Positions 1 through 64,000 of a stretch of 64,000 bases of DNA are shown one piece after another. How positions within the stretch are numbered: the stretch's first letter is position 1; the number at the start of each line of letters is the position of its first letter. Source of the DNA: Mobula hypostoma (Eukaryota). The DNA lies in NCBI RefSeq assembly GCF_963921235.1, contig NC_086121.1, positions 10,850,001 through 10,914,000 on the forward strand. Reading direction: 5' to 3'. The position numbers and the translations under genes were made by a program. The notes under the pieces are model-generated. The model made no database searches. It worked only from the letters and a program-made list of their open reading frames with translations, and had not been told where the DNA came from.

Positions 1-659
1 TAGCAATGACAGAGGGCATGTTCTGGGTGACGGGGGACCTTAATGATGGATGCTGCCTTTTTGAGGCATCACCTTTTGAGGATGTCCAGGATGTTGTGCC
101 CGAGATGGAACTTTCTGCTGCTTATTTCATCCTGTGCAGTGTCCCCACCCCATATCAGATAGTGATGCAGCCAGACAGAATGCTATCCGCAGTACACTTG
201 TGAAAATTTGCAAGTGTCTTTGGTAACATACCAAATCTCCCCAAACTCCTAATGAAACTCCTGATCACCTGCTGAGAGTTTCCAGAATGTTATGTTTTTA
301 TTTCAGATTACTAGAATCTGTTTGTTATGCGTTAGTACATGACAGATGTGCTAAATTGCTGGTGTTGTTTGATGAAAGTAGAAGGTCACGCTAAATGCTT
401 GATAAGCTTTACTTAATTTCACTGGAACATAACAAAAGATGCTACAAGCGGTCAGGCTCCGTAAACCATGTAAAATGAAAGACGAAACATCCCGTAATGT
501 GTTGACCTGAATTAGAAACAATCTTGGAATACGCACGAGAATGAATAAGAGTAACATTTGACCCCTTCAGAATCATTCAATCACTCTACTAAAATTACAT
601 ATCAGAAGAAATGCACAAAAAATAATTCAACCTTTCTTTAGTTCCTTCATTGGATATGA

Positions 660-896
660 TAATGTTGATGTTGTGTACTTAATATTCCGGTAATGTTTGA
701 GTAATATTTAAAATATATTGTTTGATTAATCATTCTTGTTTGTTTAAATAATTCATTATGGGCTATATGTAAAAGTATGTAAATGGCTTATGTCATCACG
801 CCACCATGAAGTGAAAACAAACTTTGGATTATTCTCCAGGGCTCCCGTGTCCTTCTCCTTTCAATTAGCTTTATTTTTTAATTACAAAACGTACCA
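660..896 (+). mobile_element. Decayed LTR related to the 7040-7328 LTR
   Basis: Shared blocks (tttgagtaat, tatgtaaaa.tatgt, gtcatcacgc.acca, ttacaaaac). Confidence 0.55.
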
Positions 897-1774
897 GCTA
901 GAAAGGCCAACAGTATTTACCATCATTTACTGCCCTTGAGTAGGTGGCAGCAAGTCATTTTTTCAAACCATTGAAGTTGTATGGGCTGTGAGATTGTGGC
1001 TCTAGGATCCTGACCCAGTGATAGTGGAGAAACAGTTCTACGTAACCTGCTTTAGTCAATGATGATTGGTGAAGACCAAAGTAATAAATTCAATAAAGAT
1101 TCCAAGGCCACCTACCTGAGCTTTGGTGAAACCTTTGGAGACAATACCAGATTAGTCATATACTCCTCTGTTTCCTCTAATGTTGCGTCAATAGATTAGG
1201 CAATGTCTGAAGAAATCCACCTTTTAAGATATTTATTATATAGTCAGCAATCCATTAAATTGTACTGGGAAATAACAAATGACAAAGAAATTAAAGAAAT
1301 ATTTTGTATCTACTTCATGAAAGATGAAAATATTTCTTTAATTTCTTTGCCACAGAAAACCCAGCAGTAGTGAATATTTATGGGAATAAATTAAATGAGA
1401 AGATAAAATAAATTAACAAGTAATAGATTAGTACTGGAGTTGTGTGTGAATGAAATTGCAAGAAGACAAATCCCCGGGACTTGATGACTTCCACGTTAAG
1501 GTTTTGAAGGAGCGGCAACAGAGATTGCCAAAGCACTCGTGTCACCTCCCAAAATTCGAGATTCTTTAACGTCTCCCATAGTTTGGAAAAATCAGATATA
1601 ATCTTGCTATTTAAGAGAGGATGAAGAGACATAGCACAGAACTATAGACCAACCAGATTGACATCAGTAGGAAAGAAAATGCTGGAATCTGTGGAGGCCA
1701 AGTTAGGAACCCCTGTGTTAGAGGAACCTGGTTGCCCTTGTACACATATGACTTAAAGTGGCTATATACAGTGG

Positions 1775-2170
1775 CTATACTTCATTAGGAGTTTGAAGAG
1801 ATTTGGTGTGTCAACAAAAATACTCAAAGGCTTCTATAGATATACCATGGAGAGCATTCTGACAGGCTGCATCACTGTCTGGTGGGGGGGAGGGGTTAGT
1901 TCTACTGCACAGGACCGAAAAAAGCTACAGAGGGTTGTAAATTTAGTCGGTTTCATCTTGGGTACTAGCCTACAAAGTATCTATGACATCTTCAAGGAGT
2001 GGTGTCTCAGGCAGCATCCGTGATTAAGGACCTCCAGCACCCAGGGCATGCCCTTTTCTCACTGTTACCATCAGGTAGGAGGTACAGAAGCCTGAAAGCA
2101 CACACTCAGCGATTCAGGAACAGCTTCTTCCCCTCTGCCATCCAATTCATAACTGGATATTGAAGCCGTG
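1775..2170 (+). mobile_element. Rex1/Babar- or L2-type LINE 3' fragment
   Basis: FYRYTMESILTGCITVW...QDRKKLQRVV. Related copies at 33802-34270 (+), 13340-13800 (-), 50430-50830 (-), 56400-57030 (-) and 42000-42660 (+). Confidence 0.8.
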
Positions 2171-3978
2171 AACAATATGCATGCATCTGATGAACCCAAA
2201 GGAATGGCAGAGACCGATATAGTTTGGCACCAGCAGCGTCACAGGAGTTGCCAGTCAGTGTTGAACTCAACATCGGACTGCCTTCGGGACTTCAGCTCCA
2301 GATTTTTCCCTCGGTGTTGACTCCCAAAGCCTTCCCCGTGAACGGGTATAGCTGCAAAGCAGCAGAGTTTTGAGATCTGAGTTTCCCTTTCTCCTAGGTG
2401 AGCCGCCATCCATGACTGATGAGCCCCATCTGCCCGAAGTGACTGGTTTTAAGATGCCTGTAACCCGCCTTTGCTCCTTCTTCTGTTGGTAGAAATTAGC
2501 AGCTAAGCCACATGTGAAGGCCAGGATCTGGACTTGGTTGTCAGAGGCTATTTGAGGTGCAAGCTATTGGGAGCATTTAATAGATAGTGGGAGCTTACCC
2601 CCACTACCTCCCATGGCTAAAACAACCAGGCTTAAAAGCGGCAATTAGGAATTTTAACCTTTAACAGTCTGTTTCATAATTAATTATTCCATCACTATAG
2701 TTCTTTGATTTACATTATAATATATGGTCATTAAACTTTCTGTCTGATTTTCACCAGGGTCTTTCTTGGAATTAGGCACTTCCAATCTAACTTTTATCGG
2801 AACGGAGAGTGAAACCAACATTCTCCTTTGAACTCAGTGACAGAGTTCCTCTTGTCCATATCTACAGTGTTGTAAAGGGCAGTGAGTATTTAAGATAATA
2901 TACTAAAACCTATCAAGTCAGACAATAAAACGAGTCACTTTCTTCCCACCTCCCCTCCTCTGACCCCTGTTCTGGGTATGAAATATGTAAGCATTCAATA
3001 GCTGCTCTTCCAAAAATAGTATTTCTAACTGGTTTGAGATGTCCCATGTAAAACAAATGACATTGCGAAAGATGAACTCATCTAATTTAACTTTGTGATA
3101 TGCACATGATACAACTGTGACTCTCGGCCAAGATAAAAACAAGGCTTAATTTGTTTAAGTTCTTGTTAGCGAATCAGTTTAAAACTGAAGCAACAATGGG
3201 TCGTGTTGTTCCCTTGGGTCTGGCTGTTTTACCATTCAAACGATCATGGCTCCTCTGTGACTTTACTTTCAAGTCAATCTCACCTATTGAAGAGTCACAG
3301 AGCACCACAGCACAGACAAAAACCCTTCAAACTATTATTCTGCCTTGTCCCATTGACCTGCAGCTCTCCATACGTCCCCCATCTTGATACTTAAGAGATT
3401 TCAGAAATGAGTGGGACAGTAAATTGGCTTCTCTGATAGAGGATTCTCAGGATTCAGGTAGGGGAAACTCCCCCTGGTTGATGGGTTCAAAATCAAGGGA
3501 TGCCATTATAGAATGTGGTGTCACAGATTGTGCTGGCAAAGATGGAACCCGAGTGCAGAGGAAAGACAGAGTCCCATGTATAAACTGCAAACAGTTTACA
3601 CATAAGAATTCCAACAGAATATTGGTGGCTCAACCGAGTGACACCGAGAGACGAAACATTCTCAAAACTAGGACCCTGCGATAAGTGCTAATCGGGAGTG
3701 CGCTTAAACAATCACAGAACACGGAAAACCCGTGCCAGTCAAATTCAACTAAACAAAATTAAACAGAAAACACTTAGGATAATGGCTCTTGTCAAGGCAA
3801 GAATTAACAAATTCAGGTGCTCTAGAAACCTCGGAGCCCAACACTCTCCGACTACCCGCATGGGCCCGGAGAGCTCATTAGAGTGGGATAAGCCACTTAG
3901 GATTGAGATGAGTACTTTCTTCACTCAGAGAAGATGGTGGATCTTTGGAATTCTCTACTTCAGAAGATGTTGGAGGCT

Positions 3979-4880
3979 TGTGACAAAAGAGGGTTACAAA
4001 AGTACACATAGACTAAGATGTTAACTGTCCTGTGCTATCACCAGTGGGATCATCATTTGATCTGCCACCTGTCTTCAGGAGAGAGATAAGAAAGACAATG
4101 GAGCAGCATTTGGAAATGTTAATGAAGAGACGAGAGAGATTAGCGGAGAGAGACACCGGTCTGAGTATTGTCAAGACCGGTTGCTTTGAACCTGAACTGT
4201 TTGAAGTCTGATGGACAGGCGATACCCTAACAGGGGGATAAAAAGGGACAGGTTCGCTAAGGCAACAGACACACCACGCAACACGACACCACGAGGTAAC
4301 GAGACCCTGGAAGCGGTGTGCCCCCACAAGTCGGTGGGAGTTTTGGAGGTCTGATTGCGGGACCAGCCATAGACGCACAGGGTGGAAAGATACGGTCGGG
4401 CGGGAACCTGGTGTGTGTGTGTCCACCCTTGCCTGGGTGCCGGGTTCACCGCAGAAGAACGATCGTATCCGGAACAGAGGAGTCACAGTTGTTGACCTCA
4501 GAAGACATTACAAAGGGCTTGCCCGAAAGTTAACTGCGAAGAATATCGAAGGTCTGTGTGGAATTCGATTTGCATATTCATTCTCTCTCTCTCTCCCCAA
4601 CAGCACGACGGTGATTACTGCGAACTGAACTAAACTGAACTCTGTCATTTGTGATTGATCATTTTACCCCGAGACTGCGATAGAGCTTGATTGATCCTAT
4701 TATCATAGTTCCGTGTACATGTGTGTTTATTCATTGCTAACCTGTTGCATTTATATCCTTACAATTAGAGCACTGTATTGCTTATTTCTTTAATAAAACT
4801 TCCTTAGTTCCAGTAATCCAGACTCCAACTAAGTGGTCCATTTCTGCTGGTTTGGCAACCCCGTTACGGGGTACGTAACA
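3979..4880 (+). mobile_element. Solo LTR (Gypsy-type), 902 bp
   Basis: TGTGACA...GTAACA termini, 4-bp TSD GGCT (3975-3978 / 4881-4884) splitting a CR1 3' fragment. GATAAAA TATA-like box at ~4236 and AATAAA at 4792. Confidence 0.88.
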
Positions 4881-5325
4881 GGCTCAATCATTGAGCTCAA
4901 TCAAAACAGTGATTGATAGACGTCAAAATATTAAAGAAATCGAGAGATGTGGGAACAGTGTGGGGAAATGGAATGAAGACTAAGGATTAGCCTTGATGAT
5001 GAATGGAGCCAGGAGGAAGAGGAGGGAGGGAAGAAGATTATTAGCAATGTGTAAGGAGACTCTTTATGGTCATCTTTCAATGCCTTATGAATCCACCAAG
5101 AAAAATCAAACTCGTGAATGGCCTAGAACATTCACAAGCACTAAGGCAGTAACAATTTTCCCTTGACATTCAATACTAATAATTTCAATGAACTGCATCT
5201 CACCTCCAACTGAAGTCTTCGGGATTACAACTGAATCTGAAGTAGTTACTATGGCAGCGAATGCTGATTGTGGCAACCATCTATGGCATTTGATAAATAA
5301 GGTCAGATTAACTCAGCTTCTAAAC

Positions 5326-5407
5326 AAGGGGTTCCCAACCTTTTTACGCCATGGTCTCCTACCATTAACCAAGGGGTTTGTGGACTGACTCCAGGCTGGG
5401 AACCTTG
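5326..5407. mobile_element. ~80-bp hAT (Charlie-type) MITE
   Basis: GGTTCCCA / TGGGAACC inverted ends, 8-bp TSD TTCTAAAC. Confidence 0.8.
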
Positions 5408-5464
5408 TTCTAAACCATATTTTTAAACTGAATTGCGCAAAAAAAACGTACAAAATCAATCCCT

Positions 5465-5666
5465 GTCTCTCTGTAGCCTTGCCTATTTACAGACTGAAAT
5501 ACTGTCTCTGTATCCTTGTCCATCTGAACACTGGAATAGTCTCTGTACCCTTATCCATCTACGCACTGAAATACTGTCTCTGTACCCTTGCCTATTGACA
5601 GACTGAAATATTGTCTCTGTACCCTTGTCCACCTACACACTGAAATACTGTCTCTGTACCCTTGCC
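5465..5666. repeat. Minisatellite, ~37-38-bp unit, ~5 copies
   Basis: Repeated ACTGAAATACTGTCTCTGTACCCTTG core. Confidence 0.9.
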
Positions 5667-6063
5667 ATCATCTGTAAAAAAGCAAAAAATAACCAGAAAG
5701 CTGGAAATATTCTGCAGGTTAGGCAACAGCAGTGGAAAAATGGATTTAAGGTTTTCCATTAACAAAGGCAGTTATTGATCTGAATCACTTTAGGATTAGC
5801 ACAAAACATGTAACATACTGTCAATGTGCCTGTCTTATTAAACACAGTTCTTGTAATTGGGAAGAGCGAGCCTGACAATAATCAGGCCACTGGAATTTCC
5901 TCTCAAAGATAAAAGAAGGTACAGTCTTCTCACTGAATCATTGAATCCCTTGCAGTAAGAGAGGGAGAGAAGCTATATTGGTGAACACTAATGATCCACA
6001 GAGGAAATGCAGCAACTAACAATAATATTTGGAGGGCAATAATATGGATTGACTGAACATCTA

Positions 6064-6607
6064 CATTCAGTGGCCACTTTATTAGGTAAACCTGCTTGCT
6101 AATGTAAGTATCTAATCAGGCAATCGTGAGGCAAATGCTCAATGCATTAAAGCATGCAGACATGGTCAAGAGGTTCAGTTGTGGTTGAGAGCAAATAGCA
6201 GATTGGGGAAGAAATGTGATCTAAGTAACTTTCAGCATGGATTGATTGATTGTTGGTGCTTGATGGGGTGGTTTGAGTATCTCAGAAACTGTAAATCTCC
6301 CGGGATTTTCATGCACAGCAGTCTCTAGTGTTTACTGAGAAGAGTTCAAAAAACAAGACAAAAACATCTAGTGAGCAGAAGTTCTGTGAGCGAGAATGCC
6401 TTTTTAATGAGAGAGGTCAGACAAGAATGGCCAGACTAGTTTAAGCTGACAAGAAGGCGACAGTAACTCAAATAACCACTTGTTACAACAGTGGTGTGCA
6501 GAAGAGCATCTCTGAAAACAACATGTTGAACCTTGATGTGGATGGCTATAGAAGCCGACGACCACACTGAGAGGCAGTCGCGTACCTGGTAAAGTGACCA
6601 CTGAACA
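6064..6607 (+). mobile_element. Non-autonomous Tc1-like element
   Basis: TIR CA(C/T)TCAGTGGCCACTTTATTAGG flanked by TA; internal transposase N-terminal remnant. Confidence 0.8.
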
Positions 6608-7039
6608 TATAGGATATTTTCTATGTCTGTATCTATAAAAAAATTGTAATGGTCAATGGGGACTTCTGAATGCCCTTCGCCTTCTAAGGAAATAGAGACG
6701 CTGCTGTACTTTCTTGGCCATAGCAGTTACGTGGCTGGGCCAGCACAAGCCATTGGTAATATTTACACCAATGAACTTTATTTTTGCTGATATTTACTCC
6801 AATTTACAGAATAGTCACAGGGGATTTCAGTCTGTGACATTACCGTGTCTAAACCTGGCTCTTGCTACCTCTCCTCTCTGAAGTTCACATCACAGTAATT
6901 CTAAGAATGAATGGGATAATTTTCGGTTAACACTGCCATTCTCCAATTTATAAACAAAATATATTGACTGCCTCAGCTCCTGAAATACACCAATCTTGGG
7001 AGGCACTGTTGACATACTGTCAATAGAGGCCACTTTATG

Positions 7040-7815
7040 AGAAAATTAGGATTAACATATTAAATTTTAATATTTAATACTATTTAATATTTCAATAACA
7101 TTTGAGTAATCTTGTGTGAGTGTGTATACATATATATATTATATATGTATAATTTGATTGTTCAAGTAAGTAATTACGGGTTGTATGTAAAATATGTTAA
7201 TTGAAGACGTCATCACGCTACCACGTGATCGGTGCGCGCCTCGCTTAAAGTAAACACGAAGTTGCACCTTATTTCGGACTCCTGCGAGTTTGAATTAATT
7301 TAATGTTTTAAAGTTACAAAACAGAACATTGGCGACGAGGTATTTTTAAAAGGAACCCGCGATGGCTGCCGACCTGTTAAAGTGGATCGAGATGTCCGAA
7401 CTAAACAAAACAGCCCAGCACGTGCGGAGGCGTCGAGTTAGAAATAGAAGCGGCAAACGGAAAAATTCAAAGTTCATAAAGAGTGAGCAGCGAGTGGAAA
7501 TAATTGTTAAAGCATCAGAAATGTCTGGCTACATCGGGAAGATTGGCAAGTTTGATTAATCAACGGGTAATCGGCTCCATGGATACTGAGTCATTGAAAT
7601 TATTTGGGTGAGATTTCCCTCCCAAAGCTGATTGAAAAATATATAAAGGCAGCGCACACGAAACTCAGCAGGTCAGGCGGCGTCTTTGGAAAAGAGATCC
7701 GAGAGCAACTCTGCCATCAGCCGCCGGAGCGACACAAATTCCGAATTAGTTCCAAGAAGACTCCTGTACATTTTTTTTTGAATTAGTTTCATGTTTTAAA
7801 GTAACAGATCATAAT
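7040..7815 (+). mobile_element. Gypsy LTR + primer-binding site + gag start, truncated; second LTR-end fragment at ~7760-7815
   Basis: LTR end AACA at 7328, PBS TGGCGACGAG at 7330-7339, gag-like MSGYIGKIGKFD at 7521. Confidence 0.7.
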
Positions 7816-8179
7816 CTTCACACGATCTTCTGTGGTTAAATGCAGAATCGATTTATTTTTATTTTTCACTGCAACTTTCTACAATAAACCAATTTTTGTT
7901 TCCGGAATTTGCATTAGCAGGGCTACTGGAAAAAGTGATGGGGAAATCCACCCCGCTACATAGAGATCAAAGAAATATAATTCCCCTTGAAATGAGTGGT
8001 TACTAGTAGAATGATACGATACAAACGAAAAAAGAAATGCTGTCCCAATTTCTTACACCTCAGATAAATGTCCTGCTTCGCATGCTGTGGGAAGGGAGAC
8101 AAAGGTTCTGCTTCGTGTGGATTTTCTATATAATCAGCCTTGACTGCGTGGGGAGTCAATCACTCAGTGATAGGTTGTG

Positions 8180-8870
8180 TTATCCCCGCCCCGATAGAAA
8201 CTAAAACTGCGGCTGTTCATGGTTCGCGATGTCGACAGTGTTCGTGTCGCTCTTCCAGTGGATCTGAATCCAGCGTCCCCGGCGCTGTAAAGCGGCTCTC
8301 CAGTAAGTACAGACATCGCTTAACCGACTGGGACCGTGTCCCTTCGTTTCGCGGTCAGTCAGTCAGTCAGTCGGCCGGTTTGGAGCCGCGATGTGATCGG
8401 GGTCGGTCTGAGGAGACGGGGAGGGAGAGATTCGTGATCTGCTCCCGGCTCCGCCCAGCTCCCATGTTTATTTCTGACTTTTCGACCGGGCGCTGGGAAT
8501 GTTCGCGGTGAGGGCCGTGTTTATGCGACATTGCGAGCGCCGAGAGGCTTCCACTTCGCGCCGGGAACCGATCCGAGCGGTGGCCGGTTCACTGACCGAC
8601 AAAGGCAGATTTCAAATAGGACCGTTGGGGGGAAATTGACCGGAGCGCCCCCTGGTGGCGAGAGTATTCGCGGGTGGCCAGTGTCCCCCTAGCGGTCGGG
8701 AGGAGTCGCGGTTCTCCCGTGGCAACGAGATTACTCACCGCCCGGCGAGTGTGCCCCTAGCGGCCGGGAGGAGTCGTGGCTCTCCCATGGCTGCGGAATT
8801 ACTCGCTGCCCGGAGAGTGTGCCCCTAGCGGTCGGGAGGAGTCGGCACGATTGCCGACCGTTGCTCGAAG
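8180..8870 (+). promoter_or_regulatory. CpG island / probable promoter and non-coding exon 1 (donor GTAAGT at 8303) of the TNFRSF gene
   Basis: Strongest non-repeat CpG-dense stretch in the window. GC box CCCCGCCCC at 8184-8192, ISRE-like GAAACTAAAACT at 8197-8208, CA|GTAAGT donor at 8302/8303. Confidence 0.7.
8645..8845. repeat. 68-bp GC-rich tandem repeat (~2.4 copies from 8681) plus upstream CTCF consensus; four CTCF-like motifs
   Basis: GCGCCCCCTGGTGG at 8645-8658; TGT(C/G)CCCCTAGCGG at 8682, 8750 and 8818 (period 68). Confidence 0.75.
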
Positions 8871-10036
8871 CTTTTTGTGTTCATTCTGTCCTGGAACACC
8901 AGACAGTGATTTCTTCTGGAGGCTCAGTATGTACAAAACTATTCCATCAGTGAAGTTACACTTAGTTCTGAGCTTGTTTAGAGTTTCTCCTTGGGGTTTT
9001 CAGCTGCTGGTGTCATTCTGATGTGGCGCTTGAAATGATTCCAGTTTCCTTTCTGGACTCCATTCCCTCAGCCCAGTTTTAATGATTTTATAAACTCTTA
9101 GAACGTCAGAAATGGAAGCTGGAGTTCACCTTTTGCACATCCATTACCATTCAATAAGATCTTATCTAATTTTGTTTTCACCCTCTGCACCATTTTCCCA
9201 TGTTCCAAAGATCTATCAATCTCAATTGACACCTGAGCTTCTACAAGCCTTTTGAGTAGGACATTACAAACATCTGGTATAAAGATTCTGGTTGAAGGAA
9301 TCTCTTCTGTCTGTCACTCAAGACTGACCCCCTTGTTTCGAGGCTGTAGCCATAGATTCTATACAGTTACGTCGGTTCCTGTCATCCACCCGTTTAAGAT
9401 CTACCAAGGACATCCACCCCCTGAAGAAAACCAACAGAGAAGAATAAATTAGTAATTTACTTCTCATCACGAATTGATTTTCCTCCTAAAGTTGGTGAGT
9501 GATGGAATATGTGTTCATCACTGGGTCAATGCATTCTAGCAAGGAAAAGTTTTGTAAATCAAGGACAAGACAGTCTAATGGCAATGACTGGCATTCCACC
9601 CTCCACACAAACCAAACATTCTCTCAGTAGAATGCACTTCACCTACAGTATGCAGCATCCACAAAATACTTTGTGAACATTATCTCCACAGAAGAAAATG
9701 TAAAAAATAGGAGCATTTCTGACCCTCAAGCCGACCCATCATTGTACTAAAGAACCATTTTTCTAACCAATTCCTTATTCCTTGATCCCTCTATTGTTCA
9801 GCAAACTACCTTTGTCAGTTTTGAATATAATCAATGACTGAGCCGCCACAGTCCGTAACACAGAGAATTTCAAGAATTCACCACCCTGTGCATGAAGAGA
9901 ATGTGCTTCACTGAAATCCTAAATAATCCTAATAATCTACCCATTATTTTGGGATTATATCTCCTATTTCTAGACTCCTTACCAAGGGATATCAGGCTGC
10001 CACATCTACCCTGTTGAGCCCTTAAGCTGTGTACAT

Positions 10037-10911
10037 ACATCTATTGATGTTTCTGGACACATCTTCAGTGATGTTCCTGGAATCATCGGGTGTTTCAGGT
10101 CTTTCAACATCAAACAACCTCCTCCAGGTGACCCAGCCGGGGCTAATCAGACCCCAGCTTCTGTCCAGATGGCTAGCTACTTATGACTCCATGGCTCCCT
10201 TCTTCCTCAAGAGCCACAGCCATCTTGAGGCCCTCTCTGCTGAATCGGTGGTACTGCAGATGGCTCTCCTCTTCCTCTCTCCCTCGATGCCCAAAATGCT
10301 GAAGGCTCTAACTAAAGAATGGGCTACGAATCCCCTACAACCAACCTCCACTGGGAGACACCTCGCTCTCCATCCAGCCTGCTGACAGTTGCTGACCAGT
10401 CCTGCGTACTTGGAGAGCTTCCTTTCAAAGGCCTGTTCTAAGCTATCTTCCCATGGGACTGTCAGCTCCAGCAGCACCACTTGTTTAGTCAACTCAGACA
10501 CTAGGACAATGTCTGGTCGCAGGGTGGTGGCTGCGATATGGTTGGGGAACTTCAGCTGCCCTTCGAGGTCCACCAACAGCTGCCAGTCCCTTGCAGAGGT
10601 CAGAATGCCTGCAGATGTTCTTTTGGCAGGTAATGGCTGCTCCCCAGCTCTGACAAAGGCAATGGTCTGCTAGGAGGGTCGGGACCACTTCGCCCACTCA
10701 ACTCCTGCGCTGATGGCTTCAGCGATGGTCTTCAGGACCTGATCATGCCTCCACCTGTACTGTCCCTCACCAAGTGCCCTTGCACAGCCGCTGAGGATGT
10801 GCTCCAGGGTTCCTCGCTTGGAGCACAGTGGGCACGCAGATGACTCTGCCTTGCCCCATGTGTGCAGGTTTGATGGGCTTGGAAGCACATCGTACACTGC
10901 CTGGACGAGAA
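10037..10911 (-). mobile_element. 3' fragment of an RLE-encoding non-LTR retrotransposon (HERO-clade-like)
   Basis: CPLC...LEHILSGC zinc knuckle, RHDQVL, RPDIVL...ELTVPWE restriction-like endonuclease. 7-bp TSD TGTACAT (10030-10036 / 10912-10918). Confidence 0.85.
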
Positions 10912-12098
10912 TGTACATCTCAGTGAGATCATGTCATACTGTTCTGTGCTCTAAAGGTCCATCTCTCTTTATGGCACACTCAGAAGCTCATATGGTGACG
11001 ACTTTTGTTTTTGTTGATTATGAGAACATACACCTAGTTGCCACTTCATTAGGACAGGAGTGGAAGCAGGTGTGATCTGCAACTGAAGCTTATTCAGTTC
11101 AGGGTTTGACATGTTGTGCATTCAAAGATGGTCTTCTGTACATCACTGTTGTCTTCTTTCTGCATGTTATGCTGCTGGCGTTTAGGACAGTAGTGAAGAT
11201 CATCTGTCTATAGTGGTGTTCAGAGCTTCCTTCATCAAGGCAGTAGCTTCCTCTCAGTTTTCACTACTGTCAGTCTTGCAAGTCCTGGATAGAGACTCAG
11301 GAATACCGTCACACTCAGATGTGGAAGTATTCTTCATTGATGTTTCTGTAACAGTTTTGTTTTACCAGTCAGAGTTGTTAGCCCTGAATTGAACCCCCTA
11401 CCCTGGAGGACCGGTGGACCACTCTTAGTCTGGCCTTTACCCTTTGACCTGTTTGACGTGAGCAACTCTACCGAAAGCCAAACCATAAAACCCTGACTCC
11501 AGCCTGCATATCTCTCTGGGTCATTCAGGCATGCAAGCCTCCAAACCCTACGAGAAGATTGTGCTGCTCCACTGTTGTAACACGTAATTATTTGAGTTGT
11601 TGACACCTTCCTGCCAGCTTGAGCCAGTCTGGCCATTCTCACCTGACCTCTCATTAACATGGCATTTTCGGCCACGGAACTACCACTCTCAGGATTTCTG
11701 TGCCTCCTTCCTGATGGTGGTAGTGAGAAGAGGGCATGGCTGCCTAATGTGCTAACTCGTTTATTTTTCCCTCTCCTGGAAAGCACTCGAATGACCCTAT
11801 ATCCACTCCCCCAATAATCATAGTCAGAGTCACATAATAGTCACTATCTGATATAAAATTTATCAAACCATTTCAGCTGGCTGGTGTGGTCACTGTGTCA
11901 TGCCATTTATCAATCCCTTCCCAACTGTACAAGTTTTTATTTTGTCTCCCAGAGCAGATTGAAGAGTTTATAACCTGATGTGTAAGCTTCACAGACTTAT
12001 GGGGAAAAGCTGTTCGATCACCCACCCTTGTCCTACACTTTTGTATGTTTGTACTGTTTCTGTTAAAGTTATAATGTATTTTCTTTCATTTATTGCAG

Positions 12099-12233
12099 TG
12101 AAAGGATTCTGCATTTGAAGAACTGGATATAATTTCCTACAAATTTATTATATTTTATAAAGTATTATTACTTTACGAGTAGCGAAAGGATCGTGAGGTC
12201 GGTGTTTAATCTCCATAAACAGCTGATCTCTGG
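12099..12233 (+). other. Candidate non-coding 5'UTR exon
   Basis: Acceptor ttttctttcatttattgcag| and donor GG|GTAAGT in non-repetitive sequence between the promoter and the start exon. Confidence 0.45.
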
Positions 12234-14364
12234 GTAAGTTTAATTATAGTACACCAATAAGCATAGGCCTGTTTTAGTTGGGAATGTGAAGGATGTGATA
12301 CAGTGATGTACAGAAGAGCATCTCTGAATGCACAACACCTCAGACCTTGAACTGAATTGGGTACAGCTGCAGACCACACTGAGTTCCACTCCTGTAACTA
12401 ATAAAGTGACAGCTGAGTGAGTTTATGTTCTCAGTATCTACAGAAAAAAACCAGGTTGTCCCCATACTGGATCCTGGGTCTACTACAAGGAGAAATGGAG
12501 CGCAGAACAATATGACTTGACTTCAATGAGATGTACAGAATTTGACTTTTTGCAGCTGCAGACTACATTACAAACACAAATTACCTAAACGTAAATTATA
12601 CATACAGCACATTACATAAAAGTCATATATTGTAACAATGTTCGTGCAAATACAGTCTGAGGTAGGATTCATTTTTTTCAGGTCAGTTCTCGATATTTAC
12701 TGTTTATTTGTTTTTTATTATGATTTATTTTAGTATTTGCATAGTTTGTTGTCTTTTGCTCACCGGTTGAATGCCTATTTGACGTGGTCTTTCATTGATT
12801 CTATTATAGTTATTCTATTATGGATTTATTGAGTGTGCCCGCAAGAAAATGAATCTTAGGGATAAATCTGGTGACCTGTATGTACTTGGGTAATAAACTT
12901 ACTTTGAACTTTGAGTTCAAGAAACTGACGGCAGTGGAGAAGTAGATGATGTTGAACCTTACAGTGTGGGTCTTCAGGGTCCTGTATCTCCTGCGTATTG
13001 GTAGCCTCTTGTAGGTGTCCTTGTCCGATGTTACTAAAGCTTTAGCGTCTGGTGGATGTAAGTGATTGTGTGATCCCTACAGCAGCAAGTCTTCGTGATG
13101 CAGAGTTATGACACAAAATGACGACAATACCTTTACCTCCGTGGATTCTGCTTGTTCCACTGAACTCCTCCAGCAGTTTGGGTTTTTTTGCTGACATTCC
13201 AGGATCTGCAGCCTCTTGTGCCTGAGCTTTATAATCAGATTTCAGACAATTATAACAAAAATATTTTAAAAATTGTTCCTTGTTCTCTTTTGATTATGCA
13301 GCATGGGGTATCTGTAGTCAAAGGAGACACTGTACACATTTTCAAAGTCAAAATAAATATTATCAGAGTACATCTATGTCACCACATGCAGCCCTGAGAT
13401 TAATTCTTCTGTGGGCATTCTTTGCAAATCTATAGCTATAACAGGGTCAATGAAAGAACAAGTAGAGTGCAGTGGACAACAAACTGCAAACGTAAATATA
13501 AATAAATACCAGTGAATAACAAGAACATGAAATAACAAGATAAAGACTACTTAAAGTGATATCATTGGATGTGGGAACATTTCAATCAATGGCCAAGTAG
13601 GTGTAGTTATCCCCTTTTGTTCAAGAGCCTGTAAGTTGAGGGGTAGTAACTGTTCTTGAACCTGGTGGTGCGAGTACCTTCTCCCTAATGGCAGCAGTGA
13701 GAAGAGAGGTAGTGAGGATCTCTGATGATGGAGGCTGTTTTCTGACAACAGCATTTCATGTAGATGTGCTCAGTGGTTGTGAGGGCTTCACCTCTGATGA
13801 AACCTTTCAAAGATTATTTTTAAAAAGTTTATTAGACTTGTGTAAAGACTGAGAATCACAGTTCAACCAACGAGAAGATTCACTGCTTGCATAAAAACAT
13901 AGCTGTTTTTTATACTCTTCAAGATCTCTTCAAAAATATATCATAACAATTTAGCCCAGTACTTTCCGGACAAACATGTATTTCACCGTTATCTACTTTC
14001 AAGGCTGTAGACTGGTATGCACACTCAGTTCTGGACTGGTTCATTTGTACTTTCTCAAAAAATTCTCACACCCAAAGACACAATTTTGTCTTACAAACTT
14101 CCATTTTGTGTTACACATTTTAGCACATAGTAAGGAGAAATCAAATTTAATTCTTAGAACAACTAAATTATCTTTGCACTGTATTATGTAACTTCATTTT
14201 TAGGTGTCTGGGCCATTCTGGAACAATTTTAGATGGAATTCTTGTACATTGACCTATTGACAAAATTACACCTAATCCTTTTTCCTTACTGCATGTTTAA
14301 AAACTGAGGCGGTATTATTTTACTCACCGATTAACTGAAACACACTTTTGCATTGGGTTTACAG

Positions 14365-14449
14365 GTTGAGCTGTAAGAAACTGTCAAGCCCTACAAAATG
14401 GCAAAGAATCCGCTGAGGTGGGGGTCTTTGTGAGTAGGAGACAGTAAAT
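14365..14449 (+). other. Weak candidate 5'UTR exon
   Basis: Acceptor gtttacag|; donors GTGAGT (14430) or GTAAGT (14450). Confidence 0.25.
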
Positions 14450-14589
14450 GTAAGTTTTGTTGTTTAACTCGCCTCATAACCTATTATTTATTAGACCTGG
14501 AACCAAAAGTGGCAAAATGTCTCCTTCCATTTCATATTTGGTATAAATGGACTTCCAATAATTAGACACAGGAATGAGAAAATGAAGGA

Positions 14590-14890
14590 CGTGCTGGAAA
14601 TCCAAAGCACCACACACAAAATGCAGGAGGAACTTAGTAGGTCAGGCAGCATCTATGGATAAGAATAAACAGTTGATGTATTGGACTGAGACTCTTCTGC
14701 AGGTCTGAGAGGGAAGATGGGGGGGGGGGGAGATGCCTGAATTAAAAGGTGGGGGGAGGGGAAAGAGGCAAGCTGGAAGGTGATAGGTGAAGCCAGGTGG
14801 TTGGAGAAAGGTCAAGGGCTGGAGAAGAAAGAAACTTGAGAGGAGAGGAGAGTGAATGGCAGAAGAAAGAATGGGGGGGAGGGAGACTGA
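14590..14890 (-). mobile_element. Penelope pseudo-LTR fragment
   Basis: Same purine-rich region and terminal sequence as the 57.3 and 62.3 kb copies. Further remnants at ~13135-13220, ~38040-38185 and ~42715-42830. Confidence 0.7.
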
Positions 14891-15254
14891 GAGGTATTTC
14901 AGAAGGATTGCTTGACTGAGAACCATTTAGTAAATCCCCAGAGTTGTGTAATTGTGTTTTGCAGATACTAAAGGATGTGTTCTGTTCCAATGAAGAATGA
15001 GAACTGGAAACTACTGCCTGTCGCCCTAAATGTCTCACTGTTAACAGCATTGCTCATCACTGGATGGATGATCATTGTTGATAGTGATCATGCAGTGGTT
15101 TTCTCAGGTCTGCAGTTTATGCCATTTCAACATCGTTTTCTAGACTTGCACATTGATTTATATATTCAGTACACATGATGTGTTATTGATTGGTCATACA
15201 AGACCAATACTAGACTGGTCTAGTATTAGCTGCTAGACTGGGACTACTGCAGGT

Positions 15255-17450
15255 AGAGAGGGAACCAACAAGACGGAAAAACACACCTGACCTGATTCTC
15301 ACCAACCTGCCTGCCGTGGAAGCATCTGTCCATGACAGCATTGGTAGAAGTGATCACTGCACAGTATTTGTGGGGACTAAATCCCATCTCCACATTGAAG
15401 ATACCTCCATCGTGTTGTGTGGCACTGTGCTAAATGGGATAGACTTCAAACAGATCTAGCAGCCCAAGACTGGGCATTGATGGGACGCTGTGAGCCATCA
15501 GCAGCAGCAGAATTGTACTCAACTATAGTCTGTAACCTCATGAGCTGGCATACAATACAGGACTACTTGCATGTGGAACACCATGAGCCAAAGTAATAGA
15601 CAGAGCTAAGTGGTCCCACAACCAATGGAACAGATCTAAGCTCTGTAATCCTGCCACATCCAGCCATGAATGGTGGTGGACAATCAAACTACTCACTGGA
15701 GGAGGAGGCTCCACAAATGTCCCCACCCTCAATGATAGAGGAGCTCAGCACACCTGTGCAAAAGATAAGGCTGAGGCATTTGTGACACTCTTCACTCAGA
15801 AGTGCCAAGTCGATGATCCAGCTTGTCCTCGTCCAGCAGTCCCCAGCATTCCAGATGTCAGTATGCAGCCAGTCCGGTTCACTCCACGTGATACCAAGAA
15901 ATGGCTGAAAGCACTGGATACTATGAAGGCTATGGGCCCAGACAAAATCCCAGCAATAGTCCTGAAGACTTGTGCTTCAGAACTTGCCATGCTACTAGCC
16001 AAACTGTTCTCGTACAGCTACAGCACCGGCATCTACTCGGCAATGTGGAAAATTGCCCAGGTGTGACCTGTGCAGAAGAAACAGGACAAGTCCAACCCAG
16101 CCAATTACTGCCCTATCAGCCTACTCTCAATCACCAGCAAAGTAGTGGAAGGGGTCATCAACAGTGCTGTTGTGCAGCACCTACGCGGCAATAACCTGCT
16201 TACGGATGCCCTGTTCGGGTTCCGTCAAGGCCATTCCGCTCCTGGCCTCATCACCTCATTGGTCCAAACATGGACCAGAGGTGAGGTGAGAGTGATAGCC
16301 CTCGACATCAAGACAGCATTTGACTGAGTATGGCATCAAGTTGTCCTAGCTAAAATGGAGTTAATGGGAATTAGGGGGAAAACCCTCTGCTGATTGGAAT
16401 CATTGACACAAAGGACGGTGGCTGTGGTGGATGGAGGTCAATCTCATCCTCAGGACATCACTGCAAGAGTTCCTCAGGGAAGTGTCCTAGAACCAACCAT
16501 CTTCATCTGCTTCATCAATGACCTTCCTTCTGTCACAAGGTTAGAAGTGGGGATGTTTGCAGATGACTGCACAATGTTCTGCACCATTCGTGACTCCTCA
16601 GATAGTGAAGCAGTTCATACCCAAATGCAGCAGGACCTGGACAATATCCAGGCTTGTGCTGACAAGTGGCAAGTAACATTCGAGCCATGCAAGTGCCAGG
16701 CAATGACCATCTCCAACAAGAGAGGCTCTAACGATCGTCCCTTGACATTCAGTGACATCACCATCACTGAATCCCCTACTATCAACATCTTGGGGGTTAC
16801 CATTGACAGGAAACTGAACTAGTCTAGCCATATAAATACTATGGCTACCAGAGCAAGTCAAAGGCTAAGAATCCTGAAACCCACCTCCTGACTCCCCAGA
16901 TCTTGTCCACCATCTACAAGGTTCAGGTCAGGAGTGTAATGCAATACTCGACACTCACCTGGATGACTGTAGCTCCATCAACACTCAAGAAGCTCGACAC
17001 CATCAAGTACAAGGCAGCCCACTTGATTGGTACCCCTTCCACAAGCACCCAATCCCTCCACCATCGACGAATAGTCGCAGTAGTGTGTACTATCTACAAG
17101 ATGCACTGCAACAACACACCAAAGTTCCTAAGGCAGCTCCTTCCAGACCCACGACCACTATCATCTGAAAGGATGAGAACAGCAGATATCTGGGAACACC
17201 GCCACTTGGAAATCCCCCTCCAGGTCACTCACCATCCTGATTTGGAAACATATCACCACTCCTTCACTGTTGCTGGGTCAAGATCATGGAATTCCCTCCC
17301 TGACAGCACTATGGGTGTACCTACACCTTAGACTGCAGCGGTTCAAGAAGGCAGCTCATCATCACCTTCTCAAGGGCAACTGAGGATGGGCAATAAATGC
17401 TGGCTTAGCTGATGATGCCACATCCCGTAAATGAATAAATATTTTAAAAA
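15255..17450 (+). mobile_element. CR1-group LINE ORF2 (APE end + RT), 5'-truncated
   Basis: KAMGPDKIP, NYCPISLLS, FGFRQGHS, ALDIKTAFD, VPQGSVL.P, FADDC motifs across stops; A-rich 3' end at ~17435. Confidence 0.9.
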
Positions 17451-18282
17451 AAGAATCTTATCAATAGGAAAATAGAATAAGCATTTCAAATCAGCGTGCT
17501 TGTGTCAGAACTAGAACAGTTTCTAATATATATCTAAGAGATTTGCACATTACTGTATTTGCAATTTTGTAAACTTGGCAGGAGCAAAGGATGTAGAGAA
17601 TGGTGATGGAATGTCGCGGGAGGGGTGCAGGATAGGTGGCAGAGAAGGTGTGCCAACTGTGGAGGTGGCATGGGTGCAGATGCACCCAGCCCTCAGATTC
17701 CAGGCAAGGTTATTTGATTCCAAACAATTGGTTTATTGATCATTACAGAATATCTCTCTGGTGCTTTCCACTTTCTCCGCATCTCAATCCACAAGAGAGA
17801 CTCATATCAGAATCAGGTTTATCATCACTCATATATGTCAGGAAATTTGTTTTTTTTTTGCAGCAGCAGTGCAGTACTGTGCAAAAGTTTTAAGCTCCCT
17901 AACTATATATATTGTACCTAAGACTTTTGCACAGAACTGTATCAAGATGGTTTTAGATTCACATGAAATATAGCTGATTAATAAGAGTTAAAACTGATAT
18001 CGGTACACAGTAACAGACAATGAATAAATACATACCTCTGCATATAAATACAAAGAACTGTAGGTCATGTGTTGTGAGGAACCTAATATGGCAGGTTTAC
18101 TGAGAAATGGCTTCAGGAAAATCAGGACTCTGAATGTAATATTGGGTGTTAACTACTTAGGGAAGATTGAAATGGTTAAACATGTAGGCAGTTTCCATAG
18201 ACACTAGAAATACAGTCAGGGAAATTGCTGTAATCAGTAATAATTAAGAAATAAGCCATTTGGATGAAGACATCGTCTACAG

Positions 18283-18361
18283 CAGGGGGTCCCAGCCCTT
18301 TTTGTGCAATGGCCCCCTACCATTAACCAAAGGGTCATGGACCTCAAGTTGGGAACCACTG
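18283..18361. mobile_element. ~80-bp hAT (Charlie-type) MITE
   Basis: CAGGGGGTCCCA...TGGGAACCACTG, TSD GTCTACAG/GTCTAGAG; same family as 5326-5407. Confidence 0.8.
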
Positions 18362-18989
18362 GTCTAGAGATACCTATTATTGTATCCGGAGAATAGAAAA
18401 AAATGTGCATCAAAATAGGCAAATGAGTTTTAAAGAAAGCCTGTATTTCAATTACACTGAAGGTAATTAAGCAAATTAGCGAAATAAGATGCATGATGGA
18501 ATGAGGCTCTTGTATTGTGGACATGACCCAGGATGAATTTCTAATCCTCTAGATTCCTGCATTTGGAGAAATATCAGAAAATTTTACACATCATAATTGC
18601 AAAGCATGCAGTTGAATGTATGGAAAAGTTTATAAACCTTGATGGTAGAATGGTGTTGTGAATGTGGTATGAAAGAATTAGAATTGTTTCTGGAGCTAAA
18701 GTTAAATTAGGCAGTTTTGCTTTGTTAAGAGTTGTTAGACCTATATTGTGTGGATCTTGATGTTGAAATATGTCATTACTTTGTAAGTAAAAGGTACTAA
18801 CAACAAATGTTATTTGGATTAACTGCTGGTGCAAGCTGTACCCAAGCATCAAGATTGTGTAAGAATTCAGCTTTGCCAAGAAACAGAAAATACACATAAA
18901 GTCAAGTCTACTTGTTAAATATCAGAACGACACAATTCACTGGACTGGCAAGCACTTCCTATTTTTGTTTTTTGTTCACCTTTCTGCAG

Positions 18990-19074
18990 GAAATCTCAGG
19001 GGTCATATCGGGAGCAGGAGGTGGCACGGATTGGAATCCATTGATAGGTCGATGGCGCTCAGTAAAAGAAATGG
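18990..19074 (+). CDS. Candidate start-codon exon of the TNFRSF gene (5'UTR + ATG G)
   Basis: Long polypyrimidine acceptor (tttttgttttttgttcacctttctgcag|) and donor |GTAAGC at 19075. It ends GAA ATG G, a good Kozak context, in phase 1, matching the next micro-exon. Confidence 0.55.
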
Positions 19075-22000
19075 GTAAGCAGTGAAGTGGATCTAGAACT
19101 AGTGCTACTCTAATTGGGTGATACTATTAGACTGAAATGGCCCGTCTGTTATTTTGATCCTGAGAGCCTTTGTAGTTCTAAACCAGAGCAAGCATCCTCC
19201 TTGTATCTACTCTTGAGCCTCCCAAGCACTTTGTACTTTACAGAGGTCATCCCTCATTTCCCTGAGCTGGAGAGAATAGATGCCCTCCTAACTCTAGCAA
19301 GTACAGTTATCCCTGTTTGATTCACTGAAATGCCACAGATTATTTAGAACATCTCTCCTTAATTAACAAACTTTTCTTGCTATAACAAAATGGAGACTAA
19401 TCACCATGAATAATACATTTTGTTGTTCCATAAGACTATTAACATAGGAGCAGAATGAGGCTATTTGGCCCATTGTTTCTGCTCTGCCACTTTATCGGCT
19501 GATCTATTATCTCTACTGGCTTCTCCCCATCTTTGACGCTCTTACTAATCATGAACCTATCAACCTCCACTTTAAATCTACCCTATGATTTGGCCTCCAC
19601 TGCTGTCTGTGGAAAAGAACTCCACAGATTCACCACCCTCTGGCTAAAGAAATTCCTTCTCATCCTTGTTCTGAAGGGACATTCTTCTGTGCCGTGTGGT
19701 CCTAGATTTCCCCATTATAAGTAACATCCTCTCCACGTCCACTCTATTTCGGCCTTTCAGTATTCGATAGATTACAATGAGATCCCCCTTTATTCTTCTA
19801 AGCTAGAGCCCAGAGCCATTAAATGCTCCTCGTATATTCTCCCTTTCATTCCTGGGATCATTCTCGTGAACCTCCTCTGGACCCTCTCCTTTTCTTAGGA
19901 AAAGGGCCCAGAATGCTCACAGTACTCCCAAGTGCAGTGTGACCATTCTTGCCTTTTTGTCTCTTGTCAATATCATTCCTGCCATGATGCTCCACTTGTT
20001 CTTAACAATGTATTGTGTGTATTCTTGGTTTCAAATTACCCCCAGCAGCTCTAATGATTGCACTTCCTCTCAGGAAAAATGGCAAGCTACAGTATAAGCG
20101 GTAACACAACACTGGGTGCAGTATAAAAGTGAAGAACATGTGTTGATTGTCTGACGATGACCAAGACCTGTGCGGGAGGAGTCTTGTTGGACTGGACCAG
20201 TTCCACTCTCTCACCCTTACAAATCTTGATCCATTGGTATGAAAAACTGTCATGACTGGAGACTTCCTTGGCTGTAGTGGATAGCCATGTTACCTTCTGT
20301 GTCTTGTCATGCCTTTCGCTCTCCATGAAGCATGCAGCATTGCCTTCTTGGCCGTTAGATCTTGTAGTTGATCTCATCTGCACAGTCTGCTGGAACTGGC
20401 TTCTCATGCTGGGGCAGGCAAATCCCTGTCTCACTGGGGTTGGATGTTCCCGGCTACCCTCACCTGGTTTAACTCTCCTTTTGAAGCGGTGTGGCTGCTG
20501 TCGATTGCAAACAGTTACTTGGAGCCACAGGTGAGAGCTGGGTGACAGGTGGGGACCAAAGGTGGATGAGCTGCCCCTGAGTGGACGACAAGCCTGCCAC
20601 CAGAGGTGCTGCCCCTCCCTGGACACCCCGTACACCATACAGAGAATTAGCTTCGAGACATTGGAGCATACAGTGAAGTGTGTTGACAGCAGCAAATGAA
20701 ATCAGCGAGGATTGTGTTAGGTTGACTGCAAGTGCCACCACGCTTCCAGCACCAATATAGTATGTCTACAACTCACCAGCTCTAACCATACATCTTTGGA
20801 ATATGGGAGGAAACCAAAGCACTCGAAGGAAACCCAATCACAGGGCGTGCGTGCAACTCCTTACAGGCAGAAATGGGAATCGTATCCCAATCTTACAGTT
20901 GGTGTTGTAAAGTGTTGTGCAAACCACTACTCAACCATGCCTGTACATTATATATATTTATAGGGCAGCAATGAAGGTTCTCCATCTCTGGCAGTGTTCA
21001 GGGCTTCCTTCATCATGTTAGTAGCTTCCTCTTGAATCTTCGAGGAGACATTGTCAAATTGGTAAACAAAGCTGTGTTTAATGAGGCAGATCAGGATGAC
21101 AAGGAAATATCAAAATCTCGTGCCAAAGAGTTTACAATAAGGATTAAGTGGCCACGCATCAATAGCTATATTTAATGTCAGAGAAATGCATACAGTATAC
21201 ATCCTGAAATTGTTTTTCTTCACAAACATCCACAAAAACAGAGGAGTGCCCCAAAGAATGAATGACAGTTAAATGTTAGAACCCTAATGCCCTCTCCAAC
21301 TCACCCCTCCCCACCCACGGACAAGCAGCAGCAAGGCAACGACCCCCTCCCACCAGCAAAAAAGCGTCGGCGCCCCCACCAAGCACTCAGCGTGCAGCAA
21401 AGCGTTAATAGAGACAGACTTCCAGTACCCCAAAGACTACTCGTTCACCCAGTATTCGACATAGCACAGTGTGTGTGTCTCCCCCTCCCTAAGAAGGGAA
21501 AAAGAGGTGTCCCCGTTTCACCTGTTGAGGGGAGACACAATAAAACAACTGGCGGATTTATGGTGTTAAAAGTCTTTACATCGCTTTTTCTGTGCTCTAT
21601 GTCTCTGGGTACACAGCCAACAGCAAGCCTGCTGCTTCTGATCTTCCTTGTTCTCCCGCGACACATCAGTCGTTGGCGGTGGCATCAGCCTTGAATCAGT
21701 CCGCCTCCAAAGCCATGAAAATCCAGCACCCTGAAGACACACTAGCCTTCCAGGCTGCATACTTGGCATATCGAAAAGTGGCTAAACATGAGGTCCTGAG
21801 AGCTGGACAGGAGGCCCGCAAAGAACTGAATTCAGCGTGTAACTCCAGGTCAGGGTCTTCAAAAGAACGTTGAAAGGGGGAAAAAAAGATATCAAAGATA
21901 GAAATAAAGCTGTTTCCGAAGATTCAAGCAAAGGAGTCGCCGTTTAGCGCCATCATCACTCAGTTCCGCCACCGTAGCAGCATTGCAACTAAAACATCAC

Positions 22001-25000
22001 TGTGAGAAGTCGTTTTACAGAGGCAATCTTCAACAGTGAGAAAGTGATAGCCATCTTCAAAGATGAGAGTCCTAATTTGGAGAGGGGGTCTACATTGGCC
22101 ATACAATACCAAATGCTGTACATCATTGCAAGGACATTTTTGGATAAAGTAGAAAAGAGCCATCAAGTGTTCTGACATCATCATCATTAAGCTTCTTTCA
22201 TCAGTCACCCCGAAATAATCACAGGAAGAACCCTCCCCATTAGTATGGCCAACTCCATAAACCTCAGTGTTACTATCACCATAACTAGAACACCAGTAAC
22301 AGTTCTGTCTCCTATCTGCCCTGCTGTTACCTTTGCATGTAATGTGCCACTACTACTTGTGTACTTACATTAATTAGGAGCAGGAGTAGATCCTTCAGCT
22401 CCTTAAAGTTATGCCATCATCAGTTAGGTGATCATAAGCAGATTCAATTTATTACTTCAAATCTGCTTACTCCCAATAATCATTCATCCTTTTGCTTATC
22501 AAGAACCTGCCTTAAAGAAGAAGCTGTTTCCATTGGTATTTCAGGTATCAAAAGACTCTGAACCCTCCTAAAGAAAGCAATTTGCCTCCTCTTGTCTTGA
22601 GTAAGTGTTCTGAGGCACTCTGTGGCCACTTTATTAGGTACACCTGTACACCTGTTCATTAATGCAAATATTTAAACAGCCAATCGAGTGGCAGCAACTC
22701 ACTGCATAAAGGTATGCAGATATAGTTAAGAGGTTCATTTGTTGTTTAGACCAAGCATCAGAATAGGGAGATACTGTGATCTAAGTGACTTAGACTGTGG
22801 AATGATAGTTATGCTAGACAGGGTGGTTTGAGTACCTTAAAAACTGCAAATTTCCTGGGATTTTCCTGCGCATCAGTCTTTACAGAGAATGGTGCGAGAA
22901 ACAAAGGACATCCAGTGAGTGGCAGTTCTGTGGGTGAAAATGCCTTGTTAATGAGAGAGGCCAGAGAAGAATGGCCAGACTGGGTCAAGCTGACAGGAAG
23001 GTAACTAACTGAAATAACCACACACTTTACAATAGTTGTGTGCAGAGGAGCATCTCTGAACTCACAGCAGGTTGAACTTTGAAGTGGATGGGCTACAGCC
23101 GCAGAAGACCACTAATGTACGCTCACTTGCCACTTTATTAGGTAATGGAAGTACCTAATAAAGTGGACACTGAGTATATTTTTAATAATTAAATTTTAAA
23201 TTTGCTATTCAGAGATGTTTAATATATTTTTAAGTGCTCAAAGATATATATTGACTATAATTCTCGTCCTCTGAAATGCAACTTGTGTTTTTTTGTCTGG
23301 TTGGAAAAGTCTGCTTGCTTTATGCATTTTCCTTCTATAAATTACACCATCTGGTGTCGAGGTCCTCATCGACGTTGACGATGGACGAACATACATACTT
23401 CTATAAATAAAGATAAAAACCTGTGTATCCTTTCTTGGGTAAGGAGAGCAAAAGTCTAGTCTCATCAAGGCCCTGTAGAATTATAATAAGATATATTTGC
23501 TTGACTGATGCATTATCAAGTTATTTGTCTCTCCTTAAATGCAACTGAATGATCTCTATTTTCGCTTGAATTATCAGTCTGGTGAGCTGGTGAATTTAAA
23601 TTCCATGAAGAAAAGAATCTGGAATTGTTAAAAATCCCATTGTTAGCAATGCTAATGTTACCATGAAGTTACGACATGGGGAGAAACAATAATTCTTCCC
23701 TTTTCATGATGCTGATGTTCATAGGAAATGGAGTGGGAGGCAAGGATCGTAACATTTTAGCAGGCAAAGGAACAAGTTGAAAAAAAGAAATTGTAGTTTC
23801 AAAAAGAATACTGAATAAATAAAAGGGTCTAAGTTCTCGGGATAAGGGGAAAAGAACAGGGTAGTGAAATTGACTTATTTTTTCTTTAGAAAGAAAAATT
23901 GCTGAACATTCTTGGGAGGTGCAGTTATTGGAGCATCAGTGATAATGACCTTTGACTCTGTTTTTCATTTTCCACAGGGATAAACACATGGTCCAAATTC
24001 CAGCTGGAGTGGAAAAGCTCAATGTAGTAGCCCCAAATCTACAGGCTTTGCTCTTAATTGTTTCTATCGTTACCTATATCACATACCAAGAAAACAGTGA
24101 AAAATATTGCTTGTTATTTTCAGGTATGGGATTTCTTCCATATATTTCAGAAGGCCATTTGTTCGATTGGTATAATGATTTCAGTATGTGTTTGGTAAAA
24201 TAAATCTATTTGTTAATGATGCTTCATGTCCTTTTGCTTCCACTTTGCTGGTATTCAAGTAGATTAAGTCCAAATATTGTGTTTCAGCTTATAAGCTTTG
24301 TCCAATTTATTCAGATCCCAGAATTTGGTTTTGAGTCCCATTCTAATTACTTTTCCTCTCAATTGTAGCAATGTCAAAATTAATTCACAATGAGAATCAA
24401 TACTGGCCACAAAGGAACTGCATTATGGTCACCACAGTGACATTACAGGCAGTGTAAATGTCTCACATCTCCAGGGTCCCTTGTTCCATTCTGACCACAA
24501 AGGAAATGCTGTCTGTGGGAACTTTGCATGTTCTCTCTGTGATCTCCCTTCCCCCTCATTGCTCCTGTTTCCTCCCAAACCATCATGAATATTACTCCTG
24601 GTGTAAAAGGTTGGTGGAAGAAGCAGGGTGATGAAGAGAGGTTTATTTAGATGTAAGAGTATAAGTTGTCAGGAAATTAATAAATCTGTGGTGCAAAGGG
24701 TCTTGTGGGTCCTTGTGCACGATTCTCCTAAGGGATAATTAGCAGGTTGAGTTCATGCTGAAGAAAGCAAATGCAATGTTGGCATTCATTTCAGGACTAG
24801 TATATAAACTCAAGGATGTAACATTGAGGCTTTATAAAGCACTGGTGAGGCCTCACTTGGAGAATTATGAGCAGTTTTGGGGCCCTTTATCGAAGAAAGG
24901 ATGTGCTGACATTGGAGAGGGTTCAAAGGAGGTTCACAAAAATGATTCTGAATTGAAAGGCTTGTCATATGAAGAGTGTTTAGTGGCTCTGGGCCTGCAC

Positions 25001-28000
25001 TCACTGGAATTCAGAAGAAATGAGAGGTGACCTCATTGAAACCTATCGAACATTGAAAGACCTTGATAGAGAGGATGTGGAGAGGATGTTTTCTATGGTA
25101 GGGGAGTCTAAGACCAGAGGACACTGCCTCAGAATAGAGAGGCGTCCTTTTAGAACGGAGATGAGGAAGATTTTCTTCCTGGCTGAATCTGTGGTGGTGA
25201 ATCTGGAATTTGTTACCACAGGCGGCTGTGGAGGTCACGTCATTGGATATATTTAAGGTAAAGGTTGATACATTCTTGATTAGTCAGGGCATGAAGGAGT
25301 ATGGAGAGAATGCAAGAGATTGGGGCTGAGAGGGAAAATGGATCAGCCATGATGAAACGATGGAGCAGACACAATGGGCCAAATGGCCTAATTCTGCTCC
25401 TATGGTCTTATGGAAGCTTGAAGTGCTTGAGGGAGTGATATGGTTCCGAATGCTCTGAGTGTTGGCATAGATTTAATGGACTGATTGAATACCTTCTGTA
25501 GAATGCAGGATTTCCATTTTTATTCATCCATTCTGATGTGGACATACCAGGCAAATTTGGTATTTACTGCCCATCTAATTGTCCTTGAGGAAGTAGATTG
25601 TCAGAGTTCTTCAACCATCAGATGGTAATGGAGTCTGTTTTTGTTGTGACTGATGAAATTTGCTTGCTGCCACCAGATTATTGAATGAGGCAAAATGGAA
25701 GCAAACTTTTTCATTTCATGCCTTTCCTTCAGATCTCGGGTAAAGCTTTAACTTTTCTCCAAGAATCACAAGCTACTCACAGATCAGGAATAGGAAAGTT
25801 TTCTTGGCTCACAAAGCAATTCCAGTCATTATAATTATCTGAAATTATACAAAATTGTGTACAACCAGTAGCATTTGTCAGTTTGCTTTTGGTGGAACAG
25901 TGGACAGTGAAATGTTTCACTTTTGGACAAGACTCCACAGTGACCTCTTTGGGTCCTGAGCTGATCAAAGTATTGTGTCAAGACAAGGCCAGCATGAAGG
26001 GCTCATCTGAGAAAGTTGTCAAATACCTGCCCGTTATCTTTACCCTGTGTATGAGCTTAACTACCTGTTTTGAAGGATTGACAAATGGTCTCTGTCAACT
26101 ACTTCCTAATGACCTAATCAATAAACGGGTATGGCCGTAAGACATGAGCAGAATTCCATTATGGCTGATTTATTATCCTGCTCAACCCCATTGTCCTGCC
26201 TTCTCTCCATAACCTCTGTCATCCCTGTAGATGGGCCTGATGAGTGGGCCAGAGAGCTTACTCCTTGTCCCATCCTTATATTTTTTACCCAGTTATTTAG
26301 GTAATGTGATGAATACCTTGATCTTTATGACCATATTTCTAAATAATCTTTAATTCAAGACCTAACTTCTGGCATTTAAATTAGCATTATCAACAAAATA
26401 GTTTGTCATGAAGCTCCTTTATCATTTGGTTCAATTTTTTTGGTGGAGATTATCTAAATTTCCATTAGATGCTGCTTTACTGCAGACATCCCACCTCTCC
26501 TGCATATTAATAGTGGCTCCCTGATGCCTGCAAATTAGATACACTATCCCGGAATTCAATTTTTGAGCGTGAGAGAGAGAGAAAGAGCACGTCATGGGAG
26601 AGTATTCCAAAAAAAGAAAATATAAAACGTATGTCACCCCAGACTACCTTGAAGTGTACCCCTGCCTAATAGGGGTCAAAAATAATGAGAGTGTTGCTCG
26701 CTGCACTGTTTGCAACAGTGACTTTTCTATTGCCCATGGTGGGTTAAGATGGTAAAAGACATGTTGAGGTGAGTTTAACAGGTGTCATTCGTTCATTAGC
26801 ATAGCTAACGTTATTTAAACTAGCTGGCTGCCTGCTAAGGAGCTACTCTATTGCAGACATCCCACCTCTCCCGGAAGTTCCGGGAGTCTCCCGCAAATTG
26901 ATGGTGCTACCTCCCTGAAATAAGTTTTTGCAGGGTGGGATGTCTGTTACTGGTACTAGAAAGAATACCACAGGTTAAAAGGAGAAATAAAGTTTAAAGT
27001 CCATTAAAGTTTAATGCACAACTTGTTTATGCCCCTACGTTTAAGTGTCCATAAAATAGAACTTAAAAGTTTGCATATTCTTAAATTTTCAAACAGTTAA
27101 TTAAGAATGGCTTTTTGAATGTGGAGCAGATTGTTTATTGAAATTACCTTGGCCAGAGTCTGTTTGTGGCAAAGCAGGATTGGTGTTCTACTCAATTCTC
27201 TAACTTTTAGTTCTCCATTAGAGAAATGAAATGAAGTTTACTCACGAGAATTAAGAACAGTTGGAAACACAACGCCAGAACAGAGAAGTAAATACCAACA
27301 CAGACAGTTGTACATTTCAGTGTTGTGTAAACAAAGATCCACAGAACAAGAATCTGAGAAAAACCTAAGAAGCACTCACTGGAGTGAATTGTGCCAGTTA
27401 ATGCTGTTGATAAACATCCATATTGGTTCAGGACCAAGAATATGGATCATTATATATGTTGTTGCATGAATGAAGTTATCAGGGAAATGTACTGGTAGAT
27501 ACAAAGCAGCTTCTTTATTGGACAAGACAAGGCACAGCAGGCATCATACAGAGACGCTTTCAGTGGAAAGATCTGCTGGCCTAACATGGGGCTTGATATT
27601 TTATGTGCTAAACATCAAATGACAGCTCCATATTTATAATGTATGGATAATGCTTTCTTTGAAACTCTCTCAAACTTCAGACCTACCAATTCCCAAAATC
27701 ATTCTAACTATATATTCAGATAACAGTGACCCTGAAGGCAAATGTCTCTGTATATCAGACTTGTAACCGAAGTACATTTCTTTACAGCTGCAGAAGTTTG
27801 GTCATGTACTCAGCAGGTGGAGATAAAGCAGTTCTCACCTTTGCTTTGGAAATAATCAGTTGAGATCCTTGAGAGAACCAGCTACTGTTATTACAGACCT
27901 GACTGGACCCTTGAAGGCTGAGCTCTATGACTAGGTCAAGAAAGGTCATGACACAGAGTTGGCTAAAGTTGTGACGATGATGCAAGAAATTCAGAATCCC

Positions 28001-31000
28001 GCTGATAAACTGGAGAATCCAAGTATAGTTGTTCACTTCAATAAACTGCATCCAATATAGAGAGCCACAAAAGAGCCTAAGTTGAGGGCTGCAAGTCAGC
28101 TGGCAAGTAAAATGTACAGCAATGTCTGTTTGAATAGCAGACTTAGATTATGAGAACACTCAGTCCTCTTTTATTGTCATTTAGAAATGCATACATGCAT
28201 TAAGAAATGATACAATGTTTCTCTGGAGTGATATCACAGAAAATAGGACAAACCAAAGACTAACACTGACAGAACCACATAATTATAACATACAGTTATA
28301 GCAGTGCAAAGCAATACCATAATTTGATGAAGAACAAACCATAGGCACGGTAAAAAACAATCTCAATAGCCCCGAGTTGATTGACTCCCGAGTCCCCGAT
28401 AGCAGGCGACAAAAGGGAGAAACTCCCTGCCATAAACCTCCAAGCACCGTCAACTTGCCGATGCCTTGGAAGCAGCTGACCATAGCCGACACTGAGTCCA
28501 TCCGTCCGAAAACTTCGAGCCTCTGACCAGCCCCTCCAATACAGCCTCCCGAGCTCCATCCTCTGCCGAGCGCCTTCGACCTCGCCCCGGCCACTGAAAC
28601 AAGCAAAGCTGAGAATTTCGGGGTCTCTTGCTCCGGAGATTCCGGTTACCACACAGTAGCAGCGGCAGCGAAGCGGGCATTTCAGAAGTTTTCCAGATGT
28701 TCCTCCGTACTCTTGCATCCGTCTCCATAAATCAGAAATGTGCACGGTCCCCTAACTTGACAGATAACAGATATTCGTCACTGGAGAGGCCACACGTGCT
28801 GCCCTCGCGCTGCCATCTTCTCCTCCTTTATGCTCAGGCACCATTCCATTGTTTACTACACTGGCAAGCCATACTGACTGACTGACCATGTTGTGTCTCC
28901 TTTTATCAGTCAAGTTGATGGGACAACCAGTGATGGCAGAATGATCAGTTCTGATCAAATGATAACATTTAAATTCTGTTCCATTTAAATGCATAGAAAA
29001 ATTGACAGAATTCATGCACCATTTTTGCTGTTGATTGGCAGGTGAGAATTCAACAATGCTGACTCAGTTTTAAATCCTGTTGGAAACAACGTTATTGTTA
29101 TATGTTAATATTAATTTCGAGAGGCCTAGAATATAAAAGCAAGGATGTAATGCTGAGGCCTTATAAGGCATTGGTCAGACCGCAGTTGGAATATTGTGAG
29201 CAGTTTTGGATGTGCTGGTATTGGAGAGACTCCAGAGGAGGTTCACAAGAATAAGTGTGGGAATGAGAGGGTTAACATGACCGTTGGTGTCTCTGGACCT
29301 GTACTCGCTGAGAGTTTAGAAGAATGGTAGAGCAGACTTGATGGTCTAATGGTCTAATTCTGCTCCTAGCTCTTACGGTCTTATTTAAGTAACAAGAATA
29401 AAATCCTGAAATTATTGAACATCTGAGGAAAGGGAAACAGGCCAATGTTCTCATCGGAACAATTTATGCAGAAAAATAAAATTGTGTATTAAAAATTAAA
29501 GTTATATTTAATATAAATAAATTGGAGCATCATGTGTGCATAGAATCTAATGTGTACACACACTGATAACAGGGAAATTCCCCGTTAACCATAACTATTT
29601 ATCTATGAAGTTATAAATAGAATTGTAGTTGCAAATCTACTGTTGCCCCTGCAAGTTTCAGTGGTATTGATATAATCTGTAGTGTGAATTTAAGTTTACC
29701 CACATCATAAGAAAACTGAGCAGGTAGGTAGTTACAGGGGAAATACACATGAGTGTTCTGTTCCCTACTGCTGTCCCAAGTAGATAAGAACACTCACCAG
29801 AAGGCTTTCTGATTAGGTACACATCTTGGATATGGAATTACAACATTTAGATCAGGAATATCTAAATGGATGGAAAACTTCAACAAAAAATAAGAACTCA
29901 ACAAATTGAGTAACAGCTGTGGATGCAATGGAAACTCAGGTTGCAACTGGAATCTCGACATGACCATTGCAGAGAGTGTGCTGGTGCACTACTAAACAGC
30001 TGGTCTACACTTGGTTTTGCCAGTGTGGAGGAGGCCATTTCACAAGTTCTGAATGCAACAGAGCAGGATGGAAGAATTGCACATGTATCCCTACTGCACT
30101 TGGATGGCGGGAGAAGGGGAGTGCAGGGATAAGTGTTGCACCTCCTATTGTTGCAGGGGATGGGACAGGGTGGGCTTAGAAGGGAAAAATGGATTGGGGC
30201 ATCACAGGGAGAATGGTTCCTACGGAGAACAGGAAGTTGGGGAAAGATGATGATGTTTTTGGTTGTGGGATCCTGTGGAGCTGATTGAAGTGCCAAAAGT
30301 GATTTGTTGAATGTGGTGGGAAACTCTGTTTTGTCTGCTGAGAGCTTGGAGGGTGGGTGGGGAAGAGAATGGGAATGTGAGACGAGACAGCAGACATATA
30401 GGAAATGCATGCATGGGCTCCATCATCCACAGCAGGGTTGAAGCTGTGCTTCCTATGGGAGGGGGACTCTTCAGATGTCTTGCAGTGGAGACCCTCGTCT
30501 TGAGAGCAGATGTTGTGGAGACAAAGAAGCTGAGAGATGGATATAGTGTCCTTATAGGAGACAGGATGAGAGGGGGTTTATTCAAAGGGAAGGATACTTG
30601 CTGCTTATGTTTCCATGGTGGTGTACTTTATTTGAAGACAGCAGAAATCAAAATAAAATACAGTGGATTAGGCCTGGGAAGAGTTGGAAAGTAGCAAAGA
30701 CAAACCCTGAGGGACTAATATTGTCGGCCTTCTGAGATTGTCCTTATTAGGAATTTAGATGTTTGATCTTTTTAAGTAATTGTAGAAATATATTTACATT
30801 ATTCTTTTTTTCAGCTACAAAATATGAAGAATTCAAAAAGGTAAGATTACATTATATTCCTTCATTTTATTATGAGAGAAAATGACTTTTCAGGTGATCA
30901 AAGTTCAAAGTAAGTTTATTATCAAAGTACACATGTCATCATATACAACCGGGAGATTTGTTTTCTTGCGGGCATTCACAGTAAATCCAGGAAGCATAAG

Positions 31001-34000
31001 AGAATTAATGAAAGACTGCACACAACAGGACTGTCAATTAACCAATGTGTAAGAGACAACAAACTGCAAAATAATGATAATTAAGCAATAAATATTGAGT
31101 GTGGCGCATGGTTAGGGCATTGGACTAGCAATCTGAAGGTCATGGGTTCAAGCCTCGGCCTGGGCAGTGTGTGTGTCCTTGAGCAAGGCACTTAACCACA
31201 CAATGCTCCAGTCTACCCAGCTGAGAATGGGTACCGGCAAAAATGCTGGGAGTTAACATCACGATAGACTGGTGTCCTATCCGGGGGGGGCGGGGGGGGG
31301 AGTCTCGTACTCTCAGTCGCTTCACGCCACGGAAACCGGCATAAGCAGCGGCCTGATGAGCCACAAAGGCTCAGGACAGACTTTAATCTTAATCTTTAAT
31401 AAGCATTGAGAACCTGATCTACTGCGGTCCTTGTCGTTTACTTATTCTGTTGGTGTTTATGCCTTTCTTGTTAATGAAAGGATCGGGTTTGGCAAATATA
31501 CAACTAACTGGTCATAAGAAGCATCTTTTCAATTGGTTATGGTCAGGATGTTTAGTGTAATGTTTTATGCCCAGGTTAGACCAGCACTGCTCTCTCCACG
31601 GGTGAGATTCAGATTCAGATTTATTTATCACATGTACATCGAAATATACAGTGAAATGTGTCATTTGCATTAACAACCAACATTCTGGCACCAACATAGT
31701 ATACCTGCCATGCTGGTCAGAACAATAGAACGCAACAAGCAGCAAGTCAACAAAACAACAAGGCCCTTTCCTCTCCTACCGACACACATGGACAGACCTC
31801 CAACTTCAGGAGAGGCCTCTGGGCCTCCAGGCCTAGAATTACAATTATTGCCATCTTTCATTGCAAATAATCCTGACAGCAATACTCCAGTGTCATCGCT
31901 ATCTTCTGGCCCAGTACTTTGCAATTTTAAAAAAAATTATAGTTCTCTGGTAGATTTTGGCTCCAACCAATGTGCACATCAGTTAGACAAGGTATATGGT
32001 TGCACTATAGTAAGAGGATTAACTTGGCAGTGTTGGTGCAGAAGCTACCTGCCTAGAAATTCCATGGTGCTGTGCTTGCATTACTTAAGTGGTAGGAGAT
32101 TGAATTTTGTCATAAATTGAATTGTAAGAGGACCGCAACATAGCCAGAAGGAGGATGATGTGCTGTATCTTGAGTTAGTGTTGGGCGTTTTTGGAGAAAT
32201 GTAGGAGGTTGCAAACTGAAGTCAAAGTGGGAGTATTGCAAAGTGGCAGGATCAGCCTTGCTGCAGACTGAATGGAGGTTTCTCAAGCTCAGATGATTCA
32301 TGCTGTGAACAGTGGTTGAAGTCCTCAAAACTGGAAACACTCTAGGTGAATGACTTCACCTGGAAAGTCTGATATTCTTCTGGGATAAAGGGAAGGAAAG
32401 ATCTAAAAGGATAGTGGATAAGCAGAAGGATAATGTTGTACGCCCTTTCGGTTGCATGGGATAGTGTTGTCAGAAGTTTACTGTTGAGTGGAGATGGGAG
32501 AATCTTCCAGGGAGTCATGGAGTTTGTTCCAGTTAAGTCAAATTGCTCAGTTTTGTTTTTGGTAATGCATTCAGTTCTTAATAGTTTGTATATGGTAAAT
32601 GTGTGCAACCTTGTAATAGTTAGCAAACTGTGCAAAGAGTGAAGCTTTGGAGACTACTGTTCTCCAGGAGCTAACAATCTGGTGCAAGTCAACCCCATGT
32701 TCTTAGCTTAATGGGGGCTGGAACGTCCAGTCTCTTATGCAACTTAGCAACCACTGAAAAGCCAGCAAGCAAGCAAGTCATTTGACAGATTTGTAATAAT
32801 TTTACAAAATCACTTGAGTTATAAATCACTGGTAATAGCTGAGAAATTTAGATTTTTCAAAAGGAACCGGTCAAAGGAAGCAAGCATTTCTGAATACATT
32901 GCAGAACTACGCAAACTTTATCATTACAGTGATTTCAGAGATGGGATTTCTGATGCATTAAGGGACAGGCTTGTATATGTCATGCATAGTCAAAGCACCC
33001 AAAAGAGGCCACGGTCAGAAAAAGACCTAACCTTAGAACAGGCATTGACCATTGCAATATCGTTAGAGACTGCAGCAAAGGATGCAGCAGAACTACAGGA
33101 AAAGAGGTTAGAATGTGAAATGCACAAAATATCCCTGAATGGTGCAAAAAGCTAAAAAATGTTATCAATGTGGCAAATCCTCCCAAGATGCAAATGACTG
33201 TTGGTTCAAAGAAAAAGTTTGGAGAAATTGTCAAGACAAGGTCACATAGTGAGAGTGTGCAAGGCAGACAAAAAGCACAAGAGTGAAAAGTCTCACACAC
33301 AAAACTAAGCAAATGCATAAAGTGACTGAATGTAAAACAGTATTAGACAACACAGGCTCTGACAAGGTGAGCTTTCATGCCTAGAACTGCGTAGTATTAC
33401 TGAAGTGGATAACAAAATCATATGGATCTCTATAGATATATCTGATGTAAAACTGAATAAGGAACTGGAATATGTGTCAGCTTTCTCTATAATTTCAAGG
33501 GCTGACTACAAAAGACTGTGTTTTCTAAGCTACCGTTAGAGAAGATCTGAGTGATGCTAAAGACCTACACAAGTGAAAATGTGTCCCCCCAAAGGCAAAC
33601 TGGAAGTGAATGTGACAAATGGAGGCCATGCACGACAGTTAGAGCTTTGTGTTGAAAAGTGGAGGGCCAACCCTCTTCAGATGTGAATGGTTGAGAAAAA
33701 TCCAACTAGACTGGCACTCAATCAAAGTTCTCAATATCTCATCAACAGGCAACTGCAGCCCAGACGATAACACTAACCAGAGACTGTCACAGCTGCTTAA
33801 TGCACAGGACTGAAAGAAGCTGCAGAGGATTGTGAACTTAAGTCGGCTCCATCTTGGGTACTAGCCTACAAAGTACCCAGGACATCTTCAAGGAGTGGTG
33901 TCTCAGAAAGGCAGCGTCCATTATTAAGGACCTCCACCTTTTTTTGCTGTTGCCATCGGGTAGGAGGTACAGAAACCTGAAGGCATACACTCAGTGATTC

Positions 34001-37000
34001 AGGACCAACTTCTTCTCCTCTCCTATCCGATTACTAAATGGACATTGAACCCTTGGACACTACCTCACTTTTTATATTGTATAGCATTTCTGTTTTTTGC
34101 ACAATTTTTAATCTATTCAATATATGTATATTATAATTGATTTATTATTATTATTATTATTTTGTATTTTTCTTTTATATTATGTATTGCGTTGTACTGC
34201 TGCTGCTAAGTTAACAAATTTCACGTCACACACCGGTGATAATAAGCCTGATTCTAATTCTGATTCTAATGAGAAAATGTTTGGAAGGACATTGATAAAC
34301 TCAAAGGCATGAAGGCCAGAAATGAATTGGATGAAGCTGCAACACCAAGATTCCATAAAGCATGTCCAATGCCTTGCACACTACAACCTAAAGTGGATGC
34401 TGCACTTAAAGAGCTTGGAGGCGTCTGGAATTTTCTGCAAGTTTGAGTGGAGTGATTGGGCCATGCCCATTGTCCCGGTGATCAGGAAAGGGAAGGCTGG
34501 AGCAGTTCACATACATGGGGATTCCAAAGTGAGCATCAACCCAGTGCTGTGTATTGTGCAGTCCTCTACCATGAATAGAAAACATCTTGTACATTTTTGC
34601 ATCTTTGGCAGACGGGAAGAGGTTTTCAAAGATTGACTTGTCACAAACCTATCTGCAAATTGAGATTGCGGAGTCGAGCAAGAAATCCCTCACGATCAAT
34701 ACTCTCAAGGGACTTTTCCAGTATAATCGTCTCGTCTTTGACGCCGCATCATCTCCAGCAATTTGGCAAAGAGCAATGGATCAAGTGCTCCAAGGTATCC
34801 CAGGAACACAATGTTACCTTGATGACATCATTGTAACTGGTAGAAATGATGAAGAGCACCTCCAGAAACTTGGTAAAGTGCTTACCAGACTGAGTGAGTA
34901 TGGTCTGCATGCAAAAAGAGAAATGTGAGTTTTTCAAGAATAAAATCTCATATTGTGGACATGTCATTGACAAGCATGGCTTACATAAGTCACAAGACAA
35001 GACTGAGGCAGTGCTACTGGCCAAACCAGAAAATGTGTTACACCTCAGGTCGTACTCTGGCCTTGTAAACTACTACATCCGGTTTTTCCCCAACATTGCT
35101 ACAATGCTGCATCCGTTGAACACACTGTTGCAAACAAGGCCAAAGTGGGAATGGTCAGAAAGATGTGAAAGAGCGTTCAAGGAAACAAAGGGACTACTAA
35201 CGTCAGATGAACTGCTCAGCCATTATGACCCATCACTGCCCGTCAGACTGGTGTGTGATGCATTCCCTTATGGCACTGGGGCCGTTTTGTTGCACACTAT
35301 GAAAGATGGATCTAAACATCCGATTACATTTGCTTCAAGATCACTGCTGAGCTCAAGATGTAACTGTGCACAGATCGACCGAAAGGGACTTAATCTAGTA
35401 TGGGGAATAAGAAGTTCCATCACTACCTCCACAGACAAAAGTTTACTCTAGTGACAGATCACCATGTTCTTGTGTCTATTTTCAATCCAGGAAGGGAATT
35501 CCAGTGATGTTGCTACCCGGCTACAACATTGGGCACTGTTCCTAGGAGCCCACTCTTATGAAGTAGAGTTCAAGGGTACCAAACAACACAGCAACACTGT
35601 CAGCTTGTCATGTCTTCCACTGTTGGCAGCTGAAGAAGAGAAGTCTTCATGCTGTGATTCAGCAGAGGTGTTCCACACAGCATTGGTAGACCAGTTGCTG
35701 GTAACAATTGTGAAATGTAAAGAAAAACAAGGAATGACTCCACATTGTCTATGACATCAGCATGCAAGGATAGCCAGCTCATGGTAACCCAATGTTTCCA
35801 GAGTTCTCAGTGAGACGAGACCAACCAACAGTACGTCAAAGGATGCTGATTTGTGGATCTTGTGCTGTTCCTTCTAAACTGCATACCAGAGTGTTAGAGA
35901 ATCTGCTTGAAGGACACCTGGGTACAGTCAAGATGAAGAGTATGGCACGGAGCAATGTGTGGTGGCCGGGAATAGTTTGAAAACTTGGCCAGAAGCTGTT
36001 CAGGATGCCAAAAAGTTCAAAATGCACCCCCACAGGCACCGTTACACCCGTGGGAGTGACTGTCATCACCATGGCAAAGAGTACATATTGACTTTGCTGG
36101 GCCATTCATGGACTCCATGTTTCTGGTTACTGTGGATGCTCATTTGAAGTGGCCGGAGGTCGTACCAATGAAGTTAACCAGCTAAGAAAGGACTACTTCC
36201 ACTCTGAGGACGATCTTCACCAGAACTGGCTTATCTGAAAATAATTGTGAGTGACAACAAACCATGATACACATCAGAATTCAGGTGATTCATGAAGAAA
36301 AATGGATTCAGACGTTTCAAATCAGCTCCTCAGCACCCAGCAACGAATGGGTTTGCTGAAAGATTTATCCAAACATTCAAGAAGTCCATTAAAGCGATTG
36401 ACAAGGAGGACATTTCTCTTCGGCACAAGGTGGACAACTTCCTTTTTGTGTATTGGAACTCTGTCCTTGTGATGACAAATCAAACACCTGCAATACTGTT
36501 CATGAGCAGGAATCTGAGATCTCGCATAGACCTGAAACCAGACCTCTGGAGGGAAATGCAGAATAAACAGTTCAGTCAGTTGCTAAAAGAATCAGCAAGG
36601 AACTTTGAGATTGGGCAGGAAGTCCAACCGTGTGATTACCAAGAGAACAGGTGGACAACTGGTATGATAGCTACAGGAACTGGACCACTGATGTACACAG
36701 TGGATGTTGGAGATCTGACATGGAGACGCCTTGTGGACCAGATAGTGGATGTTCAACTGAAGAACACACCTGAGTTGATTGCATCCAGCAAGATGGACAC
36801 ATTACAGTCTCTGGACTTGCCTCTCAGTGATGATCATGTCACTGACAGCAATGTGACACCAGCAACCGAGAATGTCGTCTTTGACAAGACACCTGCCAAA
36901 CCTGATGTCACTCCACAGGTCCAGAGGAGCTATCCTGAAAGAAACAGAGCCTGAAGACACTCTCAATGTTTTAGGGTAAACTTCTCCCCCTTTACAGTAG

Positions 37001-40000
37001 ATTTCTGAACAGACAATGAACTGACCTATGAACAGTACCTTACTATTTTTGCTCACTTTTTGCGCTATGTAATTTACTTTTTAAAATGTATTTTTAGTGT
37101 AAATTGTAGTTTTCTATGTATTGCACTGTACTGCTGATGGAAATCAACAAATTTCAGGACATGCAGTACTGGGCAAAAGCCTTGGGTAGATAGTTATAGC
37201 TAGATGCTTAAGACCTTTGCACAGTACTGAGTAATTTTGTGTATTGCACTGTACAGTTGCTGCTGAAAAAAAACAAATTTCATGACACGTGAGAAACCTG
37301 GTTCCAAAAGTGGGAAGAGGGCAGGGAGAGGGTAATCATAGTTGCGAAAGGAGGAATGGAGAGGGGACAGAGTGGAAAGCACCAGAGAAACATTCTGTAA
37401 TGATTAATAAACCAATTGATTAGAACCAAGTAACCTTACCTGGTGTCTCAGGGCTGAGTATGTCTGCACACATACCGCCACCTGCCCTTGGCACTCCTTC
37501 TCTGCTACGTGTCCCGCACTTCTCTCATGACACTCCCCCCTCGCCATTCCCAACCTTCTTTGCTCCCACCAGATTTATGATCTTGCACTCCGCTTCATGG
37601 TGACAGATACAGCACTGAGCAAAAGTCTTAGCCACCCTGACTATATGTGTGCTTAAGCTTTTTGGACAGTATTGAATGTCATGATATTAAACCTGATTCT
37701 AATTCTGATAAACTTTAATCAGTGAACATGCAAATCAAATCACTTAACAGTTTTTCTCTTCAAAGCTTTCAATGAGGAAACATCATCTGCCACAATGAAA
37801 CTGGACAAACTGGTCAAGCTTTTTCCTGTGTTTCAGCAGTCATAATTTTTTTTTAGTGGCTGGTGTTGGCAGCAGGAGGTGATTTAGAATAACATTTTTT
37901 AAAAAGTCAGGTCACTTTGTTACAGAAAGTCTGTCAAATGCTAGAAGTTAACAAATTTCACAATATATGCCCATGGTATTAAACCTAGTTCTGATTCTGA
38001 AATGCCCTTCATCTGCCAGCTTGTGTACTTTATTAATATGGTTTCTTCCCACTTTCTTTCCAGCCTTGACGGCGAAGGGTCTCGGTCAGAAACATCAACT
38101 ATTTATTCCCCTCTATAGTTGCTCAGTTCCTCCAGCATTTTATGTGTGTTGCTCAAGATTTCCAGCATCTGCAGAATCTCGTGTTTATGCTAGAAATAAT
38201 AAGCTGGACAGGGCACATGAGGTAAACACTGAAACAGTAAAATTAGAGTAGTGAGGCAGCATTGTTGGTGAGTCAGCATCTCTCCACAGATGTCACCTGA
38301 CCAGCTGAGTATTCCCAGCCTTTTCAGTGAAATTTCAAGTATTCTGTACTTTGCTTGTCAACCAGAAACATTTACTCTATTTCTTTCCCAAAAACACAGC
38401 CTGGCTAGCTGAGAATTTTTATCATTTTCTGTCTTTAATTCAAATAAAAATGACTCGCAAAACTCTAGAGCAGCTGTGCACTTACAATTTTATGCTTTGG
38501 ATTACACCGTAGTTTGCAATATAATCTCTATAATTGCCTCAGACCCTGTTGAAAACCTGACAATAACGGTGCTGATTAATCTATAGGAAAGAGAACTGTT
38601 CCTTTGTTAATAGTCATGAAACAATACGGGTTTATAATTACACACTGTCGAGTGAAGTGAAAGATCTTTATTAAATCTGCAGTGATACTTCTGTTTAATT
38701 TTTTTTTTTGAGTTGTATTAATTCCTAAATTTAATGTTTAATTACAGATTATTTTGCTTCTATTACTGATTTCCCAAGTTCCAGTGACAACTGCTTGTGA
38801 CCCAGGGGAGTACGAAAATGATGGTGTCTGTTGTTTATTGTGTTCTCCAGGTAAGTGATGGCCAGTATTTTATGCAATAACTAGACAATGGGGTGACCCG
38901 TTGGGGCACCCTTTGAGAGAAGGGTAGTGCAGTCTGATGTGACCAGAATGAACATTAAATTTTCCTGAATGCTATTAGTATCACTTTGCTTTGGAAAGTG
39001 TAGTAGAAAACCTCAGTTTATTAAAGAAGAACGACGCGTAGCAAAGCAAATATAGCTGGTCCTCCTTTAACGAAGGACACTTTTGATGGCATCATTTCTG
39101 GTTTATCAGCCACCCTTGTGCCTCTCGTTGTCATTCTGGAGACGTGCAGCCCTTTCATCCCCCGTCTCTTCAGCTCTTCAACTCTTCATCTCTTCTGTTT
39201 GTTGTTTGTCTCTGATCCTGGAGACGTGCATGCCTCTCCTCCTCTGTCTCTTCTTCTCTCATCTTCTTTTGTCCTGATTCTTTGATCCTGGAGTCGTGCG
39301 GCCCTGGCCTCATCCAATTCTTGTTCTCTCCCTCTCCTTGCCGCTTCCGAGGACGTTTGGCATCATCTCTTGACTATAATGACCCCCTTCCCTTTCCACA
39401 TGGCATAATTGGCTGACCATTTTTTTAACCCAGATACTGGATAGAAGATACGAAGTAGTAACACCAAAGGATGCTGATTATTGATGATGTGGTTGAGGCT
39501 CTCCTAAATGGATGTGATATAGTCACCGCTGTCCTTTGCAGCAAAGGCTTTTATGTGTGTCTCGAAGTATGTCATTACAATAAGATTTAATTATCTTTTA
39601 TTGAAGGCTAGCAGTTAGATCTGTTCCAATCCTGCACATGCTGATGGTGATTAGCAGATGTGACCCCTGGAAATAGAGCTGCCCTGCCCTTTTGCTCCAG
39701 TAGGTGTCGCTGCTGAGGCTGGCCGCGCGCATGCGTCGGGCCGTCGCGTCCCGATTTCCATGATGGCCAATCGGGTCTCAAGTGAAAGCCGGCCTGTTGA
39801 TTTTTGGCGAATAAGCAATTTTATACGAATATATAACCCTGAACTTTGCCTGCATTCTGTAAGTTAGCGCATTTTAATTCGATTTAACCAAAAGAAGTGC
39901 CACTGTAATGCAGTGTTTGTGCTAATTGGAGGTCACAAACAGACAGACAGAACATGAGAGCTTTAGTATTATATAGATTATCTCAATGCCAACAGAGTGC

Positions 40001-43000
40001 GTTTCATTAGCTTTCAAAAGTGGTGCACGTATATTTTTACTAAAAAAATATATACGCCAGGAATGGATTTCAGTAAGGTTTTGACAAGTTCCTTCAAGGG
40101 AGATTCATCCAGAAGATAACAATTGCATGGATCCATGGTGAATAGGCTGTTTGGATTCAGAATTGGCCTGCCCATAGGAGACAGGGTAGGGGTCAATGGG
40201 ACTCATTCTAGCTGGAGGTTTCTGATTTGTGGTGCTGTGCAGGGATCTGTACTTGGAACTCTGCTGTTTGTGATACATATTAATGACCTATATGAAAACG
40301 TAAATGGGTGGTTGTTAAGTTTGCAACTGATACAAAGACTAGTGCTCTTGTAGATAGCGTAGATGTCTGGCAAAGGGTACAGCAATATATAAACAGGCTG
40401 CAGATATGGGCAGAGAAATGATCCAATGTGAAATGACACACAAAGTTGCTGGTGAACGCAGCAGGCCAGGCAGCATCTCTAGGAAGAGGTACAGTCGACG
40501 TTTCAGGCCGAGACCCTTCGTCAGGACGAAGGGTCTCGGCCTGAAACGTCGACTGTAGAGTCCTGACGAAGGGTCTCAGCCTGAAACGTCGACTGTACCT
40601 CTTCCTAGAGATGCTGCCTGGCCTGCTGCGTTCACCAGCAACTTTGTGTGTTGCTTGAATTTCCAGCACCTGCAGAATTCCTGTTGTGTCCAATGTGAAA
40701 TGATGCACTTTTGGAAATATAAAGTGACAATCCACTGTTAATGGAAAGACCATTGCTGTTGGTGAGTAGAGGGATTTTGGGGCATAAATTCGTAGATCCC
40801 TAAAAGTGATTACAAGTTGATAGTGTGGTAAAGAAATCATATGGCATGTTTGCCTTGCATGTTGAGGAACTGAGCTGAAGAGTTGGGAAGTTTTGTTGCA
40901 GCTCTATAAAATTCTATTTAGGCCCCATCTAGAATGTTGCATTGTTCTGGTTACCCTATTATGGGAAGGAGGGGGTGCAGAGAGGTTTACCGGGATGCTG
41001 TCTGGCTTAGAGTGCATCTGCTAGCTATAGGAATAGGTTGGACAAACTTGGGTTGTTTCCTGTGGAGCAGCAGAGACTGAGGGAAGATTTGAGATAGGTT
41101 TATAGGATTAGCAAGAGGCAATGATAGACAGCCGGTATCTTTCTCCCAGCGTTGAAATGTCTTTTACCAGAAGGTATGCATTTAAGTGAGAGGGAGTTAC
41201 TTCAAAGGAGATGTGTGAGAAAAGCATTTTTATTCCGAAGAGTGGTGGTGCCTGGAATGTGCTGCATCCTGGGGTGGTGGTAGAGGTAAATACAATAGGG
41301 ACGTTCACAAGGTTCTTGGATAGGGACATGGATGTGCAGGAAATGGAAGAATATGGATATTATGTAGATAGAAGAAATTACTAATTTAATTATTTCACAA
41401 CATTGTGGGCTTTAGGACCTGTTCCTCTGCTGTACTACGTTCTACGTTCATAGAGCATAGTTCAACTATATAAACTATGTTCTAATGAATTTTATTTTAT
41501 CAGTGACATTTCCCTTTTCATATGAAAACGTATGTACATTTTCTTTTCTGTTGTTTGTATTGTGGTTTTCTTTTGTTTAATATTTCTGTAAGGCAATTAA
41601 GTTTCTCATTCATATATGTAGCCTTTTCCTAGAGGATTTTAATGGTTAGACAGGTTGAAACTTCCTAGTCCGGCATCCTGGAAACCTGAGAAATGGCCCT
41701 AGAGCTCCCAATGTAAATATATGCCTGATCCCTGGGCTTGTTAGTTCACACTGACATCCGTGAGGATCCAGTACAGAAAATCATACAATGCTGATCTGAG
41801 GAAATAGATATCAACACACATAAGATGCTGGAGGAACTCAGCAGATCAGGCAGCATCCAGGACTGAAGAAGTATCTCGGCCCAACACATCGACTGTTCGT
41901 TCATTTCCATGGATGTTACCTGATCTGCTGAGTTTCTCCAGCATTTTGCGTGTATTTTGGATTTCCACCATCTGCAGAATTTCTCATGTTGAGGAAATAG
42001 ATGAAGTTTTACATCACTTCTGAGAGTCGGTAGACTGGTGAATATTCAAGGACTCTGTGGCCAATCTAAAAGAGTATGTCACCACAGTCAGACTTCATCA
42101 GCAAGTGTCTAGAGGACTGCACAGTACAGAGGTCAGTTTGGGTGTTTGCCAGCCAGAAACCATGATAAACCGAGAGATCGACTCCCTAAGAATTGCAGGT
42201 CTGCTCTATTCTAATGAGCTGACCCTGACCTGTACATGAAACTGAGCTACGGCCTTTGTAAAGCTATCAGGAGTGCCAAGAGACGGATCGAGTCCCAGAC
42301 CAGCCATCAGGGCTTGCGTGCTATAACAGGTTGGGCATTATCACTGATGAGCTCAATGCATGTTTTGAACAGAAGGGTATTGAAATGACAACAGCCTCCG
42401 AAACACCTGAACCCACAGTCACTGTTGCAGATGTCAGATCGGCTTTCCTCCGAGTGAGCCCACAGAACATATCTGGCCTGCATCCTTTCATCCTTTATGG
42501 ACCTACAAACAGGGTTTTATGCGTACATTTCTAACCACTTCCTACTCCAATCTGAGGTTTCTACATACTTTAAGAAGACCACTATCATCTCAATGCCACA
42601 GGAAAAGAAAATAGCATGCCTTAGAAACTACCATCCAGTGGCTCTTGACATCCACCATCATAAGTCCTACTAGCTTGTGCCATGAACATGCACGTGGTGC
42701 AATAACCGTTGATACAAGAGTTCCTACAGATGCTGGGAATCAAGAGTAACACACTCAATGCTGGATGCACTCAGCAGGCCAGGCAGCATCAATAGAGAAG
42801 AATAAACAGTTGATGTTTCAAGTCAAGATATTCTGTTTGGGTCTCAGACCGTGCTTGTCAAAGAATAGCAATAGCTACAGGCAGCAGCAGCACAGCAAAA
42901 AGCAAAAATTGGGAAAGAGAACAGCTTGAGTGAGAGAGAGCTAAAAAGGGCACCGGAAGTTTAAAAAAAAGCTTTTTTTAACATACATCACTAATTAACA

Positions 43001-46000
43001 TTTGAAGGATTGAGAAACAAACATAAATTAAACTTTAAGTTAAGAATTTCTATGGAAGTTACTATCAGTTACCATATGTGGCTTGAGAACATTATTTCCT
43101 CATATTACAGTAACTCAAACTGGTGTTGTTTTCTGGGGTGCCATCTCTCAGTGAAAATGAAAGTGGATTTTGGTTAACTGGGATACATTAGGACCCGTAT
43201 GCTTTTGTTCAATTAAGCGGCTGCCCCAATTACCACCAAGTTTCATGGAAATAGTTAAAAAGGTATATAAAGAAACAAGCTACTGCTTAAATGAATAACA
43301 ACTTATGTATTTAAATAAAATATAGAACAAGTTAGAACGACCAACATTACTACTATACAAATAAACTGTGCACTAGTTTGTAATGGTTACCAATAGAGGA
43401 ATTCATCGAGTGTACACAGGAGTGTTCTTTTGATTGACTGTAAGTTAACAAAATCAGTCCTGAGACCTAGTGCAGATAATGGACTGACTTCATTGCCTTC
43501 CTGCATGAAGTAATGTCGTTAGCCAACGATAAATTTTTCTGATTTCTATATCCGTTGGTTGCACCACGGATGTTGTACTGGCAGGCAGAAATTCCAGAAG
43601 GATATTTCTCAAATATTCTACATTAGAGTGTGCAGTACAATTGTCAACAAGCAGAGGAATTTTGCTTGTAGCTCCATATCCCAACTCATCAGTCATTTCT
43701 TAAAAATTTCGAAGTCATCCGCACATTCTTATTAGCATAGAATTCAATTGGTAAACTATCCATTCTTCGCCTCTTAAAGCATCGAGGTTTAATGCAGTTC
43801 CCCAATAACCAACAGTTTTTTTTATCAGTTCCTGACATATTTGAACAATGCAACACAGTTATGCAATCCTTTGCTTTCCTTGACCCTAATAGTGTTGCAT
43901 GTTTGTATCAAAGGAAACCATCTGGTGTGGCACAATAAAAAAGGCCTGTCTCATCAGCATTTTGGCACATCAGTTACTTCTGCCAGCTGAGTGGTGTTTG
44001 GTGGATAGCTTTCAATTCAGTCCATTAGAGTAATTTTTTCAGCTAGTGTCAAATCTTTCCATGGCATCTTGGCAAGGGTCTCAAATTTAAAAAAAAATCC
44101 GAAATGAAAAATGCAAAATGATCAAAAAAAATTACTTCTTTTCAAATCAGCATCTGTTGTTCCAAATGGATAACATAACACAAGCACACACAGCTGTTTG
44201 CTCTAAGCACGGTGTAGTGTTTAATGGCTACACAAGTGCATGTGACTGATAGTCTCATGTCCCAATTAAGTAGCATAGTGTCCCAAATAAACTAGCGGAA
44301 TCCTGGCTATTTTCTTGATTTAGAAACATAGAAAACCTACAGCACAATACAGGCCCTTCGGCCCACAAAGTTGTGCCGAACATGTTCCTACCTTAGAAGT
44401 TACAAAGCTTACCCATAGCCCTCTATTTTTCGAAGCTCCATGTACCTATCCAAAGCTCCCTTAAAAGACCCTATAATATCCGTCTCCACCACCGTTGCCG
44501 GCAGCCCATTCCACGCACTCACCATTATCTGTGTAAAAAAAAAACTTACTGCGACATCTCCTCTGTACCTACTCCCCAGCACCTTAAACCTATGTCCTCT
44601 TGTGGCAACCATTTCAGCCCTGGGAAAAAGCTTCTGACTATCCACACGATCAATGCCTATCATCATCTTATACACCTCTATCAGGTCACCTCTCATCCTC
44701 CGTTGCTCCAAGGAGAAAAGGCCGAGTTCACTCAACCTGTTCTCATAAGGTATGTTCCCCAATTAGGCAACGTCCAAGTAAATCTCCTCTGCACCCTTTC
44801 TATGGTTTCCACATCCTTCCTGTAGTGAGGCGACCAGAACTAAGCACAGTACTCCAAGTGGGGTCTGACCAGGGTCCGATATAGCTGCAACATTACCTCT
44901 TGGCTCCTAAATTCAATCCCACAATTGATGAAGACCAATACATCATATGCCTTCTCAGCCACAGAGTCAATCTGCTCAGCCGCTTTGAGCGTCCTATGGA
45001 CTCGGACCCCAAGATCCCTCTGATCCTCCACATTGCCAAGAGTCTTATCATTAATACTATATTCTGCCATCATATTTGACCTACCAAAATGAACCACCTC
45101 ACACTTATCTGAGTTGAACTCCATCTGCCACTTCTCAGCCCAGTTTTGCATCCTATCAATGTCCTGCTGTAACCTCTGTCAGCCCGCCACACTATCCACA
45201 ACACCTCCAATCTTTGTGTCATCAACAAACTTACTAACCCATCCCTCCACTTCCTCATCCAGGTCATTTATAAAAATCATGAAGAGAAGGGGTCCTAGAA
45301 CAGATCCCTGAGGCACACCACTGGTCACTGACCTCCATGCAGAATATGACCCGCCTACAACCACTCTTTGCCTTCTGTGGGCAAGCCAGTTCTGGATCCA
45401 CAAAGCAAGGTCCCCTTGGATCCCATGCCTCCTTACTTTCTCAATAAGCCTTGTATGGGGTACCTTATCAAATGCTTTGCTGAAATCCATATACACTACA
45501 TCTACTGCTCTTCCTTCATCAAAGTCTTTAGTCATATTCTCAAAAAATTCAATCAGGCTCGTAAAGCACGACCTGCCCTTGACAAAGCCATGCTGATTAT
45601 TCCTAATCATATTATACCACTCCAACTGTTCATAAATCCTGTCTCTCAGGATCTTCTCTATCAACTTACCAACCACTGAAATAAGACTCACTGGTCTATA
45701 ATTTCCTGGGCTATCCCTACTTCCTTTCTTGAATAAAGGAACAGCATCCGCAACCCTCCAATCCTCCGGAACCTCTCCCGTCCCCATTGATGATGCAAAG
45801 ATCATCACCAGAGGCTCAGCAATCTCTTCCCTCAGCTCCCACAGTAGCCTGGGGTACATCTCGTCTGGTCCCGGCGACTTATCCAACTTGATGCTTTCCA
45901 AAAGCTCCAGCACATCCTCTTTCTTAATATCTACATGCTGAAGCTTTTCAGTCTGCTGCAAGTCATCACTACAATCACCAAGATCTTTTTCCATAATGAA

Positions 46001-49000
46001 TACTGAAGTAAAGTATTTATTAAGTACCTCTGCTATTTCTTCCGGTCCCATACACACTTTCCCACTGTCACACTCGATAGGTCCTATTCTTTCATGTCTT
46101 ATCCTCTTGCTCTTCACATACTTGTAGAATGCCTTGGGGTTTTCCTTAATCCTGCCCGCAAAGGCCTTCTTATGGCCCCTTCTGCCTCTCCTAAATTCCT
46201 TCTTAAGCTCCTTTCTGTTAGCCTTATAATCTTCTAGATCTATGACATTACCTAGCTCTCTGAACCTTTTGTAAGCTTTTCTTCTTGAGTAGATTTATTA
46301 CAGCCTTTGTACATCACGGTTCCTGTACCGTATCGTAACTTCCTTGTCTCATTGGAACGTACCTGTGCAGAACTCCACGCAAATATCCCCTGAACATTTG
46401 CCACATTTCTTCTGTACTTTTCCCTGAGAACATCTGTTCCCAATTTAAGCTTCCAATTTCCTGCCTGATAGCCTCAAAAATTCCTCTGACTCCAATTAAA
46501 CGCTTTTCTAACTTGTCTGTTCCTATCTCTCTCCAATACTATTGTAAAGGAGATAGAATTATGATCATTATCTCCAAAATGCTCTCCCACTGAGAGAGCT
46601 GACACCTGACCAGGTTCATTTCCCAATACCAAATCAAGTACAGTCTCTCCTCTTGTAGGCTTATCTACAAATTGTGTCAAGAAAAATTCCTGAACACACC
46701 TAACAAACTCCACCCCATCTAAACCCCTTGTTCTAGGGAGGTGCCAGTCGATATTTGGGAACTTAAAATGTCCCATCATGAAAACTCTGTTATTATTATA
46801 CCTTTCCAGGATCTGTTTCCCTATCTGCTACTATTTATCCCTGTTATTATTGGGGGGCCTATAAAAAACACCAAGTAAAGTTATTGAACCCTTCCTGTGC
46901 CTAACTTCCACCCACAGAGACTCCGTAGACAATCCCTCCATGACGTCCACCTTTTCTGCAGCCATGACACTATCACTGATCAACAGTTCCACACCTCCTC
47001 CTCTTTTGCCTCCCTCCCTGTCCTTTCTGAAACATCTAAAACCCAGCACTTGAAGTAACCGCTCCTGTTCCTGAGCCATCCAAGTCTCTGTAATGGCCAC
47101 CACATCATAGCTCCAAGTACTGATCCACGCTCTAAGCTCATCTGCTTTGTTCACAATACTCCTTGTGTTAAAATAGACACATCTCAAACCGTCGGTCTGA
47201 GTGCGTCCATTCTCTATCACCTGCCAAGCCTCCCTCACACACTGTCTCCAAGCTTTCTCTATTTGTGAGCCAACTGCCTCTTCCCGAATCTCTTCAGTTC
47301 GGTTCCCACCCCACCAACAATTCTCGTTTAAACTCTCCCCAATAGCCTTAGCAAACCTCCCCGCTTGGATATTGGTCCCCCTGTGATTCAACTGCAACCT
47401 GTCCTTTTTGTACAGGTCACACCTGCCTGAAAAGAGCTCCCAATGATCCAGAAATCTGAATCCCTGCCCCCTGCTATAATCCCTCAGCCACGCATTTATC
47501 CTCCACCTCATTCTATCCCTATACTCACTGTCGCGTGGCACAGGCAGTAATCCCGAGATTACTACTTTTGCAGTCCTGCTTCTCAATTTCCTTCTTAACT
47601 CTTGTTTTTTTTTGACGGCTGTCCCAAATAAATGGCTGCCATGGTTATCTGATGACCCAATTAACCAGAATCCACTTATCAGTAATGATATTCACCATCT
47701 CCTCCAGTGTACCAGGGTAATCTGAGGAAGGGACTGTTTGAAAACCAAGACCACACACATCTGTCACAAAGCTCATGCTCCACAGTGCAGCAGTGATTCA
47801 CTACACCCCTGTGTGTTTCTGTGGCATGGACGATATGCAGCAAGAAAACCTTAGCATGAGACAAGTCTCTGCAATCCCTCCAAATCTGCTGGCCGGATAA
47901 GCAAACCAGCATCAACTTCCTTTCCTAGGCCTGATGGATGTCCATATCATTTGCAGGGCCTGAAACAAATTGTTCTGAGCTAAGTGACAGTAAGCAATTA
48001 CCAGGTGGACAGACAAAAAAGTTCAAAGAAAATTTATTATCAAAGTATATCACCATATACAACCTTGAGATTTATTTTCTTGCAGGCATTCACAGTACAA
48101 AGAAACACAATAGAATCAATGAAAAACTACACACAGAGAGACAACCAATGTGCAAAAGACAACGAATAGTGCAAATATGACAAAAAATAAAAAATCTAAA
48201 TAATAAATAATGAGAGTGTGATTTATAGAGTCTTTGAAAGGGAAGCCATAAGTTGTGAAACCAATTTAGTATTGGAGTGAGTGTAGTTATCTACTCTGGT
48301 TCAGGGGTCTGATGGTTAAAGGCTAAAAGAGGCTTGTTATAAAATTGTGAAGACTTACCGATTAATGGGCATCCCAAGTTTGTGTCTGCTCAAAATGGGG
48401 AAGGAATATTGAAGTGTGCATACAGAGCCTCAGGTTCCTGCATTAAGAACACACTGTCATTGGCAGATTGAGCACATCACCCCTCAAGCTATGTACCCAC
48501 CTGCCCAATTACAGACATCCTTCCAGAATTATGGCTGAGTCCCTGAGGTTCACATTAGCTTTATCGTCCACCTCTGAACCACAGAGCTGGAGCTTAACCA
48601 AGGCATCCACAATACCAAGGGGCTGCAAAAAATAGAGTGTATCCATGATGGTGCTTATGCATACAGTGTCTCGGAATACCTGACATTGCTGAAATACTAC
48701 TTCTGCTCAGAAGTAATAATGGTTCTCAAGTAGGGTTTTTTTTGGCAAAAAATGCATTCTAATTGATTCTTTGAGAGCAGAATAAGCATTGTGATTCCTT
48801 GTCTCTTTTCCAATGCAGATTTTTGTTTTATTGCAGGCAGTAGAGTATCCAAACACTGCACCGTGATGACGGGAACGACATGTAATCCCTGTACAACTGG
48901 AGAGTATATGGAGCATCCAAATCAGCTAAAGAAATGTTTTAAGTGTAAAATCTGTGATCCAGGTATATATTATAATATTGATTGGAGTTATGTGATTTTA

Positions 49001-52000
49001 TCAACCCATCAGGGTTTTCTGAAATTCCTTCCCAGAAATTAATTTACAAAGAATTATTGACGCCACTTACTGCTGTTGTACTAAACACTGTCGTGACTGC
49101 ATCATAGTGAAAACCTGAGCTCAACTTCAAACCTGACATGCCATTTTCTGCCATCAGAGTCTTGCTGTAGGACAAATTATGTTGAGCTTAAATCTCAGTG
49201 AAAATATCTTGGGGTAGAAGTTGCTTCACTTTCTTTCCAGGATTTTAAAACAGCATCTCTTGTCACCCTTTTTTTTGTAAAAGTTGACATGTTTTGATCT
49301 GTCATATTTTAGCCCAGCTGAGTTGAGCCATGAAACCAGTTCTCAAAAGGGCATATTGCCTAATATAAGCAGCATTGATCAGGCTGCAGGTGAGCCCTCA
49401 CCTAAAGAATGAGTACACAAAGAATATGGAGTTGGGAGAGTGCTCCCAAGAGTCAATAGGAGCTGGACAAGGTGGTGAAAGACAGAACTAGCAGGAGGCA
49501 TGATCTTTGTACAAGGGAGCCACTGCACCTTTTCTGGACTACAGACATTTTCTTGGCAGTGCGAGTTGCCAGGAAGATCTCTGCAAGGACATGAATGCCT
49601 GTACTTGAGAAATCTTCAACCCATGCCTGTTCCTCCGACAGGATGAAGGAAAATTGGCTGAAGTTTCTCTCCTTTAGTTTGGCTTTGTGTGACCTGGGTA
49701 ATAATTCAATGAACAGCACAATCTGAGATGGGGCAGCGGTCAATGATGGCAAAGTGGAGTGACTTTGTGAGTGTACAAAGCAAAGAATGATCTCCAAAAG
49801 TAGTGAATGCAATATATAGAGACAGTAGTTGAGGTTGCAGCAGTTCATAGACATTACTGAGGATAGTGCAATTTCAGCCCATTAAATGGATAATTTCAGA
49901 GGAAATGATTAGTAAAACTTGGTTGTTCTGAGGAAATTACTCATTTTACACACGAATGAATTTCAACATCTCCAGTGGAATTGCAACTGCTGTCATTTCA
50001 AATAGCTAACACTAGGAAAACAGTGGTACTAGGGAATCAACATTCCAGTCTAAAGATTAAGAGTTAAACTTCCATATAGGAAAGAACATTTCTCCTTTCC
50101 CAGGTGCCAAAAACTCCATTGTCCATCAATGAAACAGGTATTACTCTTGCATGAAGTTATCTTGATATATTGACCAGTCACTGCTGGCAGAAAGGCATGG
50201 CCTTGACATACATTTAGAGTATGCCAATCTGTTCAAATCCCATTTACATGCATTAATTTCATATCCATACATACTTGTTCATTCAAGTATGTTCAGATTT
50301 CTCTTAAACGTTGTTACTGGTCCTGCCCCCACAACCACCTCCCTCATGCAAGTATACACATGCCCTTTAGTTTAAGATACTCTTACCAGAGAAAGGAGAC
50401 ACTGGCTATCTGCCCTATCAACTATCACTGATATGTATCATGCAATTTGTTGCTTTGCAGCAGAAGAACAGTGCATTGCATTAAAATAAATCCTGTGTGT
50501 TGCAATAAGGAATAAAAACAAAGTACTACAAAAAGAGAGCAAAAAAGTAAGGTAGAGTTCATGAGTTCATAGACCACTCAGAAACTGGAAGTGAAGAAGC
50601 TGCTTCTAAAACATTGTGTGAAGGTCTTCAGACTCCTGTACTTCTTCCTGGTGGTAGTAATGAGAAGAGGGTATGTCCTGAGTGATGGGGGTTCTGAATG
50701 ATGGGTGCTGCCTTTTTGAGGCATTGCCTTTTGAAGATGTGTTTGATGGTGGGAAGGCTAGTACCCATGATGGAATTGGCTGAGTTTACAATTCTCTGCA
50801 GCTTTTTTAAAATCTGTGCATTAGTGCCTCCATATATCTCTATCATTCGGCTCTCAGCCTTCTTCGCTCTAAAGAAAACGGACCTAGCCTATCCAGTCTT
50901 AGCTGATAAGCCTTCCCATCAAGGCCACGTCCTTGTGAATCTTTCCTGCACCATCTCCAACAATTACATTCTTCCTAGTGTCTGATAACTAGAACTGCAT
51001 ATAGAACTTCAAGTGCAGTCTCTCTAACATTTTGTACAACTGTAACACAGCATCTCAACTCTTTCACTTGAATTCTCAGCAGATGAAGGCAAGTATTCTG
51101 TAAGCTTTCCTCAGCACCCTGTTTATCTGTGTTCTTGTTTTCAAGATACTGTGTACTTGTCCTCCTCCCAGGTTTTTCTCTTCAACAGGACTCCTCAAGG
51201 CCCTACCATTCACTGTGTAAGCCTTGTTTCAACTTCACAAAGTCCACCACTTTGCAGTTGTCCAAGTTAAATTTCATCTGCTATTCATTTCCCATCTTCC
51301 CAGTTGTAAACTTAGACGATCCTTCTTCGGTGTTCGGTACCTGTCCCAATTTTGATATCGACTGCAAACTTACCAGTGGTACCGCCTGTATTTTCATTCA
51401 GATCATTAATATGCATGATACACAATAGAGTACCCAGCAACAATCACTTTCATGCCCCACTGGTCACAGGCCTCTAATCTGAAAAACAGTATTCCCCAGT
51501 CAGTTTTATATCCATTTAGCTTCTTCACCCGAATCCTGTATGTCCTGGCCTTCTGAACCAGCTTACCATACAGGACCTTATCAAAAGGCTTTACTAAAGT
51601 CTCTGTAGGCAACATCTACCACTCTGCTCTTATCAATCCTCCTTGTTGCCTCTTCAAAATATGTAATCTGATTCATGAGACATTCAACCCACATTTTTAT
51701 AGAGAAACATAAACCTGATTCTGAAGCACCTTTCAATGGACTGCTCTTTTTGAAACTTAATTCCTATTTCGCATGATCCATGTCCCTCCATTCTTTGCAT
51801 ATTCATGTGCCTATCTAAGAACCTTTTAAACACCTCTATGTTCTTGCCTCCACCAGTACCCCTGGTAGTACATTCCAGACACTCACCACTTCCTGTGCTA
51901 AAAACGTACCCTGTACATCTCCTTTGAACTTTATCCCTTTTGCCCTCTAATATTTGATATTTTGACCCTGGGGAAAGGATATTGGATATTGTCCACTCAA

Positions 52001-55000
52001 TCCTTGCCTTTCATAATTGTATAAACTTAGATTTCCCATCAACCTCCACCACTCCAGAGTCAACATCTCAAACTTGTCGCACCTGTCCTTATAGCAGCTT
52101 CCCTCTAATCCATGCAGCACCGGGTAAACAACTTCTTCACCCTTTCCAAATTCCTCACATTCTTCCTATAATGGGACGACCTGTATGGAATGCAATTCTC
52201 CGGATGCAGTCTAACCATAGTATTATGGGTAACCTATGGTAGATGGAACATTAAGTTCTTAATCCACTTTGATTAATAATGAAAGAATGGTGTGTTTGCT
52301 GAGCTCTCGTGGGACTCTACCTGGATGTTGTGCACACTTCTGGTGTCTTGGCCTAAAGATGGACATATTTTTGATAGAGGAGGACAACAAGAATTCCTGA
52401 GATAAGAAATTGTCTTATAAGGAAATATTAACAGGGTCATATTATTGTAGACTCTACAACCCTACCTTTTTTATGCCATGGACCCCTACTATTAACTAAT
52501 TCATCATGGACACCTGTTTGGGAAACCCTTTTCTGGAGTTTAGAAGAAGCATGAGAGATGATGACATTCTTAGTTAAAAATTCTTCGTGGGATTAACAGG
52601 AATAACATTTTCCCTTGCTGGGATTATCTGGAACATGGAGCCACAGTCTCAGAGTGAGAGCACAGCTACTTTGCGAGGCTCACCAGCTGTGCGTGTTTAA
52701 GACCAAGTGTGATATATGTTCAGATTTTGAGGGATATGAGCTTATTACAAGAGAGAGGTGCTGAGCTACAAGATCTTTTTGGATGGTGGCACAGACACAA
52801 GGGGTTTAGCAGCCAAATCCTGATGTAGTCTTCTGTCTAACTTCAAACAGAAAGTAGTATATTTTAATTCATCGTGGACCTCATAAATGTTTTTGTATTT
52901 ACAGAGCCTGGACTACAAACTAAAGAAAACTGTACTGCCTTTCACAATACGATATGTGAGCCCAGGGAAGGGTATTATTGCATTGCTGATTGTCAGATGG
53001 TCAGAAAGCACACAGCATGCCCACCTGGTGAAGGAGTTAAAGAGAAAGGTAGGTCGATGGAGTGTCGTTACTAAGTGCTGTGCCCTGGGCAGGACAGGGG
53101 AAATTGAAATCTCTGGCACCATCTGGAGTTTGTTCTGAGGATGGCTGCCTGAGGCCCCCTACTGGCAATGGCAGCTTGCTGTTAGTTCTTTGAGTGTAAC
53201 TGAAATGGCTTTGGATTTGTATTTTAAGAAGCTAATTCATCCCACTTCCCATTTTTACCCTCTTTTGGGCAGTCTTGATTTTCAGTCACTATTGTCCATT
53301 TTATTGCTGGACTGCCTGCACTCCTGACCACAGAAGGTCGGAGGAATTTAAGGTGTGGGGTTATATAGGAGGCAGGGTTTAAGGGTCAGCACAACATTGT
53401 GGGCGGAAGGGCCTGTACTGTGCTGTACTATTCTATGTTCTATGTTCCCCTTGATCTGCGCCAATTCTATGTTGAATAGCTCAGAATAAGACAATAAGAC
53501 ATAAGAGCAGAATTAGGCCATTTGGTCCATCAAGTCTAAAAAGCACTGACACGGCAAGAATTGTGTTTGTACTTGTAATTAATGTACTAAGACCATAAGG
53601 CAATAAGACATAGGAGCAGAATTAGGCCATTTGGACCATCGGGTCTGCTGCACCATTCCTTCATGGTTGATTTATTCTCCCTTTCAACCCTGTCCCCTTG
53701 TAACCTTTGATGCCCATACTGATCAAAAACTTCTCAAACCCCTCTTTAAATATACCCAATAACTTGGCCTCTACAGCCATCTGTGGCAAGAAATTACACA
53801 GATTCACTACCCTCTGGTTAAAGAAGTTCTTCCTCATCTCTGATATCATTATTACTTTGTTATTGCCTTATCTGCTCTCTTCTGTCACTGTTATTCCAAA
53901 GTCTGAGCAAATTCTTCAGCTGATACAGAGGCCCACACACTATTCCTCCATTAGGAAAGGAAAACACGATAGCCTGTTCCATTCCTGTGCTGCTCGGAGC
54001 TGGGAGTGTTATTTGTACAGGGGTGTGACCAAGAAACATGGGTATATTTCTAGACCCTAGTAACTGACTGAAGGTCTTTGTGGATGTTAAAACAGGTTCA
54101 AAAAGTATTTCTCCTAAACACAGAACTACTCAGTGAGGTGGATTCTTTGATATTTTCAACATACTACAGGTGACAACTTCATCACTGTTGAAAGTGGAAG
54201 TGCAGAAAGTGAACATTTATTTGATTCATTGTTAAATATTGCTCATATGTGAAGAAAATTAGCTATTTGAAGAGGAGTGTGGAAAGTAACAAGGTCTCTC
54301 TGACAGTGGTATTACAGACTCTATAAGTTACCCACAATGACATTGATTCTGTGTTTCAGGAACACCTTTCAAAGATACAGTGTGTGAGAAATGTCCTCAC
54401 GGAACATTTTCAAGCAAAGTTTCAACAACTGAAGAGTGTAAGAGCTGGACAGTGTAAGTACTTTAAACTCCATGGTATCCATGTTCAGAAAGTACCACCT
54501 CTTGTTGGTTTTTTGCAATACTTATTTTCTTATTGTCCTAACCCATCAGGGAAGAGGCCACACAGTGACCATGCCAGGATCACTAGACTCAAAACCAGTT
54601 ACTTCCCCCAAGCTGTCAGGCTGATCAACACCTCCCCACATTAACCCAACACACCACTCCCCACACCACTACATACACATCACCCAGCAGCACTTTATGT
54701 GCATATAATCAGTCTGTGAATATAACAGTTACTTGTACATTGTGTTTTACAGGATTACTTTTATATTTATTGTGGGTTTTTTGTTTTTTCTTTATTGTAT
54801 TCTTTAAGAACATAAGACATAGGAGCAGAATTAGACCATTGAACCCATCGAGTATGCTTTCCCGTTCCATCATGGATGATTTATTATCCTCCCTTTCCAC
54901 AACCCCATTCTCCTGCCTTCTCCCCAGAACCTACTACATGACCATAAGATTTAGGAGTAGAATTTATGTGTATTCTGTTTTGTTTTATGTTCCATCGAAT

Positions 55001-58000
55001 CCGAGTATCAATCATTTTGTTCTCCTTTATACTTGTGCACTGAAAATGACAATAAACAACCTTTATTTATTGAAATACAGCATGGAGTAGGCCCTTCTGG
55101 CCTTTTGACTCATGCTGCTCAACATCTCCCAATTTAATCCCAGCCTAATCACGGGACAATTTACAATGACCAATGAACCTACCAACCAGTACGTCTTTGG
55201 ACTTTGGGAGGAAATCCATGCAGACGTGAGCAGAATATACAAAATTACTAACTGGCAGCTCAGGAACTGAACCCGGATCGCTCCAAGTCTTTCACAATTT
55301 GCCATTCAGAAACAATTAATCATTTACACTAATGTTCTGTTAACAAGTTAGAATATTGTTGAAATCCTGTTGGTTGAAAACATTGTTCTATGTTTCTCTG
55401 TGGTCTGTTTCACTTCTTTCATTAGAGAGAACTAAACAAACTGCCTGGCCCTTTGATGTAGATCTCCTTCCTTTTGCCTAGCCTTGGATGGGAGATCTTT
55501 CAGTGAATTGACTCATTGGTTGGATCTACCTTTCAGTATCCCAAATATCAGTCACTTAAGGAATAACTGGGAGTTTTGCATTTAGGCAGCAACTCCCAGA
55601 TGAAAAACAGATCAATTTGATAGTCTAATTTAATTTAGAAAGTCTGCAAAAGACGAGAGTACTTTTCTTCATCCTTAAGTAACCACACTACAGAAACAAT
55701 GCTGATCTGTCTTTGTTCTAATTGCATTCTTTCCAGTAAAACCTGTGTGTAATGTGTTTAATTGATGTTTTTTTATTGTGAATGTGGTGTCTCTGATGCT
55801 CCGTGCCTGTGATGCTGTTGCAAGTAAGTTTTACGTTGTACTTGTCATGGACACTCAGCAGTGACTTTATTCCAGTACCTCTTGTGCCTAATGAGGATGC
55901 CACTGAGTATCGTCGTGTTCTTCTGCGGCTCTGTCTACTTCAAAGTTGGGTGTGTTGTGTAATCAGCGATGCTGCCCTGCACATCACTGTTGTAAAACAT
56001 GGTTAATTGAGTTACTGTCACCTTTCTGTCAGCTTGAACCAGTCTGGCCTTTCTCTTCTGATCTCTCTCACAAGATGCTTTTTGCCCACAGAACTGCCAC
56101 TCTGTGGATTTTTTTTTCTTTTTCACACTATTCTCTGTAAACTCTGGAGACCTATTTGCATAAAAATCCCAAGAGATTGATAGTTTCTGAGATGCTCAAA
56201 TCACCCTGCCTGATACCAACAATCACTCCACTGTGAAAGTCACTTGGGTGACATTTCTTCATCATTCTTCCCCATTCTGATGTTTTGTCTGAACAGCAAC
56301 TAAATCTCTTGACCATGTCTGCATGCTTTTAGGCATTCAGTTGCTGCCACATGATTGGCTGATTAGATATTTGCATTAATGAGCAGGTGCACAGGTGTAG
56401 TTCAAAGTTCAAAGTAAAATTTATTATCAGAGTACATATATGTCACCACATACAACCCTGAGAATCTTTTTCAGTGGGCATACTTAGCAAATCTGCAGAC
56501 TGTAACTGTAACTAACTGTAAACAAACTGGGCAGATGTAGATACAAATAAATACCAGTAAATAATGAGCATGAAATAACAAGATAAAAGAGTCCTTAACT
56601 GAGTGTAGCTATCCTCTTTTGACCAAGAGCCTGATGGTTGAAGGGTAGTAACTGTTCTTGAATGTGGTGGTGTGAGCTTTGAGGCTCTTGTACCTTCTAC
56701 CTGATGGCAGCAGCGAGAAAAGAACATGGCCTGGGTGGTGAGGATCTTTGATGGATGCTGCTTTTCTATGATGATGATTCATGTGGGTGAGCAGAATGGT
56801 TGGGAGGGTTTTACTGGTGATGTACTGGGCTGAATCCACTACCTTTAGTAGGATTTTCCACTCAACGGCATTGGTGTTCCCATACCAGGCCGAAATTCAG
56901 CCAGTCAGCACCTTCCACCACACATCTATAGAAGTTTACCAAGGTTTTTGATGAAAGGCTGAAACTCTGCAGACTCCTGAGGAAGAAGAGGCTCTGTCAT
57001 GCTTTCTTCGCAATTATATTTATATGATGGTGTACCTAGTAAAGTAGCTATTGAGTGTATCTATGTTTCAATTAAGGGGATGAATTAACACTTTGGGTAT
57101 TTCTAAGAAAAACTAAAAATGAAAACATATGTAAATCATACATTCTCTGTATAATTCAAGTGGAATCATAGTTTAAGCATAACTTTGTAAACTGAATTAT
57201 AACTAAGACTTACAAAAAAAATCCTTAAATATATTTATAGAAACATATTCTACAGCGAGAAAAAATGTGTTGAATTGTTGAGCAACACACAAAAGGCTGG
57301 AGGCATGGACATTGCAGTCAGGCAACATCTATGGAGGGGAATAAACAGTCGATCTTTCCAGGACGATGCCCTTCATCTGGACTGGAATGGAAGGGGGCAG
57401 AAGTGAGAATAAAAGGGTGGGAGGAGGGAGTATGATGTAAGAAGCTGGGGTGGGGTTGATAGGTGGAAGAAGTAAAGGGCTGAAGAAGGAATCTTAATAG
57501 GAGAGGACAGTGGACCATGGAAAGAAGGGAAAGTGTAGGGAACCACCTTCCCTCTCACCTGATCTCGGCTATCACTTGCCAACTCGTACTCCTTCCCTCC
57601 CCCTCCTTCTTCTTTTGGCTTCTGCCCTCTTCATTTGCAGTCTTGATGAAGGGTCTTGGCCTTAAATGTCAACTGTTTATTCCCTTCCACATATGCTGCC
57701 TGACCCACTGAGTTCCTGCAGCATTTTTTGTGTGTTGCTCAAGATTTCCAGCACCTGCAGTATCTCGTGTGTGTTGAATTGTTGTACACAGAGCCTTCTC
57801 CATTTTCAGTCAAACCATGGGAAGAAGGGAATTAAAACACAGGCTGTCTCTCAGCATTGAGAATGTCTTGTTATCAAACTTTAGCTACCTCACTCCTCCT
57901 GTCTGTTTACATTCAGACTGGTCGTTTTTAACTGCCGTCCCTCTCTTCCCTTTCCATTTATTTATATATTCAGGTCTTTTGGTCATTTCCCAACAGACCA

Positions 58001-61000
58001 GACTGTATCACATTACCTAAACTTTACAACATTTCAACACATTTCACAGGCAAAGGAACTCAACTGCCCCTTAATGTCTACATTACTTTATCACATCAGG
58101 TTTTCTGTGTTACCTGGGAATTTTTTAGTTTTTGATTGTCATTCAGAAGTCAACACTTGCACAGTGGATGCACCTTCTGTCAGTCAGAAGGTCGTGGGTT
58201 CAAGTCCAATTTCCAAGATTTGTGCCCCGAATCTAAGCTGACGTTCCAGCACAGTGTCTCGGGAGAGATGTTAAACCAAGACCTTGTCTGCCCGCTCTGA
58301 TGGAAGTGAAGGATCTTGCAGGTCTTTGACAGTTGACCTCTTCCTGATCAACTGGGGTTGCAATGGGATTTCAATAACAGATGAAGTGTAACAGATTTAT
58401 TATAATTAAACTTAGAGCAACTATCGCGGGTGCTTGTATAGATTTATATTTTCTCTGTGTCTTCCCCAGATGTGAAACCCTCAAACTTAAACAGGTTGAA
58501 GCAGGGAACGCTGAAGCTGACGTGAAGTGTGAAGAAGAGTCCAACCTGAAAGTTGTGGTTGCTGTTGTTGTGGCGATTGCTGTGGTTGTAATTCTGTCTG
58601 GTATCGCGGCAGGTGTTTTGTTGAAGAGACACCAATGTACACCAGGTATGTGATTGAGTTACTCTGTGCATAGAACATAGAATATTACAACACAGTACAG
58701 GCCCTTTGGCCCATGATGTTATGTCGACCTTTTAACTTTCTCTAAAATCAATCCAGCCCTTTCCTCCTACTTGGCTCTCATTTTTTCAGATTCAGATTTA
58801 TTTATTTACCACATGTACGTTGAAACTTACTGTGAAATGCATCATTTGCTTTAACAATGGCAGCCTGCAAGTGTCACCACACATTCCGAAGCCAGTACAA
58901 CTTGCCCACAGTGTTCACCACAACAACAACGTAACATAATGCAGAACAGCACAAGCAGCAACAACAACAGAACAAAACAAGACAACAACAGCCAAACAAG
59001 CCACCGTCCCAACCTCCCACCCCATAACACACAGAGGCTCCAACCCCCGGACAAGCCACATCCTGGCCTCCAGGTCTTGGCTCCAGACCCTCAAACTCAC
59101 AGATATTGGACTTCCAAACTCCAATCTCTGGCTCCGACTCCCAGACTTCCAGGCATCAGGCACCAGGTCTCCAACCTCTAATCTCTGGCCAGGACTCACT
59201 GTCTACCTCCCAACTTGTTGAGCTCTGGACATCAATCTTCAGCTTCGGCCTCTGGACCATCGATCTCTGGGTGTCAGCCGCAAGACTTGCCAATCACCCA
59301 CTTGACCTTCGGACCCAAACAAAACCATTTTCCAGGATCGTTAACTTTCAGCCGCAGAGCGTTTTGGGCCTCGGCTTCTAGCTTCACATGGATCTCCGGG
59401 GTGGTGGGCAGAGGTGTGTGGTGTAGCCAGCCCCCATGACTCCCCACCCATGCTGACCTCTGGCTTGGAATTTAGTGACCTGGGGATCGCTGGTCTCCTC
59501 GGCACCTGTTGAACTGATCTGACCCAATCTCCATATCACTGGCCTTTGACCACGCAGCGATCCAACCTAAACGTGGAAAACCAACTCGTGCCGCTGACCC
59601 TTCATTCTCCCGCACACCTGTCCCTAAATCCTAACTGAACCTCTGAAGCTCCACGCTATCCCCAAGCTATACATACAAACCTAAAAAGAAACTACAATGT
59701 GAACCGTGACATCGCTAGACATCGCACCTCACGGCAACTTGACACAAAAGCTAGCTCCTACCCCTGACACTTCATTTACTGTGCCTGATGTCCAACCCTG
59801 TCCCTGTCCTTGAACCCTAACCTGATCCCCAACTCCCCACACTATCCCGAGCTCCACTGCTACAGACCTATATATTGACACACATCACAGCCCAGCACCA
59901 TCCTGAACGTAAGATGTCAGCTCATCCTCTGCTGAAATCCTCAGTCACCTCTTTGCTACTTTTACACCGCTGCCCTACTTGCTGATTAACATTAGCTCCT
60001 GCTATAAGTTCACTTCAACTTTTAAATTTTAACACTTTCTTTCAAGTCCTTCCTTGGCCTTGCTCAAACCCTATTCCTTCCCATCAACCTTATGCAATCT
60101 TGCAATCTCAAAATTCCTGATCTCCCAATCATCCCTGAATTTACCATCCACCAGTCCTCTAATGTGTGGAATTTCTTCCTGGAATCTATCTATCTTTGAT
60201 GTTCTCCAACAGATTTACCTCTGTGATCCTGCTGATACATCTGACTTATTGTTACAAATATCAGTGTGTCAATTTTTCATTGATTCTATTGTATTTCTTT
60301 GTTCCACTAAATGCCTGCAAGAAAATGAATGGTGACATAGATGTACTATGATAATAAATTTACTTTGAACTTATTGTCTAATATGCCAGTATTTTTGTCA
60401 ATAATCCAATTAAATTCTTCAGAATACCATTCCCAGTAAATTCCTGCTCTAATTCATTAGCCTTTAATTCTGATGCATGTGGAGAAAGTGGCTCCAAGCT
60501 TAAAAGGAGTGGGATAAGATGGAAATGTTGTGCACAAGCCCCACACCAGGTAGAACATGGAGAGAGTCCATGAAGATGAACATCCACCAATCTTAACAGC
60601 TCTGGCCATTTAGGCTGGTTGGACTCTGCAGCTGTGGTTATGCCAACAGACTTCCGACATTTCAGACTTTGTGGAAACCTCTCGACCATTTTGTATATCA
60701 CAGTATTAACATGATCAGAACGTAGCTGTCCATTTTAAAATGGGTCCCATCGGGCGGCGGTGGAATCTTTCATCAAACTGAAATGAGACAAAGGTAACCG
60801 TTGTGACGGCAACACTCCAGCTTCAGGCTGGTGATGTCACTTTGGTAAAACAACCTCCCACACACCATTCTTGTAGATCGATGCTAGAATGTAATTTGCT
60901 TTTTAAACTCCCATTAATTTCAAGTAAAAATATGGTAGAGCAAAGTAGAAATATGGTAAATTAATTTCACAGTACTTTTTGTATAAACCTATTTGTGTTT

Positions 61001-61039
61001 TTGTTTTCGATAGGTAATGGGAACATTGGAGACACCAGG
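19071..61039 (+). CDS. TNFRSF14: TNF receptor superfamily member (TNFRSF14/HVEM-like, CD40-like CRD4); spliced, 3'-partial: join(19071..19074,30815..30840,38748..38850,48837..48962,52905..53048,54360..54453,58470..58645,61014..61039)
   Basis: Hand splicing at canonical AG/GT sites gives a continuous 233-aa frame: [240 protein letters not shown] cysteine spacing and TM helix are clear. The symbol means '-like'; orthology versus TNFRSF5/CD40 is not established. The first two segments are less certain than the rest. Confidence 0.85.
22616..23176 (+). mobile_element. Non-autonomous Tc1-like element (same family as 6064-6607)
   Basis: Same TIRs and internal sequence. Confidence 0.8.
24700..25412 (+). 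mobile_element. CR1 LINE 3' fragment
   Basis: [19 protein letters not shown] motifs and CR1 3'UTR. Similar fragments at 19430-19945 (-), 29120-29385 (+), 53490-53840 (-) and 61350-61810 (+). Confidence 0.85.
26483..26946 (+). mobile_element. Internally deleted hAT-like DNA transposon with BED-finger exon remnant
   Basis: TIR CAGACATCCCACC / GGTGGGATGTCTG, 6-bp TSD TTACTG (26477-26482 / 26947-26952). ORF 26594-26755 [16 protein letters not shown] followed by frameshifted KRH and a GTGAGT donor. Confidence 0.82.
28143..28827 (-). mobile_element. Non-autonomous LINE-derived element (CpG-rich 5' end + LINE 3' tail)
   Basis: Minus strand starts ggaggagAAGATGGCagcgcg and ends atgacAATAAAagagg. 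Similar architecture at ~21170-21955 and ~58788-59730. Confidence 0.55.
29900..30560 (-). mobile_element. Highly decayed Penelope-like ORF remnant
   Basis: Frameshifted similarity to the 62.6-63.2 kb ORF (QDPTTK.I, PC...RC.T.P.T). Confidence 0.55.
30815..30840 (+). CDS. 26-nt coding micro-exon (A)TKYEEFKK, signal peptide n-region
   Basis: Acceptor attcttttttttcag|, donor AAG|GTAAGA. Phase 1 in and phase 0 out fits the 38748 exon. Confidence 0.7.
31100..31397 (+). mobile_element. tRNA-derived SINE with CORE-like and V/Meta-like central domains
   Basis: A box (TGGCGCATGG), B box (GGTTCAAGCC), gtgtccttgagcaaggcacttaacc CORE-like block, (TTAATC)-type tail, imperfect 13-bp TSD (31087-31099 / 31398-31410). 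Confidence 0.85.
32640..36960 (+). mobile_element. Decayed Gypsy/Ty3 LTR-retrotransposon internal region (gag, protease, RT, RNase H, integrase)
   Basis: gag ([13 protein letters not shown]...LRDRLV), RT ([28 protein letters not shown]), RNase H (LVCDA.PYG.GAVL), integrase ([31 protein letters not shown]). Many frameshifts; interrupted by a LINE tail at ~33802-34270. Confidence 0.92.
37164..37674 (+). mobile_element. Composite MITE bounded by palindromic CAGTACTGTGCAAAAG units
   Basis: ~66-bp self-complementary units at both ends. An inverted copy of the whole composite lies at ~17520-17940. Confidence 0.65.
38748..38850 (+). CDS. TNFRSF exon: signal peptide h-region + first half of CRD1
   Basis: attacag|...CCAG|GTAAGT; [34 protein letters not shown]. 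Not in the ORF track. Confidence 0.92.
38881..39977 (-). mobile_element. Non-autonomous Helitron
   Basis: Minus strand starts TC(TATATAATAC) followed by a (CTGT)n tract and ends CTAG. Subterminal hairpin at 38892-38910. Inserted between A38880 and T39978 with no TSD. Internal R/E/Q-rich 'ARLQDQR'-like repeats resemble a Rep/Hel N-terminus. Confidence 0.85.
40493..40527 (-). ncRNA. Minimal hammerhead ribozyme motif (antisense copy)
   Basis: Reverse complement GTC-CTGACGA-AGGgtctcggCCT-GAAA-CGTC-GACT. Confidence 0.7.
40546..40594 (+). ncRNA. Hammerhead ribozyme motif (minimal Penelope-type at 40559-40594; type III fold possible at 40546-40589)
   Basis: AGTC-CTGACGA-AGG gtctcag CCT-GAAA-CG-TC-GACT: intact core, stem I AGUC/GACU, stem II AGG/CCU, palindromic ACGU, GUC cleavage triplet. 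Confidence 0.8.
41810..41989. mobile_element. Short fold-back Penelope pseudo-LTR insertion
   Basis: 13-bp TSD TGAGGAAATAGAT (41797-41809 / 41990-42002). Inverted arms around a decayed CTGAAGA...catcgact hammerhead remnant. Confidence 0.75.
43164..47676 (-). mobile_element. Tigger/pogo-like DNA transposon remnant split by the CR1 insertion
   Basis: LLVDNCTAH...FLPA.TTS..QP.D transposase motif (43490-43696). Inverted termini agtggattttggttaactggg (~43164) and cccaattaaccagaatccact (~47656). Confidence 0.75.
44322..47600 (-). mobile_element. 5'-truncated CR1 LINE (ORF1 esterase end, APE endonuclease, RT, 3' tail)
   Basis: SGNH-esterase-like [12 protein letters not shown]; APE VAITETW and GVFYRPP; [35 protein letters not shown]. 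Tandem (TTTCTA)-type tail at 44322. Confidence 0.95.
48837..48962 (+). CDS. TNFRSF exon: end of CRD1 + start of CRD2
   Basis: ttgcag|...CCAG|GTATAT; 126 nt, phase 1-1; [41 protein letters not shown]. Confidence 0.95.
50860..52225 (-). mobile_element. Decayed CR1 LINE fragments
   Basis: K.FDKV.YG.LVQK motif (51406-51615) and CR1 3' region similarity. Confidence 0.65.
52905..53048 (+). CDS. TNFRSF exon: end of CRD2 + most of CRD3
   Basis: tttacag|...AAAG|GTAGGT; 144 nt, phase 1-1; [47 protein letters not shown]. Confidence 0.95.
54360..54453 (+). CDS. TNFRSF exon: end of CRD3 + start of CRD4
   Basis: gtttcag|...GT|GTAAGT; 94 nt, phase 1-2; [30 protein letters not shown]. Confidence 0.95.
55075..55290 (-). 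mobile_element. Elasmobranch V-SINE/HE1-like SINE remnant
   Basis: Minus strand has a tRNA-like head and gggtttcctcc...cagtccaaagacgt block. Related remnants at ~20745-20940 (-) and ~24445-24600 (+). Confidence 0.6.
55852..57057 (-). mobile_element. Non-autonomous Tc1-like element interrupted by a LINE 3' fragment
   Basis: Reverse-complement copy of the 6064 family; LINE insert at ~56400-57030. Confidence 0.7.
57281..57769. mobile_element. Older fold-back Penelope pseudo-LTR insertion with decayed hammerheads
   Basis: 15-bp TSD TGTGTTGAATTGTTG (57266-57280 / 57770-57784). Minus copy followed by plus copy. Mutated hammerhead cores at 57347-57383 (-) and 57639-57674 (+). Confidence 0.8.
58158..58370 (+). 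mobile_element. Ancient Deu-domain-like SINE remnant
   Basis: tRNA-like head (cagaaggtcgtgggttcaagtcc) and gagatgttaaacc.ag.cc..gtctgccc.ctc Deu-like block. Confidence 0.5.
58470..58645 (+). CDS. TNFRSF exon: end of CRD4, stalk, transmembrane helix, juxtamembrane basic residues
   Basis: cttccccag|...CCAG|GTATGT; 176 nt, phase 2-1; [20 protein letters not shown], ~24 hydrophobic residues, then KRH. Confidence 0.95.
61014..61039 (+). CDS. 26-nt cytoplasmic micro-exon (G)NGNIGDTR
   Basis: T-rich acceptor ttgtgtttttgttttcgatag|, donor AGG|GTAAGT. Phase 1-0, like the short post-TM exon of HVEM/CD40-type genes. Confidence 0.8.
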
Positions 61040-62223
61040 GTAAGTACATAATATCTCTCCAATATACGTGTAATAAATTGTGATTCCTGCAGAATTAATA
61101 TTGACAACATAATGCAGGCAGACTGCAATTTAATATTATGTTTTCCCTGCACATTATTTTTATTTTGGAATGATGCGTAATTTCACCAGTTGCAAACCAT
61201 GTTGAAGGGTAATATCAGCTGATAGTATCTGAAGTGTTTAGTGTTTACATACCGAGGTTACTAATAAGGCCATAGACATGGGGCTGAATTAGACTATTCA
61301 GCCCATTGAGTCTGTTTCACTCTTCACCATGGTTGATTTACTTTCCATCTTGTTGGAAAATTGTGAGCAGTTTTGGTCCCCATATCTCAGAAAATATCCA
61401 GGATTGTGAGGATAGGTTGATAACTCTATACCTGTTTATACTGGAGTTTAAGAAAATGAGGGGAGATCTCATTGAAACCTGCTAAATACTGAAAGACCTA
61501 GACAGAGTGGATGTGGACACGATGTTTCCTATAATGGGGGAGTCTAAAACCAGAGGGCAAAGCCTCAGAATAGTTGGGCGTCCCTTTAGCAGAGTTGATG
61601 AGAAATTTCTTTTGCCAGAGGACGGTGAATCTGTAGAGACAAGTCATTGGGTATATTTAAAATGAAGGTTGATAGTTTCTTGATTAGTAAGGGCGTCAAA
61701 TGTTATAGAGAGAAGGCAGGAGAATGGGGTTGAGAGGGAAAATAAATCAGCCATGATCAAAAGCTTGATGGACATAGGAAATTCTGTTCCTGTGTTTCAT
61801 GGTCTTATAGAAACTAGTTGAGATGATGTGATGTGCCTGCTGTGGTGGGGAGGAGTAATAACCTGGTGTAATGTTGGGGGGGCCAGTGCTGCACAGTGTG
61901 GTTGGCAGGACCAGGGCTGATGAGGAAGAGTATGGATGATAAGACAGGATGCTTTCTGGTAAGATATCATTGGTGATATTGATTGATAGATATTTCTGTT
62001 TTGGGCTGGTGAAGTCCCAGATATACATGCTGAGAATGTGGAATGTGAGACAACACCGGGTGTCTAATGGGAAGATGGAGAGTGACATGGAAGGTGATTT
62101 GAGATGATCATGGAAGTTGTTTCGACTGTCAGTTGCTTCAGGAGTTCTCTACTCATGGAGCAATAATAGATATCACAGTAATCGAGGCTGATTTAACGAT
62201 GATGTCCATGAAGCAATATTTCT

Positions 62224-63819
62224 AGTGAATGCAGCAGGCCAGGCAGCATCTCTAGGAAAAGGTATAGTCGACGTTTCAGGCAGAGACCCTTCGTCAGGAC
62301 TAACTGAAAGAAGAGCTAGTAAGAGATTTGAAAGTGGGAGGCGGAGGGGGAGATCCGAAATGATAGGAGAAGACAGGAGGGGGAAGGATGGAGCCAAGAG
62401 CTGGACAGGTGATTGGCAAAGGATCATGGGACAGGAGGCCCAGGGAGAAAGAAAAGGGAGAGGGGGGAAGCCCAGAGGATGGGCAAGAGGTATAGTGAGA
62501 GGGACAGAGGGAGAAAAAGGAGAGAGAGAGAAAAAGAATGTGTGTGTATATAAATAAATAAATAATGGATGGGATACGAGGGGGAGGTGGGGCATTAGCG
62601 GAAGTTTGAGAAGTCAATGTTTATGCCGTCAGGTTGGAGGCTACCCAGACAGAATATAAAGTGTTGTTCCTCCAACCTGAGTGTGGCTTCATCTTTACAG
62701 TAGAGGAGGCCGTGGATAGACATATCAGAATGGGAATGGGACGTGGAATTAAAATGTGTGGCCACTGGGAGATCCTGCTTTCTCTGGTGGACAGAGCGCA
62801 GGTGTTCAGCGAAATGATCTCCCAGTCTGCGTCGGGTCTCGCGAATATATAGAAGGCAGCATCGGGAGCACTGGACGCAGTATATCACCCCAGCCGACTC
62901 ACAGGTGAAGTGTTGCCTCACCTGGAAGGACTGTCTGGGGCCCTGAATGGTGGTGAGGGAGGAAGTGTAAGGGCACGTGTAGCACTTGTTCCACTTACAA
63001 GGATAAGTGCCAGGAGGGAGATCGGTGGGGAGGGATGGAGGGGGACGAATGGACAAGAGAGTCGCGCAGGGAGTGATCCCTGTGGAAAGCAGAGAAGGTG
63101 GGGAGGGAAAGATGTGCTTAGTGGTGGGATCCGGTTGGAGGTGGCGGAAGTTACGGAGAATTATATGTTGGATCGTTTCACTGAACACCTACGCTCTGTC
63201 TGCCAGAGAAAGCAAGATCTCCCAGTGGCCACACATTTTAATTCCACATCCCATTCCCATTCTGATATGTCTATCCACGGCCTCCTCTACTGTAAAGATG
63301 AAGCCACACTCAGGTTGGAGGAACAACACCTATATTCTGTCTGGGTAGCCTCCAACCTGATGGCATGAACATTGACTTCTCAAACTTCCGCTAATGCCCC
63401 ACCTCCCCCTCGTACCCCATCTGTTATTTATTTATACACACACATTCTTTTTCTCACTCTCCTGTTTCTCCCTCTGTCTCTCTCACTATACCTCTTGCCC
63501 ATCCTCTGGGCTTCCCCCCTCCCCCTTTTCTTTCTCCCTGGGCCTCTTGTCCCATGATCCTCTCATATCCCTTTTGCCAATCACCTGTCCAGCTCTTGGC
63601 TCTATCCCTCCCCCTCCTGTCTTCTCCTATCATTTCAGATCTCCCCCTTCCCCTCCCACTTTCAAATCTCTTACTAGCTCTTTCAGTTAGTCCTGACGAA
63701 AGGTCTGGGCCCAAAATGTCGACTGTACCTCTTCCTAGAGATGCTGCCTGGCCTGCTGCGTTCTCCAGCAACTTTTATGTGTGTTGCTTGAAATTCCAGC
63801 ATCTTCAGATTTCCTCGTG
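62224..63819. mobile_element. 5'-truncated Penelope-like element with large inversion (GIY-YIG endonuclease remnant + pseudo-LTR in both orientations)
   Basis: Minus-strand ORF 62595-63188 has C..C.TC, FTC.S.GVIYC..CSRC.LLYI.ET.R.L..RF.EH, a PLE GIY-YIG pattern. Inverted arms ~62225-62819 / 63171-63766. TSD TGAAG(C/A)AATATTTCT at 62209-62223 / 63820-63834. Confidence 0.92.
62265..62302 (-). ncRNA. Minimal hammerhead ribozyme motif in Penelope pseudo-LTR
   Basis: Reverse complement TAGTC-CTGACGA-AGGgtctctgCCT-GAAA-CGTC-GACTA, with intact core and 5-bp stem I. The + strand counterpart at 63689-63724 has GAAA changed to AAAA. Confidence 0.8.
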
Positions 63820-64000
63820 TGAAGAAATATTTCTCATAGTTCAGTTGATGGAGGAAGGCAGAGATGTTACCAGCCAATGGGCGTGCAGGTGACCAAAGAT
63901 GAAATGATGAGAGTTCTGCCCACGTTGGGAACCACAGAGTCCTTGTGCCATTTATGATAATGGTGAGAGTCAGTGTTGGACATCATAAAGGAAATATCAT

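What the first reader, a model, noticed from the sequence alone, without database searches (positions are those of the whole stretch)
40546..40594. Tandem duplication converts a dimer-dependent Penelope hammerhead into a single-molecule type III ribozyme on the host pre-mRNA strand
Established: Penelope-like elements carry minimal type I hammerheads whose helix III is only a short palindrome, so they are thought to act as dimers. Seen: two copies lie 40 nt apart. The + strand reads ACGUC^GACU-guag-AGUC-CUGACGA-AGG gucucag CCU-GAA-ACGU. GACU (40551-54) pairs with AGUC (40559-62) and closes stem I with a GUAG tetraloop. AGG/CCU forms stem II, and ACGU (40546-49) pairs with ACGU (40586-89) as stem III. 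All conserved core bases are present, with predicted cleavage after C40550. Inference: this is a circularly permuted hammerhead created by an insertion artefact, in sense orientation inside an intron of an immune receptor gene. Stems are short (4/3/4 bp), so activity is not assured.
Basis: partly seen in the sequence, partly recalled or inferred. Interest (0 to 1): 0.85.

Follow-up and report, generated by a model that had tools for sequence, protein, structure and literature searches.

The report
Hammerhead drawing inside Penelope palindrome insertion
The ribozyme motif can be drawn as described, but it is a by-product of an ordinary Penelope-type retrotransposon insertion, and a 92-base-pair hairpin formed by the same insertion should keep it from ever folding, so it is very probably inert.

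Summary
A type III hammerhead drawing fits 40546-40589 with a complete core. It is the only such match in the window, with none in shuffles.

The context changes the meaning. The motif sits in a 252-bp insertion (40437-40688) with 15-bp target duplications, which is absent from a related species. The insertion has the published Penelope-like layout: an inverted 5'-truncated copy, a partial tandem copy, a full copy and a 37-bp tail at one end.

The inverted copy is complementary to both halves of the proposed ribozyme. Folding gives a 92-bp hairpin (about -204 kcal/mol). The hammerhead fold costs about 25 kcal/mol more (p about 3e-18). It is disfavoured even in the isolated 49-mer (p about 3e-7). 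At every transcription length either the substrate half or the enzyme half is paired to the left arm.

The concept is not new. Tandem minimal hammerheads folding together on one RNA is the published double-hammerhead model, and such Penelope ribozymes cleave poorly even as dimers.

The intron and sense-strand claim holds: the site lies in a roughly 10-kb intron of a TNF-receptor-family gene.

Other first-reader notes in this scan describe similar Penelope palindromes and a tandem mini-dimer elsewhere in this genome.

Verdict: a real motif, an ordinary origin, and activity improbable.

The parts
40422..40436 (.). Left copy of the 15-bp target-site duplication (TCCAATGTGAAATGA).
   Evidence: direct repeat family D2. 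In one search, X9 record 26 joins 40421 directly to 40689.
40437..40527 (-). Inverted, 5'-truncated copy (S1). On the - strand it carries a complete minimal type I hammerhead (CUGACGA...GAAACGUC at 40524-40497). It has no tail. It is complementary to both S2 and S3.
   Evidence: (I1, I2).
40525..40557 (+). Partial + strand copy (S2). It runs from G5 of the core to 7 nt past the cleavage site and lacks C3 and U4. It supplies the proposed substrate strand and forms a perfect 33-bp palindrome with 40490-40522.
   Evidence: (D1, I2).
40558..40558 (+). A single G at the S2/S3 junction with no counterpart in native copies.
   Evidence: In one search, contigs 40529-40560 and 40531-40577 cross it at 100% identity.
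40559..40651 (+). Full + strand copy (S3), starting at the 5' strand of helix I (AGUC). It supplies the proposed enzyme strand. It differs from S1 only at 40578, where A replaces G at a CpG.
40652..40688 (+). A 37-bp tail present only at the right end of the insertion. This is the Penelope-like 'tail' signature.
   Evidence: the arms end at 40651; a native copy ends the same way; PMC8557442 and PMC11167929.
40689..40703 (.). Right copy of the 15-bp target-site duplication.
40546..40589 (+). Helix III is 40546-49/40586-89. C17 is 40550. Helix I is 40551-54/40559-62 with a GUAG loop. The core is 40563-69. Helix II is 40570-82. GAA is 40583-85.
   Evidence: The energetics speak against it.
38772..38852 (+). 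Upstream exon of the host TNF-receptor-family gene (start of the first cysteine-rich domain).
   Evidence: tblastn of P0001 residues 139-165, 93% identity.
48836..48964 (+). Downstream exon of the same gene (cysteine-rich domain), with a polypyrimidine-AG acceptor and a GT donor.

Best explanation
The motif is an accidental by-product of one young Penelope-like element (PLE) insertion and does not act as a ribozyme.

What is shown: a 252-bp non-coding unit was inserted in one event into an older LINE fragment in an intron of a TNF-receptor-family gene. The unit consists of an inverted 5'-truncated copy (S1), a 33-nt partial sense copy (S2), one filler G, a sense copy (S3) and a 37-bp tail. This is a miniature of the usual PLE insertion layout: inverted copy at the 5' end, partial tandem, tail at one end.

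Why the drawing appears: the family's minimal type I hammerhead has no helix III loop and has a palindromic ACGU. Placing S2 directly before S3 therefore yields one half of the classical double hammerhead, which can be written as a type III motif.

What is inferred for the RNA: in the host pre-mRNA, S1 pairs first with S2 in a perfect 33-bp hairpin, and then with S3 in a 92-bp hairpin. One half of the proposed ribozyme is therefore always sequestered.

What is inferred for the origin: the layout probably arose by reverse transcription primed from both nicked target strands, followed by snap-back or template switching within the hammerhead region.
For: Structure and insertion:
- Anatomy, inverted and direct repeats, and target duplication.
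- Empty site in related organism B: X9 record 26 is a 328-nt contig with 162 nt on one side and 166 nt on the other, joining 40421 to 40689.
- The element family is extremely abundant. Summed depth is 10^5 to 10^6 over the element, against 10-30 on the flanks.
- The published PLE architecture matches: high 5' truncation, partial tandems, an inverted 5'-truncated copy at the 5' end, and a 30-40 bp tail at one end (PMC8557442). The tail is explained by internal initiation, and the PLE protein cleaves and extends both DNA strands (PMC11167929).

Energetics:
- 49-mer: the hammerhead fold is -5.9 kcal/mol against a minimum free energy of -14.2, p about 3e-7. The 49-mer's z-score against shuffles is -0.56.
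- In context: the hairpin is -204 to -214 kcal/mol with z = -25.5. The hammerhead costs about 25 kcal/mol more, p about 3e-18.
- Transcription-length series: the substrate half is 100% paired to S1 up to 40589, and the enzyme half is 93.5% paired from 40600 on. No hammerhead pair exceeds 1e-3 probability.
- With S1 removed, p is still about 1e-7.

Other:
- No Rfam hammerhead hit at E up to 10.
- Literature: single PLE minimal hammerheads are inactive, and dimeric or trimeric constructs show low activity, mostly at non-physiological Mg (PMC4209133). [quoted passage not shown] For an Anolis PLE, no RNA-seq reads end at the hammerhead site (PMC11167929).
Against: - Nearest-neighbour energy models ignore the tertiary stabilisation of the hammerhead core and ignore helicases or RNA chaperones in vivo. 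Cleavage is irreversible, so a rare excursion into the active fold could still count.
- The Rfam models also miss the native type I copies of this family, so that negative result says little.
- No RNA end data could be obtained. All runs were available only as contigs.
- The proposed origin by priming on both strands is inferred from one locus and from the literature. It was not demonstrated.
Confidence: 0.8

Rival explanations
1. One reading: S2 and S3 fold in cis into a minimal type III hammerhead that cleaves the host pre-mRNA intron after C40550.
For: The core is complete and the three helices can be drawn. It is the only descriptor hit in the window, with 0 in shuffles. It lies on the sense strand inside an intron. 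Dimeric constructs of weak-helix-III hammerheads do cleave in cis in other animals (PMC7229834).
Against: The stems are only 4, 3-4 and 4 bp, and there is no G10.1-C11.1 pair and no recognisable loop-loop contact. The fold costs about 8 kcal/mol over the ground state in isolation and about 25 kcal/mol in context. One half is always paired to S1 during transcription. PLE minimal hammerheads are poorly active even as designed dimers.
Confidence: 0.05
2. The relevant RNA feature is the 92-bp near-perfect hairpin, not the hammerhead. As long intronic double-stranded RNA it may be edited or diced, or it may perturb processing of the intron. At the DNA level the palindrome may be unstable.
For: The minimum free energy is -214 kcal/mol with z = -25.5. 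Rfam microRNA-precursor models align to it as a generic long hairpin, at E about 1e-8 but below their gathering scores. The RNA-like runs X5 and X6 cover the unique flanks, so the locus may be transcribed.
Against: There is no direct evidence of editing or small RNAs. The A>G differences at 40491 and 40505 also occur in the DNA runs, so they are family variants. The insertion is young and may simply be neutral.
Confidence: 0.12
3. The tandem duplication or the palindrome is an assembly artefact.
For: PLE tandem and inverted structures are known to trouble assemblies (PMC8557442).
Against: Contigs built from reads of run X1 cover 40529-40560, 40531-40577 and 40548-40584 at 100% identity. Together they link the S2 G variant, the junction G and the S3 A variant. 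The last contig has single-haplotype depth of 8.4. Caveats: X1 may be the assembly's own sample, and none of these contigs has 31 nt on both sides of the junction.
Confidence: 0.03

Closest known systems
Double (dimeric) hammerhead of tandem type I ribozymes with a weak helix III (Forster et al. 1988, as cited in PMC4209133 and PMC6765202; axolotl and newt retrozymes, PMC7229834).
   Same: Two neighbouring copies on one RNA pair their palindromic helix III segments. The cleavage site of the upstream copy is served by the core of the downstream copy. Topologically this is a type III arrangement whose helix I is closed by the spacer between the copies.
   Different: Here the repeat period is only 40 nt, so helix I is closed by a 4-nt loop. 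The upstream copy lacks C3 and U4, so only one active site is possible. An inverted third copy competes for both halves.
Minimal hammerheads of Penelope-like elements (Cervera and de la Pena 2014, PMC4209133; Lunse et al. 2017, known to me only through citations).
   Same: Type I order, no helix III loop, a palindromic 15.x/16.x segment (ACGU), a short helix I, a place in the 3' region shared by dispersed truncated copies, and a possible extra nucleotide after A9.
   Different: The pair next to the core in helix II is A-U or G.U rather than G-C. Helix II is 3-4 bp, against the 6-8 bp described for several PLE families.
Canonical PLE insertion architecture (Craig et al. 2021, PMC8557442; PMC11167929).
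   Same: 5' truncation, a partial tandem, an inverted 5'-truncated copy at the 5' end, a 30-40 bp tail at one end only, and a target duplication.
   Different: It is miniature, at 252 bp with no coding sequence. All three internal breakpoints fall inside or at the edge of the hammerhead.
Intronic hammerheads of amniotes (Rfam Hammerhead_HH9 and HH10; cited in PMC7229834 as having a role in mRNA biogenesis).
   Same: A hammerhead motif on the sense strand within an intron of a host gene.
   Different: Those are conserved across species, have full-length stems and tertiary contacts, and match Rfam models. This one is a species-specific young insertion with no Rfam match.

Membership tests
Hammerhead ribozyme, type III topology | Conserved core: C3 U4 G5 A6 N7 G8 A9, G12 A13 A14, the A15.1-U16.1 pair, and H17 before the cleaved bond. 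| tested here: met
   CUGACGA at 40563-69, GAA at 40583-85, A40586 paired with U40549, and C40550.
Hammerhead ribozyme, type III topology | Three helices around the core, with helices I and II closed by loops and helix III open. | tested here: met
This holds on paper only.
Hammerhead ribozyme, type III topology | A G10.1-C11.1 pair closing helix II at the core. PMC4209133 describes it as highly conserved in canonical and PLE hammerheads. | tested here: not met
   A40570-U40582, or G40571.U40582 with A40570 bulged. All copies in the window read the same.
Hammerhead ribozyme, type III topology | The active secondary structure is the favoured fold of the RNA, or at least an accessible one. | tested here: not met
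   p is about 3e-7 in the 49-mer, 1.5e-4 in the 44-mer and 3e-18 in context.
Hammerhead ribozyme, type III topology | A match to the curated covariance models (Rfam Hammerhead_3, _1, _II, HH9, HH10). | tested here: not met
   No hit at gathering score in the whole window and none at E up to 10 in 40380-40720. This is weak evidence, because the native type I copies are missed too.
Hammerhead ribozyme, type III topology | Tertiary contacts between loop 1 and loop 2 that allow activity at physiological Mg. | tested here: inconclusive
   Loop 1 is the 4-nt junction GUAG, created by the insertion. Loop 2 is 4-7 nt. No known contact motif is recognisable by eye, and no tool tests this.
Hammerhead ribozyme, type III topology | Site-specific self-cleavage that leaves 2',3'-cyclic phosphate and 5'-OH ends. 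| not testable with these tools
   Only contigs were available for the runs, and contigs cannot show RNA ends.
Penelope-like element (minimal hammerhead and insertion signature) | A type I minimal hammerhead without a helix III loop and with palindromic 15.2-16.2 positions. | tested here: met
   The criteria are from PMC4209133.
Penelope-like element (minimal hammerhead and insertion signature) | Insertion layout: 5' truncation, a partial tandem, an inverted 5'-truncated copy, and a 30-40 bp tail at one end. | tested here: met
   for the anatomy. The 37-bp tail is 40652-40688. The criteria are from PMC8557442.
Penelope-like element (minimal hammerhead and insertion signature) | In longer copies the hammerhead region lies downstream of an ORF encoding a reverse transcriptase and a GIY-YIG endonuclease. 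| tested here: inconclusive
   The ORF at 63188-62598(-), just upstream of the 62303-62260 hammerhead, shows by eye a Cys cluster followed by GVIY...YIRET..R..EH. Pfam and PDB sequence searches gave no GIY-YIG hit. Its homologues are unnamed ray proteins.

The most novel reading that the evidence does not exclude
Two readings remain that the evidence does not exclude.

(a) A small fraction of nascent transcripts escapes the hairpin, for example through helicases or through opening of the double-stranded RNA. These would self-cleave in cis, which would make this an intronic ribozyme born in a single retrotransposition event.

(b) The duplicated unit is exactly one hammerhead. S2 ends 7 nt past the cleavage site, at the open end of helix I, and S3 begins at the other strand of helix I. 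This could mean that the PLE reverse transcriptase jumped across the base of a folded hammerhead in its template. The ribozyme fold would then shape the insertion architecture.
Probability: 0.06. Interest if true: 0.5.

Novelty: new member of a known kind. Interest (0 to 1): 0.15.

Why it matters
If the motif were active, it would show a dimer-dependent transposon ribozyme turned into a self-sufficient one by a single insertion, inside an immune-receptor pre-mRNA. On the evidence here it is not active. Its value is as a clear, dated example of the tandem and inverted insertion layout of Penelope-like elements: it has target duplications and an empty site in a related species. It also carries a caution. 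Any tandem pair of minimal hammerheads can be redrawn as a type III motif, so such drawings need a folding check in their real context.

Tried and rejected
- Rfam at gathering score over the whole window gave nothing.
- Rfam at E up to 10 on 341 nt gave only generic long-hairpin matches to microRNA-precursor families, all below their gathering scores, and no hammerhead family. I do not read these as microRNA genes.
- RNA evidence for cleavage could not be obtained. Every run was available only as contigs, which cannot show ends or strand. The element is so abundant that only the junction words are locus-specific, and no contig from the RNA-like runs X5 or X6 was seen to cross the S2/S3 junction. 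This proves nothing either way.
- A>G differences at 40491 and 40505 are not RNA editing. They occur in the DNA runs as well.
- Pfam and PDB sequence searches of the ORF upstream of a longer copy gave no GIY-YIG hit. The motif is seen by eye only.
- Lunse et al. 2017 (PMC5785218) is not held in the library. I cite it only through PMC6765202 and PMC10085705.
- A simple 40-nt tandem duplication of a finished foldback was considered and rejected. The two units differ at both boundaries, AG against CU at core positions 3-4 and GA against CC after GACUGUA. The copies are therefore separate template-switch products.

Full report
OBSERVATION

- Two + strand copies of a hammerhead-like segment lie 40 nt apart, at 40520-40557 and 40560-40597, 92% alike.
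- The core CUGACGA is at 40563-69 and GAA is at 40583-85. A40586 pairs with U40549, and C40550 stands before the proposed cleaved bond.
- GACU/AGUC forms helix I with a GUAG loop. ACGU/ACGU forms helix III.
- A descriptor I wrote for type III hammerheads (stems at least 4/3/4) finds exactly this one site in the window on both strands, and none in 30 dinucleotide shuffles.

So the motif is real as a pattern. It is not an independent coincidence. It follows directly from placing two copies of a real minimal type I hammerhead head to tail.

WHAT THE FINDING LEFT OUT

The motif lies in the middle of a 252-bp unit, 40437-40688, flanked by a perfect 15-bp direct repeat at 40422-36 and 40689-703. The unit has these parts:
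- S1 (40437-40527): an inverted copy that carries a complete hammerhead on the - strand.
- S2 (40525-40557): a partial sense copy that starts at G5 of the core. It reads AGGACGA where CUGACGA is needed, so it cannot be an enzyme.
- One G at 40558.
- S3 (40559-40651): the full sense copy.
- A 37-bp tail (40652-40688) found only at the right end.

S1 and S3 are 99% complementary over 92 nt. S1 and S2 form a perfect 33-nt palindrome. The only S1/S3 difference is G against A at 40578, at a CpG. Two longer copies of the family elsewhere in the window show the native sequence upstream of the hammerhead (TTTCAGTTAGTC before CUGACGA) and the same 3' end.

ONE YOUNG INSERTION

Contigs of a DNA run from a related organism (X9, record 26, 328 nt) join 40421 directly to 40689, with more than 160 nt on each side. 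That is the empty site carrying a single copy of the 15-mer. The whole palindromic unit therefore entered in one event after the two lineages split.

The family is enormously abundant. Summed contig depth is 10^5 to 10^6 over the element, against 10-30 on the flanks.

At 100% identity:
- Contigs spanning the palindrome tip (40506-40537 and 40512-40545) have depth of about 3500, against 10-17 for single-copy flanks.
- Contigs across the S2/S3 junction (40529-40560 and 40531-40577) have depth of 54-95.
- The contig that also includes the locus-specific A40578 (40548-40584) has depth of 8.4.

So the foldback tip recurs roughly a hundred-fold in the genome. The tandem junction occurs in a handful of copies. 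This locus is seen in read-derived contigs, which argues against an assembly artefact. The caveats are that X1 may be the assembly's own sample and that these contigs are short.

FIT TO PENELOPE-LIKE ELEMENTS

- Craig et al. 2021 (PMC8557442) describe PLE insertions as highly 5'-truncated and often in partial tandems. They often carry an inverted 5'-truncated copy at the 5' end, and a 30-40 bp tail at one end. The unit here is a miniature of that layout.
- PMC11167929 shows that a PLE protein cleaves and extends both DNA strands. It initiates reverse transcription internally, which explains the tail.
- From this I infer priming on both strands, then snap-back or template switching inside the hammerhead region. 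This is inference, not demonstration.
- The 'Penelope' label rests on the minimal hammerhead and on the insertion signature. A GIY-YIG-like motif is visible by eye in the ORF upstream of the 62.3-kb copy. Pfam and PDB sequence searches do not confirm it.

DOES THE RIBOZYME FOLD?

With ViennaRNA:
- In the isolated 49-mer the hammerhead structure scores -5.9 kcal/mol, against a minimum free energy of -14.2. Its share of the ensemble is about 3e-7. The 49-mer is no more structured than shuffles, with z = -0.56.
- In the 44-mer the share is 1.5e-4.
- With the left arm present, the RNA forms a 92-bp hairpin of -204 to -214 kcal/mol, z = -25.5. The hammerhead costs about 25 kcal/mol more, p about 3e-18.
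- I folded transcripts of growing length. Up to 40589 the substrate half is 100% paired to S1. From 40600 on, the enzyme half is 93.5% paired to S1. No hammerhead pair ever exceeds 1e-3 probability.
- With S1 removed, p is still about 1e-7, because of a competing local fold of S3.

These models ignore tertiary energy and cellular helicases, so they do not prove inactivity. The penalty is nevertheless far beyond what a minimal core could repay.

Three further points weigh against activity:
- The pair next to the core in helix II is A-U or G.U, not the conserved G-C (criterion).
- Loop 1 is an accidental 4-nt junction.
- No Rfam hammerhead model matches at E up to 10. The same models also miss the native copies, so this last point is weak.

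COMPARISON WITH WHAT IS KNOWN

- Cervera and de la Pena 2014 defined the minimal hammerhead on the reasoning that a second copy nearby, as in tandem repeats, lets two motifs fold into an active dimer. Their Fig. 1A shows this.
- In their assays single motifs were inactive. Dimeric and trimeric constructs were weakly active, mostly at non-physiological Mg.
- Axolotl dimeric constructs cleave efficiently in cis (PMC7229834).
- Tandem duplication as a route to circular permutation is discussed in PMC10085705.
- Retrozyme consensus lengths as short as 51 bp are on record.

In a double hammerhead of two type I copies, the cleavage site and the 3' strand of helix I come from the upstream copy. They pair with the 5' strand of helix I and the core of the downstream copy. 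The only new aspects here are the very short period and the truncated first copy.

HOST GENE

The exon at 48836-48964 (+) has a polypyrimidine-AG acceptor and a GT donor, and it matches Pfam TNFR_c6. A library search with it found P0001, a 368-aa protein that is 90% identical over the exon and has three TNFR_c6 stretches. tblastn of P0001 on the window places exons on the + strand at:
- 14975-15109
- 18965-19075
- 23979-24134
- 38772-38852
- 48836-48964
- 52904-53050
- 54359-54454
- 58471-58647

From memory, the cysteine pattern resembles TNFRSF14 (HVEM). I did not test this. The best matches of a transposon ORF are to stingray proteins, so the genome is probably that of a batoid ray.

VERDICT

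The pattern is real and its origin by an insertion event is well supported. The strand and intron context is right. The claim of a functional, novel single-molecule ribozyme is not supported. The most likely state of this RNA is a long, inert hairpin. Interest is low. What remains of interest is the mechanism that makes all three internal breakpoints fall at the hammerhead, and whether such palindromic mini-units are themselves copied.

Noticed in passing
window 62219-63771: A roughly 1.6-kb 'tails-out' palindromic fragment of the same family. Its arms run from about 62219-62819 and 63171-63771, 87-96% complementary, around a 351-nt centre. A hammerhead lies near each outer end: 62303-62260 (-) is intact, and 63690-63730 (+) is decayed, with GAAA changed to AAAA and CG to TG. 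The ORF at 63188-62598 (-) shows a GIY...YIG-like motif by eye, but there is no Pfam or PDB hit.
   Followed up: partly
window 40506-40545: Contigs that span the exact palindrome tip have depth of about 3500 in run X1, against 10-17 for single-copy flanks. The same foldback junction therefore recurs on the order of a hundred times in this genome. Either the junction forms repeatedly, or there is a copied palindromic subfamily.
   Followed up: partly
window 40421/40689: A related organism (run X9) has the empty site. In organism A the flanks show two haplotype-like contig sets, with 0 against 7-13 differences per roughly 150 nt. One set shares variants with the related organism. The insertion may be heterozygous or polymorphic.
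   Followed up: no
window 40120-40350 and 40700-40900: The unit is nested in an older LINE-like fragment, which gives a weak RVT_1 match on the + strand.
   Followed up: no
window 14975-58647: A TNF-receptor-family gene lies on the + strand, with at least eight exon matches to P0001. The first roughly 130 residues of P0001 lack any TNFR domain and may come from a doubtful gene model.
   Followed up: partly
window 10048-10116 (-): The relaxed type III descriptor (stems 7/2/3) gives one further hit here. This is at the chance level, with 0.27 expected per shuffle.
   Followed up: no
window 8001-9000: A GC-rich kilobase (55.5% GC against 42% for the window) with overlapping repeated ORF pieces at 8693-8950 and 8761-9018. 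It may be a CpG island or a tandem repeat upstream of the gene.
   Followed up: no
window 40000-41200: The small RNA-like runs X5 and X6 hold contigs over the unique intronic flanks at depth 3-30. This is compatible with transcription of the intron, but the runs' nature is only a guess and the strand is unknown.
   Followed up: no
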